This document shows, one piece after another, positions 1-64,000 of a stretch of DNA of 64,000 bases. Source of the DNA: Candidatus Multivorans sp. (lineage in GTDB: Bacteria; Acidobacteriota; Thermoanaerobaculia; Multivoradales; Multivoraceae). The DNA is taken from contig OZ242353.1 in the NCBI GenBank assembly GCA_965208755.1, forward strand, positions 1,427,772 through 1,491,771. Reading direction: 5' to 3'. The notes beneath the pieces were generated by a model, which was given only the letters and a program-made list of their open reading frames with translations, ran no database searches and had not been told where the DNA came from. Each line of letters opens with the position of its first letter. Position 1 is the first letter of the stretch. Made by a program: the position numbers and the translations under genes.

Positions 1-1
1 C

Positions 2-1261
2 CTCTCCACCTGGATGGGCCGCTGCCAACAGCCCATCCCGGCGAAGCCCAACGCGCGGCAGCCGACGTTGTTTCCTGCTTTCTGCGGATTCAACGAGAAC
101 GTCGGCTTCCGCGCACGCATATCACTAGAGGACGAGATCTCTAGGACCCTCCAGAGGAAGGAGATACAGGACGTCACCAAGATCCAAGGTTTCAACGAGC
201 GAGTTGCGGCCGCCGTCCGACTGTTCTCCCCTCACGCGAAGTTCCTCTGCCAGAACCGGAACGTCGATGTGGTCGTCTGCGTCATTCCCGACGAGCTTTA
301 CGACAGAATCTCAAAGAGGCACACCGCGCGTCCAGAAAAGCACTTGGAGAAGCCGGACGTCGACGACCTGATCGAGATGGATTTTCGGAGGGCTCTAAAG
401 GCCGAATGTCTCCACCTGGGTGTTCCACTACAACTGATCCGCTCCAAGTCCCTCCAACCCGATCCGCCTGGCCTGCAGGATGACGCGACGAGGGCATGGA
501 ACTTCTGCACGGCCCTCTACTACAAGGCGAACAGGACGGTACCGTGGCGACTCCCTCCCGATCCCAACATGCCGCGTACCTGCTACGCCGGCATCGGGTT
601 CTTCAGGAGCCGGGATGCCAAGGTGTTGCACACTAGCCTCGCTCAGATCTTTGACGAGCTCGGCAACAGCGTGATACTCCGTGGTACGCCCGTCGGCATC
701 GACAAGAGGGACCGACGGCCGTTCCTGCGAGGTGATCAGGCGGAGGAACTCCTCACAAGAGCGCTGGCGGAGTACAGGGATGCTCTGGGACACGCCCCGG
801 CGCGAATGGTGCTACATCGGACGTCGCGTATTCGAGCACAGGAGCTTGAGGGCTTCGAATCCGCTACGGCAGCGGCTGGTGTGTCCACTCTCGACTGCAT
901 CACGGTGCAGGACACGGATGTCAGGTTGTTCCGCCAGGGCCTTTATCCGCCTCATCGTGGCTCTATGGTCTCGCTGTCCAGCAACGAGCACCTGCTCTAC
1001 ACTCGCGGCTCGGTTGATTACTACAGGACTTACCCGGGCCTTTACGTGCCACAGCCGCTGAAGATTGTTACCGAGCACGCGGAGGCGTCTCCAAAGACGA
1101 TATGCGAGGAGCTCCTAGCGCTAACGAAGATGAACTGGAACAACACCCAGTTGGACGGGAAGCCTCCGATCACGGTTCATTGTGCCAGACAGGTCGGCCA
1201 GATCCTCAAGTATGTGGACGAGCACGAGAGGCCGCCGACCAGCTATAGCTACTATATGTAG
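2..1261 (+). CDS. Prokaryotic Argonaute (pAgo), MID-PIWI region; 5' end cut by the window edge; predicted catalytically inactive
   Basis: Reading frame is open back to nt 2. MID-like 'DVVVCVIPDELYDRISKR' and 'NFCTALYYKANRTVPWRL' (Ago MID/PIWI linker 'N.ALKIN.KLGG.PW'). PIWI-like 'RMVLHRTSRIRAQELEGF' (Ago 'RIIFYRDGVSEGQF'). C-terminal 'ELLALTKMNWNNT..PPITVHCARQVGQILKYV' matches the conserved Ago C-terminus. The position of the first catalytic Asp reads GIGFF instead of GxDV, and RDG is replaced by RTS. Confidence 0.65.
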   Translation, partial: LSTWMGRCQQPIPAKPNARQPTLFPAFCGFNENVGFRARISLEDEISRTLQRKEIQDVTKIQGFNERVAAAVRLFSPHAKFLCQNRNVDVVVCVIPDELYDRISKRHTARPEKHLEKPDVDDLIEMDFRRALKAECLHLGVPLQLIRSKSLQPDPPGLQDDATRAWNFCTALYYKANRTVPWRLPPDPNMPRTCYAGIGFFRSRDAKVLHTSLAQIFDELGNSVILRGTPVGIDKRDRRPFLRGDQAEELLTRALAEYRDALGHAPARMVLHRTSRIRAQELEGFESATAAAGVSTLDCITVQDTDVRLFRQGLYPPHRGSMVSLSSNEHLLYTRGSVDYYRTYPGLYVPQPLKIVTEHAEASPKTICEELLALTKMNWNNTQLDGKPPITVHCARQVGQILKYVDEHERPPTSYSYYM

Positions 1262-1697
1262 TGCACTCAGGTAACGGAGAAGTTGACGGGCAAGGCGCCA
1301 AGGCGGAACCGGCGCAGTCCGGCTGCCCCATCTAGTCGGCGTCCACGAGTCAGTGTTCCTGACCGAGGGAGGAACCGGGACCTCGTTCTGGCCGCCGGTT
1401 GGCTCGCCGATCGAGGGTGGCGCAGCCGGACCCCGGACCGACAGCCATCAGTCCGTGGCCGAAACCACAGGTCCGGCCCGTGGGTGACGACAAGGTCGTC
1501 GGGCGCCACCGGCGACGGCGGATGCCGCTACGGCTTCGGCGCCCGAACTGCGGGACCATCGGAAGTCCGGGCTTCATCGGGAGCACAGTGCAGCGCCTGC
1601 CTTTCCGCTTCTTGCGGCGAGGGCGAACGGTGAGTCGGGCGCGGGCCCCGTTCGTATTGTGGAACGATAGGGCCCTGCACAGGGTTGCCTGAACGCC

Positions 1698-4600
1698 ATG
1701 TCACTCCAACAACAAGCGGTCTCCGACTTCGGACGTGAAGCCAAAGCCAAGCTCTCGAATCCGGTCGCGAGCGGCGCGCCGGAGGAACAGTTGCGCGCGC
1801 CGCTCAATATGCTCGTCAAGGATCTGGCCGGACTGCTGGGCCTGCGTCCAGAGGCAGTGGTCCTGGTTGGCGAGACATCGCTTGCCGACATCAGAACCCG
1901 GCCCGACTTCGCCGTCACCCGCGGTAACGCCCTGATCGGCTTCATCGAAGTCAAGGCGCCAGGGAAAGGCGCGGATCCCCGACGCTTCCGTGACGCGCAT
2001 GATCAAGAGCAGTGGGCAAAGCTCCAGTCTCTCCCGAACCTCATCTACACGGACGGCAACGGGTTCAGCCTCTGGCGGAATGGCGAGTTGGTGGAACAGG
2101 TCGTTCAGTTGGAAGGGGACGTGGCGACCTCCGGCGGACAGCTCTCCGCCCCCGACAACCTCTTGTCCGTCTTCGACAACTTCTTCCAGTGGGAGCCATT
2201 GCCGCCCCGTTCGGCCAAGGAGCTGGCCGGCACGACGGCCCGGCTATGTCGCTTGCTGCGCGAGGAGGTAACGGAACAGTTGGGCCGCGGTTCACCCTCG
2301 CTCACGAATCTCGCGACGGATTGGCGAAAGCTCCTTTTTCCGAGGGCCACGGATGAAGCCTTCGCCGACGGCTACGCCCAGGCTGTCACCTTCGGGCTCC
2401 TGATGGCGCGAGCGCGCGACATCAGGCTCGCCGAGGGTCTCGATCGAGTCGCCCGCGAGTTGCGCGACACCAATACGCTCATCGGTACAGCCCTCCGCAT
2501 CCTCACCGACGACGCCGACAATGAGATGGCGCTCAAGACCTCGCTCGCCACCCTGACGAGAGTGCTCGACGCAGTCGATTGGCTCACCGTCAGCAAGGGC
2601 GAACCGGAAGCCTGGCTGTACTTCTACGAGGACTTCCTGGGCGTGTACGACAACGAGCTTCGCAAGAAGACAGGCTCGTACTACACGCCGCCCGAAGTGG
2701 TCGCCGCGATGGTGCGGCTGGTCGACGAGGCCCTGTGCTCCGGGCAGCGCTTCGGTCTGCACGGCGGGCTCGCCTCCCCGGACGTGACCATCGCCGACCC
2801 GGCGACGGGGACCGGCACCTTCCTGCTCGGGGTTCTACGGCGCATCGCGCAGACGACCGCGGCCGACCAAGGGCCCGGTGGGCCGCCCGCCGTGGTCGAG
2901 GAGGCCGTATCCCGACTCATCGGATTCGAGATGCAGTTCGGTCCCTTCGCCGTGGCGCAACTCCGCCTCCTCGCGGAGTTGCGATCGCTCCTCGGTGACC
3001 CGGACGCGGTGCCCGAGACGCGGCTGTTCGTGACCGACACGCTTGGCAACCCCTATGCCGAGGAGGAGTACCTGCCGAACATCCTCACGCCCCTCGGCGA
3101 GTCTCGCCAGCGCGCAAATGCCATCAAGCGGGAGGAGGAGATTAGGGTCGTCATCGGCAATCCGCCTTACAAGGAAAAAGCGAAGGGACTCGGCGGCTGG
3201 ATCGAGAGCGGCTCGCCGGGCAGGGAGGCTGCCGCTCCCTTCCGCCAGTGGATGCCTCCGGTGGAGTGGAGGGTCGGCACCCATACGAAGCATCTGCGAA
3301 ACCTCTACGTCTACTTCTGGCGCTGGGCGACGTGGAAGGTCTTCGGTGACGCCAACCTGCCGGGCATTGAGGATCATGGGCCGAACCGCACCGAAGACGG
3401 CAACCGGTCACGGACAGAAGGCGCGCGGCCGACAGATCGTCGCGGCATCGTCTGCTTCATCACCGTGGCGGGCTTTCTGAACGGGCCCGGCTTTCAGAAG
3501 ATGCGGGCGGAGCTCCGCCGGGACGCGGACGAGATCTGGGTCATCGACTGCTCGCCGGAGGGGCATCAACCGGAAGTAAGGACTCGCATCTTCCAGGGTG
3601 TGCAGCAGCCGGTTTGCATCGTCATGGCGGTTCGCAGCACCGACGCGGGCTCGGTCGAACCGGCGCGAGTCCGCTACCGGTCTCTGCCGCCCGGACATCG
3701 AACCGAGAAGTTCGCGGCGCTTGGCCAGATTGCGCTCGACGACGACGGTTGGACTGAATCGCGGGCGGAACCCCGCGCCTCGTTCTTGCCCCAACCAGCC
3801 GGGACTTGGGGGGAGTTCGCGGCTCTGGAAGACCTGTTCGACTACGACGGCTCCGGCGTCATGCCCGGACGGACTTGGGTGATCGCTCCCGATCGCGACT
3901 CGTTGGAGCGACGCTGGAAGGCGCTGCAATCCGAAGCCGACACCGGAACCAAGGAGGCGCTCTTCTACCCGCATCCGCAAGGGGACAAGCACGTCCACAA
4001 GCCGTTGCGGCGGGGACTCCATGGCCACGAGTTTCGTTCTGGCCCAGTCGCCTCGGACACCGGAGCCGTGATCCCGCCGGTCCTCTACGGGCACCGCTCC
4101 TTTGATCGTCAGTGGATCATCCCGGATGGGCGGCTCATCAATCGGCCGAATCCGACCCTTTGGGGCTCTCAGTCCAACCGGCAGGTCTGGATGACGGCAC
4201 TACAGGCGCACACGATCTCTGCGGGGCCGGCTGTCACCTTCGCCGCGGCGATACCCGATCTGCACCACTACAACGGTCGGGGCGGTCGTGTGTTCCCTCT
4301 TTGGGCCGACCGCGATTGCCGGACGCCCAACCTCAAGGCTGGCCTGCTCCAGGAACTGGCCGATGTCCAGGGGGTTGCCGTCGGCGCCCCCGACCTCATG
4401 GCCTACTTCGCGGCGGTCGCGGCGCACCCCGCGTACACGGCGCACTTCCGCTCCGATCTAGTGCAGCCCGGCTTGCGGTTTCCATTGACCGCTGACGCCT
4501 CGCTATTCGCCGACGCAGTCGAGATCGGGCGAGAGATTGTCTGGCTCCACTGCTTCGGCGAGCGGTTCGCCGACGCCGATGCAGGACGACCCGACGGCCC

Positions 4601-5108
4601 GCCGCGCATGCCACAGCACGAGCGGCCCACTATCCCGGCGGAAGGCGCGATCTCTACCCACCCGGACCACTTCCCGGAACGCCTCGACTACATCGCCACA
4701 CTCCGCCGCCTGACGGTAGGCGACGGCTTCATCGACAACGTGCCGCCAGCGGTGTGGGAGTACGAAGTCTCGGGCAAACAGGTGCTCCCCCAATGGTTCA
4801 GCTACCGCCGGCGTGATCGCTCCCGGCCCCTCATCGGCGACCGGCGACCGCCGTCCGCGCTTGAGGAGGTCCAGGCCGACCGCTGGCTCGCTGAGTACAC
4901 CACGGAACTGATCAACGTACTGCATGTGCTCGGTCGTCTGGTCGCGCTCGAACTTCGACAGGCCGATCTTCTCGGCCGAATCTGCGACGGCCCCCTCTTG
5001 AGCGCCGACGATCTTCGGACCAACGGAGCCTTCGACGCGTCGGTCACGGTACGGCGCGGGCGCGCAAGCGAGGGGCAGGGGAGCCTCCTCGACCACCCGG
5101 ATACCTAG
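1698..5108 (+). CDS. Type IIG/IIL restriction-modification enzyme, MmeI-like: N-terminal PD-(D/E)xK nuclease fused to gamma-class N6-adenine methyltransferase and a C-terminal target-recognition region
   Basis: N-terminal 'RPDFAVTRGNALIGFIEVKAPGK' (D-x12-E-V-K, as in the MmeI nuclease domain); 'SYYTPPEVV'; methyltransferase motif I 'DPATGTGTFL' and motif IV 'NPPY' (Eco57I-type N6-MTase). 1136 aa. No brx or pglZ partners nearby, so it is not BREX PglX. Confidence 0.7.
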   Translation: MSLQQQAVSDFGREAKAKLSNPVASGAPEEQLRAPLNMLVKDLAGLLGLRPEAVVLVGETSLADIRTRPDFAVTRGNALIGFIEVKAPGKGADPRRFRDAHDQEQWAKLQSLPNLIYTDGNGFSLWRNGELVEQVVQLEGDVATSGGQLSAPDNLLSVFDNFFQWEPLPPRSAKELAGTTARLCRLLREEVTEQLGRGSPSLTNLATDWRKLLFPRATDEAFADGYAQAVTFGLLMARARDIRLAEGLDRVARELRDTNTLIGTALRILTDDADNEMALKTSLATLTRVLDAVDWLTVSKGEPEAWLYFYEDFLGVYDNELRKKTGSYYTPPEVVAAMVRLVDEALCSGQRFGLHGGLASPDVTIADPATGTGTFLLGVLRRIAQTTAADQGPGGPPAVVEEAVSRLIGFEMQFGPFAVAQLRLLAELRSLLGDPDAVPETRLFVTDTLGNPYAEEEYLPNILTPLGESRQRANAIKREEEIRVVIGNPPYKEKAKGLGGWIESGSPGREAAAPFRQWMPPVEWRVGTHTKHLRNLYVYFWRWATWKVFGDANLPGIEDHGPNRTEDGNRSRTEGARPTDRRGIVCFITVAGFLNGPGFQKMRAELRRDADEIWVIDCSPEGHQPEVRTRIFQGVQQPVCIVMAVRSTDAGSVEPARVRYRSLPPGHRTEKFAALGQIALDDDGWTESRAEPRASFLPQPAGTWGEFAALEDLFDYDGSGVMPGRTWVIAPDRDSLERRWKALQSEADTGTKEALFYPHPQGDKHVHKPLRRGLHGHEFRSGPVASDTGAVIPPVLYGHRSFDRQWIIPDGRLINRPNPTLWGSQSNRQVWMTALQAHTISAGPAVTFAAAIPDLHHYNGRGGRVFPLWADRDCRTPNLKAGLLQELADVQGVAVGAPDLMAYFAAVAAHPAYTAHFRSDLVQPGLRFPLTADASLFADAVEIGREIVWLHCFGERFADADAGRPDGPPRMPQHERPTIPAEGAISTHPDHFPERLDYIATLRRLTVGDGFIDNVPPAVWEYEVSGKQVLPQWFSYRRRDRSRPLIGDRRPPSALEEVQADRWLAEYTTELINVLHVLGRLVALELRQADLLGRICDGPLLSADDLRTNGAFDASVTVRRGRASEGQGSLLDHPDT

Positions 5109-5189
5109 ACAGTCGAACCGAATGCCAACCGGCCATGTGGCCGTACCCTGGCAGCCTGTGGTGGCGGGGAAGCCACTGAGAGCAACAGC

Positions 5190-5378
5190 TCAGGGGATCG
5201 ACTCGACCCCCAGATCCGCGCAGATCTTCCGCGCCAGTATCCGGTTGATCTCGGTATGCCGTGGAATGGCGCTACGGCGATCGTCGGCGCGGTTCCACCA
5301 CCAGGAGCGCCGTCGCCCTTCCCGCACCAGCTCGCGGCCCTGTCTTCGAAGATGGCGCAGAAGAGCTCTGCGCTTCAG
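5190..5378 (-). CDS. hicA: HicA-like mRNA interferase toxin (about 62 aa); no canonical start codon, CTG candidate
   Basis: Translation 'LKRRALLRHLRRQGRELVREGRRRSWWWNRADDRRSAIPRHTEINRILARKICADLGVESIP' fits the HicA/YcfA pattern (helix-G-basic-SWW-N, then ..IPRH..I....L). It overlaps the hicB stop by 4 nt. It is absent from the ORF track because there is no ATG/GTG/TTG after the upstream stop. Confidence 0.5.
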   Translation of the reverse strand: MKRRALLRHLRRQGRELVREGRRRSWWWNRADDRRSAIPRHTEINRILARKICADLGVESIP

Positions 5379-5590
5379 GTACCAACGACGACCTTCTCCA
5401 GCGTGTAGCCCTCACCCGCCGCGGCCAGCGCCGCCGCGCGATTGAACTCCAGCGCCTCGCTCAGAGTGATGGTCAATGTGTCCAGTAACTCCTCGCAGCT
5501 CCGTTCCTGGCAGTTCAGGCCCGGCACCTCCTCGATCCAACCGATCCACCAGTCACCGGCCCGCTTGACGATCGCGGTGTACTCCTGCAC
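5375..5590 (-). CDS. hicB: HicB-like antitoxin (UPF0150/HicB_lk family)
   Basis: 'YTAIVKRAGDWWIGWIEEVPGLNCQERSCEELLDTLTITLSEALEFNR' matches the small HicB fold proteins. GTG start at V22 of the listed ORF with an upstream 'GAGGAG..GGAGG'; alternative ATG starts exist at 5638 and 5653. Confidence 0.55.
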   Translation of the reverse strand: MQEYTAIVKRAGDWWIGWIEEVPGLNCQERSCEELLDTLTITLSEALEFNRAAALAAAGEGYTLEKVVVGT

Positions 5591-5858
5591 TTCCTCCGGC
5601 TCCTCTTGCGAAGACGTTCGTCGCAAGCACCCATGCATCCAGGCAGCCCGCAAAGCAGATTCTATCTCCGCGGCGGCCCTTGGCCGCTCCCATGAGGCCG
5701 TTCAGTTCGCTTGCGTCGTCTGCCAGGTAGAGGTAGCTTCCACGCAGATACCCGCCGGCAACGTGCTGTCGGCTCAAGGGCTGCTCTTCGGAGCAGCCCT
5801 TGCTGTTTCGGGCCTCGGGCTAGACTCTCGGCATCCAGTCGAAACAGGAGGACGCAGA

Positions 5859-6929
5859 ATGAGAGTCCGATTCACCGCGGCTTCGACCGCCATCCTCGTG
5901 CTGTTGCTCGCGGCGCCGGCCTTCGCGGCCGAAGGCGAGATCAAACGGGCCGCCAACGGCAAGCCCGACCTGACCGGCACCTATGACGCGGCCACCCTGA
6001 CGCCGCTCCAGCGGCCGGAGGAGTACGGCGAGAACCTGTACCTGACGCCGGAAGAGGCGGAGAAGATCGCGGCCGACGCGGCCAAAGGGCGCGCCGAACG
6101 CCACCAAGTCTCCGATCCGAACCGCGAAGCGCCGCCGGAGGGTGGAGACGGCTCACCCGGCGCGGCCGGCAACGTCGGCGGCTACAACAGCTTCTGGCTC
6201 GACCGGGGCACGGACACGTTCGCGGTGGACGGCAAGTTCCGCACCTCGATCATCATCGATCCGCCGAACGGCCGCATGCCGGAAACGACCGAGGCGGCGA
6301 AGGCGAGATTCGCGGAGCGCGCCAAGCTGCGGCGTCCGAACGAGGGCGTCGCCTGGTGGCTGGAGCTCGACGGCCCGGGCCCTTACGACGGCCCCGAGTC
6401 GCTGCCGATCAGCGAGCGCTGCATCCTCGGCTTCACCGGCGCCACGCCGACCTTCCCGAGCGGCTACAACAACTACAAGCGGGTCGTGCAGACCGAAGAC
6501 CACATCATGATCCTGATCGAGATGGTCCATGACGCCCGGATCATCCGTCTGAACGACGAGCACCCGAGTCCCGAGGAGCGGCGGTGGCTGGGCGATTCGG
6601 TCGGCTGGTGGGAAGGCGACACTCTGGTCATCGACTCGGTGCACTTCCGGCCCGACGGGTTCCTGCGCGGCGCGACCAAGGACCTCCACGTCACGGAGCG
6701 CCTGACGCTGCAGCCGGACGGCAACATCCTCTACCACTTCACGATGAACGATCCGGCCACCTGGGAAGCCCCCTGGTCCGGCGAGTACATCTGGAAGCGC
6801 GACCAGGAACGGGTCTACGAGTACGCCTGCCACGAGGGCAACTACTCGATGGGCGGCACGCTACGTGGCGCGCGCATCCTCGAGGACGACTGGCGCGCCG
6901 GCAAGGCGGCGAGCACCGGCGGCGAGTAG
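5859..6929 (+). CDS. Secreted hypothetical protein (signal peptide)
   Basis: ATG at 5859 preceded by AGGAG. N-terminus 'MRVRFTAASTAILVLLLAAPAFAAEG' is a signal peptide. The part of the listed ORF upstream overlaps hicB and is not coding. Confidence 0.55.
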   Translation: MRVRFTAASTAILVLLLAAPAFAAEGEIKRAANGKPDLTGTYDAATLTPLQRPEEYGENLYLTPEEAEKIAADAAKGRAERHQVSDPNREAPPEGGDGSPGAAGNVGGYNSFWLDRGTDTFAVDGKFRTSIIIDPPNGRMPETTEAAKARFAERAKLRRPNEGVAWWLELDGPGPYDGPESLPISERCILGFTGATPTFPSGYNNYKRVVQTEDHIMILIEMVHDARIIRLNDEHPSPEERRWLGDSVGWWEGDTLVIDSVHFRPDGFLRGATKDLHVTERLTLQPDGNILYHFTMNDPATWEAPWSGEYIWKRDQERVYEYACHEGNYSMGGTLRGARILEDDWRAGKAASTGGE

Positions 6930-6983
6930 CGGCCGGTAGGTGGCGTAGCACCGGCGGCGAGTAGCGGCCGGTAGGTGGCGTAG
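6914..6983. repeat. Perfect 35-bp tandem duplication (2 copies) spanning the stop codon of the upstream CDS
   Basis: 'caccggcggcgagtagcggccggtaggtggcgtag' occurs twice head-to-tail (6914-6948 and 6949-6983); a third partial copy 'caccc' follows. Confidence 0.8.
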
Positions 6984-6989
6984 CACCCG

Positions 6990-7169
6990 CCAGTCCGGGC
7001 GTCCGCGGGGGAGGGGCTCCCAGCGGCCGCTCACGCTCAAGAAGAGAGTGAGAGGCCGGCGCTCGCTCCACTACGCTCGCTTCGGTCGGTCGTCGTTTGA
7101 TGGACGGGCGCCGGGCGTCGCTCGCTTCGAGTCCGCTGGGAGCCCCTCCCCCGCGGACGCCCGGACTGG
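6990..7169. repeat. Perfect 37-bp inverted repeat flanking a 106-nt loop (long hairpin, MITE-like or structured RNA)
   Basis: 6990-7026 'ccagtccgggcgtccgcgggggaggggctcccagcgg' is the exact reverse complement of 7133-7169. The loop carries three copies of the short motif 'cgctcgcttcg' (one degenerate: cgctcgctcca). It lies between convergent genes. Confidence 0.8.
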
Positions 7170-7236
7170 CTGGACCACTTCGGCCGGCGCTGGCAGTCCT
7201 TGGTGCGCCAACTCAGCCGACAACGCACCAACCGTC

Positions 7237-7914
7237 TTACTTGTCGCGCCGATTCGGGCCGATCGCGATCTCGGTGATGTGGAGGCTGAGACCTTCGCCG
7301 GCGCTCAAGCCGACGACGTCGGCTGGGCTGAGGTCTTTGGACGGAAGCTCGGCGACGGCCTCGCCGCCGATGTAGAAGAACCCCTTTTCGCCCCGGATGT
7401 CGACTTCCAGGACGTTCTCCGCGGGCGAAGTGGCAGGGTCGTCGAGGACGGTGACCCGGTCGTGAGCCGTCCAAGGCGCGAGTTCCTGCATCTCGTCGCC
7501 GGTGTGTCGGGCTATGCGAAACCGGCCGGTGTTGTCGATCTGGAAGGAGACGTAGGTTGGCTTGTCCCCTTCGAGGTCGCTTCCGCCGAGGAAGAGGCCG
7601 AAGGGGGTGTCGACTCGGGTCGAGCCGGATCGTTCCGGGTCGCCTTTCGGGAACAGGTAGATCGTGCTCTTGACGGCGTAGTTGCCCGAGGCGAAGCGGC
7701 CCGGGTCCCAGAGCAGGCCAGCGGGGCCGGCGTAGACGTGCCAGCCGGGTCGCATGACGACGAAGTTCCTTTCGGTTGCTTCGTCGGAGCCGTCGTAGCG
7801 GACCTTCCAGTGTTCGGGACGTTCCAGGTTCTGGCCTGACTGGGCCGACGCGGCTGCCGGGACCACCATCGCGGCGACCGCGACTGCGCACCAGGCCCTT
7901 CGAAGATCGCGCAT
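7237..7914 (-). CDS. Secreted hypothetical protein (signal peptide)
   Basis: 'MRDLRRAWCAVAVAAMVVPAAASAQSG' signal peptide; no recognisable catalytic motif. Confidence 0.5.
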   Translation of the reverse strand: MRDLRRAWCAVAVAAMVVPAAASAQSGQNLERPEHWKVRYDGSDEATERNFVVMRPGWHVYAGPAGLLWDPGRFASGNYAVKSTIYLFPKGDPERSGSTRVDTPFGLFLGGSDLEGDKPTYVSFQIDNTGRFRIARHTGDEMQELAPWTAHDRVTVLDDPATSPAENVLEVDIRGEKGFFYIGGEAVAELPSKDLSPADVVGLSAGEGLSLHITEIAIGPNRRDK

Positions 7915-7922
7915 CGAGGCTC

Positions 7923-10151
7923 CTACTCCTCCGGCCGGTAGGTGAGCCGCATCTCGGACAGGACGTTCTTGCCGCCGTCGGCGAGCAGTTCCTCACGGGC
8001 GAACCAGCTCGGCTTCATGGCGCCGACCGAGAACAGCTTCTCGGCCTGGTCGCGGTAGTGCGGCGAGTCCGGCCGGTCGCTCTGGCCGATCGGGGGCTGG
8101 GTGTAGCTGCGGATCGGGTTGCTGAGGATGACGACCTCGGTCGAGGTCTGGCCGCGGTTGCCCCAGCGGCGGCCGTCGGCGCGCGGCTGGCTGAATCCGA
8201 CGGAGCGCATGGTCGCCATTCCCGCTTCGCCGAGCGAGCCGCCGCCGACCGGCCAGGAGACTTCGTCGTTCGAGTCCTGGCGGCCGACCCTGAAGACGTC
8301 GCCAAAGACCGGACGCTGACCGCCCGGGCCTGACAGGTAGGCCTCCGCCGCGATGTCGACCGCCTCGACCAGCAACGGCAGGTCTTCGTCCCGCAGGCCG
8401 GGTGGTTCCGGCGCCTCGCGGAACAGCTCCAGGTAGTCGTTGACCCTCGATGTCATCTCGTTCATTCGTTCATCGCCGGCCAGGCCGCGCAGCGCCTCGC
8501 GCCACCGGAAGTGGGTGAGCGCGCCCCGGGAGTCGGGCTCGACGACGCCGTCCCACTGCAGGATCGGGCTCATCACGACCCCATGCTTCGGCGTGCGCCG
8601 GCCCGAAACCGCGGGCTGCGCACGTCTCAGCTCCTCGACCCAGCGCTCGAACTGGTAGACCGAACGGTTGAGCGCCAGTTCGACGATCTCTTCCTCGCTC
8701 CACTTGGCGCCGGCCTCCCGTTTCGCCTCGAGCAGCGCGACCGCGGCAGCGCCCCGTTGATGGGTGTAGAGCGCGGGCTGGTTGTAGAGATACGCGGGGT
8801 AGCGCTCCGGCACGAGCGGCGAATCGACCAGCATCGTGTCCGGGCCGATGTTGTTGTTCTGCATGTAGCCACGCTCGGGGTTGAGCAGGGACATCAGGTC
8901 GGACGCCGGGTGGATGCCCAGCCATTCGGTCTCGGAGGTCGATCCGTCGACGGGACGGCTCCAGTCATGGCCGTCCGGCCGGATCGGCACCCGGCCGGTC
9001 CGTTGGTAGTAGATGTTGCCGCCGGTGTCCGCGATCATCACGTTCTGCGGCATGATCTGGCGCACGTCCAGCGCCGCGGCCGCGCCCTCGTAGTCCTCCG
9101 CGACCATGAACCAGTACTTGGACTCGAGGTAGCCGATCTCGTCCTCGTAGGCGAGGGCCGCGGCGTAGGCGCGGTCGTCGTCGCGGGCGACGATCGGACC
9201 GTGGTGGGAGTACCAGAAGGTCGCCTCCCGCGGCTTCGCTTCGCCGGCGACCGAGACCTCGACCGTACGGCTCTCCAGTTGCCGCCACTCGCCGTCGTAG
9301 AGATAGCGGCTCGGGTCGTCCGGGTCGAGCGTCAACTCGTAAACGTCGGCCGTGTCCGGACCGCCGGTCGTGTGGGCCCACGCGACGTGCTCGTTGTGGC
9401 CCAGGTTGACGTACGGAAAGCCCGCCGTGGCGAAGCCGCTGATGTGGATGTCCCCGGCGTGGAGCCGCAGTTCCCAGTAGCGGTGGCGGCCGAGCCAGGA
9501 AAGGTGCGGGTCGATGATCAGAGCCGCCGCCCCGAACGTCGTCTGATCCGGCGCCAGCGCGATCTCGTTGGACGCCCGCAGGTCGACGTCGAAGTTCGGC
9601 TCGATGCCGACCGCCCGCAGGTCGGAGCGCGCCTGCCCCGCCGGCCAGCTCCAGATGAACTGGCGGCTGAAAGCGACCGGCATGTAGACGTCGACCGGGC
9701 GGTCGCCCCACCAGTCCGGCACCTCGTCGGGATGCGCTTCGAGGTAGTCGTTGATGCCCGCGATGAACGCCGCCAGGTGCCGGCGGAGCTCCGGGTTCAG
9801 CTTCGCCTCGTAGTGACGCTTCGCCGTGCCGTAGTGGTCCCACATCCGCGACTCGAGATCGGACCGCACCCAGGCGTCGTTGTTGCCGGGTCCGAAGGCG
9901 GCGGCGTACTCGCCGAGTCCGAAGAGGTAGTTCTCGAGCAGTTGCGACAGCCGGTCCTCCGCCATCGCCCAGCCGGAGGCGTAGAGACCGGCCTCGGCCG
10001 ACTCGGCGTAGATGTGGGGAACGCCCCAGGTGTCCCGGTAGACCGTCGCTTCCTCGCCGCCTCCGCCGGGCGGTCCGCAGGCCGCGACCAGCGCCAAGAG
10101 CGGCACGGTCAGAGTCGTCCCGAGCACCGGCCAGATGCCTCGCTTCTCCAC
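7923..10151 (-). CDS. Penicillin acylase family protein (Ntn-hydrolase; penicillin amidase or AHL acylase-like), lipoprotein
   Basis: 'ASNEIALAPDQT' (Ser nucleophile context as in 'SNMWVIG'); family-typical length (about 743 aa from GTG at 10151 preceded by AGGAGG); lipobox 'LLALVAAC'. The longer 956-aa ORF extension looks spurious. Confidence 0.7.
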   Translation of the reverse strand: MEKRGIWPVLGTTLTVPLLALVAACGPPGGGGEEATVYRDTWGVPHIYAESAEAGLYASGWAMAEDRLSQLLENYLFGLGEYAAAFGPGNNDAWVRSDLESRMWDHYGTAKRHYEAKLNPELRRHLAAFIAGINDYLEAHPDEVPDWWGDRPVDVYMPVAFSRQFIWSWPAGQARSDLRAVGIEPNFDVDLRASNEIALAPDQTTFGAAALIIDPHLSWLGRHRYWELRLHAGDIHISGFATAGFPYVNLGHNEHVAWAHTTGGPDTADVYELTLDPDDPSRYLYDGEWRQLESRTVEVSVAGEAKPREATFWYSHHGPIVARDDDRAYAAALAYEDEIGYLESKYWFMVAEDYEGAAAALDVRQIMPQNVMIADTGGNIYYQRTGRVPIRPDGHDWSRPVDGSTSETEWLGIHPASDLMSLLNPERGYMQNNNIGPDTMLVDSPLVPERYPAYLYNQPALYTHQRGAAAVALLEAKREAGAKWSEEEIVELALNRSVYQFERWVEELRRAQPAVSGRRTPKHGVVMSPILQWDGVVEPDSRGALTHFRWREALRGLAGDERMNEMTSRVNDYLELFREAPEPPGLRDEDLPLLVEAVDIAAEAYLSGPGGQRPVFGDVFRVGRQDSNDEVSWPVGGGSLGEAGMATMRSVGFSQPRADGRRWGNRGQTSTEVVILSNPIRSYTQPPIGQSDRPDSPHYRDQAEKLFSVGAMKPSWFAREELLADGGKNVLSEMRLTYRPEE

Positions 10152-10162
10152 GTCGATCCTCC

Positions 10163-10726
10163 TCAGTCCGCCGGCTTCTTCGCCGACTTCGGCCGGAACG
10201 CCTTGATCCGCGCCTCGTTCGTCGTCAGATACGGCCCCCCGATCAGGTCGACGCAGTACGGGATCGCTGGAAACACGGCGTCCAGGCACTCGCCGATCGC
10301 CTTCGGCTGCCCCGGCAGGTTGACGATCAGCGACGAGCCGCGGATCCCCGCCGTCTGCCGCGACAGGATCGCCGTCGGCACCGCCAGGAGCGACACCTGG
10401 CGCATCAGTTCGCCGAAACCCGGCATCTCCTTCTCGCACACGGCGAGGGTGGCCTCCGGCGTCACGTCGCGCCGCGCAGGGCCGGTGCCTCCGGTCGTGA
10501 CCACGAGACAACAGCCCTCGTCGTCGCACAGTTTGCTGAGCGCCGCCGCGATCTGCTCGACCTCGTCCTCGACCACCCGCGCGCAGGCTTCCCAGGGCGA
10601 GGTCAACACCTCCGCCAGGTAGTCGCGGATCGCGGGACCGCCACGATCCTCGTACACGCCCCGCGACGCGCGGTCCGAAACGGTCACGATGCCGATACGG
10701 GCCTCCAGACAGTCCGAAGCGCCCAT
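10163..10726 (-). CDS. Molybdenum cofactor biosynthesis protein MoaB/MogA (molybdopterin adenylyltransferase family)
   Basis: 'IGIVTVSDRAS', 'TTGGTGPARRDVTPEA' and 'LPGQPKA' are MogA/MoaB signatures; 187 aa. Confidence 0.7.
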   Translation of the reverse strand: MGASDCLEARIGIVTVSDRASRGVYEDRGGPAIRDYLAEVLTSPWEACARVVEDEVEQIAAALSKLCDDEGCCLVVTTGGTGPARRDVTPEATLAVCEKEMPGFGELMRQVSLLAVPTAILSRQTAGIRGSSLIVNLPGQPKAIGECLDAVFPAIPYCVDLIGGPYLTTNEARIKAFRPKSAKKPAD

Positions 10727-10761
10727 GGGTCAAAGACGGTCGGCAGCGTTGCGACTGGCGG

Positions 10762-11052
10762 TCAAGGGAAGGGGACGCCAAAGAGTCGCACAAGGATGGC
10801 GAACGTCATCGCCATGTTGATCCCCAGCACCCACTTGAGCGCGGCCACTTCGGACTTCAACGCACGAAGCTGACCCCCAACGACACCGATCTCGCCGATC
10901 AGGTCGGATCGCAGCACCGCGAGGTCCTTCTTCGTGGCGAAGCGGTCATCCGCCTGGTTGATCGCATCGATGATGACCTCAGCGTGGGCCGGCTTGATGC
11001 CAGCCCGCTCGAAGGCCCGATGGGTCGCGAGAGTGTCGATTCGACTAGTCAT
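10762..11052 (-). CDS. DUF1640-like small coiled-coil protein with C-terminal membrane anchor
   Basis: 96 aa; 'KKDLAVLRSDL..LRALKSEVAALKWVLGINMAMTFAILVRLFG' (coiled coil plus TM helix). Confidence 0.4.
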   Translation of the reverse strand: MTSRIDTLATHRAFERAGIKPAHAEVIIDAINQADDRFATKKDLAVLRSDLIGEIGVVGGQLRALKSEVAALKWVLGINMAMTFAILVRLFGVPFP

Positions 11053-11197
11053 TCGATTGCCCTTGTCTGATGGGAGCGCGAGGCTGCCCGGAGAGCCGCG
11101 GCAAGGGCTTCGCGAGACTACCAGCCTCAGCCGCCACGACCACCAGACCGTGCTGCCGTTGATACTGTCCCGACCCGTGCCAGGTCAGGATCAGGAC

Positions 11198-11785
11198 GTG
11201 CGACTGCACGAGCTGAGGGCGCTGCTCCAGGAGCGGAGCATCGCCAAGGGAGACTTCGTGCTGACCTCCGGTGCACGCTCGCACTACTACTGCGACACGA
11301 AGGCGACGGTGCTGTCGCCGCGGGGCTCGCGGCTGATCGGCGAAGCCCTCTGCGAGCAGTTGCGACCCTTCGAAGTCGACGCGGTCGGCGGGCCCGAAGT
11401 CGGCGGCGCCTATCTGGCGACCGCGGCATCGGTGGCGAGCGACCTGGACGGGCGGCCGCTCTTCGGGTTTCTCGTGCGGAACAAGGCGAAGGGCCACGGC
11501 ACGAGCGCCCGGATCGACGCCTCGTACCACCCGGACGGACGCAAGCTGATCGTCGCCGGCCGCCGGGTGGCCGTGGTTGACGATGTCGTCACGTCGGCCG
11601 GCTCGATCCTGCGCGCCATCGAGGCTGTGGAGGCCGAAGGCTGCGAAGTCGCCGCGGTGTCGGCGGTCGTCGACCGCCAGGAGGGTGGAGGCGAACGTCT
11701 GCGCAGGCGCGGCTACGACTTCCGGCCGCTGTTCGTGGCCGACAACGAGGGTGACCTGACGCTCTACTCGGGAGACGAACGATGA
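11198..11785 (+). CDS. pyrE: Orotate phosphoribosyltransferase
   Basis: 'GDFVLTSGARSHYYCD', 'VVDDVVTSAGS' (PRPP-binding). GTG start at 11198 (V89 of the listed ORF), downstream of the opposite-strand gene. Confidence 0.8.
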   Translation: MRLHELRALLQERSIAKGDFVLTSGARSHYYCDTKATVLSPRGSRLIGEALCEQLRPFEVDAVGGPEVGGAYLATAASVASDLDGRPLFGFLVRNKAKGHGTSARIDASYHPDGRKLIVAGRRVAVVDDVVTSAGSILRAIEAVEAEGCEVAAVSAVVDRQEGGGERLRRRGYDFRPLFVADNEGDLTLYSGDER

Positions 11786-14004
11786 GGCGGAAACGAGCGA
11801 CCCAGACCGGCCGGGGCCTGGTCGCCGCCGCGGCCACCGTCGCGCTCGCCGCGCTGACACTGACCGCCATCGCCACCGACCCGGCCCCGGCCCACGTCCG
11901 GATCACGACCGACATCAACTTCGCGGAGGACGTGCGTCCGATCCTCCGCCGCTACTGCATGCCCTGCCACAGCCCGAAGGGCTCGGCGCCGGACTACATC
12001 GACCTGACCACCTACGGCAACGACGCGAAGCCCGGCGCCCGCGCCTGGGCGGTGGCGATCGAAGAAGAACTGATGACGGGCCGCATGCCGCCGTGGACGG
12101 CGGACGCCCGCTACGACCACTTCCGGAACTCGCGGCGCATGAGCCAGCAGGAGATCGACATCGTCGTCGCCTGGGTCCAGGGCGGCGGGCCTCAGGGGCC
12201 CCGGCGCAACCTGCCGCCGCCGCTGGAGTTCACGGAGGAGGAGTGGGTGCTCGGCTACCCCGATCTGGTGCTCGAGCCCTCAACCGAGACGGTCGTCGAA
12301 CCGGGAAGGCAGACCGCCTCCCACCGCGAGGTGCTCGCCGTCGAACTCGAGGAGGACGCCTGGATCACCGGCTACGAGTTCCGTCCCCAGCACCCCGGCG
12401 TCGTCTACCGGATGGCGGCCTGGGTCCACGAGCCGGAGGACATCGAGCCGGAGCAGCTCGAGGTCGAGGTCCAGGTTCCCTACGACCCCTTCCGCGACGA
12501 GGACGAACCCGAGCCGACCCGGATGCGCACCGGCCGGCCCGGCCCGCACTTCCTCGGCCAGTGGCTGCGCGGCGACGACCCGGTGCTGCTCCCGGACGGC
12601 GCCGGCAAGCGGCTCCGGACCGGTTCGAAGGTCGAACTCGTCGTCGAGTACCGGCGGCGTCCGAACGACGACTCGCGGATCGAGGTGCGCGACCGTTCGA
12701 GCCTGGGCCTGTTCCTCAACCAGACCGAGGACGAGGTCGAGCTCTGGGTCGAGAGCGCCCGGGCCGGCGGCGAGGTCGCCCTGAAGGGTCGGCGCGCGGG
12801 CCGGCCGCAGACGGCCAGCCTCACGCTCTCCGAACGCGCCCGCCTGATCGGCCTGCATCCTCACGTCGGCGACCGGCTCGACAGCATGGAGGTTCGCGTC
12901 CACTTCCCCGATCAACGCGTGCAGACCGTGCTCTACGTCCCCGCGTACGACCCCGAGTTTCCGGCCAGCTACCTGTTCGAGGAGGCGATTCACGCACCGC
13001 CGGGCACGCGGATCGAGCTGATCGGGTCATTCGACGTCGGCAGGGCGAAGGAGACCATCGCCCAGCCCTTCGCGCTCCAGGTCGACTACGAGCTCGACGA
13101 CCACCTCGTCCTGCCGGAGATCTTCGTGCCGCGCGACGAGCCCCAGTCCCGCGGCGGCATGCTGGCCGCCGGCCTCGGCGGCGCCGACCTGCCGTCCGGC
13201 GGCGAAGGCGGAGGCGTACCGGGGAGCGCGCCCAACCCGGCCGACCCGAACGCCGCCGCGCACATGGATCACAACCCGCTCCACGGCGGCCAGTTCTTCA
13301 TGGCGGCGAACAACTACCACCACCTGGAGGGAGCGCTGCCGCGCGCCGGCGAGTTCCGCCTCTACATCTACGACGACTTCAAGCAGCCGGTCGACCCGCG
13401 GAACTTCGGCGGCGACGTCGTCTTCGAGGCCTGGAACGAGGAGACCGAAGACTGGGACGAGACCCGCTATCCGATGGCGCCGGAGATCGGCCGCGACTAC
13501 CTGATCTCGGAGATTCCCGAAGAACTTCCCAGCGAGTTCTTCGCCCACGTCTGGCTCGCCGGCGAACAGCAGCGCTACGACTTCTACTTCGAGGAGACGA
13601 CGGTGGAGCCGGTCGGCGGCGCTTCCCGCGGCGGCGGCGCCATTCGCGCCGGGCCGCACAGCCACGAGCGGCCGCCGATGACGATCCCCGAATACCCGGT
13701 CGCGATCACCGCGCTGATGGCGCTCAAGCGCGACCGCGTCCGGTCCCAGATCGAGAACGGCGAGTGGCTGACGCTCTACGTGCCCGCGTTCGACGCGCGG
13801 GACCTCGCTGAAGCGCTGCTCGAGCGGCTGGACGGCCTGAGCGCCCGGGAGCGGGGCCAGGCGCGGCAGGCGATCGGCCGGGTCATGCAGAGCGCGGCCG
13901 AACTCGACCGCAGCGGCGACCTGGCTGACCGCGCCCGGGCGCAGCGGGCGTTCGAGCGTTTCGACGGCGGCGTCCGGGAACTGGTCGATCTGATCGAGCC
14001 CTGA
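11782..14004 (+). CDS. Large secreted protein with N-terminal planctomycete-type c-type cytochrome (PSCyt-like) module
   Basis: Signal peptide 'LVAAAATVALAALTLTAIA'; 'FAEDVRPILRRYCMPCHSPKG' contains a CxxCH haem-binding motif in a PSCyt1-like context; 740 aa. Confidence 0.5.
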   Translation: MRRKRATQTGRGLVAAAATVALAALTLTAIATDPAPAHVRITTDINFAEDVRPILRRYCMPCHSPKGSAPDYIDLTTYGNDAKPGARAWAVAIEEELMTGRMPPWTADARYDHFRNSRRMSQQEIDIVVAWVQGGGPQGPRRNLPPPLEFTEEEWVLGYPDLVLEPSTETVVEPGRQTASHREVLAVELEEDAWITGYEFRPQHPGVVYRMAAWVHEPEDIEPEQLEVEVQVPYDPFRDEDEPEPTRMRTGRPGPHFLGQWLRGDDPVLLPDGAGKRLRTGSKVELVVEYRRRPNDDSRIEVRDRSSLGLFLNQTEDEVELWVESARAGGEVALKGRRAGRPQTASLTLSERARLIGLHPHVGDRLDSMEVRVHFPDQRVQTVLYVPAYDPEFPASYLFEEAIHAPPGTRIELIGSFDVGRAKETIAQPFALQVDYELDDHLVLPEIFVPRDEPQSRGGMLAAGLGGADLPSGGEGGGVPGSAPNPADPNAAAHMDHNPLHGGQFFMAANNYHHLEGALPRAGEFRLYIYDDFKQPVDPRNFGGDVVFEAWNEETEDWDETRYPMAPEIGRDYLISEIPEELPSEFFAHVWLAGEQQRYDFYFEETTVEPVGGASRGGGAIRAGPHSHERPPMTIPEYPVAITALMALKRDRVRSQIENGEWLTLYVPAFDARDLAEALLERLDGLSARERGQARQAIGRVMQSAAELDRSGDLADRARAQRAFERFDGGVRELVDLIEP

Positions 14005-14124
14005 CGGCCTGACCCCGGGAAGTAGCCAAACCTGCTAAGGTACGCGCTCCCTGCGCGCCGCGACGGCGGACGCGCCGGACAGCCCACGTCGGCATCGGTA
14101 TCAGCCCAGAGGAACACGGAAGAG

Positions 14125-14430
14125 ATGGCCACCAAGGCATCAGTCGCCAAGAACGACCGCCGCAAGAAGATCGTCGAGAGACACAAGGAGCGCCGCGACG
14201 AGTTGCGGGCGCTGGCGAAGGACGAGCGCCTGCCGCCCGACCAGCGCTTTGAGGCCCAGCGTCTGCTGAACAAGCTCCCCCGGGACTCCAGCCCGGCCCG
14301 CATCCGCAACCGCTGCGCCGTCAGCGGCCGGCCCCGCGGCTACTACCGGAAGTTCGGTCTCTCGCGGATCGCCCTGCGGGACCTCGCGCTGCGCGGCGAG
14401 CTCCCGGGCGTGATCAAGGCGAGCTGGTAG
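14125..14430 (+). CDS. rpsN: 30S ribosomal protein S14, long zinc-independent (C-minus) form
   Basis: 101 aa '[65 protein letters not shown]'; no CxxC pairs. Not embedded in a ribosomal-protein operon here. Confidence 0.85.
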
Positions 14431-14434
14431 GGCT

Positions 14435-15001
14435 TCAGCCGCCGAGCGCCGCGGACAGCTCAGCGAGCATCCGCCGCTCCTCGCGGGACACGCTGCCGAG
14501 GCCGAGGAAGCCGCCGGCGGCTTCAGCGACGGCCTGCGCCCTGCTCATGATGTCGTCACGCACCGCCGCGGCGTCCGCTTCGTCGAGCTCCGCGACCAGC
14601 GCGGCGGCATAGCCCTTCCAGGCCTCGAGCAGTTCCGCTCCAGGACGCCGCTCCAGCCAGGCGGAGAGCAGTTCGGCCGCGGTCGACCCACGGGTCACTC
14701 CTGCATCCCTCGCGGCCTGCATGATCGCGTCACGCTCCGCGGCGTCCATTGCGTGGTCCGACCACGCAACCTCGATCAACGGCACCAGACCCGCTGCCAC
14801 CAGCGCCTCGCCGTGCATGCCCGCATCGAGCAGGGCGCCGAGAACCTCACGGTGCGCGATGCCCGAAGCCGCGGCCAGCTCGTCGAGCTGCTCCTCACGC
14901 TCCTTCTTCGCGCGGAGGTCGTCGATCAGCTTCCTGTCCATGTTCCGGAAGAAGGCATCCTCCAGTGAATCGCCGCGTTCGCGGAGGGCGTCGGTGGTCA
15001 T
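14435..15001 (-). CDS. TerB-like (tellurite-resistance TerB / DjlA-N-like) two-repeat helical protein
   Basis: Two similar helical repeats: 'AAGLVPLIEVAWSDHAMDAAERDAIMQAARDAG' and 'AAALVAELDEADAAAVRDDIMSRAQAVAEAAG'. Confidence 0.4.
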   Translation of the reverse strand: MTTDALRERGDSLEDAFFRNMDRKLIDDLRAKKEREEQLDELAAASGIAHREVLGALLDAGMHGEALVAAGLVPLIEVAWSDHAMDAAERDAIMQAARDAGVTRGSTAAELLSAWLERRPGAELLEAWKGYAAALVAELDEADAAAVRDDIMSRAQAVAEAAGGFLGLGSVSREERRMLAELSAALGG

Positions 15002-15148
15002 CTGGCTCGCTTCCTGTGGGTCCTGGGGTGAGTCTCAGGGGCCGAGGGCGGCGGCATCGTAGCACCTGAATCGGGCGCCCGTAGTGCGCGCTGGTACGCT
15101 CCGTCCTCCCCTCATCGCCATCGTTCACAGCCCCAGGGAGACACGCCC

Positions 15149-16177
15149 ATGCTCCACCGTCCAGCGCTGGATCATCGACCGGTTCTGCTCGCCGTTCTTC
15201 TCCTCCTCTTCGCGGCCTCGGGCGCCATCGCCCAGCCCGTCACCGTGTGCATGCCCGCGTTCTTCATGGACGGGCTGGCGGACCTCGAGGACCAGCACGA
15301 GAACCTCCGCCTGATCGGCATCGACGACGACCTCGACCCCAACGTCTGCGACGGGCTGATCGCGGGCTATCGGGGAGTCGAGCAGTACCTGACGGCCGAC
15401 AGCAAGCTGCGCTGGATCCAGAGCAACTCCGCCGGGGTCGAGGGCTTCCTCGAGATCCCGGACCTGCGCGACAGCGACATCGTCCTGACCAACGCGAAGA
15501 TCATCCAGGGCCCGGAGATCGCCGACCACGCCTTCGCCCTGCTCCTGAACTTCACGCGCAACCTGAAGGCCTTCAACGCCCGGATGGCGGAGGGCTGGAA
15601 CACGGACCGCGAGCTGCCGATGATCGAGCTGCGGGGCAAGACGGCGCTGGTCATCGGCCTCGGCGGCATCGGCACCCAGATCGCGCAGCGGGCCGCGGCC
15701 TTCGGCATGACCGTGATCGGCGTCGATCCGAAGGACATCCCGATCCACCGCGACGTCGCCTACGTCGGCAAGCCGGACGAGCTCGACGACCTGCTGCCCC
15801 AGGCCGACGTCGTCTTCTCGTCCGTGCCGCACACGCCGGCCACGGAGGGCCTGATCGGCGCCCGCCAGTTCGAGTTGATGAAACAGGACGTGTACTTCAT
15901 CAACATCTCACGCGGGAAGATCGTCGACACGGACGCCCTGGTCGCGGCGCTCGAGAGTGGCAAGGTACGCGCCGCCGGCCTCGACGTCACCGATCCCGAA
16001 CCACTGCCGACCGGCCACCCGCTGTGGACCATGTCGAACGTGACGATCACGCCGCACCTGGCGACGATCTCCGACCGGCTCGAGGAGCGGCGAACGCGGC
16101 TCCTGCGCGACAACATCACCCGCTTCGCGACCGGCAGGCCGTTGCGCAACGTCGTCAACAAGCAGGTCGGCTACTAG
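15149..16177 (+). CDS. D-isomer-specific 2-hydroxyacid dehydrogenase family protein (NAD-binding)
   Basis: 'GKTALVIGLGGIGTQIAQRAAAFGMTVIGVD' Rossmann motif; 'RGKIVDTDALVAALESGKVRAAGLDVTDPEP'. The N-terminal 34 aa look like a signal peptide; an alternative ATG lies at 15251. Confidence 0.7.
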   Translation: MLHRPALDHRPVLLAVLLLLFAASGAIAQPVTVCMPAFFMDGLADLEDQHENLRLIGIDDDLDPNVCDGLIAGYRGVEQYLTADSKLRWIQSNSAGVEGFLEIPDLRDSDIVLTNAKIIQGPEIADHAFALLLNFTRNLKAFNARMAEGWNTDRELPMIELRGKTALVIGLGGIGTQIAQRAAAFGMTVIGVDPKDIPIHRDVAYVGKPDELDDLLPQADVVFSSVPHTPATEGLIGARQFELMKQDVYFINISRGKIVDTDALVAALESGKVRAAGLDVTDPEPLPTGHPLWTMSNVTITPHLATISDRLEERRTRLLRDNITRFATGRPLRNVVNKQVGY

Positions 16178-16181
16178 GAGG

Positions 16182-19100
16182 TTGCGTCACAGAACGTCCC
16201 TCGCCCTCCTGCTCTGCACCGCCGCCGCGGCCGCCCAACCCGCGGCGGAGCCGCCGCCGGAGCTTCTCGACGCGTTCGCGTTCCGCCACATCGGACCGAT
16301 CGGCAACCGGGTTTCCGCGGTCGCCGGCGTCCCCGGCGATCCAGGGATCTATTACGCCGGCGCCGCTTCGGGCGGGCTCTGGCGCAGCACCGACGGCGGC
16401 GTCGGCTGGCAGCCCATCTTCGACCAGCAGGAGGCGGCCTCGATCGGCTCGATCGCGGTCGCCCCCTCTGACCCGAACGTGGTCTGGGTCGGCACCGGCG
16501 AGAGCTTCATCCGCAGCAACATCTCGATCGGCAACGGCGTCTACCGCTCCACCGACCGCGGCGACAGCTTCGAACACCTGGGACTCGAAGCCAGCGGCCG
16601 GATCGGCCGCATCCTGGTCCACCCGGAAGATCCGGACACGGCCCTCGTCGCCGCGCTCGGCCACGCCTACGGGCCGCAGGAGCAGGACGAAGCAGCCCGG
16701 GGCGTCTTCCGCACGTCCGACGGCGGCGCGACCTGGGAGCACGTCCTGTTCGTCGACGCGGACGCCGGCGTCGTCGACCTCGCCTTCGCGCCCGACAACC
16801 CGCGCTTCGTCTACGCCGCGGCCTGGCAGATCGAGATCCGCACGTCCGGCCGCACCAGCGGCGGCCCAGGCAGCGGCCTCTACCGCTCGAGGGACGGCGG
16901 CGACACCTGGCTGCGTCTCGAAGGCGCGGGCCTGCCCGAGCCGCCGCTCGGCAAGATCGGACTCGCCGTGTCGGCCGACGATCCGGACCGCGTCTACGCC
17001 CTGATCGAGACGAGTTCGAACCGCGACTTCGCTCCCTCCGATCCCTTCGCCGGCGTCCTCTGGCGCTCGGACGACCGCGGCGACTCGTGGCGGTTGATCA
17101 GCCGCGACCTCAACCTGATCACCCGGCCGCTCTACTACACGCGCATGGCGGCCGCGCCCGACCGGGCGGACGAGATCAGCTTCGCCGCCACCCGGCAGTC
17201 GGTCTCTCTAGACGGCGGCCGCACGGTCGAGAGCGAGGGCTACGAGCAGCCGGGCTGGGACCACCACGACATCTGGATCGACCCCCTCGACGCCGACCGG
17301 CGGATCGTCGGCCACGACGGCGGCGTCAGCATCACGACCGACCGGGAGCGCTCCTGGCACCGGCCCCAGTTGCCGATCGCGCAGATGTACCACGTATCGA
17401 CCGACGACCGGGTGCCGTACTACGTCTATGGCAACCGCCAGGACGGGCCGTCGATGCGCGGGCCGAGCCGCGTCCTCTACGGAGGACGCACCCAGGGCAT
17501 CCCGGTCGGCGAGTGGCACTCCGTCGGCGGCTGCGAGGTCGGTTTCTCGATGGTCCACCGCGCCGACCCGGACCTGGTCTGGACCGGCTGCTACGACGGT
17601 CAGCTCGAGCTCTACGACCTTCGCTCGGGCCAGTCCCGCGACGTCAGCGTCTGGCCGCTGGCGATCGAGAGTTCGCCGGCCTCGGCACTCGAGTACCGAT
17701 TCCAGTGGACCGCCCCCTTCGCCACCTCGCCGCACGATCCGGAGGCCGTCTACGCCGGCAGCCAGTACGTTCACAGGAGCCGCGACCGCGGCCAGAGCTG
17801 GGAGCGGATCTCGCCCGATCTCACCACCGCCGACCCGACGTTGATGCGGCGCACCGGCGGCCTGACCCTCGACGACGCCGGACCGACGATCGCGCCGGTC
17901 GTGTTCGCGATCGCCGAGAGCCCGCTCGAGCCCGGGCTGATCTGGGCCGGCACGAACGACGGCCAGGTCCAGTTGACCCGGGACGGCGGCGAGACCTGGA
18001 CCAACGTGACCGCGAACCTCCCCGGCCTGCCGCCTCTCGGCACCGTGAGGAACATCGACCCGTCGGACGTCGACGCCGGCGCGGCCTACGTGGCGATCGA
18101 CCGTCACCAGGAGGGCGACACGACCCCCTACGCGTTCCGGACGAACGACTACGGCGAAACCTGGGCCGGTCTCGCGGCCGGCCTGCCGCGCGGACCGCTC
18201 GCGAACGTCCACGCGATCCGTGAGGATCCGGAGCAGGCCGGGCTCCTGTTCCTGGGCACCGAGAACGCGCTCCACGTCTCCTTCGATGATGGCGCAAACT
18301 GGCGAAGCCTGTCCCGGCGCAGCGACGGCGCCGCGAACCTGCCGCCGGCGCCCGTCCACTGGATCGAGGTCCAGGAGCACTTCGACGACCTGGTGATCGC
18401 CACCTACGGCCGCGGCATCTGGGTCCTCGACGACCTGACGCCGCTGCGCGAGATCGCGCGCGGTCTGACGAGCCGCGGTCCGGCGCTGCTGGCGCCACGG
18501 ATCACCTATCGTTTCCGCACCCGCGGCGCGCCGATGGCCCAACCCGACGTGCCGGCGACCGGGACGAACCCGCCCTACGGCGCGCTGCTCCACTACTGGA
18601 TCCCGGGATCGACCGCCGGCGACGGCGCGGCCGCGATCCGCATCCGCGACGCCGAAGGCGACCTGGTCCGCACCCTGGACGACCTGCCCGCGACGGCGGG
18701 TCTCCATCGCGTGACCTGGGACCTGCGCCACGACGCAACGGCCGAGGTCCGGCTGCGCTCGAAGCCGGACGAGCGACCCGACTGGGAGATGCCCGAGCGG
18801 GGCTGGCGCCCGCTGCCCGACGGCGGCCGCTTCTCGATGCTGGCCGCTCCGGGCGGCTACCTGCTCGAGCTGGTGCTCCCAACCGGCGACGACGAGACGC
18901 AGGAGACCCAGCCGGTGTCAACGGTCGAGATGGACCTCCTGCTCGACCCGGACTCCACCGCGTTGGCCGGCGACCTGGCCGCGCAGCAAGCCCTGCTCGT
19001 CCAGATCCGCGACGGCATCGAACGCGCCGCCTACCTCATCAACGAGGTCGAGCGCCTCCGCCGCGACCTGCGGCAGATCGAGGATCGCCTGTCGGAGAGC

Positions 19101-19439
19101 GGGGGCGATATCGACGTCTTCAGAGCCACCAACCAGGCCGGCACGCTGCGCGAGGAGCTTCGCGCAATCGAGGGGGAGTTCTTCGACCTCCGCCTGACCG
19201 GTACCGGCCAGGACTCCCTGCGCTGGCCGCGCCGTCTCTACGCCCGACTCACCTACCTGGCGCGCTCGGTCGGTCAGGCCGACGCGCGGCCGACGGATCA
19301 GCAGGCCGCGGTCTTGCGGATGCTCAGCGACGAACTCGCCGCGCAGGAAGACCGTTTCGACGCTACTCTTGCCGGCCCGCTGGCGGACCTGAACCGGACG
19401 CTCGCCGACAGCGGTTTCCTGCTGGTGGACCCTCGTTGA
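16182..19439 (+). CDS. Secreted BNR/Asp-box repeat protein (sortilin/VPS10-like beta-propeller)
   Basis: Repeated 'S.D.G.TW' motifs ('RSTDGGVGWQP', 'RSTDRGDSF', 'RTSDGGATWEH', 'RSRDGGDTW', 'RSDDRGDSWR', 'TRDGGETWT'); signal peptide. Confidence 0.6.
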   Translation: MRHRTSLALLLCTAAAAAQPAAEPPPELLDAFAFRHIGPIGNRVSAVAGVPGDPGIYYAGAASGGLWRSTDGGVGWQPIFDQQEAASIGSIAVAPSDPNVVWVGTGESFIRSNISIGNGVYRSTDRGDSFEHLGLEASGRIGRILVHPEDPDTALVAALGHAYGPQEQDEAARGVFRTSDGGATWEHVLFVDADAGVVDLAFAPDNPRFVYAAAWQIEIRTSGRTSGGPGSGLYRSRDGGDTWLRLEGAGLPEPPLGKIGLAVSADDPDRVYALIETSSNRDFAPSDPFAGVLWRSDDRGDSWRLISRDLNLITRPLYYTRMAAAPDRADEISFAATRQSVSLDGGRTVESEGYEQPGWDHHDIWIDPLDADRRIVGHDGGVSITTDRERSWHRPQLPIAQMYHVSTDDRVPYYVYGNRQDGPSMRGPSRVLYGGRTQGIPVGEWHSVGGCEVGFSMVHRADPDLVWTGCYDGQLELYDLRSGQSRDVSVWPLAIESSPASALEYRFQWTAPFATSPHDPEAVYAGSQYVHRSRDRGQSWERISPDLTTADPTLMRRTGGLTLDDAGPTIAPVVFAIAESPLEPGLIWAGTNDGQVQLTRDGGETWTNVTANLPGLPPLGTVRNIDPSDVDAGAAYVAIDRHQEGDTTPYAFRTNDYGETWAGLAAGLPRGPLANVHAIREDPEQAGLLFLGTENALHVSFDDGANWRSLSRRSDGAANLPPAPVHWIEVQEHFDDLVIATYGRGIWVLDDLTPLREIARGLTSRGPALLAPRITYRFRTRGAPMAQPDVPATGTNPPYGALLHYWIPGSTAGDGAAAIRIRDAEGDLVRTLDDLPATAGLHRVTWDLRHDATAEVRLRSKPDERPDWEMPERGWRPLPDGGRFSMLAAPGGYLLELVLPTGDDETQETQPVSTVEMDLLLDPDSTALAGDLAAQQALLVQIRDGIERAAYLINEVERLRRDLRQIEDRLSESGGDIDVFRATNQAGTLREELRAIEGEFFDLRLTGTGQDSLRWPRRLYARLTYLARSVGQADARPTDQQAAVLRMLSDELAAQEDRFDATLAGPLADLNRTLADSGFLLVDPR

Positions 19440-20377
19440 CCCTGACCGCATCCCAACCGCCGCCCCGCTTCGAGCCGGCGACCCACCGGCAGCGACGCAT
19501 CGAAGCCAGCGGCACCGAGCTCGAGATCTACGAATGGGGCCGAGCCTCTGGCCCCGCGATCCTGCTGGCGCACGGCATCCAGGACTTCGCGCTGACGCTC
19601 GCGCCGGTCGCCGAGGCGCTCGCCGCCGAGCACCGGGTCATCGCCTACGACCTGCGCGGCCACGGCGAGAGCGCGCATCCCGGCATCTACACGATGGCCC
19701 ACCACATCGCCGACCTCCACGCCGTGTTCCTCGACTGCGAAGTCGAGCGGCCGATCGTCATCGGCCACAGCCTCGGAGGCCAGGTCGTGGCCCAATGGGC
19801 GGGCATCTTCTCCGAGCTGCCACGGGCCATCGTGCTGATCGAGGGTCTCGGTCCGCCTTACGCCCTGAACCGCTTCCCCGAAGAGGTCAAGCAGAAGCGA
19901 GCCAGGATGGGGGTCGAGTCGCTGACCCACCCGCGCAAGCACCGGATGGTTTCCTCCAAGGACCACGCCTGGGACCTGCTGAAGCGTGTCCATCCCCGCC
20001 TCGACCCGGACCGTGCCCGAGAGTTCGTCGACCTGGGCACTCGCCCCCTCGCCTCAGGCGGCCTGGAGTGGAAGTGGGATCCCCAGGTGGTGACGACGTG
20101 GATGTCGAACGTGCCGGAGGCCTCCGAGGAACGCTGGAGCTGGGTCACCTGCCCCACCCTCATCCTCACCGCGGCCCTCGCCAACGAGTTCTGGAGCAGC
20201 CGCCGCGGCATCGACGAACAGCACGCCACGCCTGAACCCGAAGAGATCGCCCGCCGCGTCGCCCTCTTTCGCCGCGGCCGGCACGAAGAGATCGAAGGCG
20301 CCGGCCACATGGTCCACTACGACGCCCCGGGCCGGCTCGTGGCCACTATCCGCCGGTTCCTGGATCGGCTGCCGTAG
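19436..20377 (+). CDS. Alpha/beta hydrolase fold protein
   Basis: 'ILLAHGIQDFALTLAP', 'VIGHSLGGQVV' (GxSxG nucleophile elbow). Confidence 0.6.
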   Translation: MTLTASQPPPRFEPATHRQRRIEASGTELEIYEWGRASGPAILLAHGIQDFALTLAPVAEALAAEHRVIAYDLRGHGESAHPGIYTMAHHIADLHAVFLDCEVERPIVIGHSLGGQVVAQWAGIFSELPRAIVLIEGLGPPYALNRFPEEVKQKRARMGVESLTHPRKHRMVSSKDHAWDLLKRVHPRLDPDRAREFVDLGTRPLASGGLEWKWDPQVVTTWMSNVPEASEERWSWVTCPTLILTAALANEFWSSRRGIDEQHATPEPEEIARRVALFRRGRHEEIEGAGHMVHYDAPGRLVATIRRFLDRLP

Positions 20378-20383
20378 CGCCGT

Positions 20384-20935
20384 CTATCGGTCGTTTCGCT
20401 CCAGCGGATAGCTTGCCTCGATCGTGTAACGCGCCCCCGACGGGTGCAGGATGCTCGAGTACAGGTGAAACGACTCGACTTCGCAGACCGGGCTCCGGAA
20501 CAGGGAGTGGACGGACAGATACCTCTCCAGGTCAACGCGCGGCGGCGGGCGGCGGAATCGAACCAGACTGACGTGGGGATTGAATCGCCGGCGCTTCGGG
20601 GCCACGCCGGCTCGCCGGACAGCCCGCGTGACGGCCGCGGCAAGGGCTGCTAGCTCGGCCTTCGGCGCCGCGCCCGTCCACAGCACTCGCGGGTCGCCGC
20701 GCCCCGGAAAGCAACCGAGGCCGTGTAGTTCAATACGGATCGGCTCGGCCTCGACTTCGGCCAGAGCATCTTCGACCCGCTCCACCGCCGAACCGTCGAC
20801 CTCGCCGATGAACGCCAGCGTGAGATGCAGACCGGCGTCGTCCAGCCAGCGGGCGTTGCGAAGGCCGAACTGCAGGCTTCGGACACCCGCCTTCAACTCC
20901 GGAGGCAGGTCGAGGGCAACGAACAGGCGGGGCAA
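20384..20935 (-). CDS. thpR: RNA 2',3'-cyclic phosphodiesterase (2H phosphoesterase, LigT/ThpR)
   Basis: Two H-x-T/S-x motifs 'HLTLAF' and 'HVSLVR'; 183 aa. Confidence 0.75.
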   Translation of the reverse strand: MPRLFVALDLPPELKAGVRSLQFGLRNARWLDDAGLHLTLAFIGEVDGSAVERVEDALAEVEAEPIRIELHGLGCFPGRGDPRVLWTGAAPKAELAALAAAVTRAVRRAGVAPKRRRFNPHVSLVRFRRPPPRVDLERYLSVHSLFRSPVCEVESFHLYSSILHPSGARYTIEASYPLERNDR

Positions 20936-21002
20936 CTCGCGTCTACTCCTCGCAGCCCGTGGTTGCGCGGCCGCGCACCGAAGCGATCGCGGGGTAAGCC
21001 TG

Positions 21003-21105
21003 GGAGCTTGCGCCGCAGAACGCTACGGCGTGAGTTCCGAGGCGCAAGCTCCCAGGGAGGTGGGGGCTGGGGCCAAACATGGAGCCTGCGACAGGTTTGG
21101 CGGCG
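21003..21105. repeat. Dispersed intergenic double-hairpin element, copy A (about 105 bp)
   Basis: 'ggagcttgcgc..(28-29 nt)..gcgcaagctcc' (11-bp stem), then 'aggtgggggctggggccaaacatggagcctgcgacaggtttggcggc' (second palindrome gccaaac/gtttggc). The 3' 55 nt are identical to copy B. Confidence 0.7.
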
Positions 21106-22167
21106 CTAGGGCGCCAGCAGGTTGGTGAGCAGGTCAGCCAGGCGATAGCCGGCGAGAGCGGCGCGCTGGAGGGAGATGTCGTAGGCGCGGTCGGCGTAGG
21201 CGGTGGGCGGTGCTTCGCCGCGCTTCAGATCAGGCGGATACAGGCCGCCTCGCACGATCTGGTTGGACTCTGTCGCCCACGCTTCAAAGTCGCCGGACTT
21301 GAGGTTGGCCCGGATCGTGTCGTCCAGGGGATGGCGGGCGCGAGCCTCGGCCGCGACCCGGTTCTTGTGGGCCTCGTACTCTCGGTCGCGGGCCTCTCCG
21401 AAGAATCTCCAGAACCGGTCGGGCAGCGGTGACCTGTCGGACGGGGCGTCGAGTCGAGCCAATGCCCCATCCCTGTACTGAGCCCTGAACCGGCCGTCGA
21501 GGGCGCCGTCCCAGAAGGCGTGGAGGTTGCGGTTCCACTCGTCGAGACCGAAACCGTTGCCGCCGCGGTCGCCTTCCCGTTCGTCGCGCCGCTCCGTGAC
21601 CCGGGACGCGGCGTGAAGCGGCTGGTGGACGTCGCCGACCAAGTGGAAGATCCAGGCAAGGTGAACGGCGCGCTTGCCCGGCCGGCCGGACGCATCGGCG
21701 ACGGACCGCGCCAGTTCGACCAACTGACTCACGGCATTCGGCACGGGCACCGGCAGATCCGTGTCGTGGGCCGATCCGTCGGCCCCCTGACGCCAGGTCC
21801 AGCCGATGTAGTGCCAGGTCGGCCGGTCGTACTTGTCGAGCTGGCGCGCCAGGTCGGGCCAGTAGGCGGCCCGCTCGAACAGGATGCGGTCGCCGTCTTC
21901 GCTGCTCTCGGCATCCCCCAGGCGATACGCGAACCGGCCGCAGCCGCGGCGACGGTCCTGGTTGAGATCGAGGCAGTGCATCAGGCTGTCCCTGGGCGCC
22001 TGCCGGAACAGGGCCAGGACCCGGCTCCGGACCTCCGGCTCCAGTTCCTGCCAGGCGATCCGGGCCACGACCTCGTGGCCGAAATCGTTCCAGGCATGGC
22101 TGGGGGCAGCCAGGGGCAGGAGAAGCAGGGCGACGGAGGCGATCGGATTCCATCGTCGTGTTGGCAT
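21106..22167 (-). CDS. S1/P1 nuclease family protein (zinc-dependent 3'-nucleotidase/nuclease), secreted
   Basis: 'SHAWNDFGHEVVARIA' (N-terminal Trp-His zinc ligands of P1 nuclease), 'HYIG', 'HLVGDVHQPLHA'. Signal peptide begins at the MPTRRW start (22167). Confidence 0.75.
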   Translation of the reverse strand: MPTRRWNPIASVALLLLPLAAPSHAWNDFGHEVVARIAWQELEPEVRSRVLALFRQAPRDSLMHCLDLNQDRRRGCGRFAYRLGDAESSEDGDRILFERAAYWPDLARQLDKYDRPTWHYIGWTWRQGADGSAHDTDLPVPVPNAVSQLVELARSVADASGRPGKRAVHLAWIFHLVGDVHQPLHAASRVTERRDEREGDRGGNGFGLDEWNRNLHAFWDGALDGRFRAQYRDGALARLDAPSDRSPLPDRFWRFFGEARDREYEAHKNRVAAEARARHPLDDTIRANLKSGDFEAWATESNQIVRGGLYPPDLKRGEAPPTAYADRAYDISLQRAALAGYRLADLLTNLLAP

Positions 22168-22347
22168 GGGTGAAGTGTAGCGACGGATACGTTTCGCGCT
22201 CCCGGCTTCGCCGGATCGCGCTTGATGCCGGCCGGAAGGCCGGCGCACCGGCGTCCAGCCCGCGTGGAGCCGGGGGGGTCAACACCGACGCCGCTACGCC
22301 AGCCGGCGTTGATAGAGTCCGCGGCCGTCTCGGAAGTCAGGCGACAC

Positions 22348-23880
22348 GTGTCCCACGTTCAGAACTTCACGCTCTACGACGTTCTCGTCCGCAACGCGAC
22401 GGCGTTCGGCGATCGGCTCGCACTCGTCACGGAGGATGGCGAGGAACGGAGCTTCGCGGAGCTCCGCGAACGCGTCGACGCGCTGGCCGCGGGGCTGGAC
22501 GGCCTGGGGCTCGAGGTCTCCGACCGGCTCGCGGTGCTGGCCCAGAACTCGGCGGCCTACGTGGAGCTCTACCTCGCCTGCGCCCGCCAGGGCATCATCG
22601 TCTACCCGATCAACTGGCGGCTGCAGCCCGGCGAGATCGAGATGCTCGTCCGCGAGCGGGCGAAGCCCCGGGCGTTCGTCACAGGCAGCGACTTCCTCGA
22701 CGCCGTACCTGGCGGCCCCGGCGACGACGCGATCCCCCACTGGTTCCAGTTCGGCGACGATCCAGCCGAAGGCTACGCCTCGCTGGACTCGCTCTACGCC
22801 GGCGCGGCGAACGACCTGCCGCGGCCGGACGTCTCCGCTGGCGAGCCGTTCGCCGTCATCGCGACCGCCGCCGTCGACGTGATCCCGCGCGGCGCCCTGC
22901 TCAGCCACTCGAACCTGGTCTGGGCCAACCTGCAGGAGATCGCGTCGCTCGGCCTCGACGGCTCGGACCGCAATCTGGTCGCGCTGCCGCTCTTCCACAT
23001 CGCGGCGCTCGGCCACCTGCTGAGCGTCTTCCACGCGGGCGGCGCCAACGTGATCACCGCGAAGTACGACCCGGTCCAGGCGGTCGATCTGATCGATCGC
23101 TACGCGATCACGATGATCAGCGACTTCCCGCCGGTGCTCACCACCCTGCTGGACGCGGCAGCCGAGGCGGGCAGCCGCCTCGCCAGCCTCCGCCATGTCA
23201 CCGGCCTCGACTCACCCGACACGATGCAGCGGCTGCATGACGAAACGGACGCCACCTTCTGGGCCGGCTTCGGGCAGTGCGAGACGAGCGGTTTCGTGAC
23301 GATCCAGAACGCCCGCGAGCGTCTCGGCTGCGCCGGCAAGGCGGCCGAACTGTGCAGCGTCCGCCTGGTCGACGACGACGACCGCGAAGTGCCTGCCGGC
23401 GAGGACGGCGAGATCGTCGTGCGCGGACCCCTGGTCTTCCTGGGCTACGACGGGCAGCCCGACGTCACGGCCCACACCTTCCGCGGCGGCTGGCACCACA
23501 CCGGGGACATCGGCCGCTTCGACGAGGAAGGCAACCTGTTCTACGTCGCCCGCAAGCCGGAGAAGGAACTCATCAAGCCCGGCGGCGAGAACGTCTACCC
23601 CGCCGAGGTGGAGGCCGCGATCCTGGAGATCGACGCCGTGCACGCCGCCTGCGTCTTCGGCGTCAGCGACGACCGCTGGGGCGAGGCGATCCGCGCCGTC
23701 CTCGAAGTTGCTCCAGGAGCCGCCTCCGCCGGTCTCGACCAGGAATCGGTCCGCGAGCACGTCGGCTCCCGGATCGCCCGCTTCAAGCGGCCTCGCGACG
23801 TCATCTTCACCAGCGAGTTGCCGCGGAGCGGCGACCACGTCGACCGCGCGGCGGTCAAGGACCGCTGGGGAGATCAGTAG
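22348..23880 (+). CDS. AMP-dependent synthetase/ligase (acyl-CoA synthetase family)
   Basis: 'YVARKPEKELIKPGGENVYPAEVE' (A8/A10 region) and adenylation-domain architecture. GTG start at 22348. Confidence 0.7.
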   Translation: MSHVQNFTLYDVLVRNATAFGDRLALVTEDGEERSFAELRERVDALAAGLDGLGLEVSDRLAVLAQNSAAYVELYLACARQGIIVYPINWRLQPGEIEMLVRERAKPRAFVTGSDFLDAVPGGPGDDAIPHWFQFGDDPAEGYASLDSLYAGAANDLPRPDVSAGEPFAVIATAAVDVIPRGALLSHSNLVWANLQEIASLGLDGSDRNLVALPLFHIAALGHLLSVFHAGGANVITAKYDPVQAVDLIDRYAITMISDFPPVLTTLLDAAAEAGSRLASLRHVTGLDSPDTMQRLHDETDATFWAGFGQCETSGFVTIQNARERLGCAGKAAELCSVRLVDDDDREVPAGEDGEIVVRGPLVFLGYDGQPDVTAHTFRGGWHHTGDIGRFDEEGNLFYVARKPEKELIKPGGENVYPAEVEAAILEIDAVHAACVFGVSDDRWGEAIRAVLEVAPGAASAGLDQESVREHVGSRIARFKRPRDVIFTSELPRSGDHVDRAAVKDRWGDQ

Positions 23881-23886
23881 ACCGCC

Positions 23887-24921
23887 GTGGCGGGGCCGCC
23901 GCGGGACACTGACCCGGAACTGGTCGGGATCGAGAACGCGATCCTCGACCTGCTGGTCCGCGTAGAGGACCGGCACCTCGACGAGATGGGCCTCGACAAG
24001 GGGATCATGAAGCTCGTCACCGCGGAGGAGCAGGAGGCGATCCTCGATCACGTGCTGAACCGCGACGGCGAGATCCTGCAACCCGAGATCGAGGCCGGCG
24101 GCTCCTGCGCCAACGTGCTGCGCGCCGCGTCCCTGCTGGGTGTCGACGCGAGCTACAGCTCGGCGGTCGCCGCCGACGACACCGGCCGCCTGTTCGAACG
24201 CGGGCTGAACGCCAGCCGGGTCCGCAACCGGCTGGCGAAGATCGACGGCGTCACCGGTACCTCGGTCGTCCTGGTGACGCCCGACGGCGAGCGGACGATG
24301 AACACGCACCTGGGCGTCTGCCGCCAGTACCGCCCGGAGCACGTGCCCGAGGACGACATCCGAAGGTCCCGCATCTTCTTCACCACGGGCTACATCTGGG
24401 ACACCCCGAACCAGATCGACGCGATCGAACACGCCATCGAGGTCGCCCGTGCTGCCGGGGCCAAACTGGCCATCGACGTCGCCGATCCGTTCGCGGTCCG
24501 CCGCTCGCGCGACCACCTCATGCGGCACAAGGAGCACGGATTCGACATCCTGTTCGCCAACGCCGAGGAGGCGCGGATGATGACCGGTCTCGGGCCGGAA
24601 GCCGCGGCCCGCGAGCTGGCGAAGACGATCGAAGTGGTCGCGGTCAAGGACGGCGTACGGGGCGCCTGGGTGCGCCGCGGCGACGAAGGCCACCGCGTTC
24701 CAGCGCACCAGGTCGACGTCGTCGACACGACCGGCGCCGGCGACTGCTTCGCCGCCGGCTTCCTCTACGGCCTGCTGCGGGGTCTGCCGATCCGCACCTG
24801 TTGCGAGATCGGCATCGCCATGGCGGCGGATACGATCACGCACCTGGGCGTCAAGCTGTCGCCCGACATCCGGGAACGGCTGGCGGCGATCGAAGAGCGG
24901 CAGGCCGCGGCGGTCCAATGA
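23887..24921 (+). CDS. PfkB-family carbohydrate/nucleoside kinase (ribokinase/adenosine kinase-like)
   Basis: 'DTTGAGDCFAAGFLYGL' anion-hole motif of the ribokinase family. Confidence 0.7.
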   Translation: MAGPPRDTDPELVGIENAILDLLVRVEDRHLDEMGLDKGIMKLVTAEEQEAILDHVLNRDGEILQPEIEAGGSCANVLRAASLLGVDASYSSAVAADDTGRLFERGLNASRVRNRLAKIDGVTGTSVVLVTPDGERTMNTHLGVCRQYRPEHVPEDDIRRSRIFFTTGYIWDTPNQIDAIEHAIEVARAAGAKLAIDVADPFAVRRSRDHLMRHKEHGFDILFANAEEARMMTGLGPEAAARELAKTIEVVAVKDGVRGAWVRRGDEGHRVPAHQVDVVDTTGAGDCFAAGFLYGLLRGLPIRTCCEIGIAMAADTITHLGVKLSPDIRERLAAIEERQAAAVQ

Positions 24922-24934
24922 CAGGAGAGAGACC

Positions 24935-27076
24935 ATGAACCGGAACATCGCTTGCATCGTCCTCGTCGCGCTGGCCGCGCCGTTCGCGGTCACGGCCCAG
25001 GAGACGAACCCGATCGAGCCGCACCACATCGCCACCCTGCGCAGCGTCGGCACGGTGGAGGTGTCGCCCGACGGCAGTCTGGCGGCCTACCTGCTGAGCG
25101 TCCCCCGGCGGCCGCTGGACGAGGACAGCGGCGGCTCGTGGACCGAGCTGCACGTGCTCGACATGGCCGAACCCGGGTCCTCCCGGCCCTTCGTCGCCGG
25201 CTCGGTGAACGTGGGCCGGCCCAGCTTCCGCGGCAACGACGAGATTCTCTTCACCTCCCGCCGCGGCGAGGATTTGGCCTCCGCCCTCTACGGCATTCCG
25301 GTCGGCGGCGGCGAAAGCCGCAAGCTGGTCGAACACGCCAACGGCGTCGGCTCCTACGTCCTGTCGCCGGACGGCAGCCGGGTCGCCTTCCTGGCCCGCG
25401 AGGAAACCGCGAAGGAACTGAAGACGCTCCGCGAGAAGGGCTTCAACCAGGAGATCTACGAAGAGGACCGGCCCCTGACGCGGCTCTGGGTCGCGGAAGT
25501 TCCCGCGCTCGATGCGGACCGCAGCGACGACGAGTCGAAGCCCGTCCTGGTCGAGTCGGTCGACGGGCACGTCATCTCCGCCGTCTGGAGTCCCGGCGGC
25601 GAACGCCTCGCCGCGGTGACCACGCCGACCGCCCTGATCGACGACTCCTACACGAGCAAGTCCGTCGTGATCGTGGACGCGTCGATGGACGACTTCCCCG
25701 TGGTGTCAAGGGTGGAGGCGATCGGCAAGCTCGGCCAGGTCGAGTTCAGCCCGAACGGCGAGCAGGTCGCCGCCGTGTCGGCCGCCGATCAGCACGACCC
25801 GGCGGCCGGCCGGCTGATGCTCATAGGCGGCGCCGACAGCTTCAGCGACCTGCTGCCGGAACTCGAGGGCCACGTCGCCTCGTTCGCCTGGGAGGGCGAC
25901 GAGCACCTCCTGTACGCCGCCTCCGTCGGCGTCTGGAGCACCCTGGGCAGGGTATCCACCGGCGGCGAAGCGGAAACGCTGATCGAACCGGGCGGCCCGA
26001 TCGGCCTCAGCTTCAGACTGCCGCGCGGCGGAGGCGCGGCGGCGCTGGTCGCGGACAGCCCCGATCACCCGAGGGAGATCTACCGCTACGACCCGGCGGC
26101 GCCGCAGACGCCGCCGGTGCGGATGACGAACTCGAACCCCTGGCTCGACGACGTCGACCTGGCCCGCCAGGAGGTCGTCCGGCACAGAGCGCCTGACGGG
26201 CTCGAACTCGAGGGGCTGCTGATCTACCCGCTCGACTACGAGGAGGGCCGGCGCTACCCGCTGATCCTGTTCGTCCACGGCGGCCCGGAGAGCCACCACA
26301 GCAACGGATGGCTGACCAGCTACTCGAGCTTCACACAGCTCGCAGCCGCCCGCGGCTTCGCCTCCTTCTTCCCGAACTACCGCGGCAGCACGGGGCGCGG
26401 CGTCGAGTTCTCGAAGCTCGGCCAGCACGCAGCCGCCGGCCCCGAGTTCGACGACCTGATCGTCGCGGTCGACCACCTGATCGAGATCGGCCTCGTCGAC
26501 CGCGACCGGGTCGGCATCACCGGCGGCTCCTACGGCGGCTACGCCTCGGCCTGGGGCGCGACCTACTACTCCGACCGTTTCGCTGCGGCGATTCCCTTCG
26601 TCGGCATCTCGAACAACATCTCCAAGCTGGGGACGACGGACATTCCGCTGGAGATGGAACTGGTCCATCACCGCACGACGCTCTGGGACGACTGGGACTA
26701 CTTCGAGAAGAGCAGCCCCATCTACTACGTCAAGCGCAACCGCACGCCGACCCTGATCCTGCATGGCAAGGAGGACCCCCGGGTCCATCCCGCCCAGTCG
26801 CTGGAGCTGCACCGGCACCTGAAGACCCTCGGACAGGCGCCCGTGCGGCTGGTCCTCTACCCCGGCGAGGGCCACGGCAACCGGCGCTCGGCGGCCCGCC
26901 TCGACTACATGCTCCGCACGCTGCGCTGGATGGAGCACTATCTGAAGGGCCCCGGCGGCGACCCGCCGCCGCACGAGATCGACTACGCCGACTACCTGCC
27001 GTGGGCCGAGAGCGGCGACGACGCCGGCGAAGAAGCGCCCACCCCGGACGCCGAGTCGACGGGCGGCGGAGAGTGA
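24935..27076 (+). CDS. S9 family peptidase (prolyl oligopeptidase / acylaminoacyl-peptidase-like), secreted
   Basis: 'GITGGSYGGYAS' (GxSxGG nucleophile); N-terminal beta-propeller; 'LILHGKEDPRV'; signal peptide. Confidence 0.75.
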   Translation: MNRNIACIVLVALAAPFAVTAQETNPIEPHHIATLRSVGTVEVSPDGSLAAYLLSVPRRPLDEDSGGSWTELHVLDMAEPGSSRPFVAGSVNVGRPSFRGNDEILFTSRRGEDLASALYGIPVGGGESRKLVEHANGVGSYVLSPDGSRVAFLAREETAKELKTLREKGFNQEIYEEDRPLTRLWVAEVPALDADRSDDESKPVLVESVDGHVISAVWSPGGERLAAVTTPTALIDDSYTSKSVVIVDASMDDFPVVSRVEAIGKLGQVEFSPNGEQVAAVSAADQHDPAAGRLMLIGGADSFSDLLPELEGHVASFAWEGDEHLLYAASVGVWSTLGRVSTGGEAETLIEPGGPIGLSFRLPRGGGAAALVADSPDHPREIYRYDPAAPQTPPVRMTNSNPWLDDVDLARQEVVRHRAPDGLELEGLLIYPLDYEEGRRYPLILFVHGGPESHHSNGWLTSYSSFTQLAAARGFASFFPNYRGSTGRGVEFSKLGQHAAAGPEFDDLIVAVDHLIEIGLVDRDRVGITGGSYGGYASAWGATYYSDRFAAAIPFVGISNNISKLGTTDIPLEMELVHHRTTLWDDWDYFEKSSPIYYVKRNRTPTLILHGKEDPRVHPAQSLELHRHLKTLGQAPVRLVLYPGEGHGNRRSAARLDYMLRTLRWMEHYLKGPGGDPPPHEIDYADYLPWAESGDDAGEEAPTPDAESTGGGE

Positions 27077-27504
27077 AACGAGCCTCCCCGCTTGCCGGGG
27101 CGGGCGTCCGCGTGCTCGCCTGCTGTTTGGCGCTGGCCGTCGCCGGATGCGCGGAGGACGCCGTCGAACCCGCTCCGCCCGTCGTCGAACGGCCGACGTG
27201 GAAGCCGCCCGCGCCGGCGCCGCCGCCGAAGCCCTGCGGTGTCGGCTGCATCGAGGGCGAAGGCAACGCCACGGTACGGTTCCAGATGGCCGGCGGCGAC
27301 CACACCGCCACCGCCTCCGTCGAGGGCAACCGCGGTGTGTTCTCCGTGGGACCGCCCGTCGACATCTCGCAGAACGCCGAGGATTGGTCGGGGATCACCA
27401 CCTTCTTCGTGCCCGAAGCGGGTGTCAAGACGCTCCAGATCCGGGCCACCGGCAAGTGGAGCCTGACCATCCTGAAGGGGAAGCAGTCGTATGCCGACGG
27501 CTAG
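27073..27504 (+). CDS. Hypothetical lipoprotein
   Basis: GTG start overlapping the upstream stop; lipobox 'LALAVAGC'; Pro-rich linker. Confidence 0.45.
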   Translation: MKRASPLAGAGVRVLACCLALAVAGCAEDAVEPAPPVVERPTWKPPAPAPPPKPCGVGCIEGEGNATVRFQMAGGDHTATASVEGNRGVFSVGPPVDISQNAEDWSGITTFFVPEAGVKTLQIRATGKWSLTILKGKQSYADG

Positions 27505-27605
27505 GAGCTTGCGCGGCGGAACGCCGCGAGCAAGTGCTGCCGCGCAAGCTCCTGGCGAGGTGGGGGCTGGGGCCAAACATGGAGCCTGCGACAGGTTTGG
27601 CGGCT
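27504..27605. repeat. Dispersed intergenic double-hairpin element, copy B
   Basis: Same architecture and near-identical sequence as the element at 21003-21105; same orientation; located between a lipoprotein gene and mrpE. Confidence 0.7.
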
Positions 27606-27639
27606 CTAGCGGGCTCAGTCGATCGGAGCTGACGCCGCC

Positions 27640-28131
27640 GTGAGACTGGGCGTCCTCGCGCTGCTGGCGGCGGTGTGGCTGTCCCTGTCCGGGCCGTACA
27701 CGCTGCACGAGTGGCTGATCTTCGCCTTCGGCGTCGTCTCCGTAGCCTTTGTCTGGCGCCTCTACCTGGCCCTTGATCGGGCGGCGGGCGGCGGTTCCGA
27801 GTTCTTTCGCGCCTCCTCCTGGCTGCGGCTGCCGCGCTTCCTGGTCGCCTTCGCGCTGAAGGTGGCGGCAGCCAACCTCCACACGACGAAGCTCATCCTG
27901 TCGCCGAAGATCAAGCTCCAGCCCCGCCTCCGGCGCGTGCCCGCGAGCCAGAAGACCTCCTTCGGACAGGTCCTGTACGCAAACTTCATCACGCTGACGC
28001 CCGGGACGATCACCCTCGACCTCCGGGACGACGAGCTGCTCGTCTACGCCCTCGACGCGGAAAGCGAGGCGGACGTGGTGGATGGCTCGATGGACCGTGA
28101 CGTGCTCCGCCTCGAAGGAGGCTCGGACTGA
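27640..28131 (+). CDS. mrpE: Na+/H+ antiporter subunit E (MrpE/MnhE/MbhA-like)
   Basis: 'ANFITLTPGTITLDL' MrpE signature. Confidence 0.7.
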   Translation: MRLGVLALLAAVWLSLSGPYTLHEWLIFAFGVVSVAFVWRLYLALDRAAGGGSEFFRASSWLRLPRFLVAFALKVAAANLHTTKLILSPKIKLQPRLRRVPASQKTSFGQVLYANFITLTPGTITLDLRDDELLVYALDAESEADVVDGSMDRDVLRLEGGSD

Positions 28132-28412
28132 TGTACCTGGCCGGGATGGCGGCGATCGTCGTGACGATGTTCCTGGCGCTCGCACGCGCCGCGATCGGCC
28201 CCACCGTGTTCGACCGCATCCTGGCCGTCAACATGTTCGGGACGAAGACGGTGCTGCTCATCGCGGTGGCCGGCTTCCTCACCGGGCGGCCCGAGTGGCT
28301 CGATCTCGCGATCGTCTACACGCTCGTCAACTTCACCGGCACGCTGGCGGTGCTGCGCTTCGCGCGCTTCGGAAACCTGGCTCGCGACGACCGCAAGGCC
28401 GACCGGTCATGA
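28131..28412 (+). CDS. mrpF: Antiporter subunit F (MrpF/MnhF)
   Basis: 93-aa polytopic protein positioned between mrpE and mrpG; MrpF-like. Confidence 0.6.
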   Translation: MYLAGMAAIVVTMFLALARAAIGPTVFDRILAVNMFGTKTVLLIAVAGFLTGRPEWLDLAIVYTLVNFTGTLAVLRFARFGNLARDDRKADRS

Positions 28413-28741
28413 ACGGCGCGCTCGACATCGTCACCGCGGTCCTGCTGATCGCCGGCGGGCTCTTCTGCGTGGTGGGAGGCATCGGCCTGCACCGCTTCTC
28501 CGAGTTCTACCAGCGCACCCACGCGGCGAGCGTCACCGACACCGCCGGGGCCAGCCTGATGCTCCTGGGCCTGATGTTCCAGGGCGGCCTGTCGATGGTC
28601 ACGCTGAAGCTGGTCCTCGTGCTCGCCTTCCTCTTTTTCAGCAGCCCGGCGATCGCGCACGCGCTCGTCAAGGCCGCTCACGGCCACGGACTGGCACTCG
28701 AGCTGGACGACCCGGGGAGGGACGGCGATGCCGCCGGTTGA
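28409..28741 (+). CDS. mrpG: Antiporter subunit G (MrpG/MnhG)
   Basis: 110 aa with three TM helices. ATG at 28409 overlaps the mrpF stop. Confidence 0.6.
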   Translation: MNGALDIVTAVLLIAGGLFCVVGGIGLHRFSEFYQRTHAASVTDTAGASLMLLGLMFQGGLSMVTLKLVLVLAFLFFSSPAIAHALVKAAHGHGLALELDDPGRDGDAAG

Positions 28742-29291
28742 ACTCCTCCTCATGCTGCTGCTGCTCGCCACCGTCATCGTCGTGGCTCGACTCAAGGACC
28801 TGTTCGCCGCCGCCATGCTGACCGGGATCGCGAGCCTGCTCGCGGCCGGTCTGTTCGTCCTGATGGACGCCGTGGACGTCGCCTTCACCGAGGCCGCGGT
28901 CGGCGCCGGCGTCAGCACCGTGCTCTTCCTCGGGGCGCTCAGCCTGACCTCGCGGCGCGAGAAGCAGCAGGAGCGAACGCGGATCCTGCGGATCCTGCCG
29001 ATCGTGATCGTGGTCGCCACCGGCGCGGCCCTGATCTACGGCACCTGGGACATGCCGGCCTATGGCGATCCCGACGCCGTCATCCACCACCACCTGGCGC
29101 CGGACCTGATCGCCGAGACGGAGGAGAAGATCCACATCCCGAACATCGTCACGGCGATCCTCGCCAGCTTTCGCGGCTATGACACGTTCGGTGAAGTCGT
29201 CGTGATCTTCACGGCCGGCGTCGGGGTCGCACTGCTTCTGGGCGGACTCGGTCTGCGACGCCGCGATGCCGGCACCGAGGAGGAGTCGTGA
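28728..29291 (+). CDS. DUF4040/MnhB N-terminal-like membrane subunit (MbhD-like)
   Basis: 'NIVTAILASFRGYDTFGEVVVIFTAGVGV' (MnhB-type motif). Confidence 0.55.
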   Translation: MPPVELLLMLLLLATVIVVARLKDLFAAAMLTGIASLLAAGLFVLMDAVDVAFTEAAVGAGVSTVLFLGALSLTSRREKQQERTRILRILPIVIVVATGAALIYGTWDMPAYGDPDAVIHHHLAPDLIAETEEKIHIPNIVTAILASFRGYDTFGEVVVIFTAGVGVALLLGGLGLRRRDAGTEEES

Positions 29292-29788
29292 AGCCGCCGT
29301 CCAGAGTCCGCGAGATGCCGATCCTCCGGGTCATCGCCCGGGCTCTGGTGCCGGTCATCCTCCTGTTCGGTCTTTACGTGCAGTTCCACGGCGACTTCGG
29401 CCCCGGCGGAGGCTTCCAGGCCGGCGTCATCTTCGCCGCGGGGCTCATCATCTTCGCCCTGACCTTCGGGGTGGAGGCGCTGCGGCAGGTCGTTTCCGTC
29501 GTGCTGACGGAGCGGCTGATGGCCGCGGGCGTGCTGCTCTACGGCGCGGTCGGCGTGCTGGCGATGTTCCTGGGCGGGGAGTTCCTGAACTACTCGGCGC
29601 TCGATCCGCTGACGACCGGTCATCACGGCCAGCACCTCGGCATCATCGCCATCGAACTGGGCGTCGGCATCGCCGTCGCGGCGACGATCATGCGCGTCTA
29701 CTACGCCTTCGTCGGCCGCCGCGCGGACGGTCACGGTGAAGCGACGGAGCCGGCCCTGGGCGCCGAACCGGGCGAAGGGACGCCGTGA
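29288..29788 (+). CDS. mrpB: Antiporter subunit B (MnhB/MrpB, MbhE-like)
   Basis: 'HGDFGPGGGFQAGVIFAAG' (PGGGFQ-G motif of MnhB). Confidence 0.65.
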   Translation: MKPPSRVREMPILRVIARALVPVILLFGLYVQFHGDFGPGGGFQAGVIFAAGLIIFALTFGVEALRQVVSVVLTERLMAAGVLLYGAVGVLAMFLGGEFLNYSALDPLTTGHHGQHLGIIAIELGVGIAVAATIMRVYYAFVGRRADGHGEATEPALGAEPGEGTP

Positions 29789-30183
29789 GTTCGGTCCAGT
29801 CGTTCTCCGGGCTCTGGGCCTACTGGCTGATCATCGCGCTGATGATGGTCGGGCTCTACATCGTCATCGCCCGCGACAACCTGATCAAGAAAGTGATGGG
29901 GCTCAACATCTTCCAGGCGGCGGCGATCCTCTTCTACGTGACGATGGCGAAGGTGACCGGGGGCACCGCGCCGATCGTGCCGCACGATCCCGCTCACCCC
30001 GGCGGCCATGAAGGACACGAGATCCTCTACTCGAACCCGCTGCCGCACGTGCTGATGCTGACCGCGATCGTGGTCGGCGTCGCCACCACCGCCCTGGCGC
30101 TGGCGCTGGCCGTGCGCATTCACGGCGACTACGGCACCGCCGAAGAGGACGAGGCCGCGATCTACGACATGGAGCACACTTGA
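29785..30183 (+). CDS. mrpC: Antiporter subunit C (MrpC/NuoK-like)
   Basis: 132 aa; 'GLNIFQAAAILFYV' NuoK/MrpC-like. Confidence 0.65.
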   Translation: MSSVQSFSGLWAYWLIIALMMVGLYIVIARDNLIKKVMGLNIFQAAAILFYVTMAKVTGGTAPIVPHDPAHPGGHEGHEILYSNPLPHVLMLTAIVVGVATTALALALAVRIHGDYGTAEEDEAAIYDMEHT

Positions 30184-30211
30184 GGCGCTTCCCGGGGTCG
30201 AGAGCATCGTC

Positions 30212-31696
30212 GTGATCGAGAAGATCGTCGTCCTCGAGGTCGTCCTGCCGCTGCTCGCCGCGCCGGTTTGCGTGCTGGTGCGCCACCCGCGCTTCTGCCG
30301 CCTGTTCAGTCTCGGCGTCGTCGCGGCCTGCTTCGCGATCGCGGTCGCCGTGCTGCTCGAGGTGCGGGGCGGCGGCGTGATCTCCTACCAGCTCGGCGGC
30401 TGGCCGCCGCCGCTGGGAATCGAGCACCGGGTTTCGACCGTCAACGCCTATCTGCTCGCCCTGGTCACCGCGATGGCCCTGGTGGTCATGAGCTTCGACT
30501 CGCGGGGCGGTCCGCCGCGCGTGCCGGAGCAGCGCCGGCACCTCTACTACGCGGTGTTCCTGCTCTGCATCTCCGGTCTGCTCGGCATGACGATCACCGG
30601 CGACGCCTTCAACATCTTCGTGTTTCTCGAGATCTCGTCGCTGTCGTCCTACATCCTGGTCAGCCTCGGCGGCCACCGGCGCGCCGTGCTGTCCGCCTTC
30701 TACTACCTGGTCATGGGCACGATCGGCGGCGTCTTCTTCATGCTGGGCGTCGGCCTCCTCTACCAGGTGACGGGCACCCTGAATCTGCGCGACATCGCGG
30801 CCCGCCTCGAGCCGTCGCTCGACGATCGCGGCACCGTGCTCGCCCTGGCGCTTCTGGTCGTCGGCATCTCGATCAAGCTGGCGGTCTTCCCGCTGCACCA
30901 CTGGCTGCCCAACGCCTACTCGTTCGCGCCGCCCAAGGTCAGCGCCTTCCTGGCCGCGACGGCGACCAAGGTCTCCTTCTACCTGCTCGCGATGATCCTG
31001 TTCACGATCTTCGGCGCGCCCTTCGTGTTCGAGGAGCTGCGCCTCCAGGCCGTGCTGCTGCCGCTGTCCATCCTCGCCATGTTCCTGGCCTCCGGCGCCG
31101 CGATCTTCCAGACCGACCTGCGGCGGCTGCTGGCCTACTCGAGCGTCGCCCAGATCGGCTACATGACCCTCGGCCTCTCGACCGCGAACGCGACCGGTCT
31201 GGCCGGCGGCCTGGTCCACCTGTTCAACCACGCGGTGATGAAGGGTGGACTGTTCCTGGTCGTCGCCTGCCTGCTCTACCGGGTCGGCTCGGTCCACATC
31301 GACGCCCTCGCCGGCATCGGCCGCCGCATGCCGCTCACTTCGGCCGCGCTGGTCATCGGCGGCCTGAGCCTGATCGGCGTTCCGGGCACGGTCGGCTTCG
31401 TCAGCAAGTGGTACCTGGTGTCCGGCGTGCTCGAGCGCGGCTGGACCGCCGCCGCGGTGCTCATCCTGCTGAGTTCGCTGCTGGCCCTGGTCTACGTCGG
31501 CAAGGTGGTCGAAGTCGTCTACTTCCGCAAGCCGCCCGAGACGCAGCCGATCGACCATGTACGGGAGGCTCCCTTCGGGATGCTCGCGCCGACCTGGGCG
31601 CTCGCTGCGGCCGCGGTCTTCTTCGGGCTGACCACGAACTGGACCTACGGTGTCGCGAGGGAAGCCGCCGAACTCCTGCTCGCGGGCGGGATCTGA
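30212..31696 (+). CDS. mrpD: Antiporter subunit D (NuoN/NuoM-like proton-pumping subunit)
   Basis: 494 aa, 14 TM helices; 'FPLHHWLPNAY', 'HLFNHAVMKGGLF' (Proton_antipo_M). Confidence 0.7.
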   Translation: MIEKIVVLEVVLPLLAAPVCVLVRHPRFCRLFSLGVVAACFAIAVAVLLEVRGGGVISYQLGGWPPPLGIEHRVSTVNAYLLALVTAMALVVMSFDSRGGPPRVPEQRRHLYYAVFLLCISGLLGMTITGDAFNIFVFLEISSLSSYILVSLGGHRRAVLSAFYYLVMGTIGGVFFMLGVGLLYQVTGTLNLRDIAARLEPSLDDRGTVLALALLVVGISIKLAVFPLHHWLPNAYSFAPPKVSAFLAATATKVSFYLLAMILFTIFGAPFVFEELRLQAVLLPLSILAMFLASGAAIFQTDLRRLLAYSSVAQIGYMTLGLSTANATGLAGGLVHLFNHAVMKGGLFLVVACLLYRVGSVHIDALAGIGRRMPLTSAALVIGGLSLIGVPGTVGFVSKWYLVSGVLERGWTAAAVLILLSSLLALVYVGKVVEVVYFRKPPETQPIDHVREAPFGMLAPTWALAAAAVFFGLTTNWTYGVAREAAELLLAGGI

Positions 31697-31703
31697 GTCG
31701 ACG

Positions 31704-33191
31704 ATGAGTTCCGGGACGACGATTCTGGTCGCTCTGCTGCTGCCCGTGGTGGCGGCGGTCTCGTGCCAGATCTTCGGCCGCCTCGGGCATCCGAACCTGC
31801 GTGACGTCGCCACGCCGCTGATCGGCGCCGGCACGTTCGCCGCCGTCTGGCAACTCGGCGGCGACGTTCTGCGAGGCGGCCGGCCGGAACTCGTCCTGTT
31901 CGAGGTGCTGCCGGGGGTGGAACTCGCGTTCCAGGTCGAGCCTTTGGGGCTGGTCTACGGCCTGGTGGCGAGCGGCCTGTGGATCGTGACCTCGATCTAC
32001 GCCGTCGGCTACATGCGCGGGCACCACGAGCACAACCAGACGCGGTTCTTCACCTTCTTCGCCCTCTCGATCTTCGCCGCGCTCGGCATCGCCTTCGCCC
32101 GCAACCTGTTCACTCTGTTCCTCTTCTACGAGGCGCTGACGCTTCTCACCTTCCCGCTCGTCACCCACCACGGCACGGACGAGGCGAGGCGCGCCGGGCG
32201 CGTCTATCTCGGCATCCTCCTCTTCACCTCGATCTCCTTCCTGCTGTTCGCCATCCTCTTCACCTGGCGGCTGACCGGCACGATCGAGTTCACGCCGGGC
32301 GGCATCCTGGGCGCCGAGACAAGTTCCGGGATGGTCACGGTGCTGCTGCTGCTCTACGCCTTCGGCGCCGGCAAGGCGGCGCTCATGCCCTTCCACCGCT
32401 GGCTGCCGAACGCGATGGTGGCGCCGACCCCGGTCAGCGCGCTGCTGCACGCGGTCGCGGTGGTCAAGGCGGGCGTGTTCGCGATCCTCAAGGTCGTCGT
32501 CTACGTCTTCGGCCTCGACCTGCTCGCCGGAAGCAACGGGTCACTCGCGCTGATGACGATCGCCTCGTTCACGATGCTGATGGCGGCCGTCATCGCCATC
32601 CGCCAGGACAACCTGAAGGCGCGGCTCGCCTACTCGACGATCAGCCAGCTCGCCTACATCGTCCTCGGCGCCGCGATGGCCACGGCCACGGGCGTCCTCG
32701 GCGGCGGCCTGCAGATCGCGATGCACGCGGCGGGCAAGATCACCCTCTTCTTCTGCGCCGGCGCCATTCTGGTCGCCACCCACAAGAAGAAGGTGAGCGA
32801 ACTCGACGGGCTCGGCCGGACAATGCCCTGGACGTTCGCCGCCTTCTTTCTCGCCTCGCTCTCGATCATCGGCATCCCGCCGCTGGGCGGGTCCTGGGCC
32901 AAGTGGTACCTGATGGTCGGCGCGCTCGAGACCGGGTTCGCCTGGCAAGCCGCGTTTCTGGTGGTGCTGATGGTCAGCTCCCTGCTCGCCGTTTTCTACT
33001 TGATGCCCGTGGTCGTTCGCGGCTTCTTCGCGACCTCGCCCACAGCCGGCACCAGCGGCAGCGCCGGCGGCGACCGGAAGCCGATCGCCGAAGCGCCGTT
33101 TCTCTGCGTCGCCCCGCTGGTGCTGACGGCGCTGCTGTCGCTGGCGCTGTTCTTCGTTGCCGGTGATCTGGCGTCGCTGCTCAGCTTCTAG
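31704..33191 (+). CDS. Second NuoL/M/N-like antiporter subunit (MrpD2 or MrpA-N-like)
   Basis: 'FHRWLPNAM', 'IAMHAAGKITLFFCAG'. Start at the internal ATG (31704), directly after the mrpD stop. Confidence 0.65.
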   Translation: MSSGTTILVALLLPVVAAVSCQIFGRLGHPNLRDVATPLIGAGTFAAVWQLGGDVLRGGRPELVLFEVLPGVELAFQVEPLGLVYGLVASGLWIVTSIYAVGYMRGHHEHNQTRFFTFFALSIFAALGIAFARNLFTLFLFYEALTLLTFPLVTHHGTDEARRAGRVYLGILLFTSISFLLFAILFTWRLTGTIEFTPGGILGAETSSGMVTVLLLLYAFGAGKAALMPFHRWLPNAMVAPTPVSALLHAVAVVKAGVFAILKVVVYVFGLDLLAGSNGSLALMTIASFTMLMAAVIAIRQDNLKARLAYSTISQLAYIVLGAAMATATGVLGGGLQIAMHAAGKITLFFCAGAILVATHKKKVSELDGLGRTMPWTFAAFFLASLSIIGIPPLGGSWAKWYLMVGALETGFAWQAAFLVVLMVSSLLAVFYLMPVVVRGFFATSPTAGTSGSAGGDRKPIAEAPFLCVAPLVLTALLSLALFFVAGDLASLLSF

Positions 33192-33269
33192 GGGGCGGCA
33201 GAAGTCCGAGAGCCGGCGCTACGCGCCGGATGCCGGCGGGGACGCCGGCGTACCCAGTGTGTGACTTGG

Positions 33270-34421
33270 CTAGCGGGGTCGAATCCACTGCCCGTGGCGC
33301 AGCCGCTCCTCGGCCGGCACGAGCCCCAGCCACCGCTTGAACCTCCGTCGGTCCGCGAACCGCGACACCTCCGCCAGCCGGACCTCCACCGGCAGGAATC
33401 GCAGGGCCGCCAGTGCCTCCCGATCCGTCCCCCCGGCCTCAGAGGCGAAGCGCAGCAGGAGTCTCCGCTCCAGCCGCTCGAACTCCGCCGCGAGCTGGTG
33501 TTCGACGCGCAGCGCCGCTCCACAGGAGGCGATCGCCGCGCGCCGCAGAGGTTCGTACCGCGGCTCGACGTAGAAGTCGAAGCTACTGGCGGACAGCCCC
33601 TGAAGTCGGCTGAGCTCGCCCGGCGACGGCGCCATCTTGACCCCAGGCGTCAGCGCCTTCCACTGCTCGTAGCTCACGGGCCTCGGCTCGCCGACGTCGG
33701 GATCCGGCGCCGGTAGGTGAAGCGCCATGGCAATGACGATCCAGCCGTCCGCGGCCAGTCCCGCCTCCAGGTCGCCGGCGGCTCGTATGCCCGCATCGTC
33801 CAGGGCGGGAAACCCGTCGCTCAGCCAGAACAGGAAGCACGGTGGGTCGCCGCAGCGGGGAGTGGTCTCGGCCAGGAGGCGCGCCGCCGATTCACGCACC
33901 ACGTCGGCGTAGGTCGGCAGGTCCGCCGGACGGTTCCCGGCCTCGAAGTAGGCGTCGCGGCCCAGGCCTTCGCCGGCAATCTGCTCCAGCGCCGCCTCGA
34001 CGGCGCCCGGCTCGGTGGTCGCGACGAGCCGCTGCTCCGCGCCTCCGGGCGCGCCGTCGTCCAACGCGACTTCGACCGGCCCGAGCGCCACCAGCCGCCT
34101 CGCGTGCCGCGCCAGCGCCTCCGCACCGAGACGGACCGTCGCCGCCCTGGCCAGCACGGCGTCCACATAGACAAGCACCGGCCGCGGATTCGCCTTCAGA
34201 TCGAGCGCGGACACACCGGTCACGCGGCGCCGCTCGCCGGCGACCTCCACCACGAAGTCGCCCGGCTCGAAGTCCGACGGTTTCACTCCGCGCAGCCGGG
34301 GCAACTCGATGACGACCGACGACTCCGCCACCTCGACCGCGTCGGTGAAGGTCCGGTCCGGCGGCGGCTGGGCAGGAAGGGCCGCGGCAAACAGGACCAG
34401 GAAACCGGCGGTGAACTTCAT
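33270..34421 (-). CDS. Secreted hypothetical protein
   Basis: Signal peptide 'MKFTAGFLVLFAAALPAQ'; no recognised motifs. Confidence 0.4.
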   Translation of the reverse strand: MKFTAGFLVLFAAALPAQPPPDRTFTDAVEVAESSVVIELPRLRGVKPSDFEPGDFVVEVAGERRRVTGVSALDLKANPRPVLVYVDAVLARAATVRLGAEALARHARRLVALGPVEVALDDGAPGGAEQRLVATTEPGAVEAALEQIAGEGLGRDAYFEAGNRPADLPTYADVVRESAARLLAETTPRCGDPPCFLFWLSDGFPALDDAGIRAAGDLEAGLAADGWIVIAMALHLPAPDPDVGEPRPVSYEQWKALTPGVKMAPSPGELSRLQGLSASSFDFYVEPRYEPLRRAAIASCGAALRVEHQLAAEFERLERRLLLRFASEAGGTDREALAALRFLPVEVRLAEVSRFADRRRFKRWLGLVPAEERLRHGQWIRPR

Positions 34422-34460
34422 GGGCCGGACCAGACTACCGGGCTATAGTCGCAGCTTCGA

Positions 34461-35699
34461 ATGGCGCACCACACCACGCGACGCGCGTTCCTGGGCGCGG
34501 TCGGAGCGGCCGGCGGCGCAACCGTCGCCTGCGGTTCCGGTGTCACCGTCCGTTCCGCGGAGCCCGCGTTGAGCCACGAGCCGATTCCCCTCGACACGCC
34601 ACTCCCGGTGGAGAACGTGCCGACGCCAGCGCTGCTCATCGACGTCGCCAGGATGGAGCTGAACCTGGCGAAGATGGCCGCCCACGCCGAGGAACGGGGA
34701 ATCTCGCTGCGCCCGCACACGAAGACCCACAAGTGCCCGCTCCTGGCGAAACGCCAGATGGAACTGGGCGCGGTCGGCGTCTGCTGCGCCAAGGTCAGTG
34801 AGGCGGAGGTCATGGTCGAGGCAGGCATAGACGAGGTCCTGATCACCTCGCCGGTCGTCACGGACGACAAGATCGGGCGGGTCGTCGCACTCTCGACGCA
34901 GAGCCCGGAAGTCACCCTGGTGGTCGACAACAGGGCCGCGGCCGAACGGCTCCACGAGGCCGCGGTCGCCGAGGGCGTCACGCAGCGCGTCCTGGTCGAT
35001 CTCGATGTCGGCACCCGGCGTACCGGCGTCGCCACCGGCGAACCGGCGCTCGAGCTGGCGCGGAGGATCGACGGTCTGCCCCATCTCGACCTGCGCGGTC
35101 TTCAGGCCTACGCCGGCCACCTGATGCACGTCCACGGCCACGCCGAGCGGCAGGCCCGGTCGCTCGAGGCACTCGCGGCCGCGGTCGAGACGAGGCGGCT
35201 GATCGAGGCCGACGGCCTCTCCGTCAGCGTGTTGAGCGGCGGCGGCACGGGCACCTGGGACATCGACTCGGAGGTCGATGGCATGACCGACCTGCAGGTC
35301 GGTTCCTACCTGTTCATGGACGAGCAGTACCTGCGAATCGGCGGTCGCAACGGGGACGTCTTCGACGACTTCGAGACCTCGCTCTTCGTGCAGGTGACGG
35401 CGATCAGCCAGCCGGTGCCCGAACTGATCACGACCGACGGCGGCTACAAGGCGTTCGCCTCGGACGCGGACCGCCCGCAGCTCGCCGACCTCGGCGGCGT
35501 GGTCTACGGCTGGGGCGGCGACGAGCACGGGATACTCCGGATCGCCGAGGCGTCCAGGCCCGTGCAACTCGGCGACCGGCTCCGCTGCATCACGCCCCAC
35601 TGCGACCCGACCGTCAACCTCTACGACGTGTACTACCCGGTACGGGACGGTCGGGTGGAGGAGCTGTGGCCGATCAGCGCCCGGGGCAAGTCCCAGTAG
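34461..35699 (+). CDS. D-serine dehydratase-like / D-threonine aldolase family PLP enzyme (alanine racemase N-terminal fold) with Tat signal
   Basis: 'TRRAFLGAVGAAGG' Tat-like signal; 'HTKTHKCPLLAKRQMELGAVGVCCAKVSEAE' PLP-lysine region typical of the DSD1/D-TA family. Confidence 0.6.
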   Translation: MAHHTTRRAFLGAVGAAGGATVACGSGVTVRSAEPALSHEPIPLDTPLPVENVPTPALLIDVARMELNLAKMAAHAEERGISLRPHTKTHKCPLLAKRQMELGAVGVCCAKVSEAEVMVEAGIDEVLITSPVVTDDKIGRVVALSTQSPEVTLVVDNRAAAERLHEAAVAEGVTQRVLVDLDVGTRRTGVATGEPALELARRIDGLPHLDLRGLQAYAGHLMHVHGHAERQARSLEALAAAVETRRLIEADGLSVSVLSGGGTGTWDIDSEVDGMTDLQVGSYLFMDEQYLRIGGRNGDVFDDFETSLFVQVTAISQPVPELITTDGGYKAFASDADRPQLADLGGVVYGWGGDEHGILRIAEASRPVQLGDRLRCITPHCDPTVNLYDVYYPVRDGRVEELWPISARGKSQ

Positions 35700-36244
35700 T
35701 CGAGCGACGCCCCATCGTCGGCGTGATGGGTTCCGGCGCCGAGAGCCACGAGGACCTCGCCGCGCCCCTGGGCCGGGCGATCGCCGGGAACGGCTGGCAT
35801 CTGCTGACCGGCGCCGGCCGCGGCACGATGACGGCCACGAGCCGCGCCTTCGCCGAGACCGAGGACCGGGAGGGACTGTGCCTCGGAGTCGTTCCGAGCC
35901 AGGAGGACGGCGACGGCTCGCCTGCCGGCTACCCGAACCCGTGGGTCGAAGTGGTGATCCGCACTCACCTGCCGCTGTCCGGCGCGTCCGGCACCGGCCC
36001 CTTCTCACGCAACCACATCAACGTCCTCTCCGCCGACGCCGTGGTCGCCCTGCCGGGCAGCGCCGGCACCTGGAGCGAGATCGAGCTGTCGCTCCGCTAC
36101 GAACGGCCGCTGGCCCTCCTCGACCGTCCGCCCGGCGACAGCGACCAGTCGACCGCCGCGGCCGCGGCCGGCGCGCGCGTGTTCACCGATCTGGACCAAC
36201 TCGTCGACTGGCTTCGCCGCACCGTTACCATCCCGCCCCGATGA
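35666..36244 (+). CDS. LOG-family / TIGR00725-like Rossmann protein
   Basis: 'VGVMGSG', 'LLTGAGRGTM', 'ALPGSAGTWSE' (LOG/SLOG motifs). Start uncertain (35666 or ATG at 35726). Confidence 0.5.
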   Translation: MADQRPGQVPVVERRPIVGVMGSGAESHEDLAAPLGRAIAGNGWHLLTGAGRGTMTATSRAFAETEDREGLCLGVVPSQEDGDGSPAGYPNPWVEVVIRTHLPLSGASGTGPFSRNHINVLSADAVVALPGSAGTWSEIELSLRYERPLALLDRPPGDSDQSTAAAAAGARVFTDLDQLVDWLRRTVTIPPR

Positions 36245-37119
36245 ACAGCGCGGTCCAGGAGATGATCGACCTGCTCCAGATGGAGCAGATCGAGGAGAAC
36301 CTGTTCCGGGCGCAGAACGGTCCGGGCAACCACGTCTTCGGCGGCCAGGTGCTGGGCCAGGCCATCGTCGCCGCCTCGAAGACGGTCGAGAACCGTCACC
36401 TGCATTCCATCCACGCCTACTTCCTGCGCCGCGGCGACCCGGAGCGGCCGATCCTGTTCGACGTCGATCGCATCCGCGACGGGAGGAGCTTCACCACGCG
36501 CCGCGTCGTCGGCATCCAGCACGGCAGAGCCATCTTCAACATGTCCTCGTCCTTCCAGGTCGAGGAAGGTGGCCTGGAGCACCAGTCCGACATGCCGCAG
36601 GTGCCGCCGCCCGACGATCTGGCCTCCGACGGGGACATCTACCGGAAGATGGCGAAGGACGACCCGTCCTACAGGCGCTTCGCCCACCGCTTCGACGTGA
36701 TCGACAGCCGCCAGGTCGAGGGAATCCAGATGCTGCCCCGCGAGGGCCGTCAGGCCAAGGAACCGCGAAAGAACACCTGGCTCCGCTGCCGGGAGCGCCT
36801 GCCCGACGACCGCACCGTCCACCTCTCCTTCCTCGCCTACATGTCGGACCTGGACTTCATGGCCGTCTCGATGCAGCCGCACGGCCCGTCGATGAAGGGC
36901 TACCGAATCCAGGGCGCCAGCCTCGACCACGCCCTCTGGTTCCACCGCCCCTTCCGCGCCGACGAATGGCTCCTCTTCAGCAAGGAGAGCCCGACGGCCG
37001 CCCGCGCCCGCGGCTTCGTCCGCGGCCACGTATTCAACCGCGACGGCGAACTCGTCGCCTCGGCAAGCCAGGAGTGCCTGATCCGGTTGCGGGAGCGGGA
37101 GCACAGCGTCGCGGGGTGA
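36241..37119 (+). CDS. tesB: Acyl-CoA thioesterase II
   Basis: Double hot-dog architecture; 'LHSIHAYFLRRGD', 'FHRPFRADEWLLF'. Confidence 0.7.
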   Translation: MNSAVQEMIDLLQMEQIEENLFRAQNGPGNHVFGGQVLGQAIVAASKTVENRHLHSIHAYFLRRGDPERPILFDVDRIRDGRSFTTRRVVGIQHGRAIFNMSSSFQVEEGGLEHQSDMPQVPPPDDLASDGDIYRKMAKDDPSYRRFAHRFDVIDSRQVEGIQMLPREGRQAKEPRKNTWLRCRERLPDDRTVHLSFLAYMSDLDFMAVSMQPHGPSMKGYRIQGASLDHALWFHRPFRADEWLLFSKESPTAARARGFVRGHVFNRDGELVASASQECLIRLREREHSVAG

Positions 37120-37166
37120 GAGTCGAGCGGGTTGACATCGTTCCACCGGACTCGGAGACTGGTCAC

Positions 37167-37388
37167 ATGGAGACAATCGATGCCATCGACTTCAAGGTCC
37201 GCTGCCTGACGATCCTCGATCGGGTAGCCGCAACCGGCGAACCCGTGGTCGTTCTGAAGGAAGGCCAGCCAGTCGCTGAGCTACGTCCGGTGCCGCAGTT
37301 CAAGGCCAAGTTCTCGCAGCACGAACTGAAGGGAACGGTCGTCGAGCTCGGGGACATAGTCGAGCCCACGCTGTCAGCGAAACACTAG
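37167..37388 (+). CDS. Phd/YefM-family-like small antitoxin/regulator (orphan)
   Basis: 73 aa 'METIDAIDFKVRCLTILDRVAATGEPVVVLKEGQPVAELRPV' matches the Phd/YefM N-terminal fold; no toxin gene follows; ends 24 nt before hsdM. Confidence 0.5.
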   Translation: METIDAIDFKVRCLTILDRVAATGEPVVVLKEGQPVAELRPVPQFKAKFSQHELKGTVVELGDIVEPTLSAKH

Positions 37389-37411
37389 GCGCCTCAGAAC
37401 CCCATTCCCGA

Positions 37412-39961
37412 ATGGCCCTGAAGAAGTCCCATCTCTACTCGTCCCTCTGGAAGAGCTGCGACGAACTCCGCGGCGGCATGGACGCCTCCCAGTACAAGGA
37501 CTACGTCCTGACGCTGCTGTTCATGAAGTACGTGTCCGACCGCTACGCCGACATGCCGGACGCGCTCGTCGTCGTGCCGGACGGCGGTGGCTTCGACGAC
37601 ATGATCGCCTGCAAGGGCGACAAGGAGATCGGGGATCGGCTGAACAAGATCATCGGCAGGCTCGCGGAGGCGAACGACCTGAAGGGAGTGATCGACCAGG
37701 CCGACTTCAACGACGAAGGCAAGCTCGGCGCAGGAAAGGAGATGGTCGACCGGCTCACGAAGCTGGTCGCGATCTTCGAGAACCTCGATCTGGGTGCCAA
37801 CCGGGCTGGGGGCGACGACCTACTCGGCGATGCCTACGAGTACTTGATGCGCCACTTCGCGACCGAGAGCGGGAAGAGCAAGGGTCAGTTCTACACCCCG
37901 GCCGAGGTCTCCCGCATCATGGCTCAGGTGATCGGCATCGGCCGCGCCCGCGAACGGCATCAGCCCACGGTCTTCGACCCGACCTGCGGCTCCGGCTCGC
38001 TCCTGCTCAAGGCCGCCGACGAGGCAGCCGTCGAAAACCTGGCGATCTACGGCCAAGAGAAGGACGTGGCGACCTGGGCCCTGGCGCGCATGAACATGAT
38101 CCTGCACGGGCACCCGACGGCCGAACTCGAACGCGGCAACACGCTCGCCGCTCCCGGATTCACGGACGACGCCGGGAACCTGAAGCGGTTCGACTTCGCC
38201 GTTGCGAATCCGCCATTCTCCGACAAGGCGTGGTCGAACGGCGTCCAGCTCGACGACGACCCCTTCCAACGCTTCGAGCCCGGCGTCCCTCCCGCAAAGA
38301 ACGGCGATTACGCCTATCTTCTGCACTTCATCCGGTCGCTCAGGACCGACGGGGCTGGCGCGATCATCCTCCCTCTTGGCGTCCTGTTCAGGGGGCATCG
38401 AGAAGCCGTCATCCGCCGGGTCCTCGTCCGTCGCGGCCTGATCTCCGGGATCATCGGCCTGCCGCCGAACCTCTTCTACGGCACCGGCATCCCCGCTTGC
38501 ATCGTGGTCATCGACAAGCAGAACGCGGCCGCGCGAACGGGCATCTTCCTCGTCGACGCGAGCCGGGGCTTCGCGAAGGACGGCGCGAAGAACCGCCTGC
38601 GCGAGCGCGACATTCACCGCATCGTAGACGTGTTCACGAACCGTCGCGAGGAGCCGCGCTACTCCCGAATGGTCCCGTTGGCCGAGATCGAGTCCGAGGC
38701 GAACGACTGCAACCTGAACATCTCCCGCTACATCGATTCGAGCAAGCCCGAGGACATCCATGACCTCGACGCCCACCTGAACGGCGGCATCCCGGAGCGG
38801 GACATCGACGCGCTCCAGCAGTACTGGAACGTCTTTCCGGGCCTCCGAGACGATCTCGTCGAGACCGTCGGACGACCAGACTACGTCCAACTGCGCGTCG
38901 CGCCAGAGAAGCTCCGCTCCGCCATCCTCGGCCACCGGGAGTACGAGAGCTTCGCCGAACGCGTCCGCGCCACCTTCGAGAGCTGGCGCGCGGCCCACGA
39001 GCCCGCGCTCAAGAGCATCGGCCCCGACACCCGCCCCGCGGATCTGATCCGCGACCTCTCCGAGGACGTGCTGACGAGGTTCGCCGACGTACCGTTGCTG
39101 GACCCGTACGACCCCTACCAGAGGCTGATGGACTACTGGGCCGAGGTCATGCAGGACGACGTCCACTTGATCGTCGCTGAAGGCTGGAAGAAGGCTGGCC
39201 GCGCGGTGCGTCTCGCAGAGAAGGGCGAGACCCCGGACCTGGCATTGAAGAACGGCCGGAAGACACTGAAGTACATCGCCGACCTGCTCCCCGCTTCGAT
39301 CCTAATCGCACGGTTCTTCCCCCCCCGAAGGTCCGAACTTGAGCTCCTTGAGGAGCGGCACGGTCAGGCGGAAGCCGAGCGCGCTGCGCTGGAGGAAGAA
39401 GAGGGCGGGGACGAGGGCGCTCTGGCTGGCCTTGAAGGCAAGAACGGCATCACCAAGGGGAACGTGCAGAATCGCGTCATGGTTCTTCGCGACGCGGCTC
39501 TGAAGTCGTTCGCGCTCGGGACGAGCCGCTACCGGCAGGCCGCCGCCATCAGAAAGACGACGTTCGGCACCAAGCCCTGGACGCGCGGAACCGAGGACCC
39601 GGATGGGCTGTTCAGGGAGCTCGACGCGCTACACGATTGGCTCCGGCACCACGCGGCAGAGACGAAGCTCAAGAAGGACCTGGGCGCGAGGCGAACAGAA
39701 CTCCAGAGCGCAACGTACTCAAGGTACGCCAGCCTGACCATGGGCGAAGTTAGGAGCCTGACCGTCCAAGACAAGTGGCTGAACAGTCTTCGCACCTGTG
39801 TCGATGTCGAGGTGGAAGCGATGTCCGGTCTACTCGCCGATCGCCTTGAACAACTGGCGAGCCGCTACGCAGAGCCTCTGCCGATGGTTGAACTCGACAC
39901 CGAAACCCTGGCCACCAAAGTCGGAGGTCATCTGACGCGGATGGGCCTGACGTGGGAGTGA
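37412..39961 (+). CDS. hsdM: Type I restriction-modification system methyltransferase subunit (long form)
   Basis: HsdM N-terminal domain 'LWKSCDELRG..YKDYVLTLLFMKYVSD'; motif I 'DPTCGSGSLL'; motif IV 'NPPF'. Confidence 0.85.
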   Translation: MALKKSHLYSSLWKSCDELRGGMDASQYKDYVLTLLFMKYVSDRYADMPDALVVVPDGGGFDDMIACKGDKEIGDRLNKIIGRLAEANDLKGVIDQADFNDEGKLGAGKEMVDRLTKLVAIFENLDLGANRAGGDDLLGDAYEYLMRHFATESGKSKGQFYTPAEVSRIMAQVIGIGRARERHQPTVFDPTCGSGSLLLKAADEAAVENLAIYGQEKDVATWALARMNMILHGHPTAELERGNTLAAPGFTDDAGNLKRFDFAVANPPFSDKAWSNGVQLDDDPFQRFEPGVPPAKNGDYAYLLHFIRSLRTDGAGAIILPLGVLFRGHREAVIRRVLVRRGLISGIIGLPPNLFYGTGIPACIVVIDKQNAAARTGIFLVDASRGFAKDGAKNRLRERDIHRIVDVFTNRREEPRYSRMVPLAEIESEANDCNLNISRYIDSSKPEDIHDLDAHLNGGIPERDIDALQQYWNVFPGLRDDLVETVGRPDYVQLRVAPEKLRSAILGHREYESFAERVRATFESWRAAHEPALKSIGPDTRPADLIRDLSEDVLTRFADVPLLDPYDPYQRLMDYWAEVMQDDVHLIVAEGWKKAGRAVRLAEKGETPDLALKNGRKTLKYIADLLPASILIARFFPPRRSELELLEERHGQAEAERAALEEEEGGDEGALAGLEGKNGITKGNVQNRVMVLRDAALKSFALGTSRYRQAAAIRKTTFGTKPWTRGTEDPDGLFRELDALHDWLRHHAAETKLKKDLGARRTELQSATYSRYASLTMGEVRSLTVQDKWLNSLRTCVDVEVEAMSGLLADRLEQLASRYAEPLPMVELDTETLATKVGGHLTRMGLTWE

Positions 39962-41178
39962 ACACGCCCCTAGGATGGCTGCTAGAACCAGTGGAGACGA
40001 AGGGCGATGTCACCACAGGCAAGGCGCTAGCCGCAAGAGCGCCCGGCAAGCAGCGCCCTTACCTGCGCACGAAGAACGTGTTCGACGGTCGTATCGTCAC
40101 CAACGACGTTCTGACGATGCCGATGACCGACGCCGAGTTCGAGCGCTATCGCGTCCTTCCTGGGGACGTTCTCCTCAACGAGGGACAGAGCCTCGAACTG
40201 GTCGGTCGTTGTGCGGTGTATCGGGACGAGAACGCGAAACCCTGTGCGATGCAGAATCAGCTGCTCCGCTTTCGCGCGCGGCCCGGTGTTTCCGCCGAGT
40301 TCGCTGCACATCTGTTTCGCTACTCGCAGCAGGAGGGTACGTTCGCCCGTATAGCCCTCCAAACAACATCTATCGCCCACCTTGGCGCGACACGCCTGGA
40401 GAAGCTGAAGCTACTCTGGCCTGAGCGGGAGGCCGAACAAGACGCCATCGCCGAGGCGCTCTGCGACATGGATCTGTTGATCGAGTCGCTGGCGACACTA
40501 ATCGCCAAAAAGCGGTCGGTCCGGCGCGGCGTCATGCAGCAGCTCTTCACCGGCCGGACTCGGCTTCCAGGGTTCGACGGAGCGTGGGAGTCAAGGCACG
40601 TCGGCGAACTCGCCGCAGTTTCGATGGGGCAATCGCCTCCTTCGACGTCATACAACACGGTCGGAGACGGACTTCCCCTCATTCAAGGAAAAGCCGATCT
40701 GGTCGGGCACACAACGTCTGCCCAGGTATGGACCACTCGCCCCGCCAAGCGCTGCTCGGAAGGCACCATCGTTCTGACGGTGCGGGCGCCTGTAGGCGCT
40801 GTCGCACGCGCACACGCCGAGGTTTGCCTAGGACGGGGCGTGTGTGGATTGAGCACTACTCTAGGGACGAGATTCCTGTACCTAGCGCTACAGCACGCCG
40901 AGTCGCGGTGGGCGAAAGTCCAGCAGGGAAGCACATTCCTTGCGGCAAATGCAGACCAAATCGCAGGCTTCGCCATCGATGTTCCGGCTGACCCCGCCGA
41001 GAGAACGGCCATCGCCGAAGTCCTCTCCGACATGGATAGCGAGCTCGAATCCCTGGAACAGCGTCTCGCGAAGACCCGCGCGATCAAGCAGGGCGCGATG
41101 CAACAACTCCTCACCGGCCGCATCCGGCTGCCACTCGACAGCGAGGGCCGTCACGACAAGGGCCACGCAGATGCCTGA
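39952..41178 (+). CDS. hsdS: Type I RM specificity subunit
   Basis: Two target-recognition domains separated by conserved coiled-coil repeats 'AIAEALCDMDLLIESLATLIAKKR..QQLFTGRTRLPGF' and 'AIAEVLSDMDSELESLEQRLAKTRAIKQGAMQQLLTGRIRLP'. Confidence 0.8.
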   Translation: MGVNTPLGWLLEPVETKGDVTTGKALAARAPGKQRPYLRTKNVFDGRIVTNDVLTMPMTDAEFERYRVLPGDVLLNEGQSLELVGRCAVYRDENAKPCAMQNQLLRFRARPGVSAEFAAHLFRYSQQEGTFARIALQTTSIAHLGATRLEKLKLLWPEREAEQDAIAEALCDMDLLIESLATLIAKKRSVRRGVMQQLFTGRTRLPGFDGAWESRHVGELAAVSMGQSPPSTSYNTVGDGLPLIQGKADLVGHTTSAQVWTTRPAKRCSEGTIVLTVRAPVGAVARAHAEVCLGRGVCGLSTTLGTRFLYLALQHAESRWAKVQQGSTFLAANADQIAGFAIDVPADPAERTAIAEVLSDMDSELESLEQRLAKTRAIKQGAMQQLLTGRIRLPLDSEGRHDKGHADA

Positions 41179-42586
41179 GTCCCAGACCAGGGAGTGGAAG
41201 CGATCCTGGCGAGACGAACACCTGAAGTGGATCTGCGGCTTCGCGAACGCCCAGGGCGGCGTGCTCGAGATCGGCAAGGATGATCGGGGCGAGGTCGTCG
41301 GCCTCAAGGAACCGCTCAGACTGCTTGAGGACATCCCGAACAAGGTCCAGTCCCTGCTCGGTATCGTCGCGGAAGTCGATCTGAGGTCGAAGTCGGGCAA
41401 GGAGTACCTGGAGATCGTGGTGGACCCTCACCCAAACCCGATCAGCTATCGGGGCGAGTTCCACTATCGCAGCGGCAGCACGAAGCAGGTTCTTCGGGGC
41501 GTAGCGCTGAGCCGCTTTCTGTTGCAGCGTTACGGGCGGACCTGGGACGACGTTCCGTCACCCGGCGTGGCGCTTGGCGACCTGGACGCGCGGAAACTGG
41601 AGGACTATCGCCGGCTGGGCGCAGGCAGCCAACGGTTGCCAGACAGCATCCTGCAGGACACCGACGACGCTGTGATCGACAAGCTCCAGTTGCGGGAAGC
41701 CGAGCTCCTGAAGCGGGCCGCGATCCTCCTTTTTCATCCGGCGCCCCAGCGATTCGTGGTGGATGCCTACGTCAAGATCGGCTACTTCCGGGGCTCGGAA
41801 CTTCTGTTCCAGGACGTCGTGGATGGCGACCTGTTTGGTCAGGTCGACCGGACGATGGACCTCCTTTACACGAAGTACACGCGGGGGCTGATCTCCTACA
41901 ACGGCATCTACCGCGTCGAGACGTTCCCGGTGCCGCGCGAGGCCATGAGGGAGGCGCTGATCAACGCCGTGATCCACCGCGACTACGCTAGGCCAACCAC
42001 GATTCAGATTCGCGTGTACGACGATCGGATCGCGATCTGGAACGCGGTCGACCTGCCTCCCGAGTGGGGCGAGAGCCAGCTCGCCCGGAAGCTGTCGTCG
42101 AAGCCGCACAACCCGCGCATCGCCTACTCGTTCTTCAGGGCCGGGTTGATCGAAGCATGGGGCCGAGGCATCGAGCGGATTCTCGATCTGTGTGAGGAGG
42201 CAGGGAACCCACAGCCTGTCTGGGAACTGGAACCAGGAGGCGAGGGTCTGTGGTTGAGATTCCCGTTTTCGGCGGCGTACCGGGCCGCCGACACTGCGAA
42301 CCGCGCAGCAACCAGTGAAACTCGCCCAGACGGCGAGACTGCCCCGATCGCTACCCCGACTACCCCGGCCACTACCCCGACTACCCCGGCCACTACCCCG
42401 ATGTCCGCGAGAGAGGGCATCCTGGCCTTGTTGAAAACCGATCCGCAGTTGACCCAGCGCGAACTCGCCGAACGAGTGGGCCTGACAAGGAACGGGGTCA
42501 AGTACCACATCAAAGTGCTGAAGGCCGCCGGCCTCATCCGCCGGATTGGCTCGTCGACGGCGGGTCGATGGGACGTGCTGAAGTGA
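41171..42586 (+). CDS. AlbA_2 (divergent AAA) + HATPase_c_4-like + C-terminal wHTH protein (RecG-like putative transcriptional regulator) embedded in the RM operon
   Basis: N-terminal 'REWKRSW..E.LKWICGFANAQGGVLEIGKDD' (AlbA_2); C-terminal 'LLKTDPQLTQRELAERVGLTRNGVKYHIKVLKAAGLIRR' HTH; Thr/Pro repeat linker. Confidence 0.6.
   Translation: MPESQTREWKRSWRDEHLKWICGFANAQGGVLEIGKDDRGEVVGLKEPLRLLEDIPNKVQSLLGIVAEVDLRSKSGKEYLEIVVDPHPNPISYRGEFHYRSGSTKQVLRGVALSRFLLQRYGRTWDDVPSPGVALGDLDARKLEDYRRLGAGSQRLPDSILQDTDDAVIDKLQLREAELLKRAAILLFHPAPQRFVVDAYVKIGYFRGSELLFQDVVDGDLFGQVDRTMDLLYTKYTRGLISYNGIYRVETFPVPREAMREALINAVIHRDYARPTTIQIRVYDDRIAIWNAVDLPPEWGESQLARKLSSKPHNPRIAYSFFRAGLIEAWGRGIERILDLCEEAGNPQPVWELEPGGEGLWLRFPFSAAYRAADTANRAATSETRPDGETAPIATPTTPATTPTTPATTPMSAREGILALLKTDPQLTQRELAERVGLTRNGVKYHIKVLKAAGLIRRIGSSTAGRWDVLK
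42351..42400. repeat. 21-bp tandem repeat (about 2.4 copies) encoding a P-T-T-P-A-T-T-P linker
   Basis: 'ctaccccgactaccccggcca' x2 plus a partial copy, inside the AlbA_2/HTH gene. Confidence 0.7.
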
Positions 42587-42608
42587 GACCCGCAGGGCTT
42601 CCAGCGAA

Positions 42609-44253
42609 ATGACCTCCGTCGGCCAGCGGGAAAGCCGTACCCAGAAGCGCGTGATCGTCCGCCTCCAGGCTCTCGGCTACGAGTACCTGGGCCACTGGAA
42701 GAACCGCGAGGCCAACGCGAACGTCGAAGAAGACCGCCTACGGGCCTGGCTCGCGAATCGACACCTGACGGACGGGCTCGCGGGGAAAGCGCTCGAGAAA
42801 CTCCGCGGGGCCGCGGAGTTCGGAGGCGCTCGGACGCTCTACGAAGCGAACCGCGAGGTCTACAACCTCCTCAGGTACGGAGTAAAGGTCAGGCCGGAAG
42901 TCGGCGAGAACCACGAGACGGTCTGGCTGATCGACTGGGAGAATCCCGATCGCAACGACTTCGCCGTCGCCGAGGAAGTGACGGTCACCGGGAAGCGGAA
43001 CAAGCGGCCGGACATCGTGTTCTACGTGAACGGCATCGCCCTCGCCGTCATGGAACTCAAGCGGTCCACGGTTTCCGTAGCCGAGGGGATCAGGCAGAAC
43101 CTGGACAGCCAGAAGAAGGAGTTCATCCAGCACTTCTTCTCCACGGTGCAGCTCGTGCTGGCTGGAAACGAGACGGAGGGCCTCCGTTACGCCGCGATCG
43201 GTACCCCCGAGAAGCAGTGGCTGCGCTGGAAGGAGGCCGGGGCGGCGCCGTCGGCAGGGTACAACCCCTTGCCCGAGGAACTGGGTCAACTCTGCAGCAA
43301 GCGACGACTCCTGGAAGTGATCCACGACTTCGTCGTCTTCGACGCCGGGACGAAGAAGATCTGCCGCCCCAACCAGTACTTCGGCGTGAAGGCGTCCCAA
43401 GAGCGGATTCTGAAGCGCGAGGGCGGCATTCTCTGGCACACGCAGGGCAGTGGCAAGAGCCTGACGATGGTGTGGCTGGCGAAGTGGATACGGGAGAACG
43501 TGGGAGATTCCCGCGTTCTCATCGTTACCGATCGCAAGGAGCTCGACGAGCAGATCGAGATGGTCTTCGAGGGAGTCAACGAGCACATCCGGCGAACGAC
43601 AAGCGGCGCCGACCTAGTCAAGGTCCTGGACGCGGGAGTGGACGACCTGGCCTGCTCGCTGGTCCACAAGTTCGGGGCTTCGGAGGAAGGCGACGTCGGC
43701 CGCTACCAGGACGAGCTTGAAGAACACGTGCCGGCGGGCTTCAACCCGCCGGGCACGTTCTTCGTCTTCGTCGACGAGTGCCACCGCACCCAGTCCGGCA
43801 AGCTGCACGCCGCGATGAAGAAGCTGCTGCCCGGCGCCACTCTCATCGGCTTCACGGGCACCCCGCTTCTCAGGGCGGACAAGCGACGCTCAATCGAGAC
43901 ATTCGGCCCCTACATCCACACCTACAAGTACGACGAAGCTGTGCAAGACGGCGTAGTGCTGGACCTGCGCTACGAAGCGCGCGACATCGATCAGCGGATC
44001 TCCGCGCCGGAGAAGGTCGATCAGTGGTTCGAGGCGCACACGCGCGAACTAACGGACGTGGCCAAGGCCCAGCTCAAGCAACGTTGGGGCACGATGCAGG
44101 CGCTGCGGTCCGCAAGAGATCGGCTAGGGAAGATCGTCGCGGACATCCTCATGGACATGGGAACCCGGGACCGCTTGAAGAGCGGTCGCGGAAACGTCCT
44201 GCTTGTCTCCGACAGCATCTACTCGGCCTGTCGGTTCTTCGAGATGTTCGAAC
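42609..44253 (+). pseudogene. hsdR: hsdR (type I restriction enzyme R subunit), N-terminal fragment, interrupted by IS4-family insertion
   Basis: PD-(D/E)xK 'DIVFYVNGIALAVMELKRS'; helicase motif I 'TQGSGKS'; motif II 'DECHR'. The open frame runs into the IS inverted repeat and stops at 44279. Confidence 0.8.
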
Positions 44254-45530
44254 CACTGCTGTCCCACAAACCGGGTTGAGAAAAGGGCCTGAGTCGTCCG
44301 GTGCTGTAAGGTTGGTCTTGGTCGAAAGTCCAACTACAGCAAGGAGATCCAGGCTCATGGCGCATCATAACACCGTGCTCGGACAGTTGCTCAGGCTGGT
44401 GTCGAGACATGAGTTCGAGCGGGACGCCCGGAGGCATCACAAGGGGAGGAAGCTCCGTTCCATGAGCCGGTGGAGCCAGTTCGCGGCGATGGCGATGGCG
44501 CAGTTGTCGGGGCGGTGCAGCCTGCGGGACGTCGTCTCGAATCTGGAAGCCCAGAGACGGAAGCTCTACCATCTCGGCGTCGGTCGGGTCGCGCGGTCCT
44601 CTCTGGCGCGGGTGAACGAGGAGCAGCCTCACGAGCTCTTCGAGTTGCAGTTCAAGCGCCTTCTGGACCGCTGCCGAGGCTTGGCGCCCGGCCACGGGTT
44701 CCGGTTCAAGAATCCGCTCGTGTCCCTGGACGCGACGTACATCGACCTGTGCCTCTCGTTGTTTCCCTGGGCGAAGTACGGCAAGAGCAAAGGGGCGATC
44801 AAGGTCCACGTCGGTCTCGACCACGGCGGGAATCTGCCGTCCTTCCTGAGCGTGACGGACGGGAAGGGGTCCGACATCGACGTGGCGCGGACGCTGCGCT
44901 TGCCAGTGGGGAGCATCGTCGCCGCGGACCGGTTGTACCAGGACTTCAGTTGGTTGAGATCCCTTGACGAGCAAGGGGTTTTCCTGGTCACGCGGCTCAA
45001 GCGGGGAGTCCGGTACGCGGTGCGGGAGCGCCGCTCGTACGCGCCCGGCCGCGGCGTGACCTCGGACCAGCTGATCGAGCTGACGAGCAGGAAGGGCCGG
45101 AAGGACTGCCCGATTCCGCTGCGGAGGGTCGGCTATCGCGACGCCGCGACCGGCAAGCACTACGTGTTCCTCACCAACAACTTCGCGCTCGCGCCGAGGA
45201 CCATCGCGGACATCTACAAGGCGCGCTGGCAGGTCGAGCTCTTCTTCAAGTGGATCAAGCATAACCTCCGGATCAAGAGCTTCCTCGGCACTTCCCGCAA
45301 CGCCGTGCTGACGCAGATCTGGATCGCCATGTGCGTCCACCTCCTCCTCGCCTACCTGAAATTCTCCAATCGCCTCAAGTGGACGCTCAGCGAGATCCTC
45401 CGTCTGCTCCAACTGAATCTCTTCGAACGACGCCCACTCAATGACCTGTTACAGACACAACGCGACCCGCCGCGCCCGAGAAACGATCAACTGCAACTCG
45501 CCCTGCCCTGAAGTTTGTGGGACAGCAGTG
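44254..45530 (+). mobile_element. IS4-family insertion sequence (1277 bp) with 18-bp perfect terminal inverted repeats and 9-bp target-site duplication
   Basis: Left inverted repeat 'cactgctgtcccacaaac' (44254-44271) equals the reverse complement of 45513-45530. Direct repeats 'tgttcgaac' at 44245-44253 and 45531-45539. Confidence 0.8.
44357..45511 (+). CDS. IS4-family DDE transposase
   Basis: 384 aa; ATG preceded by AAGGAG; C-terminal 'YKARWQVELFFKWIKHNL' (Y-x2-R-x3-E-x6-K signature of the IS4 family). Confidence 0.8.
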   Translation: MAHHNTVLGQLLRLVSRHEFERDARRHHKGRKLRSMSRWSQFAAMAMAQLSGRCSLRDVVSNLEAQRRKLYHLGVGRVARSSLARVNEEQPHELFELQFKRLLDRCRGLAPGHGFRFKNPLVSLDATYIDLCLSLFPWAKYGKSKGAIKVHVGLDHGGNLPSFLSVTDGKGSDIDVARTLRLPVGSIVAADRLYQDFSWLRSLDEQGVFLVTRLKRGVRYAVRERRSYAPGRGVTSDQLIELTSRKGRKDCPIPLRRVGYRDAATGKHYVFLTNNFALAPRTIADIYKARWQVELFFKWIKHNLRIKSFLGTSRNAVLTQIWIAMCVHLLLAYLKFSNRLKWTLSEILRLLQLNLFERRPLNDLLQTQRDPPRPRNDQLQLALP

Positions 45531-46987
45531 TGTTCGAACGGACGCCGCTTGCCGGAAAGTGCGCCATCGTGACCTCCTATCGACCGCAAGCCGCCGACAT
45601 CAAGGGCGAGGACGCAGGCGAAGGGCAGAACGAACGCCTGCTGAAGTACGACGTCTACCGGGCGATGCTCGCGACCCACTTCGACCAGCCCGAAGACCAG
45701 GCAATGCACCGGATCGAGGAGTTCGAGAAACAGGTGAAGAAGCGCTTCGTCAAGGCGCCGGGCCAGATGAAGCTGCTCATCGTGGTCGACAAGTTGCTCA
45801 CGGGCTTCGACGCCCCGTCCGCGACCTACCTCTACCTCGACAAGCAGATGCGAGACCACGGACTATTCCAGGCGATCTGCCGCGTGAACCGGCTGGACGG
45901 CGAAGACAAGGAGTACGGCTACGTTGTCGACTACAAGGACCTCTTCGGATCGTTGGAGAAAGCAGTCGGGGACTACACCGGCGAGGCCTTCGCGGGCTAC
46001 GACGCGGAGGATGTCCAGGGACTCCTCAAGAGCCGGTTGAGACTGGGACGCGAGCGACTGGAGGAAGCGCGCGAAGCGGTCGAGGCGCTGTGCGAGGGCG
46101 TCGAGCCTCCCCGCGACACTGCCGCCTACATTCGTTTTTTCTGCGGTTCGGGCACCCCCGGAGCCGAGCAACAGGTGGAACGCGAACGGAAGCGCCTGAC
46201 GCTCTATCGCCTCGTCGCCGCCTACGTTCGCGCATGGGCGAACCTGGCCAACGAGATCGCGGAAGCCGGCTACACGGAAACCGAAGCGGCGAAGATCCGG
46301 CAAAGCGCGAACCACTACGAGAAGGTCCGTCAGGAAGTGAAGCTCGCTAGCGGCGACTACGTCGAACTGAAGACGTTCGAGCCGGCGATGCGTCACCTGC
46401 TGGACGCCTACGTTCGTGCTGGAGAAAGCGAGAAGATCTCCGCCTTCGACGACCTGGGCGTCGTCCAGATGCTCGTCGAGCGCGGCGAAGAGGCCATCGG
46501 GGCTCTGCCCGAGGGGATACGCAGCAGCCCGGAAGCGGTCGCCGAGACGATCGAGAACAACGTGCGGCGGATCATCGTGGACGAAACGGCGGTCAACCCG
46601 AAGTACTACGAGAAGATGTCGACCCTTCTGGATGACCTCGTCGAGGAGCGCCGCCGGCAGGCACTCGCGTACCGGGAGTATCTGGAGAGGGTCCGCGACC
46701 TGGCCGAGCACATGCTCGGCGGCGGCGATGGGGTCTATCCGCCGGCCATCGACACCCTTCCGTTGAAGGCGCTGTACGACAACCTGGGCGGCGACAACGA
46801 CGAACTCCGGGAGGCGGCAGCGATCCGGATCGACCAGTGCGTTCGCAACGCCGCGGAGGCGGACTGGCGCGGCAACGTGATGAAGGAACGCAAAGTCCAG
46901 ATAGCGATCCTGGAGGCGCTCGGCGATCCGACCGACGACCGCGCAGCCGATCTCCTGAAACTGGTGAAGGCGCAGCGTGAGTACTAG
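45531..46987 (+). pseudogene. hsdR: hsdR C-terminal fragment (helicase C-terminal domain and C-terminal helical domain)
   Basis: 'LLIVVDKLLTGFDAPSATYLYLDKQMRDHGLFQAICRVNRL' (helicase motifs V-VI). Joining 44244 to 45540 while keeping one target-duplication copy restores a continuous frame '..FFEMFERTPLAGK..'. Confidence 0.8.
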
Positions 46988-47726
46988 CCACGCCAATCTC
47001 GAACTCGGCCACACGGGAATCGAGGTCGCCGGTATCCACGTCGACGTGCTTCGCAAGAGCATCAAGCACCTCCACTTGACGGTTCGCCCGCCGGACGGCC
47101 GGGTCCGCGTCTCGGCGCCGGCCCACCTGGACGACGACGTCGTGCGGGCCGCAGTCGCTTCTCGTCTGGGCTGGATTCGCCGCAAGCAGGCGGCCTTCCA
47201 GAGGCAGGCGCGCCAGTCGCAGCGGGAACTTGTCACCGGCGAGAGCCACTGGTTCCAGGGCGCCCGGTACCGGCTCGACGTGACCGAAGAACATGCCCGG
47301 CCTCGGGTGCGCCTCGCCGGTGGCCGCAGGCTCGAACTCCGAGTTCGCCCGGGGAGCGACTGGCACGTCCGCGCAGCCACCCTCGAACGCTGGTATCGCG
47401 GTCAGCTCAGGGCACAGGTGCGGCCGCTGCTCGACAAGTGGGAACCGCGGGTCGGACGCACCGTGGTCGAAGTCCGCATCCGTCGGATGAAGACGCTCTG
47501 GGGAAGCTGCAATCCGAAGGCCCGACGCATCTGGCTGAACCTGGAGCTCGCCAAGAAACCGCCGCGTTGCGTGGAGTACGTCCTTGTCCACGAGATGGTC
47601 CACTTCTTCGAGCGGAGTCACAACGAGCAGTTCATGGAGCGGATGGACGCGCTGCTGCCGCACTGGCGAAGTCTGCGCGAGGAACTCAATCGCGAACCGC
47701 TGGCCCACGAGAACTGGAGCTACTGA
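46977..47726 (+). CDS. DUF45/YgjP-like M48-type zinc metallopeptidase, commonly linked to hsdR
   Basis: 'VLVHEMVHFFERSHNEQF' (HExxH); GTG start overlapping the hsdR stop. Confidence 0.65.
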   Translation: MSTSHANLELGHTGIEVAGIHVDVLRKSIKHLHLTVRPPDGRVRVSAPAHLDDDVVRAAVASRLGWIRRKQAAFQRQARQSQRELVTGESHWFQGARYRLDVTEEHARPRVRLAGGRRLELRVRPGSDWHVRAATLERWYRGQLRAQVRPLLDKWEPRVGRTVVEVRIRRMKTLWGSCNPKARRIWLNLELAKKPPRCVEYVLVHEMVHFFERSHNEQFMERMDALLPHWRSLREELNREPLAHENWSY

Positions 47727-48204
47727 CTGCTCAACAATCCTCGCGGCCCGGATCTCCTGGCCGACCTGCAGGCCCTGGCTAGTCGGGCGCACGGCCTCCA
47801 CGGGTCTCTCACCAACCGTAGCAACTGAGCCCATGGCGCAAAAACTTCGACGGCTTCACGCAGGGAAGTCCCGCATCGTTCGGGAGCTCTTCATCGATAC
47901 AGCGGACGACAACTACATCACTGCCCGTTGGTGTTTCGCGGAAGGGATGAATATCGACTACTCTTGGCTCGCCGTTCACACGCTTGAAAAGTACATGAAA
48001 GCGGCTCTGCTGTTGAACGGGAGATCAGGCAAACGCGGCCGCGACGAGGATGGGAACTGCAGGTGCATTGGTCATGACATCAGGCTTCTCTATAAGAACA
48101 TCGAGCGCATTTCTTCGGAGCTCCTGCCGGCCAGACTAGAGCAGCCGGCAGAACTCAGGGTCGATTCTTGGCGTGACGAAACGCCCGCCGGCTTTCTTGA
48201 GAGG

Positions 48205-49541
48205 TGCTTCAGGTTTGTGTGTGGGCACGGAGTGACTCGGGCGCCATGTCGAGTCCGCCGAGATGGAAGTAGATGGCGAGGCGGAAGTGCTCTCGATTTC
48301 GATAGCCGTTCGCTCTTCGCTTGATTTTCTGGATCGTCGCGTTGATCCCCTCGGCGTTGGCGTTGGAGATACCGGACACGGCGGCGTTGATGACGGCGTC
48401 CCAGTGGCCCCTGATCATCCTGGCCACTTTCCTGATCGGTTCCAGCCGACTGCGGATCGCCCAGTCGTACCAGTTCTGCCAGCGCCGCTCGGCCCAGCCG
48501 CGGCGCGCGTAGCCCCACGAGTCCCGCGCCATCTCCTTGATCGCCCAGGCCCGCGCCACGCGAAGGTGACTCGCGCGAAGAGCAGCGAAGCGCCGCTGCT
48601 GCGGGCGGGTCATTCGCCCACTCCCCATCAACCACAGGTAGCGGCTCCGCTTCAGACCCGGGTCCCCTGCTTCGAGCAACTCCCGCTGCTCGGCGCGTCG
48701 AACCAGGTCCACGGCGTGATTCAGGTGCGCGACGATGTGGAATCGGTCATGAACGATGGCCGCGTCCGTGTACTTCTCCACCGAGGAAATGTAGGCCGGC
48801 CACATGTCCATCGCCACCTGCTCGATGCCAGCGCAGCCCGTCTCGCCCAACTCCTCGAAGTAGCCGTCAATGGCGGCCCGGCCACGACCGTCGGCCACGT
48901 GAGTCACCACGCCGCGCTCCAGATCGTTGACCACCGTCACGTACTCGTGGCGCCGCCGAAACGACGTCTCGTCCACGCCCAGCAACCGAGGCGGCTCCAA
49001 CTGGCGCCGCGCGAGACCCCGCTCCACCGCGCGACGCTGAATCCCCGCCGCCTGATCCCAACTCAGACCCATGCGGCGCGCCACCGCGTGAACGCTCGCC
49101 TCGCGAAGCCATTCGATGGCCTCTGCCTCGAACAGCGCCGTGAACCGCGAACTCTCGTCCGCCCAAGGCACCTTCAACTGGTGGACGCCATGCTCCGAGC
49201 AGAGCACCCGAGGAACCTCCGCGTGAACCCGCGTCTGGTGCTGCATCGTGTCCAGATGACGCCAGCGGCGATGCCGGCTGTCGTAGCCCGGACAAGCCAC
49301 GCCGCACTCCGGGCAGAGAGCCTCCCCATTGTGCTCGACGTGGATCTCCACCGTCCCGCCTACCACCGGACCGCGACGGCGAGGATGCGGCTCGTCCATC
49401 CGAAGCACCACCGCACGCACACGCCAAGGCGGCTTGATACCCAACAACCTCTCGAACGTCCTGGCACTCTTCATCCCGCCAGTCTAAACCCGCAAGCCAG
49501 CCACCAAACCCGCAACCACCCACACAACAGCCTGAAGACCC
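48205..49541 (-). mobile_element. ISL3-family insertion sequence (about 1.34 kb) with imperfect terminal inverted repeats and 8-10-bp target duplication
   Basis: Inverted repeats 'tgcttcaggtttgtgtgtgggc' (48205-) and the reverse complement of 'cccacacaacagcctgaagac' (-49539). Direct repeats 't(c)ttgagagg' at 48195-48204 and 49542-49551. Confidence 0.65.
48209..49474 (-). CDS. ISL3-family transposase
   Basis: 421 aa; N-terminal zinc-finger-like 'CPECGVACPGYDSRHRRWRH'; DDE region 'LLGVDETSFRRRHEYVTVV', 'IEQVAMDMWPAY'; C-terminal 'NAEGINATIQKIKRRANGYRNREHF'. Confidence 0.8.
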   Translation of the reverse strand: MKSARTFERLLGIKPPWRVRAVVLRMDEPHPRRRGPVVGGTVEIHVEHNGEALCPECGVACPGYDSRHRRWRHLDTMQHQTRVHAEVPRVLCSEHGVHQLKVPWADESSRFTALFEAEAIEWLREASVHAVARRMGLSWDQAAGIQRRAVERGLARRQLEPPRLLGVDETSFRRRHEYVTVVNDLERGVVTHVADGRGRAAIDGYFEELGETGCAGIEQVAMDMWPAYISSVEKYTDAAIVHDRFHIVAHLNHAVDLVRRAEQRELLEAGDPGLKRSRYLWLMGSGRMTRPQQRRFAALRASHLRVARAWAIKEMARDSWGYARRGWAERRWQNWYDWAIRSRLEPIRKVARMIRGHWDAVINAAVSGISNANAEGINATIQKIKRRANGYRNREHFRLAIYFHLGGLDMAPESLRAHTQT

Positions 49542-50154
49542 TCTTGAGAGGCTCTATCGTACCGGCAACGCCCACAACCGATACCAGATCTTCGGCTTCT
49601 TGCGCCACCAGGAGGATCTCTTCAAGCTTGATGCGATGGCCTTCGCATTGCGCCGGCTTTGTGTGCCGCTGGATGCTCACTTCCTGGGCAGGCGGCGGCC
49701 GGGCAGGAGGAACCAGACGCATCGCGAAGTGCTGATCGAGGAACCAAGAACGTGGGTCGTGTCCTTGGACTGCAATCTCGAAAGAACGGTGAATGGCAAT
49801 CGCGGCGAACAGCTACGTGACGTCCTTCTGAACCTCAACGTGCCCTTCGGTCCTAGTGATTTTTCTCATCGCGATATGCCAAGCGTGATGGCTTGGCGTG
49901 GCTCTGTCATCGGGCGCTTGATTCTGAAACCGCTCGAGCAGGCGTCGACTAGCGACGAGGCAGCGCACGCGGTGGAACTCTGCGCTTGGTCGCTCCAGAA
50001 CATCGTCCTTCCTCGCGAGGTGAGGAAGCAACTTCGGGAAGCCCTCGGTCCGCAGGCAGCGTCTAGCAGCTAGGGCCTGTTCACACTAGCAGGTAAATCC
50101 GTGTATCCTCCGTTGCGTCGTCTTGAACGTCGTAAACGGAGGAGGATCAAGGAC

Positions 50155-50918
50155 ATGGAACTCACGGAGGAGCAGTACGAGCGGATCGCGCCGCTGCTTC
50201 CGAGGCAGCGGGGCAACGTGAGACTCCCGAATCTGCAAGTGCTCAACGCGATTTTGTACGTGGCGGAGCACGGCTGCAAGTGGCGGGGGCTTCCGAAACG
50301 GTTCGGCAACTGGCACACCGTCTACGTGCGGATGAATCGTTGGGCGAAGAGCGGTGTGCTGGACCGCGTGTTCGAGTACCTGCAGCGAGAGCAGATCATC
50401 CGCATCAAGGTGGAAGCGCTGGGACTGGACAGCACCAGCGTGAAGGTCCACCCGGACGGCACGGGCGCAGAAAAAAAAACGGCCCGCAAGCGATCGGCAA
50501 GTCGCGTGGCGGCTGGACCACCAAGATTCATCTGGTTGCCGCGAATGCTCGAACGGCAGTCGCCTTCTCTCTCTCCCCCGGCCAAGCGCACGACGCGCCG
50601 CAGGGCCGCGAGCTCCTGAGAAGCATGGCGGCGGAACAGCCGACAGCCAATCTGGCGCTGGTGATGGACCGCGCGTACGAGGACGACGCAACCCGCCAGT
50701 TGGCCCTGGACTTGGGCTTTGTGCCGGTCGTGCCGCCGAAGAGCAACCGTCTCAACCCCTGGGAGTACGATCGGGAGATGTACAAGCGGCGCAACGAGGT
50801 CGAGCGCCTCTTCCGTCGCCTGAAGGGGTTTCGTCGTATCTTCTCTCGATTCGAGAAACTCGACGTGATCTTCCTCGGCTTCGTCGTCTTCGTGCTCATC
50901 GTCGATGCGCTGAGATAG
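50155..50918 (+). CDS. IS5/IS427-group transposase produced as two overlapping frames (orfA 50155-about 50480; orfB in the -1 frame to 50918), joined by programmed -1 frameshift
   Basis: orfA 'MELTEEQYERIAPLLP..' (HTH); orfB 'LVMDRAYEDD..NEVERLFRRLKGFRRI' (DDE). The frames overlap at an A9 run. Confidence 0.75.
50471..50479 (+). other. A9 slippery run: candidate programmed -1 ribosomal frameshift site of the IS427-group transposase
   Basis: 'gcagaaaaaaaaacggcc' lies at the orfA/orfB overlap; orfB is in the -1 frame relative to orfA. Confidence 0.5.
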
Positions 50919-51102
50919 TGTGAACAGGCCCTAGCTCACTTGGGCCTCGGAGTAGCCGAAGAGCCCGGGCCCGGACGGGTGTCGGCGGAGAGGCGACAGC
51001 CAGCGTCCGAGGCCGGGAAGCGCAGTCGCCGCCAGAGTCAGGACTAGGCCGGTATGATCCGTCGTCGGCCTCGCGGTCCGGCGAGGTGAGGTTCGAGCTG
51101 GC

Positions 51103-52563
51103 ATGAACGACTCCGAATCAAACACGACCGACACTCTCATCACCGAACTGCAAGCCGCAGTGGGCGAGGACGTGGTCCTCACCGGCGAGGCGGTCACGGC
51201 TCGGGCTGGCGACGGCTCGGGCACCGTTCCATGCGCGGCCCGGGCGGTGCTTCGGCCACGCACGACGGAGCAGCTCTCGGCAGCCTTGGCGGTCTGCCAT
51301 CGCGCCAACCAGCCGGTGGTGCCGCAGGGCGGGCTGACCGGTCTCGTCGGCGGCGGTGTCGCCGGTGATCTGGAGGTCGCCATTACCCTGGAACGGATGA
51401 CCGCGATCGAAGAGATCGATCCCGTTGGCCGGACGATGACGGTCCAGGCGGGGGCGGCGCTGCAGAGTATTCAGGAGGCCGCCGAAGCGGAGGGTCTGCT
51501 CTTCCCGCTCGACCTCGGCGCCCGCGGCTCCTGCACGATCGGCGGCAACGTCGCCACGAACGCCGGAGGCAACCGGACGATCCGCTACGGCATGACCCGC
51601 GATTCGGTGCTCGGCCTGGAGGCCGTGCTCGCCGACGGCACGGTGCTCTCGAGTCTGAACAAGATGGTCAAGAACAACGCGGGCTATGACCTGAAACACC
51701 TCTTCGTCGGTTCCGAGGGCACCCTGGGAATCGTCACCCGCGTCGTCCTGCGCCTGGAGCGGCGGCCCCGCAGCCACGACTGCGCTCTGCTGGCGGTTCC
51801 GGGGTTCACCGAAGTAGTCGAGTTGTTGCGCCGGCTGGAAGAGGAGATCGGCGGCTCGATGAGCGCCTTCGAGGTCATGTGGCGCGAGTTCTACGAGCTG
51901 GTGACGGGACCACAGGCGAGGACGGCACCCCCGATTCCGCACGGCGACCCCTACTACGTGCTGGTCGAGTCGCTCGGTACGCGGCCCGAGCAGGACGCTG
52001 CACAGTTCGAGGAGGCGCTCGGCGAGTGCATGGAGGCCGGTCTGATCGGCGACGCAGTGCTCGGTCGGTCCAAGGTGGAGCGCGACGAGATCTGGGCGCT
52101 GCGCGACGACGTTGAACAGCTCAACCACCTGGCCCCCATCTTCACCTTCGACGTCAGCCTGCGGATCGCCGACATGAAGGCCTACGTAGCGAACATCAAG
52201 ACGGCCCTGGCGGACCGGTGGCCGGACAGCCGGTGCGTGGTCTTCGGCCATCTCGGCGACGGCAACCTTCACGTCGTAGTCTCTGTCGGTGATGGCTCCC
52301 CGGAGGCACGCGTTGGCGTCGAGGAGATCGTCTACGGACACCTTGAGCCGATCAACGGGTCGGTGTCCGCGGAGCACGGCATCGGCTTCGAGAAACGGGC
52401 TCACTTAGGCCGAAGCCGCACGGCGGAGGAGATCGGTCTCATGAAGACTCTGAAGAGGACCCTCGACCCGAAGGGCATCCTCAATCCTGGAAGAGTGTTC
52501 GAAGCGGAGGGCGCGCCCGAAACGCGCACGCCCACGAACGCCAGCGTACGGCTGCCGGGATAG
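51103..52563 (+). CDS. FAD-binding oxidase/dehydrogenase (FAD_binding_4; D-lactate dehydrogenase / GlcD-like)
   Basis: 'VVPQGGLTGLVGGGV' FAD-binding region; 'HLGDGNLHVVV'; 'AEHGIGFEKRAHL'. Confidence 0.7.
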   Translation: MNDSESNTTDTLITELQAAVGEDVVLTGEAVTARAGDGSGTVPCAARAVLRPRTTEQLSAALAVCHRANQPVVPQGGLTGLVGGGVAGDLEVAITLERMTAIEEIDPVGRTMTVQAGAALQSIQEAAEAEGLLFPLDLGARGSCTIGGNVATNAGGNRTIRYGMTRDSVLGLEAVLADGTVLSSLNKMVKNNAGYDLKHLFVGSEGTLGIVTRVVLRLERRPRSHDCALLAVPGFTEVVELLRRLEEEIGGSMSAFEVMWREFYELVTGPQARTAPPIPHGDPYYVLVESLGTRPEQDAAQFEEALGECMEAGLIGDAVLGRSKVERDEIWALRDDVEQLNHLAPIFTFDVSLRIADMKAYVANIKTALADRWPDSRCVVFGHLGDGNLHVVVSVGDGSPEARVGVEEIVYGHLEPINGSVSAEHGIGFEKRAHLGRSRTAEEIGLMKTLKRTLDPKGILNPGRVFEAEGAPETRTPTNASVRLPG

Positions 52564-53257
52564 ACCGGCCTTCCGGCTCACCCGGAGGCCGGCAGAAGCG
52601 CCCGCACACCCTCGGCGACCCGCCCAAATGGGCGAAAGTGCTGCTCGCCCGTCGCGAGCTTGATCGCGAAGCGGTGTACGAAATCAAGTGCTGGGGCGCC
52701 CCGAGCGTGTCTCCGCGCTTCTCCGGCCGCGTGCTAGAGCCGGCCGTCGATACTCCCGACTAGCCGCTACCTCCGCACGGTCAAGTTCTTTTGACTCAGA
52801 CCCCTGCACCAGATAGCGTCGCGCTCGCCGCTCAACCACTGGAGGCCCTAGGTCGCGCCAATCCGTCCGCCCCCGTCAATCCAAGCCCCGCCATCACAGT
52901 CGACCCCGCCACCACCTCTCTGGCTTAGGCCTCTGAACCCAAGTCGCGGAACACGTCAAGGGCCCCGATCTTCCCCTGGGTCCTACTGGCATTCCTGTCG
53001 CGCAGCCGCGGCGGCCACGTGCGCCCTGCTGCCTCGGCCTCTACAACCGTTCACACATCACACGCACTCCTCCAAACCCCTGTAACCCCACCATAGACAA
53101 GCAGCGCCCCAATGCCATCTCCACCCAACGACATCCCCAACCTCTCTTCGAGAAACTCGACAACCGGCTCAGTCTCGACAAGGAAGAGGGCGACCATGCG
53201 TACTTCACTTCGCTCTCACTCAAGCTTGAGTACCTCACTAAGGTCCTAGTCTCCGGA

Positions 53258-55783
53258 GTGGTCGCAGTTGTAGCCGACGACGTCGATCGTCACCGCTACT
53301 CCCTTGAGTACCGCCTCGTTCGCGCAGACTCTCTCGGCACCTGGACTGAAGTGCTCGATCAGGCCCTTTCCGGGCCACCCGCCCAGTTCCTTCTTACCGA
53401 AGCGCGGCCCTTCATCAGAGATCTCACCCAACGAGTGAGTGCAGCCGACTGGCGCCACAGCGCCGTCGAGTGCCTAGCAACAGCAGCCAGAGCAGTAGGT
53501 GTCGAGTACCGGCTGCCCCACAAGGTGGCCTTGCGGGAGTTCTTCCACCTCGGCGTGCGTTTGCGAAACCGGAGCCGCGCGCACGGCGCCCCAACGGCCG
53601 CCCAATACAGCGCCGCCTGCCTACCCCTTGCCCAAGCCTTAGACCTAGTCGTGGACCGGACCGAGCTCTTCCAGCTACCTTGGGTACACCTTCATCGCAA
53701 CCTCTCCGGCAAGTACCGCGTCTCGCCCTTGTTGAACTCTTCGTCGGCGTTTGACTACTTGAAGCGCACCGCCACCGAGCACCACGCCAACGGTGTGTAC
53801 ATCGGACTCAATTCCGACGGCCGGCCAGCTCGTCCACTCGCGGTGAGGTTGATCTTCACCGACCCTAATCTCCTTGAGATCCGCCTTCCCAACGGGAACT
53901 TCAAGAACGATCAGTTCGAAGTCCTATCCTATGTCAGCAATACAGACGAGCGTCAAGATGGATCCCTTTGGACTGTGCCGCCAAGTCGGCTCCCCAAGAG
54001 CGAAACGGAGGGCGGAGCGACCCTCGAACCCCTCGGAAGCATCTTCGCCAACGTCCCACCTCAAGATCGCACCTACATCCGGCGCCCGACGCTTGAACGA
54101 CAAATCCGTGATGAACTCAAGGAAGTCAGCAGACATCGCATCCTGACACTGACCGGACCGGGCGGCATCGGAAAGACGAGCGTCGCGATAGCCGCCATAC
54201 GGGACTTGTCCCAGACACACGACCCGCCGTATGACACCGTCCTCTGGATTAGCGCCAGAGATGTAGATCTTCTTGAGGCCGGCCCTAAGCCCGTCACTCA
54301 GGCCGTCTTGTCGCAAGATGATATCTCCCGCCTAGCGGTGGAGCGCCTAGAGCCACGTCAACGACACGACTCCGATTTCTCTCCTCAGAGCTTCTTTGAG
54401 GAGTGTCTTCGCAAAGGTGGAGCGGGTCCGACGCTGTTCGTTCTGGACAACTTCGAGACCATACAAGACCCCGCCGACACCTTCAGATGGCTAGACGCTC
54501 ACATCCGCTCACCGAACAAGGTGCTGATCACGACCCGCTTCAGGGACTTTCGCGGCGACTACTGGGTAGAAGTGGGTGGTATGTCAGACGATGAAGCCGG
54601 TGCACTTGTGGATCAACACGCCAAATCGCTCGGCGTTTTCAGACTACTGAACCGCAACTACAAGGAAGAGCTTATTCGAGAGTCCGGCGGGCATCCGTAC
54701 GTGCTCAAGATCCTCCTTGGCGAAGTGGCCAAAGAGCAACGCGCCGTGAAGCCGCGACGGGCGGTGGCGACTGCGGACCGCCATCTTGGCGCCCTGTTCA
54801 AGCGGACCTTTGACGCACTAAGCCCCGCAGGCCAGCGCGTCTTCTTGCTCCTCTGCAGTTGGCGTGCCGTCGTGCCAGAGATCGCCATCGAAGCCGTTTC
54901 GCTTCGTCCGGGCACCGAGCGCTTCGACGTGTCCCGCGCTCTAGATGAACTTCGAAGGTTCTCCCTTGTTGAGTACCTTGAGCCAGAAGTCGAAGAAGCA
55001 GACTCCGATGCAGCTGCGTTTGTGGCCGTCCCGATGGCGGCCGCCATTTTCGGACGGAGCGAACTGAAAGTCAGCACCTTTAGAGTCGCGATTGAGGAGG
55101 ACCGCAAGATCCTCATGGAGTTTGGGCCGGGTCGAGCAGAGGACGTCCGCCGCGGAGTCCTTCCTCGTATTGAGAGTCTCTACCAGACTGTGGCCAGAAG
55201 AGCGGACGACACTCCAGAGACCCTTGAGCAGTACCTGCCGGTTCTGGAGTATCTGGCCTCCAGAGTACCCCAAGCGTACCGACGTCTAGCTGTCCTAGTG
55301 AGCGAAGTTAGCCACAGCGATCTGGCAGTCGAACGAGCCAAGGGCTACTTGAGGAGTTTCCTGAGATCTGCCGATGTAGCGGAACTGCTAGATGGATGGT
55401 TACAGTTGGCGGACCTTTGTGCTGCGAGCGGCGACGCGCTGGGCGAGGTCCATGCCCTGTGCGAGGCGGCCCTTCTTCCCACATCCGGAAAGGAGGACGT
55501 TGGGCGGCTGGCGAACCGACTCAATCAGCGCGTCCGTGATCTCAAGGAACGGAACATCGAGACCGCGTGGTCAGGGGAAGTTCGCGAGCTACTTGGCCGC
55601 GTGATCGAGAAGATGGAGAAGGAACTCGGCGTGCTTTCGGCGACTGACTGTTCTCGCTTGGCGTGGCTCTATCTCAACGTGGGAAACTCCGATCGGGCAC
55701 TCTCCGTCGCCAGGATTGGAGCCCGGCGCGAGCCAACCAACGAGCATTGCCAGAACCTCCTCCGAAGGCTCCAGGGCCTATAG
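53258..55783 (+). CDS. STAND (NB-ARC-like) P-loop NTPase with unrecognised N-terminal domain and C-terminal helical repeat region; candidate antiviral STAND/NLR-like defence protein
   Basis: Walker A 'LTLTGPGGIGKTSVA', Walker B 'LFVLDNFE', NB-ARC GxP-like 'SGGHPYVLKILL', then about 300 aa of helical repeats. The N-terminal region has 'FFHLGVRLRNRSRAHGAP' (RNxxxHG, HEPN-like). The frame is open about 320 nt upstream (to a stop near 52935) without ATG/GTG/TTG. GC is lower than in the flanks. Confidence 0.6.
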   Translation: MVAVVADDVDRHRYSLEYRLVRADSLGTWTEVLDQALSGPPAQFLLTEARPFIRDLTQRVSAADWRHSAVECLATAARAVGVEYRLPHKVALREFFHLGVRLRNRSRAHGAPTAAQYSAACLPLAQALDLVVDRTELFQLPWVHLHRNLSGKYRVSPLLNSSSAFDYLKRTATEHHANGVYIGLNSDGRPARPLAVRLIFTDPNLLEIRLPNGNFKNDQFEVLSYVSNTDERQDGSLWTVPPSRLPKSETEGGATLEPLGSIFANVPPQDRTYIRRPTLERQIRDELKEVSRHRILTLTGPGGIGKTSVAIAAIRDLSQTHDPPYDTVLWISARDVDLLEAGPKPVTQAVLSQDDISRLAVERLEPRQRHDSDFSPQSFFEECLRKGGAGPTLFVLDNFETIQDPADTFRWLDAHIRSPNKVLITTRFRDFRGDYWVEVGGMSDDEAGALVDQHAKSLGVFRLLNRNYKEELIRESGGHPYVLKILLGEVAKEQRAVKPRRAVATADRHLGALFKRTFDALSPAGQRVFLLLCSWRAVVPEIAIEAVSLRPGTERFDVSRALDELRRFSLVEYLEPEVEEADSDAAAFVAVPMAAAIFGRSELKVSTFRVAIEEDRKILMEFGPGRAEDVRRGVLPRIESLYQTVARRADDTPETLEQYLPVLEYLASRVPQAYRRLAVLVSEVSHSDLAVERAKGYLRSFLRSADVAELLDGWLQLADLCAASGDALGEVHALCEAALLPTSGKEDVGRLANRLNQRVRDLKERNIETAWSGEVRELLGRVIEKMEKELGVLSATDCSRLAWLYLNVGNSDRALSVARIGARREPTNEHCQNLLRRLQGL

Positions 55784-55924
55784 GAGTCGGTCGGGGGATT
55801 GGTGAGAACGGTCCCGGCATCGTATTGATCCGCGGCTCTCCGGTTGAATAGCCCCGCCACCGCGGCTCGCTCAAGGCTGGCGGGCGAGGAGCCTCTCCGA
55901 CTGTGTAAGCGCACGCGCGGAGGT

Positions 55925-56950
55925 TCAGGCGTACTCGGGCGCGAGATCCTCGCGCAGCCGCTCGAGCAGTTCCTTCGTCTTCACGATGCCTGCATCGGCG
56001 GCCATCGGACCCTCGAACTCGATGCCGACCCAGCCGCGATAGCCGGCGTCGAGGACGATCCGCATCATCTGTGCGTAGTCGGTCGTCGTCTCGTCGCCGT
56101 TCTCGTCGAAGCGGTAGCTCTTGGCGCTGACGGCGCGGGCGAAGGGCATCAGCTCGGTGACGCCCTGGTACCTGTCGTACCACTCTTCGGGCTCCTCGGA
56201 GACCCGGAAGTTGCCGAAGTCGGGCAGGGATCCGATGCGGGGGTGATCGACCATGGCGAGCGTGCCTGCCAGCCACTCGCCGTTGCTCGAGATGCCGCCG
56301 TGGTTCTCGACCAGGACGTCGATGTCATAGCCGTCGGCGTACTCGCACAACTGGCGCAGGCCGTCCGCCGCCAGCTTCTGCTGCTCCTCGAAGGACCCCG
56401 CGCTGGCGGCGTTGACCCGCACCGAGTGGCAGCCGAGGAAGGCGGCCGCCTCGACCCACTTGTGGTGGTTCTCGACCGTCTGGGCCCGCTCCGCCGCGTC
56501 CGGAGCACCGATCGATCCCTCCGCGTCGCACATGATGAGCAGACTCGTCACACCCTCGCCGTCGCAGCGCGACTTGAGGTCGGCCAGGTACTCCTGGTCG
56601 CGGGCGCGGTCGAAGAAGAAGGTGTTCACGTACTCCACGGCTTCGATGCCCAGGCCGCGGGCGCGGGCCGGGAAGTCCAGGTGATCGAGTTCGCCCTGGT
56701 AGAGCGAGCGCGGGTCGGTCTGGAGGACCTCGCCGAAGGAGCCGTCGGCCAGGGCACTCAGCGACGGCCCGAACAGCTCGCGGAAGTAGGACCACTCGGC
56801 CAGCGAGATGCGGTAGAGGGGCTCGACCGTGGCCTCGGCGGCCGGCGTCGCCTCTTCTCCGGAACCGGCGTCGCCCTCCGTGCAGCCGGCAGCGGCAGCG
56901 GCGCCCAGCACGGCGCCGGTTTGCAGAAAACGTCTGCGGTCGATCTTCAT
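55925..56950 (-). CDS. Sugar phosphate isomerase/epimerase (xylose-isomerase-like TIM barrel) with Tat signal
   Basis: 'MKIDRRRFLQTGAVLGAAAAAGC' Tat/lipobox; 'VLVENHGG' motif of the AP-endonuclease-2/TIM family. Confidence 0.6.
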   Translation of the reverse strand: MKIDRRRFLQTGAVLGAAAAAGCTEGDAGSGEEATPAAEATVEPLYRISLAEWSYFRELFGPSLSALADGSFGEVLQTDPRSLYQGELDHLDFPARARGLGIEAVEYVNTFFFDRARDQEYLADLKSRCDGEGVTSLLIMCDAEGSIGAPDAAERAQTVENHHKWVEAAAFLGCHSVRVNAASAGSFEEQQKLAADGLRQLCEYADGYDIDVLVENHGGISSNGEWLAGTLAMVDHPRIGSLPDFGNFRVSEEPEEWYDRYQGVTELMPFARAVSAKSYRFDENGDETTTDYAQMMRIVLDAGYRGWVGIEFEGPMAADAGIVKTKELLERLREDLAPEYA

Positions 56951-57024
56951 CCGGGCAGTGTAGCGCGCCACGAAACCTCTACGCCTGATCTCCGTAGTCC
57001 TGAGGCAGGAGGAGTGCAACTCGA

Positions 57025-57303
57025 AATGGAAGTCCTGACCATCCTGACTCTCGGGGCGATCGCCCTCGGACTGCTTGCCGTTTTCGCCGTCGTCGCCTTC
57101 GTCGCGAAGATCGCGTTCAAGCTGGTGCTGCTGCCGTTCAAGATCATCGGTTTCATCGCCGCGACCCTGCTGGCCGCGGTCCTGATTCCGATCGCCATCG
57201 TGGCCCTTCCGGTGACGATCGCCGTCGGCGTCGTGCTGCTGGTCGTCGGCGGTCTGGTGGCCGCCGTCTGCGCCGGCTTCGGTCTGCTGAGCGCGATCTT
57301 CTA
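57025..57303 (+). CDS. Small hydrophobic membrane protein (92 aa)
   Basis: ATG preceded by AGGAGGAG; three predicted TM helices; no homology recognised. Confidence 0.4.
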
Positions 57304-58695
57304 ACGCACCAGGTGCCACTCGGTCTGGCGGCCCGCCAGGTAGAGCACCTGCTCGCCGTCGTAGACGGCGCTCTGCTCCAGCTTGATCTGGACGTCCTGG
57401 CCGCCCCACATCTCGAGCTCGACCTTGACGTTGCCCTCGATCGCGTAGGCGGTGTCCGGGTACAGCGGCCAGTCGCCCCGGATCGGCGTCGGTCCCTGGT
57501 TGTCCCACATGCCGATCGTCGGCCCCGGCGCGTGGCCGAACACGCCGAGCGGATGGGTGTAGGTGCTGGAACGGAGACCCTCGTCCGTGGCGACCGAGAT
57601 CGTCGCGGCCAGGATCTCGTTGCCGGTGCGGCCGGTCCGGAACTCGCCGGTGAGGATGTCCTGCCAGCGGTTGCCGGCGGCGAGAGCCTCCTGTAGCTCC
57701 GCCGGAGCTTCACTCTCGCCCAGACGCAGCACGTAGCCCATCTCCTGGGTGTCGGTACACAGTCCGACGTAGCAGATGCCGACGTCGGTATGCAGGACGT
57801 CGCCGCGCTGGATCACGAATTCGCCGCTACCGCCGCAGAAGGGCTCGCCCGGGTCGCAGGCCTCGTCCTCGTCCGACGCCCGGCGCTGGGCGTTGACGGA
57901 GGGCAGGAACCAGATATCGAGACCGAGATCCTCGAACCGCTGGGCGATGTACCAGACGACATCGTCCGTGGTCGTGGCGCCCGCGGTGATCACCCGCTCC
58001 GAGAACGCCTCCGCAATCACGCCGCGGGCCAGGGAGACGATCTGCGGATAGGCCTCCATCTGCAGCGGACTGCGGGTCTCGATCCAGCGGACGACCAGCT
58101 CCTCGGCGCTGGTCAACCGCTCCTTGAGTTCGGGCGTGAGCACCTCCAGCAGCCGCTCGTGGAGCGCCGCCGAGAGACCGTCCGCGACGGGCCAGTGGCG
58201 CGAGACGTTGACGCCGATTCGCTTCGGATCGCGGGCGGTGATCACTTCGCCCAGTCCCAGCCACTGTTCCTCCAGATCGCCGCCCTCCCAGGCCGACTCG
58301 TACAGCGCGTCGTACGGGTAGCGGTTCACCGTCAGGAGTTCGATGCCGCCGTTGTCCGGCCCGCGGTCGAAGAACACGAGCATCGTCGTCCGCCGGGCGG
58401 CGAAGACGGGTCGCGGCACCAGGCTGAAGAACACCGGGTCCTCGTTGTACTCCCGGTTGATGACCAGCCACATGTCGATCCCGGTCTCGCGCATCAGCCG
58501 CGGCAGGAGCTCGTTCAGCCGCTCCTCGAGCATGCGGTTGAAGGGCTCCACGCGGTCCCGATGCGGGAGCACGTGGCCGGGGCCGTCGAGTACCCGTCCC
58601 TGTCCGAAGTTGGCCCTCTGGGCGAGAACGGGCGTAGCGGCCAGCGCGAACAAACCGAACGCCGCGATCAGCCGGCGTGCATGGGATCGCTTCAT
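57301..58695 (-). CDS. M24-family metallopeptidase (Xaa-Pro aminopeptidase/creatinase fold), secreted
   Basis: Signal peptide; pita-bread region 'GDVLHTDVGICYVGLCTD..', 'HPLGVFGHAPGP'. Confidence 0.65.
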   Translation of the reverse strand: MKRSHARRLIAAFGLFALAATPVLAQRANFGQGRVLDGPGHVLPHRDRVEPFNRMLEERLNELLPRLMRETGIDMWLVINREYNEDPVFFSLVPRPVFAARRTTMLVFFDRGPDNGGIELLTVNRYPYDALYESAWEGGDLEEQWLGLGEVITARDPKRIGVNVSRHWPVADGLSAALHERLLEVLTPELKERLTSAEELVVRWIETRSPLQMEAYPQIVSLARGVIAEAFSERVITAGATTTDDVVWYIAQRFEDLGLDIWFLPSVNAQRRASDEDEACDPGEPFCGGSGEFVIQRGDVLHTDVGICYVGLCTDTQEMGYVLRLGESEAPAELQEALAAGNRWQDILTGEFRTGRTGNEILAATISVATDEGLRSSTYTHPLGVFGHAPGPTIGMWDNQGPTPIRGDWPLYPDTAYAIEGNVKVELEMWGGQDVQIKLEQSAVYDGEQVLYLAGRQTEWHLVR

Positions 58696-59834
58696 GTCTC
58701 CAGTACCTCCAGGTGCCCCGAGAGGACGGCCTTCCGGGCCGTCTCGAGCAGACCGCAGCGAAAGCCGCTCTCCGGGCCGGAAAGCTCAGCCGCCTCGAGC
58801 GGCAGTTGGCCACCGCCGATCAGCCGGCGGACGATCTCGACTCCGGCGTAGCGGGCGATCAGCTCCCGGTCGACGCCGGATTCGCAGTCTTCGGCCTCCT
58901 CCGAGCCGACGGCCGCCGACAGAAACGCCGCGACGACCTCCTCCGGCTGCCGGGCGAGCAGCAGATGGGCAAGCCCGGTGCCGATGTCGAACTCCGCATC
59001 GCCCCAGCCACCGTACTGCGGGTCCACGACGCGAACGCCGCCGTCCGGCAGGAGCAGCCAGTTGGCGGGATGAAACGCGCCGTGAACCAGGCAGGCGCCG
59101 GCGCCGAGGAAGCGGCCGCCCAGCTTCGACACGGCCTCCCTGAACGCACGATCCGACCGCAGGGCCGCCGCCGCCTCGCCCAGTCCCGGTTCGGTCACGT
59201 CGAGGGCGGCATCGCCTGGCGCCGAACCGTCAGGTCCGACGCCATCGCCGCCCGCCATCACCGAAGCGAACGGCGTCTCGAACAGCAGCCGGTGGTTCAG
59301 GGCCTTCATGCCCGTGCTCGCAAGGTCCGGCTCCTCCCCGCCGCGCGTCCCGAGGCGAAGAGCCCGAAGGAACGCACCCAGGGCCTGCGCCGCCTCATCG
59401 GCAAGCGAGCCGCCCCGGTAGATCGACGCGAGATTCGAGGCGCCGCGGAAGTCCTCGAGCAGTAACAGGGACCTCGCTTCGTTGGCCGCCATCAGACGCG
59501 GCATGTGAGCCGCGGCCTCGGGTACACGAGCTACCTCCGCATAGAACGCGCGCTCGCCGTGCCAGCGACCCGACGGCATCGCGACGGATTCGTCACGCCG
59601 CAGCCAGGGAAGCGACTGCTTCAGGACCGCGGTGCGCCACCCTCCGCGCAGTTCCTGGAGCTCGACCCGCATCACGGTGCTCGACTCGCCGCCGAGGGAG
59701 GCGCAGGTCGTGACCTGCTCCTCGTCGCCCAACCAGCCAACCGCACCCATCACCAGGTCCACCCGACCCGCCTGGTCGGCCGACAGGACGTGAACTTCCG
59801 GGTGCTCAGCCTCGAACTCGGCCCGCCGGCTCAT
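58692..59834 (-). CDS. Phosphotransferase family protein (APH/choline-kinase-like)
   Basis: 'CLVHGAFHPANWLL' (HGD-x-xN Brenner motif with the catalytic Asp replaced by Ala) and 'VVDPQYGGWGDAEFDIG' (DxxxD-like). Confidence 0.55.
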   Translation of the reverse strand: MSRRAEFEAEHPEVHVLSADQAGRVDLVMGAVGWLGDEEQVTTCASLGGESSTVMRVELQELRGGWRTAVLKQSLPWLRRDESVAMPSGRWHGERAFYAEVARVPEAAAHMPRLMAANEARSLLLLEDFRGASNLASIYRGGSLADEAAQALGAFLRALRLGTRGGEEPDLASTGMKALNHRLLFETPFASVMAGGDGVGPDGSAPGDAALDVTEPGLGEAAAALRSDRAFREAVSKLGGRFLGAGACLVHGAFHPANWLLLPDGGVRVVDPQYGGWGDAEFDIGTGLAHLLLARQPEEVVAAFLSAAVGSEEAEDCESGVDRELIARYAGVEIVRRLIGGGQLPLEAAELSGPESGFRCGLLETARKAVLSGHLEVLET

Positions 59835-59954
59835 CGGCGCAAGCTATCACCGGGCACCTGGGTGGCGCGTCCTCGCGTCACCCGCGTCAAGGTCCGAGCG
59901 CCCGCCTTCGGGCGGTCGGATGTCGGACCGCCATATGCTTGCCCTGAGGACGCC

Positions 59955-60800
59955 ATGAACCGGACCGACCGCGAACGATTCGAGGCCACCGGACTGGTCA
60001 AGTTGCCCGGGCTTCTCCCGGACGAACTGACCAGCCGCGCGCTGAAGCTCGTCTACCAGAAGTCGGAGGAGGCGGGAGTCCGCCGGAACGGCGTCTGGCT
60101 GCTGGACCAACTGACCGACGAGCCTGTCCAGCGCCACAACAAGCGCCTGCTCGAGGGAATACGACATGCCCGGGTGCTGGCCGACCTGGTGACCCCGGAA
60201 CTCGAGGCGGCGGTCGAGGCGGCGGCGGGCGGCCCGATCAGGCCGCTGCTGAAGTGGCCGCAGCTCCTCTTCTCGTTCCCCGAGCCGGGCGCCTGGTCCC
60301 TGCCCGAGATCGCCTGGCATGTCGACCTGCCGAAGCTGCCCAATCGCCGGACCGTGCCCGGCGTGCAGGCGTTCGCGATGCTCGACACGGTCGAGGCGGG
60401 TGGCGGCGGAACGGTCGTCGTCCAGGGCGCTCACCGGCTCCTGTACGACATTCCGTGGCTCGGTTCCCGGCAGATCACGGAACGCCTTCGCCGGGAGAGC
60501 TACTTCCGGGAACTCATGTCGAAGCGGGTGAAGGCCCGAGGCCGGTTCCTGCGTGACGCCGTGCGCTGCGGCGATGCCGACCTCCAGGTCGTCGAGCTGA
60601 CCGGCAAGCGCGGCGACGTCTACCTGATCGACATGCGTCTGCTGCACTCACCCGCTCCGAACGTGTCGGCAGCGCCGAGGATCATGTGGACCCAGCGCTT
60701 CCTGACCGAGGCCACCCACGACGACATGACCGCCCTGTTCGCCAGGATGCGGGCCGGATACGGAGCGGCCGGCGAAGCGACCGCGGCAGCCCCTTCGTAA
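59955..60800 (+). CDS. Phytanoyl-CoA dioxygenase (PhyH) family protein
   Basis: 'IAWHVDLPK' (H-x-D) with a distal His in 'LLHSPAPN'; about 280 aa. Confidence 0.55.
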   Translation: MNRTDRERFEATGLVKLPGLLPDELTSRALKLVYQKSEEAGVRRNGVWLLDQLTDEPVQRHNKRLLEGIRHARVLADLVTPELEAAVEAAAGGPIRPLLKWPQLLFSFPEPGAWSLPEIAWHVDLPKLPNRRTVPGVQAFAMLDTVEAGGGGTVVVQGAHRLLYDIPWLGSRQITERLRRESYFRELMSKRVKARGRFLRDAVRCGDADLQVVELTGKRGDVYLIDMRLLHSPAPNVSAAPRIMWTQRFLTEATHDDMTALFARMRAGYGAAGEATAAAPS

Positions 60801-60807
60801 CAACGAA

Positions 60808-61551
60808 GTGCCCGGCGAACGACAGGTGCTGAGGATCGCGATGTGGTCCGGCCCCCGGAACATCTCGACCGCGATGCTGCGTGCCTGGGGGAACCGCGAC
60901 GACACCTTCGTGTGCGACGAGCCGCTCTACGCGAACTACCTGCTCGAGCACGGGCTCGACCACCCCGGCCGGGACGAGATCCTCGCCCACCACGACAGTG
61001 ACCTGGAGCGCGTCGTCCACTGGCTGACGGAGGACACGTCCTTTGACCGCACGGTCTTCTACCAGAAGCACATGGCGCACCACCTGTTGCCGGAAACGGA
61101 CCGGTCCTGGGTGGCGAAGCTCATCAACGTCTTCCTGATCCGCGATCCGGCGGAGATGCTGACGTCGCTGATCCACATCCTCCCGGAACCGAAGCTGTCC
61201 GATACCGGCCTTCCCCAGCAGCGGGAGCTCTTCGACCTGGAATGCGAGCGGCTCGGCCGGGCCCCGGCTGTCATCGACTCGGCCGATATGTTGCGGAACC
61301 CGCGCACGGGCCTCGGGTGTCTATGCCGCGCGGTCGGCGCCGACTTCGACGAAGCGATGCTGAACTGGCCGCCCGGCCGCCGCGAGACGGACGGCATCTG
61401 GGCGCCGCACTGGTACGGTGCGGTCGAGAAGAGCACCGGCTTCGCGCCGTACCGTCCCAAGAACGAGCCGGTTCCGGAGTTCCTTGCCGGTGTGCTCGAG
61501 GAGTGCCAGGAGCACTACCATCACCTGGCCACGCACCGCCTGCTCTTCTGA
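60808..61551 (+). CDS. Sulfotransferase-family-like protein
   Basis: 'MWSGPRNISTAMLRAW' resembles a PAPS 5'-phosphosulfate-binding loop; weak. Confidence 0.4.
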   Translation: MPGERQVLRIAMWSGPRNISTAMLRAWGNRDDTFVCDEPLYANYLLEHGLDHPGRDEILAHHDSDLERVVHWLTEDTSFDRTVFYQKHMAHHLLPETDRSWVAKLINVFLIRDPAEMLTSLIHILPEPKLSDTGLPQQRELFDLECERLGRAPAVIDSADMLRNPRTGLGCLCRAVGADFDEAMLNWPPGRRETDGIWAPHWYGAVEKSTGFAPYRPKNEPVPEFLAGVLEECQEHYHHLATHRLLF

Positions 61552-61579
61552 GCCGCCCCCAACCGCCAGCGAACCCGTC

Positions 61580-62479
61580 ATGCTCCAGAAGGCCGACCCC
61601 AGAAACCGGGACCTGCTGATCAACATCAACGGCGAGCTGATTCACCGCGATCAGGCGGGGATCAGCCCCTTCGATTCCGCCGTTCAGGGCGGCGACGCCG
61701 TCTGGGAGGGGCTGCGCCTGTACGACGGCCGCATCTTCAGGCTCGAGCAGCACCTGGACCGTCTCCGCCACTCGGCGCTGGCGCTGGCCTTCGAGGAGAT
61801 CCCACAGCAAGAGGAGCTCATCGAGGAGATCCGCCGCACCCTGGAGGCGAACGGGATGCGGGACGACGTCCACATCCGCCTGACCCTGACCAGGGGCGTC
61901 AAGATCACCTCCGGCATGGACCCGCGGCTCAACACAGCCGGGCCCACGCTGATCGTCCTCGCCGAGCACAAGCCGCCGGTCTACGGCTCAGAGGCCATCC
62001 GGCTGATGACGTCCTCGATCCGCCGCTTTCCGCCCGACTGCATGGATCCGAAGATCCACCACAACAACCTGATCCAGTCGATCCTGGCCAAGATCGAGGC
62101 GAACGCCGCGGGCGCCGACGACGCCCTGATGCTCGACCGCCAGGGCTTCGTGGCGGAAACGAACGCCACCCACGTCTTCCTGGTGCGCGACGGGGTCGTG
62201 GTGACCAGCCATTGCCACGCCTGCCCCGAGGGCGTGACCCGCTCGACCGTGCTCGAACTCTGCCGGAACAACGGCATCCCCCATGAAGTCGCCGACTTCA
62301 CGCAGGCCGAGCTCTACCGTGCCGACGAGGTCTTCTGCACCGGCACGATGGGCGAACTCGTGGCAGTCGCCGAGGTCGACGGCCGCCCGATCGGCGGCAC
62401 CGAGCGGCCGGTGCTCGAGCGGCTGCAGGGTCTGTTCCGCGAGCTGACCGCCGTGAGCGGCTTTCCCATCCTGGGATGA
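61580..62479 (+). CDS. Class IV PLP aminotransferase (branched-chain/D-amino-acid aminotransferase or ADC lyase family)
   Basis: 'FDSAVQGGDAVWEGLRLYDG', 'EVFCTGTMGELVAV' (fold-type IV). Confidence 0.7.
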   Translation: MLQKADPRNRDLLININGELIHRDQAGISPFDSAVQGGDAVWEGLRLYDGRIFRLEQHLDRLRHSALALAFEEIPQQEELIEEIRRTLEANGMRDDVHIRLTLTRGVKITSGMDPRLNTAGPTLIVLAEHKPPVYGSEAIRLMTSSIRRFPPDCMDPKIHHNNLIQSILAKIEANAAGADDALMLDRQGFVAETNATHVFLVRDGVVVTSHCHACPEGVTRSTVLELCRNNGIPHEVADFTQAELYRADEVFCTGTMGELVAVAEVDGRPIGGTERPVLERLQGLFRELTAVSGFPILG

Positions 62480-64000
62480 GCGCGGTAGAGCCGACGAGCC
62501 TGCAGAAATGGCTGCTCGGGCTGCTGCTCCTGTGGGCGCTTGCCGTCCGCGTTCTCTTCAGTTGGCCGGACCCGACGATGAACCGGCTCTGGGACGAGCG
62601 CTACAACGCCGGCAACGTCGCCGCGATCCTGGCCCAGGACCAGTGGCGACCGGTGCGCACGCACTACCCGACGCTCTCCTACCTGCCCCACGCGGCGACC
62701 CTCAAGGTGTACGAGACCGCGCGCTCGCTGCCATGGCTCTCCTCCCTGCCGACGACGTTCGGCATCGCACCGGACGGGCGGCCCTACCTCACCCGGATGG
62801 CCGTGCGGGTCTCCCGGATCATCCAGACCCTGCTGGGCACCGCCTCCCTGTTCGTCGTGTTCCTGATCGGCCGGCGGTTGTTCGGCCCCTGGGTCGGTCT
62901 GGGCGCGACCTTCCTGCTCGCCGTCGCTCCCTGGCACATGCGCCAGTCGGGCGTGTTCAAGCCCGACATCATGCTGGTCCTGACCGCCGTGCTGACCCTC
63001 TACGCGATCCTCGCCGCGCGGCGAAGCGAGAGTCTCCGAGGGTACGCGATCGCCGGCGCCATGGTCGGCGCAACCGCCGCCGCCAAGTGGAACGGCGCGG
63101 CGCTGGCGTTGCCCCTGCTCGTCGCGATCGCCCTGGGCGGCGTCCGCGACATCGGTCTGCTGGTCCGCCGTACCGCGGCCGCGGCCGCCGGCGGCGCCGG
63201 CGTACTGCTTCTGCTCAATCCCTGGCTGGTGCTGGCGCCCGAGATGTACCGCCGCCATCTCGGGTCGACCGTCAACCACTACCGGGAGCGACTCGCCGAG
63301 GCAGGCGCCGGGCTATTCGATCAGCCGCTGAACGCGGTGACCAGCCTCGCAGGCGGCGTCTACTTCAGCCCCGTGCTCGGCGCATGCGGGCTCCTCGGCC
63401 TGGTGTGGATGCTCGTTCTCGCCCTGCGCGCCCGGCGCGAGATCCAGGGACCGCTGCCGGGCGAGCGGCTCGGCGCAACGGTGGCGGACGCATTCATCCT
63501 GGCCGTCTTCTTCGGCGGTTACGTCGTCTCCCTGTGGGTCGTCACGCGGTATCCCAAACCGCCCAACTGGTTGATCGTCGCGCCGGTCGTCGCCCTGGCC
63601 GGCGCCTGGTTCCTCGGCAAGCTGGTGCGCGTCGCCCGGGCCCTGCCGGAACGCCGGCTGACGCTCGTCGCCCTCGCCATCCTGGCTGTCGTCGCCGGAC
63701 TCGCCGGACTCGACAAGGCTGGCTTCCTCCACGCCTCGGTGTACGAAGAGAACGTCCCCCTGACTTCGGCGGAGGCCGCCCGAACGGCCGGAAGGCCGAA
63801 GCCACTCAGGGGACGGACCTTCATCAGCGAACTGCCGCTCGGGATCCAGGACTTCGACCCCCGAATCTGGAACGGGAACTACGTCGCCACACTGATCCGC
63901 ACGGACAGCATCGCGGCCGAGTCCGGGTCGGAACGGAGAACCGCGGACGTCCTGCTGTTCCCGGCGTCACGCCTCGCGCCCGGCCAGGACACCGTCTACC
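62476..64000 (+). CDS. Polytopic membrane protein, GT-C (ArnT/PMT-like) glycosyltransferase-like; 3' end cut by the window
   Basis: ATG at 62476 overlaps the upstream stop; many TM helices; open to the window end. Confidence 0.45.
   Translation, partial: MSAVEPTSLQKWLLGLLLLWALAVRVLFSWPDPTMNRLWDERYNAGNVAAILAQDQWRPVRTHYPTLSYLPHAATLKVYETARSLPWLSSLPTTFGIAPDGRPYLTRMAVRVSRIIQTLLGTASLFVVFLIGRRLFGPWVGLGATFLLAVAPWHMRQSGVFKPDIMLVLTAVLTLYAILAARRSESLRGYAIAGAMVGATAAAKWNGAALALPLLVAIALGGVRDIGLLVRRTAAAAAGGAGVLLLLNPWLVLAPEMYRRHLGSTVNHYRERLAEAGAGLFDQPLNAVTSLAGGVYFSPVLGACGLLGLVWMLVLALRARREIQGPLPGERLGATVADAFILAVFFGGYVVSLWVVTRYPKPPNWLIVAPVVALAGAWFLGKLVRVARALPERRLTLVALAILAVVAGLAGLDKAGFLHASVYEENVPLTSAEAARTAGRPKPLRGRTFISELPLGIQDFDPRIWNGNYVATLIRTDSIAAESGSERRTADVLLFPASRLAPGQDTVY

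Follow-up and report, generated by a model that had tools for sequence, protein, structure and literature searches.

A short Argonaute with a non-catalytic PIWI domain, probably of the SPARMA type, at the edge of a Candidatus Multivorans sequence

An Argonaute gene that enters a sequence already past its own start raises two questions, namely which class of prokaryotic Argonaute (pAgo) it belongs to and which partner, if any, it would work with. Such a gene occupies nt 2-1261 of the window, the whole 64,000-nucleotide stretch of a Candidatus Multivorans sp. contig analysed here. The initial annotation had read it as the MID and PIWI part of a nuclease-dead pAgo, either short or long-B, that would normally act with a co-encoded effector. 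The reading favoured here, at a probability of about 0.85, is a short pAgo of clade S2B in a SPARMA-type system, whose partner, encoded upstream, would carry an Mrr-like PD-(D/E)xK nuclease domain (SMEK) joined to an APAZ region. The system type is drawn entirely from relatives; the partner and the first ~55 codons of the pAgo gene fall outside the window.

An Argonaute fold in an open but truncated frame

The visible part of the gene is the 3' portion of a single frame (frame 2, plus strand) that runs without stops through nt 2-1258 and closes with a TAG at 1259-1261, giving 419 codons of ~474. An ATG at nt 14 is internal to this frame. Because the first visible residue aligns to about residue 56 of full-length homologues of 474 amino acids, about 55 N-terminal codons (~165 nt) should lie upstream, in keeping with the earlier claim that the N-terminus is outside the window, and the fragment represents the 3' 88% of the gene. 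All pAgo features given below are on the plus strand, and residues are counted from the first visible codon.

Profile and structure searches agree on what this fragment encodes. The PADLOC model pAgo_I (PDLC02376) gives E = 9.2e-155 and is covered from position 55 to its last, 455, and fifteen further PADLOC pAgo models also match. A sequence search of the PDB recovers short pAgo chains at E-values from 7e-81 to 5e-16, led by SPARDA Ago chains (9qbl/9qbp, 7e-81 and 2e-79; 9jsb, 3e-66) and followed by the SPARHA chain 9om4 (6e-61), SPARTA chains (~1e-26 to 1e-29) and SPARSA (5e-16); the long Argonautes AaAgo, CbAgo and RsAgo reach only 1e-3. The search with PF02171 (Piwi) that had been proposed to verify the homology came back empty, as did the rest of Pfam-A, and NCBIfam returned only a sub-threshold Argonaute match. 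These misses say little, since the family has diverged too far for those models to recognise it.

An AlphaFold (AF2) model built from 126 diverse homologues has a pLDDT of 92.7 and a pTM of 0.90; an earlier model from a 25-sequence alignment was poor (pLDDT 63) and was not used. With Foldseek, the top PDB matches of the model are all short-pAgo chains, at TM-scores of 0.84-0.90 for SPARDA and SPARHA Agos and 0.72-0.83 for SPARTA Agos, the corresponding structural alignments having identities of 29-36% and 22-25%. By profile, sequence and model alike, then, the fragment reads as the MID and PIWI domains of an Argonaute, and the homology described in the initial annotation is borne out by the pAgo profile as well as by the predicted structure.

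The family is large. At E ≤ 1e-3 the fragment matches 1,711 representative clusters (50% identity), 273 of them at ≤ 1e-30. The proteins nearest to it share 81-73% identity and each have 474 amino acids, and homologues at 48-81% identity are all of 472-480 amino acids. Among the genome matches listed, the nearest come from metagenome-assembled genomes (MAGs) of Gemmatimonadota and Longimicrobiales (77% and 75%).

A guide pocket beside a substituted catalytic site

The MID domain spans nt 2-556 (~residues 1-185, as placed by hhalign to the TtAgo MID, AF2 and Foldseek), its N-terminal edge being missing. Within it, nt 386-526 align to the 5'-phosphate guide-binding pocket of TtAgo and form a pocket of the RK type: R129 (nt 386-388) aligns to TtAgo R418, K133 (398-400) to K422, Q144 (431-433) to Q433 and K175 (524-526) to K457, corresponding to the pattern [Y/H/R]-K-Q-K. 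Across the 126-sequence family alignment K133 is invariant, Q144 and K175 are each present in 125 members, and position 129 is R or H. The protein ends in Y-S-Y-Y-M (nt 1244-1258; family consensus Y-x-[FY]-Y-M). In Argonaute structures the terminal carboxylate completes the 5'-phosphate/Mg2+ site of MID. Both the pocket and the tail, which had been picked out from the letters alone and prove conserved across the 126 members, are intact in the window pAgo.

The PIWI domain (nt 557-1258, ~residues 186-419, again by hhalign, AF2 and Foldseek) retains an RNase H fold, with strands and helix in the order beta1-beta2-beta3-alpha1-beta4 in the model, and lacks the DEDX tetrad. Its catalytic positions were located by aligning the 126-sequence family profile to a TtAgo-family profile with hhalign (probability 98.4%, E = 5e-15, over MID and PIWI). 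The TtAgo sequence was taken from plasmid pTT27, and D478, E512, D546 and D660 were checked on it. The TtAgo-family profile holds 15 Thermaceae sequences only, all with the four catalytic residues conserved, and is adequate but narrow; a tblastn search of plasmids for long pAgos yielded little diversity for profile building.

In every profile comparison run, 'LLLRDGR' of TtAgo aligns with 'VLHRTSR', so that D546 falls on T274 and the RDG motif is replaced by R-T-S (R273-T274-S275, nt 818-826). The fourth catalytic position, D660 in TtAgo and H807 in hAgo2, lies where 'PAPLHLAD' aligns with 'PITVHCA-R', and D660 is paired either with R396 (nt 1187-1189) or with a gap right after A395, with no acidic residue. 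The glutamate finger, E512, aligns to P240 (nt 719-721) within a conserved 'D-R-x-P-H-L' loop. For the first aspartate, hhalign pairs 'AVGF--DAG' with 'YAGIGFFRS' and sets G197 opposite TtAgo G476; D478 then corresponds to G199 by motif and ungapped strand register, or to F201 in the gapped hhalign version. The mappings of G199 and P240 are best estimates, approximate because the profile alignment is less confident there. The strand itself, 'TCYAGIGFFR' (residues 193-202, beta1 in the model, including G-I-G-F-F, G197-F201, at nt 590-604), contains neither Asp nor Glu.

A shallower profile of 25 sequences, compared with TtAgo or its family, had set beta1 opposite TtAgo beta2 with large gaps and gave a confident alignment only once helix alpha1 was reached. 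That placement was rejected because three strands separate the last MID helix from alpha1 in each of the two proteins, and it was corrected by the 126-sequence profile.

All four catalytic positions are therefore non-acidic in the window pAgo, as G199 (or F201), P240, T274 and R396, and the substitutions first noticed at the strand G-I-G-F-F and at R-T-S extend to a nuclease-dead site throughout. The same columns tell a similar story across the family. Column 199 is S, G or A, with D in 2 of 126 sequences; column 240 is P in 103, with V, A, I, L and Y as minor hydrophobic variants; column 274 is T or S, with K, A, V or W in about 6; and column 396 is R or K in 101, with D or E in 10. The loss of catalysis is, on this alignment, ancestral to the clade and no peculiarity of the window copy. 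By analogy with its relatives, the PIWI domain would be a sensor scaffold, not a nuclease.

The partner gene and the class of the system

By identity, the window pAgo groups with pAgos partnered by SMEK proteins (48-81%), as against 29-36% to SPARDA and SPARHA chains and 22-25% to SPARTA. A preprint on short pAgos (bioRxiv 10.1101/2023.06.08.544223) describes clade S2B as including Mrr-like (SMEK) effectors, as having an RK-type MID and a PIWI domain without the tetrad, and as exchanging effector domains among its members. What lies upstream of related pAgo genes was surveyed by tblastn over 81 fetched loci, 78 of which include upstream DNA. In 77 of these 78 the gene immediately upstream, on the same strand, is a SMEK-APAZ homologue, the exception (L015) having no detectable partner homologue in 9.8 kb of upstream DNA. 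Most of the 77 alignments span the SMEK domain; about nine are limited to the APAZ half of the SMEK-APAZ protein used as query, which suggests that members of this pAgo clade can exchange one effector domain for another.

The picture is uniform among the nearest relatives. In all of the five closest (75-81% identity) the upstream partner matches Pfam PF21941 (SMEK_N), and SMEK-APAZ is directly upstream in L085 (81% in the pAgo), L083/L084 (78%), L001 and L002/L081. In close relatives the upstream gene is an open reading frame of its own, and its end falls 0-4 nt into the region of the pAgo start codon. The partner in L081 is 482 amino acids long, lies directly upstream with its stop overlapping the pAgo start, and matches SMEK_N at 7.8e-35 and PADLOC Aga_REase-PNTD1-PNTD2 at 2.8e-123. 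Its N-terminal domain matches the Mrr domain of the Kordia jejudonensis Mrr-APAZ protein (26bh_D, E = 5.5e-15), and its C-terminal half matches the APAZ regions of DREN-APAZ and HNH-APAZ chains in the PDB. We infer that immediately beyond the window edge there is a SMEK-APAZ gene whose stop overlaps the start of the pAgo gene. The expectation of a co-encoded effector is thereby given a likely identity; in relatives it is a SMEK/Mrr-like PD-(D/E)xK-APAZ protein, neither SIR2 nor TIR. In L083/84 the pAgo pair belongs to a mobilisable element that also encodes an integrase, AlpA and MobC.

In principle, another effector-APAZ protein (DREN/DUF4365, HNH, TIR or SIR2) could serve a short pAgo of this clade, and the system would then be a SPARDA, a SPARHA or something similar. 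The best solved-structure matches are indeed the Ago subunits of SPARDA and SPARHA, effectors are exchanged within S2B, and the nine or so loci aligned only over APAZ are of the kind that such a swap would leave. The prominence of SPARDA among the matches, however, reflects what has been solved, because the PDB is without a SPARMA Ago structure; in the library searched, solved SPARMA structures comprise the Mrr domain only (PDB 26bh). The identities given above set SPARDA and SPARHA chains well below SMEK-partnered pAgos, and the closest relative, L085, which has the same flanking Type IIG gene as the window, has a SMEK_N partner. A DUF4365 (DREN) partner is not what relatives carry, the L081 protein matching DREN-APAZ only over its APAZ half (residues 188-463). 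A different effector is accordingly unlikely.

It is less likely still that the gene encodes a long-B pAgo, or a single-chain fusion of effector, APAZ and pAgo, with its N-terminal domains continuing upstream in frame. The frame is open up to the first base of the window, fused forms occur in the wider family (for example P0235, of 981 amino acids, with 37% identity and a match over 557-981), and the PADLOC model Aga_SIR2-PNTD1-PNTD2 also matches the fragment (E = 7e-31). Against this stand the uniform length of homologues at 48-81% identity, the separation of the upstream reading frame in every close relative, and the alignment of the fragment from about residue 56 of 474-residue proteins. 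Of the two classes left open by the initial annotation, the short one is settled upon: profile coverage (455 positions) and homologue lengths fit an architecture of MID and PIWI only, of ~450-500 amino acids, and in relatives the N/L1/L2-like APAZ is on a separate upstream protein of its own. A long-A pAgo would have an intact DEDX tetrad and the domains N-L1-PAZ-L2, which the window pAgo lacks.

Selection on the gene bears on whether it still works. Against the three closest usable relatives, dN/dS is 0.07-0.10 (Nei-Gojobori, with synonymous sites near saturation), a value that shows strong purifying selection on a functional gene. An orphan or decaying remnant, which might be imagined given that the partner is out of view, that L015 has no detectable one and that HsdR, a defence gene elsewhere in the window, is broken by an IS element, is very improbable in the face of this ratio, of 419 codons without stops or frameshifts, and of the retention of every residue that is invariant in the 126-sequence alignment.

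The SPARMA-type reading can be set beside the systems already described. The KjAgo/Mrr(SMEK)-APAZ system of Kordia jejudonensis, the founding example of SPARMA, was reportedly studied first, by Kim and colleagues (2020, in BBRC). It likewise has a short MID-PIWI protein with a dead PIWI domain, and its gene order, with the partner upstream and the pAgo downstream, is that of the window protein's relatives. It is likened to them through the partner, whose N-domain in these relatives matches its Mrr domain (26bh, E = 5.5e-15) ahead of APAZ, and not through the KjAgo sequence; its host is one of the Bacteroidota, as against the Gemmatimonadota and Longimicrobiales MAGs of these relatives.

SPARDA (DREN/DUF4365-APAZ; Nba, Xau, Eae and Tmu) supplies the best solved structural relative of the pAgo (E = 7e-81, TM 0.86-0.90). 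Its pAgo likewise belongs to clade S2B, with an RK-type MID and a dead PIWI, and the APAZ half of the SPARDA effector protein is homologous to that of the relatives' partner, but the effector domain is DUF4365, of Hjc-like topology, instead of SMEK/Mrr, and the pAgo is only ~30-36% identical in structural alignments. In the literature SPARDA is described as a different branch of short pAgos. The Ago of SPARHA (HNH-APAZ; 9om4) is also related (E = 6e-61, TM 0.84), and in that system target-induced filaments activate the effector, which differs in being an HNH nuclease. SPARTA and SPARSA (TIR-APAZ and SIR2-APAZ) have the same layout of a dead short pAgo with an APAZ effector and an abortive-infection logic (pAgo E-values from 1e-29 to 5e-16), but they differ in having NADase effectors, in belonging to clades S2A and S1, and in an identity of 22-25%. 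The active long-A proteins TtAgo and CbAgo have in common with the window pAgo the MID and PIWI folds, the R-K-Q-K pocket (as in TtAgo) and the carboxylate tail, whereas the window protein is without N, L1, PAZ and L2, and their DEDD tetrad corresponds to G/P/T/R.

The islet, its possible mode of action and its place in the family

The pAgo gene is compositionally foreign to its surroundings. Its GC content is 59.6% (GC3 0.75) in a window of 67%, and clearly chromosomal or housekeeping genes deeper in the window have ~71% GC and a GC3 of ~0.92; the difference from these genes indicates a horizontal origin. Downstream, after a spacer of 436 nt (nt 1262-1697) in which no promoter-like or terminator-like site and no similarity to relatives was found, comes a Type IIG restriction-modification enzyme of 1,136 amino acids (nt 1698-5108; PADLOC PDLC03631, E = 0; Pfam N6_Mtase and Type_ISP_C). 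In L085, the closest relative, SMEK-APAZ is followed by the pAgo (81% at the amino-acid level) and then by the same Type IIG gene (84%).

The right-hand flank is marked by a gene for a signal-peptide protein of 356 amino acids (nt 5859-6929) from a very large uncharacterised family. The longer call over it, orf495 (5442-6929), is over-extended. A homologue upstream of SMEK-APAZ in L085 had raised the prospect of a third gene of the system or of an IS at the flank, which was rejected because the family forms tandem arrays in ordinary chromosomal contexts. The call orf107 (5122-5445) is treated as spurious, its composition being Arg/Pro/Ser-rich and off-frame-like and its GC3 low, and it matches no family.

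Nucleotides 5755-5808 and 5809-6939 of the window are collinear with L086, a related genome that is without the islet and has at this spot a gene with a Pfam HicA_toxin match and a small unannotated open reading frame, possibly a toxin-antitoxin pair. On the left, the islet of L085 is bordered by a paralogue of the secreted protein. Since one genome is collinear without these genes and the other has the left-hand paralogue, the SMEK-APAZ, pAgo and Type IIG genes appear to make up an accessory islet of low GC, ~8-9 kb in size, inserted between tandem secreted-protein paralogues, with its right edge placed at or before nt 5755.

Two genomes share the pairing of pAgo with Type IIG, their pAgo genes being 24% different in DNA sequence. 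It might be thought that the pAgo, the unseen SMEK-APAZ and the Type IIG enzyme form one co-inherited functional unit, or that the partner is of a type undescribed so far; either is quite unlikely. In such a unit the two systems might work together, for instance with restriction fragments or unmethylated invader DNA feeding or licensing Argonaute targeting.

How a SPARMA-type pair would act can be sketched from KjAgo biochemistry and from the sister systems SPARDA and SPARHA. The pAgo and SMEK-APAZ would assemble as a heterodimer, with APAZ standing in for the N/L1/L2 lobe that the pAgo lacks, and the guide taken up by the pAgo would be a small RNA with a 5' phosphate. Once this guide had paired with complementary invader DNA, the complex would change, probably through oligomerisation or filament formation, and this change would switch on the SMEK/Mrr nuclease. 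The resulting non-specific DNA degradation would halt the spread of a plasmid or phage at the cost of the infected cell, as a form of population-level immunity. RNA-guided recognition of invader DNA that activates a partner nuclease is thus the likely mode of action, and the logic of SPARDA, in which RNA-guided DNA sensing triggers a collateral nuclease, is probably common to the window system.

For SPARMA itself, two papers (PMC12205087, PMC10810196) cite a heterodimer with RNA-guided, DNA-target-dependent nuclease activity for the Kordia system only. The in vitro results described in the sources searched are the formation of a heterodimer, RNA-guided targeting of DNA and a collateral activity that is weak, and the in vitro work cited there goes back to a single study (Kim et al. 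2020). A search of the same literature found no published in vivo defence for SPARMA. The name SPARMA appears in a preprint (bioRxiv 10.1101/2025.04.08.647717), in which filament formation by the Kje system is a model-based prediction.

Taken together, the window pAgo is one more example, of a Gemmatimonadota type, of a known and widespread class, and its visible part does not depart from its family. Its pairing with a Type IIG enzyme in an islet between tandem paralogues is a tidy and unsurprising instance of a defence islet. Among the short Argonaute systems linked to nucleases, the SMEK/Mrr-APAZ branch, to which it probably belongs, has received the least study.

A Type IIG enzyme beside the Argonaute gene

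Downstream of the short Argonaute (pAgo) gene, after a spacer of 436 nt, lies a gene for a Type IIG restriction-modification enzyme of 1,136 aa (1698-5108, + strand; PADLOC PDLC03631, E = 0; Pfam N6_Mtase and Type_ISP_C). In L085, the locus of the closest relative, the pAgo gene also precedes the same Type IIG gene (84% aa), and the two defence systems thus travel together. The 107-codon ORF that follows (5122-5445, + strand), apparently coupled to the Type IIG gene in translation, is rich in Arg, Pro and Ser, has a GC3 of 0.67 and returned no family matches; it is probably not a real gene.

Partners of the Argonaute in related loci

A different setting is found in L083 (1-9425) and L084 (1-6563; pAgo 78% identity), where the pAgo gene and that of its partner nuclease, SMEK-APAZ, reside within an integrative mobilisable element encoding a tyrosine integrase, AlpA, and MobC/NikA-like and MbeD-like proteins, with an N6_N4 methyltransferase downstream. 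The pAgo proteins of these two loci are identical, yet the called partners differ in length (454 against 558 aa). In seven other loci, mostly from Bacteroidota (L012, L013, L018, L025, L038, L044 and L071), the upstream partner matches the APAZ half only (query residues ~180-470), and its N-terminal effector domain is either highly diverged or of another type. Among related loci with ample upstream DNA, a single one, from a Promineifilaceae MAG (L015, 1-10000), has no detectable SMEK-APAZ homologue beside pAgo in 9.8 kb of upstream DNA; this pAgo may be an orphan or paired with a different partner.

A second defence island with a Type I system

The window holds a second low-GC defence island (37412-47726) with a Type I restriction-modification system, comprising HsdM (37412-39961), an HsdS-like ORF (39952-41178) and a split HsdR (42609-46987). 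Also encoded in the island are a protein that combines Schlafen/AlbA_2, HATPase_c_4 and wHTH domains (40940-42586) and, at 46977-47726, a YgjP-like metallopeptidase. An inserted IS4-family transposase gene (43778-45511; DUF4372 and DDE_Tnp_1) separates the N-part of HsdR (42609-44279; HSDR_N, SWI2_SNF2 and ResIII) from its T1R_D3-like C-part (45515-46987), so that this restriction subunit is probably inactivated. An ISL3-family transposase gene (48209-49474, - strand) lies at the island edge.

The insertion spot of the islet

The ORF called at 5442-6929 (+ strand) is over-extended at its upstream end; the actual gene (~5859-6929) encodes a 356-aa signal-peptide protein (sequence MRVRFTAASTAILVLLLAAPAFA...) of an uncharacterised, very large family (>7,000 hits) that lacks a Pfam domain and occurs as arrays of tandem paralogues. 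Positions 5755-6939 are collinear with L086, a related genome without the islet, and the gene is a chromosomal flank marker of the islet. The segment of L086 corresponding to ~5109-5808 (9436-9887) is intergenic between tandem secreted-protein paralogues and carries a gene matching Pfam HicA_toxin with a small neighbouring unannotated ORF, possibly a toxin-antitoxin pair. Since this HicA_toxin match stands where the window has the pAgo and Type IIG islet, the comparison suggests that accessory or defence genes have a hotspot between the paralogues.

Follow-up and report, generated by a model that had tools for sequence, protein, structure and literature searches.

Two consecutive genes on the forward strand at the left edge of a 64,000-nucleotide stretch of DNA from Candidatus Multivorans sp. 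(hereafter the window) encode a short pAgo and a single-chain restriction-modification (RM) enzyme and most probably represent two autonomous defence systems that share a variable region of the chromosome (Table 1). Each of the two systems is best read as belonging to an already known kind of defence system. A preliminary description of the locus had considered both simple co-residence in a defence island and a composite unit in which the RM protein serves as effector or marker for the inactive pAgo. Synteny and the comparison with a related contig without pAgo support the former; the latter idea fails because the pAgo family has a conserved partner of its own, an Mrr-like(SMEK)-APAZ gene directly upstream of the pAgo.

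Table 1. Position of the pAgo and RM features in the window
Feature	Position	Strand	Basis
C-terminal 419 codons of a ~474-aa short pAgo, MID-PIWI, predicted catalytically inactive	2..1261	+	PADLOC, PDB
Spacer between pAgo stop and RM start, 436 bp	1262..1697		lineage-specific
Single-chain DrdV-like Type IIL/IIG RM enzyme, 1136 aa	1698..5108	+	PADLOC, PDB profile
PD-ExK nuclease active-site motif, P69-D70 ... E84-V-K86	1905..1955	+	sequence, homologue alignment
Gamma-class N6-adenine methyltransferase core, motif I D367-P-A-T-G-T-G to motif IV N488-P-P-Y	2796..3170	+	Pfam, alignment
C-terminal target-recognition domain, Type_ISP_C, residues 712-1043	3831..4826	+	Pfam PF18135

The short pAgo gene

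Reading frame 2 runs uninterrupted from base 2 (LSTWMGRCQQ...) to a TAG stop codon at 1259-1261, with about 55 N-terminal residues of the pAgo to the left of the window edge; full-length relatives with 73-82% identity comprise 474 aa. The PADLOC model pAgo_I (PDLC02376) matches the open reading frame with an E value of 9e-155 over model positions 55-455 of 455, and the best solved relatives in the PDB are the short pAgos of the SPARDA and SPARHA complexes (9qbl_B, E 7e-81, as the best match, 9jsb_A, 3e-66, 9om4_B, 6e-61, and also 9qbp_B). As in short pAgos, MID and PIWI are the sole domains, N and PAZ domains are missing and the size falls into the 450-500 aa class. A Pfam scan of the pAgo gave no match, and an NCBIfam scan of the pAgo and RM proteins gave nothing above the curated cut-offs.

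That the pAgo is catalytically dead, as had been stated earlier, has been confirmed at the level of sequence, and the pocket for the guide 5' end is kept. The window protein carries G199, T274 and R396 at the positions assigned, by motif and not by structural superposition, as those of the catalytic Asp/Asp/His-Asp; across 81 family members, the same positions are occupied by G/S/A, S/T and R/K/N/Q and never by D, E or H. The MID-pocket residues R129, R130, K133, Q144, N167 and K175, on the other hand, are invariant in the 81 members, the window pAgo included. Over its 419 visible codons the reading frame is uninterrupted and can be aligned end to end, free of gaps, with relatives at 75-82% identity. 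The GC3 of the gene is 0.75 versus 0.89-0.93 for flanking core genes. Of the candidates scored, 2998 proteins reach E<=1e-30 and count towards the Mrr-like(SMEK) branch of short pAgos.

The upstream partner of the pAgo family

Dead pAgos need a partner nuclease (10.1101/2023.06.08.544223; 10.1101/2025.04.08.647717), and the dependence presumed in the preliminary description agrees with this literature. Within the family, such a partner is found upstream of the pAgo. Of the 78 homologous loci that could be evaluated, 77 carry an Mrr-like(SMEK)-APAZ effector gene, counted as a homologue of the upstream protein of locus L001 positioned directly before the pAgo. The order is effector-APAZ to pAgo, and the end of the effector gene and the start of the pAgo gene mostly share 4 bp. 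No partner homologue was called in L015. The gene is likewise present in all nine of the closest relatives examined (split in L168, partly visible in L170), and both relatives with an adjacent RM gene, L166 and L167, possess the upstream APAZ-nuclease partner. The L001-type protein matches Aga_REase-PNTD1-PNTD2 of PADLOC (E 1e-121 to 1e-183). The N-terminus of the relatives' partners matches SMEK_N of Pfam and the PDB entry 'Mrr domain from Kordia jejudonensis Mrr-APAZ pAgo' (E 1e-15), and their APAZ part matches the DREN-APAZ chain 9jsb_D. The Pfam scan of these partners showed SMEK_N, or DUF4062 in L013, and no DUF4365, so that they do not classify as SPARDA effectors. For the window pAgo, the partner position falls beyond the left edge of the window.

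The neighbours of the cassette vary from locus to locus elsewhere: among 75 first downstream genes, 54 are singletons, and integrases, IS elements and other defence genes occur nearby as well. The best explanation is that the window pAgo constitutes the downstream gene of a two-gene S2B, Mrr-like(SMEK)-APAZ cassette with its partner predicted off the left edge; in the source genome, the effector gene would end some 165 bp before the first base of the window.

Mrr-like (SMEK) effectors have been placed in the short-pAgo clade S2B in the literature, where the Kordia jejudonensis example has been named 'SPARMA'. With this KjAgo system the locus shares a pAgo of about 474 aa consisting of MID and PIWI without catalytic residues; the likeness of the partner (an Mrr domain with SMEK_N followed by APAZ) and the overlapping operon are seen in the relatives, outside the window. 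SPARDA (DREN/DUF4365-APAZ; Nba, Xau, Eae) and SPARHA (HNH-APAZ) provide the closest solved pAgo structures and a similar APAZ in the relatives' partners, and the logic of guide RNA, DNA target, oligomerisation and collateral nuclease is, by analogy, likely common to all of them. The effector domain of the relatives differs, however, in being Mrr-like/SMEK instead of DUF4365 or HNH.

The restriction-modification enzyme

The RM gene, with an ATG at 1698, is the next long open reading frame after the pAgo and lies on the same strand, 436 bp behind the pAgo stop at 1261, precisely as had been described. The fusion of nuclease, N6-adenine methyltransferase and target-recognition domain in 1136 aa equally proved to be intact: the PADLOC model REase_MTase_IIG (PDLC03631) matches over its full length with 1306 bits, Pfam places N6_Mtase at residues 309-494 and Type_ISP_C with E 3.6e-66, and P69, D70, E84, K86, D367-P-A-x-G-T and N488-P-P-Y do not vary across 27 homologues, among them the L005 protein with 28% identity. 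A PD-(D/E)xK nuclease, an N6-adenine methyltransferase and a target-recognition domain thus occur on one chain, as is characteristic of single-chain Type IIL/IIG enzymes. Homologues are abundant, with 5522 at E<=1e-100, and protein P0121 is 100% identical.

The former designation as an MmeI-like type IIL enzyme held for the architecture and not for the family. No MmeI_N, MmeI_hel, MmeI_Mtase, MmeI_TRD or MmeI_C domain was found in Pfam at E<=0.01, and the RM family profile did not find MmeI in the PDB at E<=0.01 either. The profile recovered DrdV (7lo5, E 5e-58) over profile positions 11-967, that is, in full length, followed by LlaBIII and LlaGI with the methyltransferase and target-recognition part only (positions 297-929, E 2e-47 and 7e-46); the target-recognition region can be aligned to the C-terminal portion of DrdV as well as to LlaGI/LlaBIII. 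On these sequence criteria, the protein is a DrdV-like Type IIL/IIG enzyme and not a member of the MmeI family.

[quoted passage not shown] The order of nuclease, methyltransferase and target recognition in one polypeptide is common to the MmeI family, from which the window enzyme deviates by its Type_ISP_C kind of target-recognition domain. [quoted passage not shown]

The RM enzyme would be self-sufficient and is predicted, by analogy to DrdV, not to need a partner, because its catalytic motifs are invariant, its similarity to DrdV is full length and homologue loci occur without pAgo.

Frequency and origin of the adjacency

Conserved synteny, which had been proposed as a check, was found within one clade and not outside it. 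The RM gene follows the pAgo in the two nearest pAgo relatives alone, L166 and L167, and the pAgo tree joins both of them with the window in a single clade. In L166 and L167 the two genes share a strand and are 71 bp apart, a spacing that would permit co-transcription. The adjacency is kept in all three lineages, whose nucleotide sequences are about 18-24% apart. The RM gene is missing from eight other near-relative pAgo contexts (75-80% identity) and from 79 of 80 genome loci of pAgo homologues, with one of a different subfamily located upstream in the remaining locus. Reciprocally, no pAgo or APAZ gene was found near RM homologues in any of 80 metagenomic loci with a total of 946 kb, and the nearest RM homologues whose neighbourhood is visible stand alone (P0122, 86%; P0125, 83%, in 10 places). 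In the RM tree (neighbour-joining, no support values), the window RM does not group with the L167 RM, which fits RM autonomy. Other methyltransferase or RM genes are located near further pAgo-family members (L005, L024/L045/L050/L055/L075 and L161-163); the Eco57I/DrmMI-like gene in the second set overlaps the partner gene. A literature search for a described pairing of a short pAgo with an RM system found none.

The pAgo-less contig L171 matches the window at 1689-5130, which contains the RM gene, and at 5169-5691 and 5814-6000 with 84-90% nucleotide identity, the homology starting 9 bp before the RM ATG. In L171, the RM gene lies 178 bp after the gene that precedes the pAgo cassette in L166: positions 1-313 of L166 match 7513-7823 of L171 and 3642-4340 match 8000-8698, so that 3.3 kb with Mrr-APAZ and pAgo in L166 stand where L171 has a 178-bp spacer. 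Equally, the homology of the window with its near relatives L001 and L002 ends at the pAgo stop codon. Because L171 has the same locus without pAgo, the cassette of about 3.2 kb can so be seen, from these alignments, as an insertion or deletion beside a resident RM gene. A single insertion just upstream of the RM gene, or a loss in the sister lineage, would have created the difference, and the adjacency would then have been inherited within the shallow clade of the window, L166 and L167.

A mobile block of three genes had been considered as well, since L166 and L167 differ in what flanks them and the L166 flank matches window positions 6627-6923. It was dropped since L171 shows that the flank gene belongs to a multi-copy paralogous family, one copy of which lies at this very locus just upstream of the RM gene.

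The spacer of the window is specific to its lineage, as about 20 bp at each end of its 436 bp align with the 71-bp spacer of L166 and L167. No Rfam family, tRNA, sigma-70-like promoter or terminator-like site was detected in it, no second copy exists within the window (repeats are short and at chance level) and it showed no similarity to the sequences that precede the RM gene in L171, L172 and L181.

Alternative interpretations

Among the alternatives, co-adaptation of two otherwise autonomous systems survives best, although it is considered unlikely. The two systems would act in series, be kept together and possibly be co-transcribed; for example, restriction would damage the invader first, and the abortive short-pAgo system would fire if restriction is overwhelmed or the phage is modified. 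The persistence of the adjacency in three diverged lineages, the tight spacing in L166 and L167 and the recurrence of RM or methyltransferase genes beside other cassettes of the pAgo family are consistent with it. However, the linkage represents one shallow clade and one locus for which common descent suffices, the window has 436 bp of unrelated sequence where its relatives have the short spacer, the L167 pAgo is frameshifted, and defence genes cluster in general. Slightly less probable still is retention of the cassette and the RM gene by cooperation, with possible co-transcription in L166/L167 and a family that may favour large N6-adenine methyltransferase genes. Unmodified DNA would then meet the RM enzyme first, and the timing of the RNA-guided, abortive Mrr-like-APAZ/pAgo response would depend on what restriction does or, with modified phage, fails to do; the Eco57I/DrmMI-like gene of L024, L045, L050, L055 and L075 would be a second example of recruitment.

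It is distinctly improbable that the pAgo is an orphan, with the effector gene lost or the cassette non-functional, and persists as a relic beside a working RM gene. Its upstream gene lies outside the view and decay does occur in relatives, as in the frameshift of L167, the split partner gene of L168 and the missing partner call in L015, but the open, gap-free frame and the retention of every family-invariant MID-pocket residue in the window pAgo argue against decay. Least credible of all is the composite unit, with guide recognition by the dead pAgo and cleavage or self/non-self marking by the RM fusion, for which the shared strand and adjacency, the short spacer in two relatives and the general need of dead pAgos for a nuclease could be put forward, but which is contradicted by the family's own upstream APAZ-nuclease partner, also in both RM-linked relatives, by the RM protein itself, which is without an APAZ region and matches no pAgo or APAZ model of PADLOC, by RM homologues without pAgo in 80 of 80 loci and in the closest relatives with visible context, and by the lack of this RM in 79 of 80 pAgo genome loci.

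Proposed mechanism and implications

For two autonomous systems, the following mode of action can be proposed. SPARDA has been described as an RNA-guided, DNA-activated collateral nuclease (10.1101/2023.06.08.544223; 10.1101/2025.04.08.647717), and activation by filaments in SPARDA and SPARHA is described in further reports (PMC12205087, PMC12774872, PMC12738770). By analogy to both systems, the heterodimer of pAgo and effector would load small RNA guides and recognise complementary invader DNA, upon which the complex would oligomerise and switch on the effector nuclease, leading to indiscriminate DNA degradation and abortive infection. For the Mrr-like subfamily, the accessible literature contains an in vitro nuclease report alone, as cited in 10.1101/2023.06.08.544223, and no in vivo data were found there. 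As in DrdV (10.1101/2021.01.06.425610), the RM enzyme would protect its own DNA by methylating a single strand of an asymmetric site and would cut unmodified DNA at a fixed distance once several site-bound molecules assemble.

If true, the composite idea would have meant a new way of arming a dead Argonaute; as it stands, the locus adds no new principle. It also calls for caution, as a dead pAgo at the edge of a window probably has its partner cut off. On the other hand, the locus is a natural example of a two-gene short-pAgo cassette that came to lie beside a resident RM gene and thus shows how a defence island grows. Furthermore, short pAgos of the Mrr-like(SMEK) branch are numerous and barely studied, which makes any of them a reasonable candidate for biochemistry.

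The short Argonaute and its predicted upstream partner

The arrangement seen in the preliminary description, a dead short Argonaute (pAgo) followed on the same strand, 436 bp from its stop codon to ATG 1698, by a 1136-aa RM gene, is borne out by the open reading frames. As the pAgo ORF, which has no match in a Pfam scan, covers positions 55-455 of the 455 of PADLOC model pAgo_I (PDLC02376, E 9e-155), the window takes in a short MID-PIWI Argonaute except for its first ~55 amino acids; full-length relatives (73-82% identity) have 474 aa. The closest solved structures are the SPARDA short pAgos 9qbl_B (E 7e-81), 9qbp_B and 9jsb_A and SPARHA 9om4_B, whereas SPARTA and SPARSA pAgos are more remote PDB relatives. 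G199, T274 and R396, which we take from general motif knowledge to be the catalytic PIWI positions, are occupied across 81 family members by G/S/A, S/T and R/K/N/Q, in none by an acidic residue or histidine, and the candidate MID-pocket residues R129, R130, K133, Q144, N167 and K175 are invariant in these members. Judged from these residues the pAgo is catalytically dead, as had been proposed, and is probably still a guide binder.

A composite guide-plus-effector module of pAgo and RM enzyme, the central proposal of that description, fails by the refutation criterion named there, since the pAgo has a partner gene of its own that is predicted for this genome just beyond the left edge of the window. 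In a sample of 80 pAgo genome loci (of 476 found, relatives 48-77% identical) the contig covers the sequence upstream of pAgo in 78, and in 77 of them the same-strand gene directly 5' belongs to one family of ~455-560-aa proteins, mostly overlapping the pAgo start by 4 bp. These partners match PADLOC Aga_REase-PNTD1-PNTD2 (E down to 2e-183), carry Pfam SMEK_N at an N-terminus that matches the PDB entry 'Mrr domain from Kordia jejudonensis Mrr-APAZ pAgo' (E 1e-15), and resemble in their C-terminal two-thirds the APAZ part of DREN-APAZ (PDB). The Kordia system has been named SPARMA (10.1101/2025.04.08.647717), and nuclease activity in vitro is on record for one Mrr-associated short pAgo, as cited in 10.1101/2023.06.08.544223. 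An upstream partner is likewise present in each of the nine closest relatives that were looked up (L161-L170, 77-82% identity), with a SMEK_N annotation in eight; in L168 it is split in two (345 aa and 108 aa), and in L170, where the contig ends within the gene, it carries no annotation, the pAgo there being identical to that of L001, which has a SMEK_N partner. The Mrr-APAZ gene of the window genome is predicted to end ~165 bp left of base 1.

Within the family, L015 has no recognisable partner ORF, and in two Bacteroidota loci the APAZ partner begins with DUF4062 and not SMEK_N, which suggests an effector-domain swap inside one pAgo family.

A DrdV-like restriction enzyme

Along its full length the RM protein fits PADLOC model REase_MTase_IIG (PDLC03631, 1306 bits); a Pfam scan recovers N6_Mtase and Type_ISP_C (E 3.6e-66, residues 712-1043) and neither an MmeI-family domain nor a helicase. 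Alignment with 26 homologues shows P69-D70...E84-x-K86, motif I D367-P-A-x-G-T and N488-P-P-Y to be invariant. Searched against the PDB, the alignment profile finds DrdV (7lo5, E 5e-58) over nearly the whole length, LlaBIII and LlaGI in the MTase-TRD part only, and MmeI not among its matches. From these features the Type IIL architecture is confirmed, while the label 'MmeI-like' is better replaced by 'DrdV-like'. DrdV cleaves at a fixed distance once several site-bound molecules assemble (10.1101/2021.01.06.425610).

Flanking genes and neighbourhoods in the wider family

Convergent with the RM gene lies a toxin-antitoxin (TA)-like pair. One gene gives a weak match to HicA_toxin over the full length (E 5e-5, 23.7 bits, cut-off 27); the other, just upstream on the minus strand, has no Pfam match but by eye looks like a HicB-type antitoxin. 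The block is conserved in L171, a locus with an RM relative, at 84% nucleotide identity. A secreted-looking protein of ~350-365 aa, also without Pfam match, occurs in this lineage in several paralogous copies flanking variable RM, pAgo, TA and IS segments, and these copies could act as recombination sites.

Around other pAgos of the family, four proteobacterial genomes (L045, L050, L055, L075) and partly L024 and L046 hold a conserved, tightly packed same-strand cluster in the order SNF2 helicase, Schlafen-AlbA_2/HATPase_c_4/HTH protein, 1330-1350-aa Eco57I/DrmMI-like MTase (its gene overlapping the next), Mrr-APAZ, pAgo, AAA_15/AAA_21+DUF3696 ATPase, 180-aa protein, RNA ligase and HNH_2. L024, a Desulfobacterales MAG, keeps the four central genes at ~50-65% amino-acid identity each. 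This arrangement may represent a composite defence module of larger size, or else an island that has been conserved. In three further loci a ~1000-aa protein with a weak RVT_1 (reverse transcriptase) match follows pAgo after 190-420 bp. L161-L163 (78% identity) lie in an integrative, mobilisable-looking element with integrase, AlpA and MobC/NikA-like genes, in which pAgo is followed at ~1.2 kb by a 725-aa N6_N4_Mtase protein together with a convergent gene for 310 aa, a further case of a different RM-like pair beside the Mrr-APAZ and pAgo cassette.

Positions of the features discussed, by sequence
Feature	Sequence	Position	Strand	Remark
Short pAgo, 3' part	window	2-1261	+	TAG 1259-1261; frame 2 open from base 2
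Nuclease-MTase-TRD fusion (RM), 1136 aa	window	1698-5108	+	ATG at 1698; next long ORF 3' of pAgo
TA-like pair	window	5190-5653	-	
HicA-like gene	window	5190-5378	-	
HicB-looking gene	window	5375-5653	-	
TA-like block	L171	16667-17196		
~350-365-aa protein	window	5832-6929		
~350-365-aa protein	L171	1958-2995, 3114-4193, 6752-7822, 17381-18451		
~350-365-aa protein	L166	1-312		
DUF4062-APAZ partner	L012 and L013	8461-9840		
RM-linked pAgo, in two frames	L167	1936-2154, 2151-3326		
Packed cluster	L045	108-14601		
Weak-RVT_1 protein	L037	11679-14882	same as pAgo	
Weak-RVT_1 protein	L040	5243-8251	same as pAgo	
Weak-RVT_1 protein	L042	9720-12728	same as pAgo	

Conservation and origin of the adjacency

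Synteny speaks for the pairing in the two nearest pAgo relatives, L166 (pAgo 81% identical; RM 84% over the first 233 residues, then contig end) and L167 (pAgo 82%; RM 82% over 1119 residues), both with a pAgo-RM spacer of 71 bp, but otherwise against it. The pAgo of L167 is split near residues 75-83, owing to a frameshift or else to an assembly artefact. In neighbour-joining trees, which carry no bootstrap or support values, the pAgos of L166 and L167 cluster with that of the window in one clade, L164 as its sister and every other near relative being without the RM gene, and the window RM enzyme groups with solitary RM genes and not with that of L167. Among the 80 pAgo genome loci a full-length RM relative occurs in L005 only (26-29% identical, of a different PADLOC subfamily, upstream of pAgo with one gene between), and no pAgo or APAZ match turns up in the 946 kb of 80 metagenomic loci with RM homologues (57-81% identity). 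In 54 of 75 loci the gene immediately 3' of pAgo is a singleton; integrases, IS elements, TIR, BREX, Type I RM and OLD-like ATPases are among the neighbours. The RM homologue P0125 (83% identical) is solitary in 10 places, and GC3 is 0.75 for pAgo and 0.80 for RM versus 0.89-0.93 in neighbouring core genes; together with the RM tree, these observations fit independent histories of the two genes.

Of the RM homologues whose context is visible, the closest is P0122 in L171 (86% identical), and L171 has no pAgo. Three window segments, 1689-5130 with the RM gene, 5169-5691 and 5814-6000, nevertheless have syntenic counterparts in L171 (84-90% nucleotide identity), which there are set apart by an inserted IS element and two genes; the homology begins 9 bp 5' of the RM ATG. 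L166 1-313 matches L171 7513-7823 (84%), the end of the gene 178 bp upstream of the L171 RM gene, whose start is matched by L166 3642-4340. Where L171 has a spacer of 178 bp, L166 thus has, at one and the same locus, ~3.3 kb with Mrr-APAZ and pAgo, a difference that points to insertion of the cassette next to a resident RM gene, deletion being less likely. The 436-bp spacer of the window is unrelated to the 71-bp spacer.

That some cooperative benefit keeps cassette and RM gene together would agree with an adjacency kept in three diverged lineages, with the 71-bp spacing in two of them and with large MTase genes turning up repeatedly next to further cassettes of the pAgo family, and is nevertheless improbable. 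The alternative of co-residence in a defence island is supported and can be sharpened: pAgo and RM enzyme, each belonging to an already known kind, would have come to reside side by side through one insertion event that placed the cassette beside the resident RM gene, with subsequent inheritance in a shallow clade.
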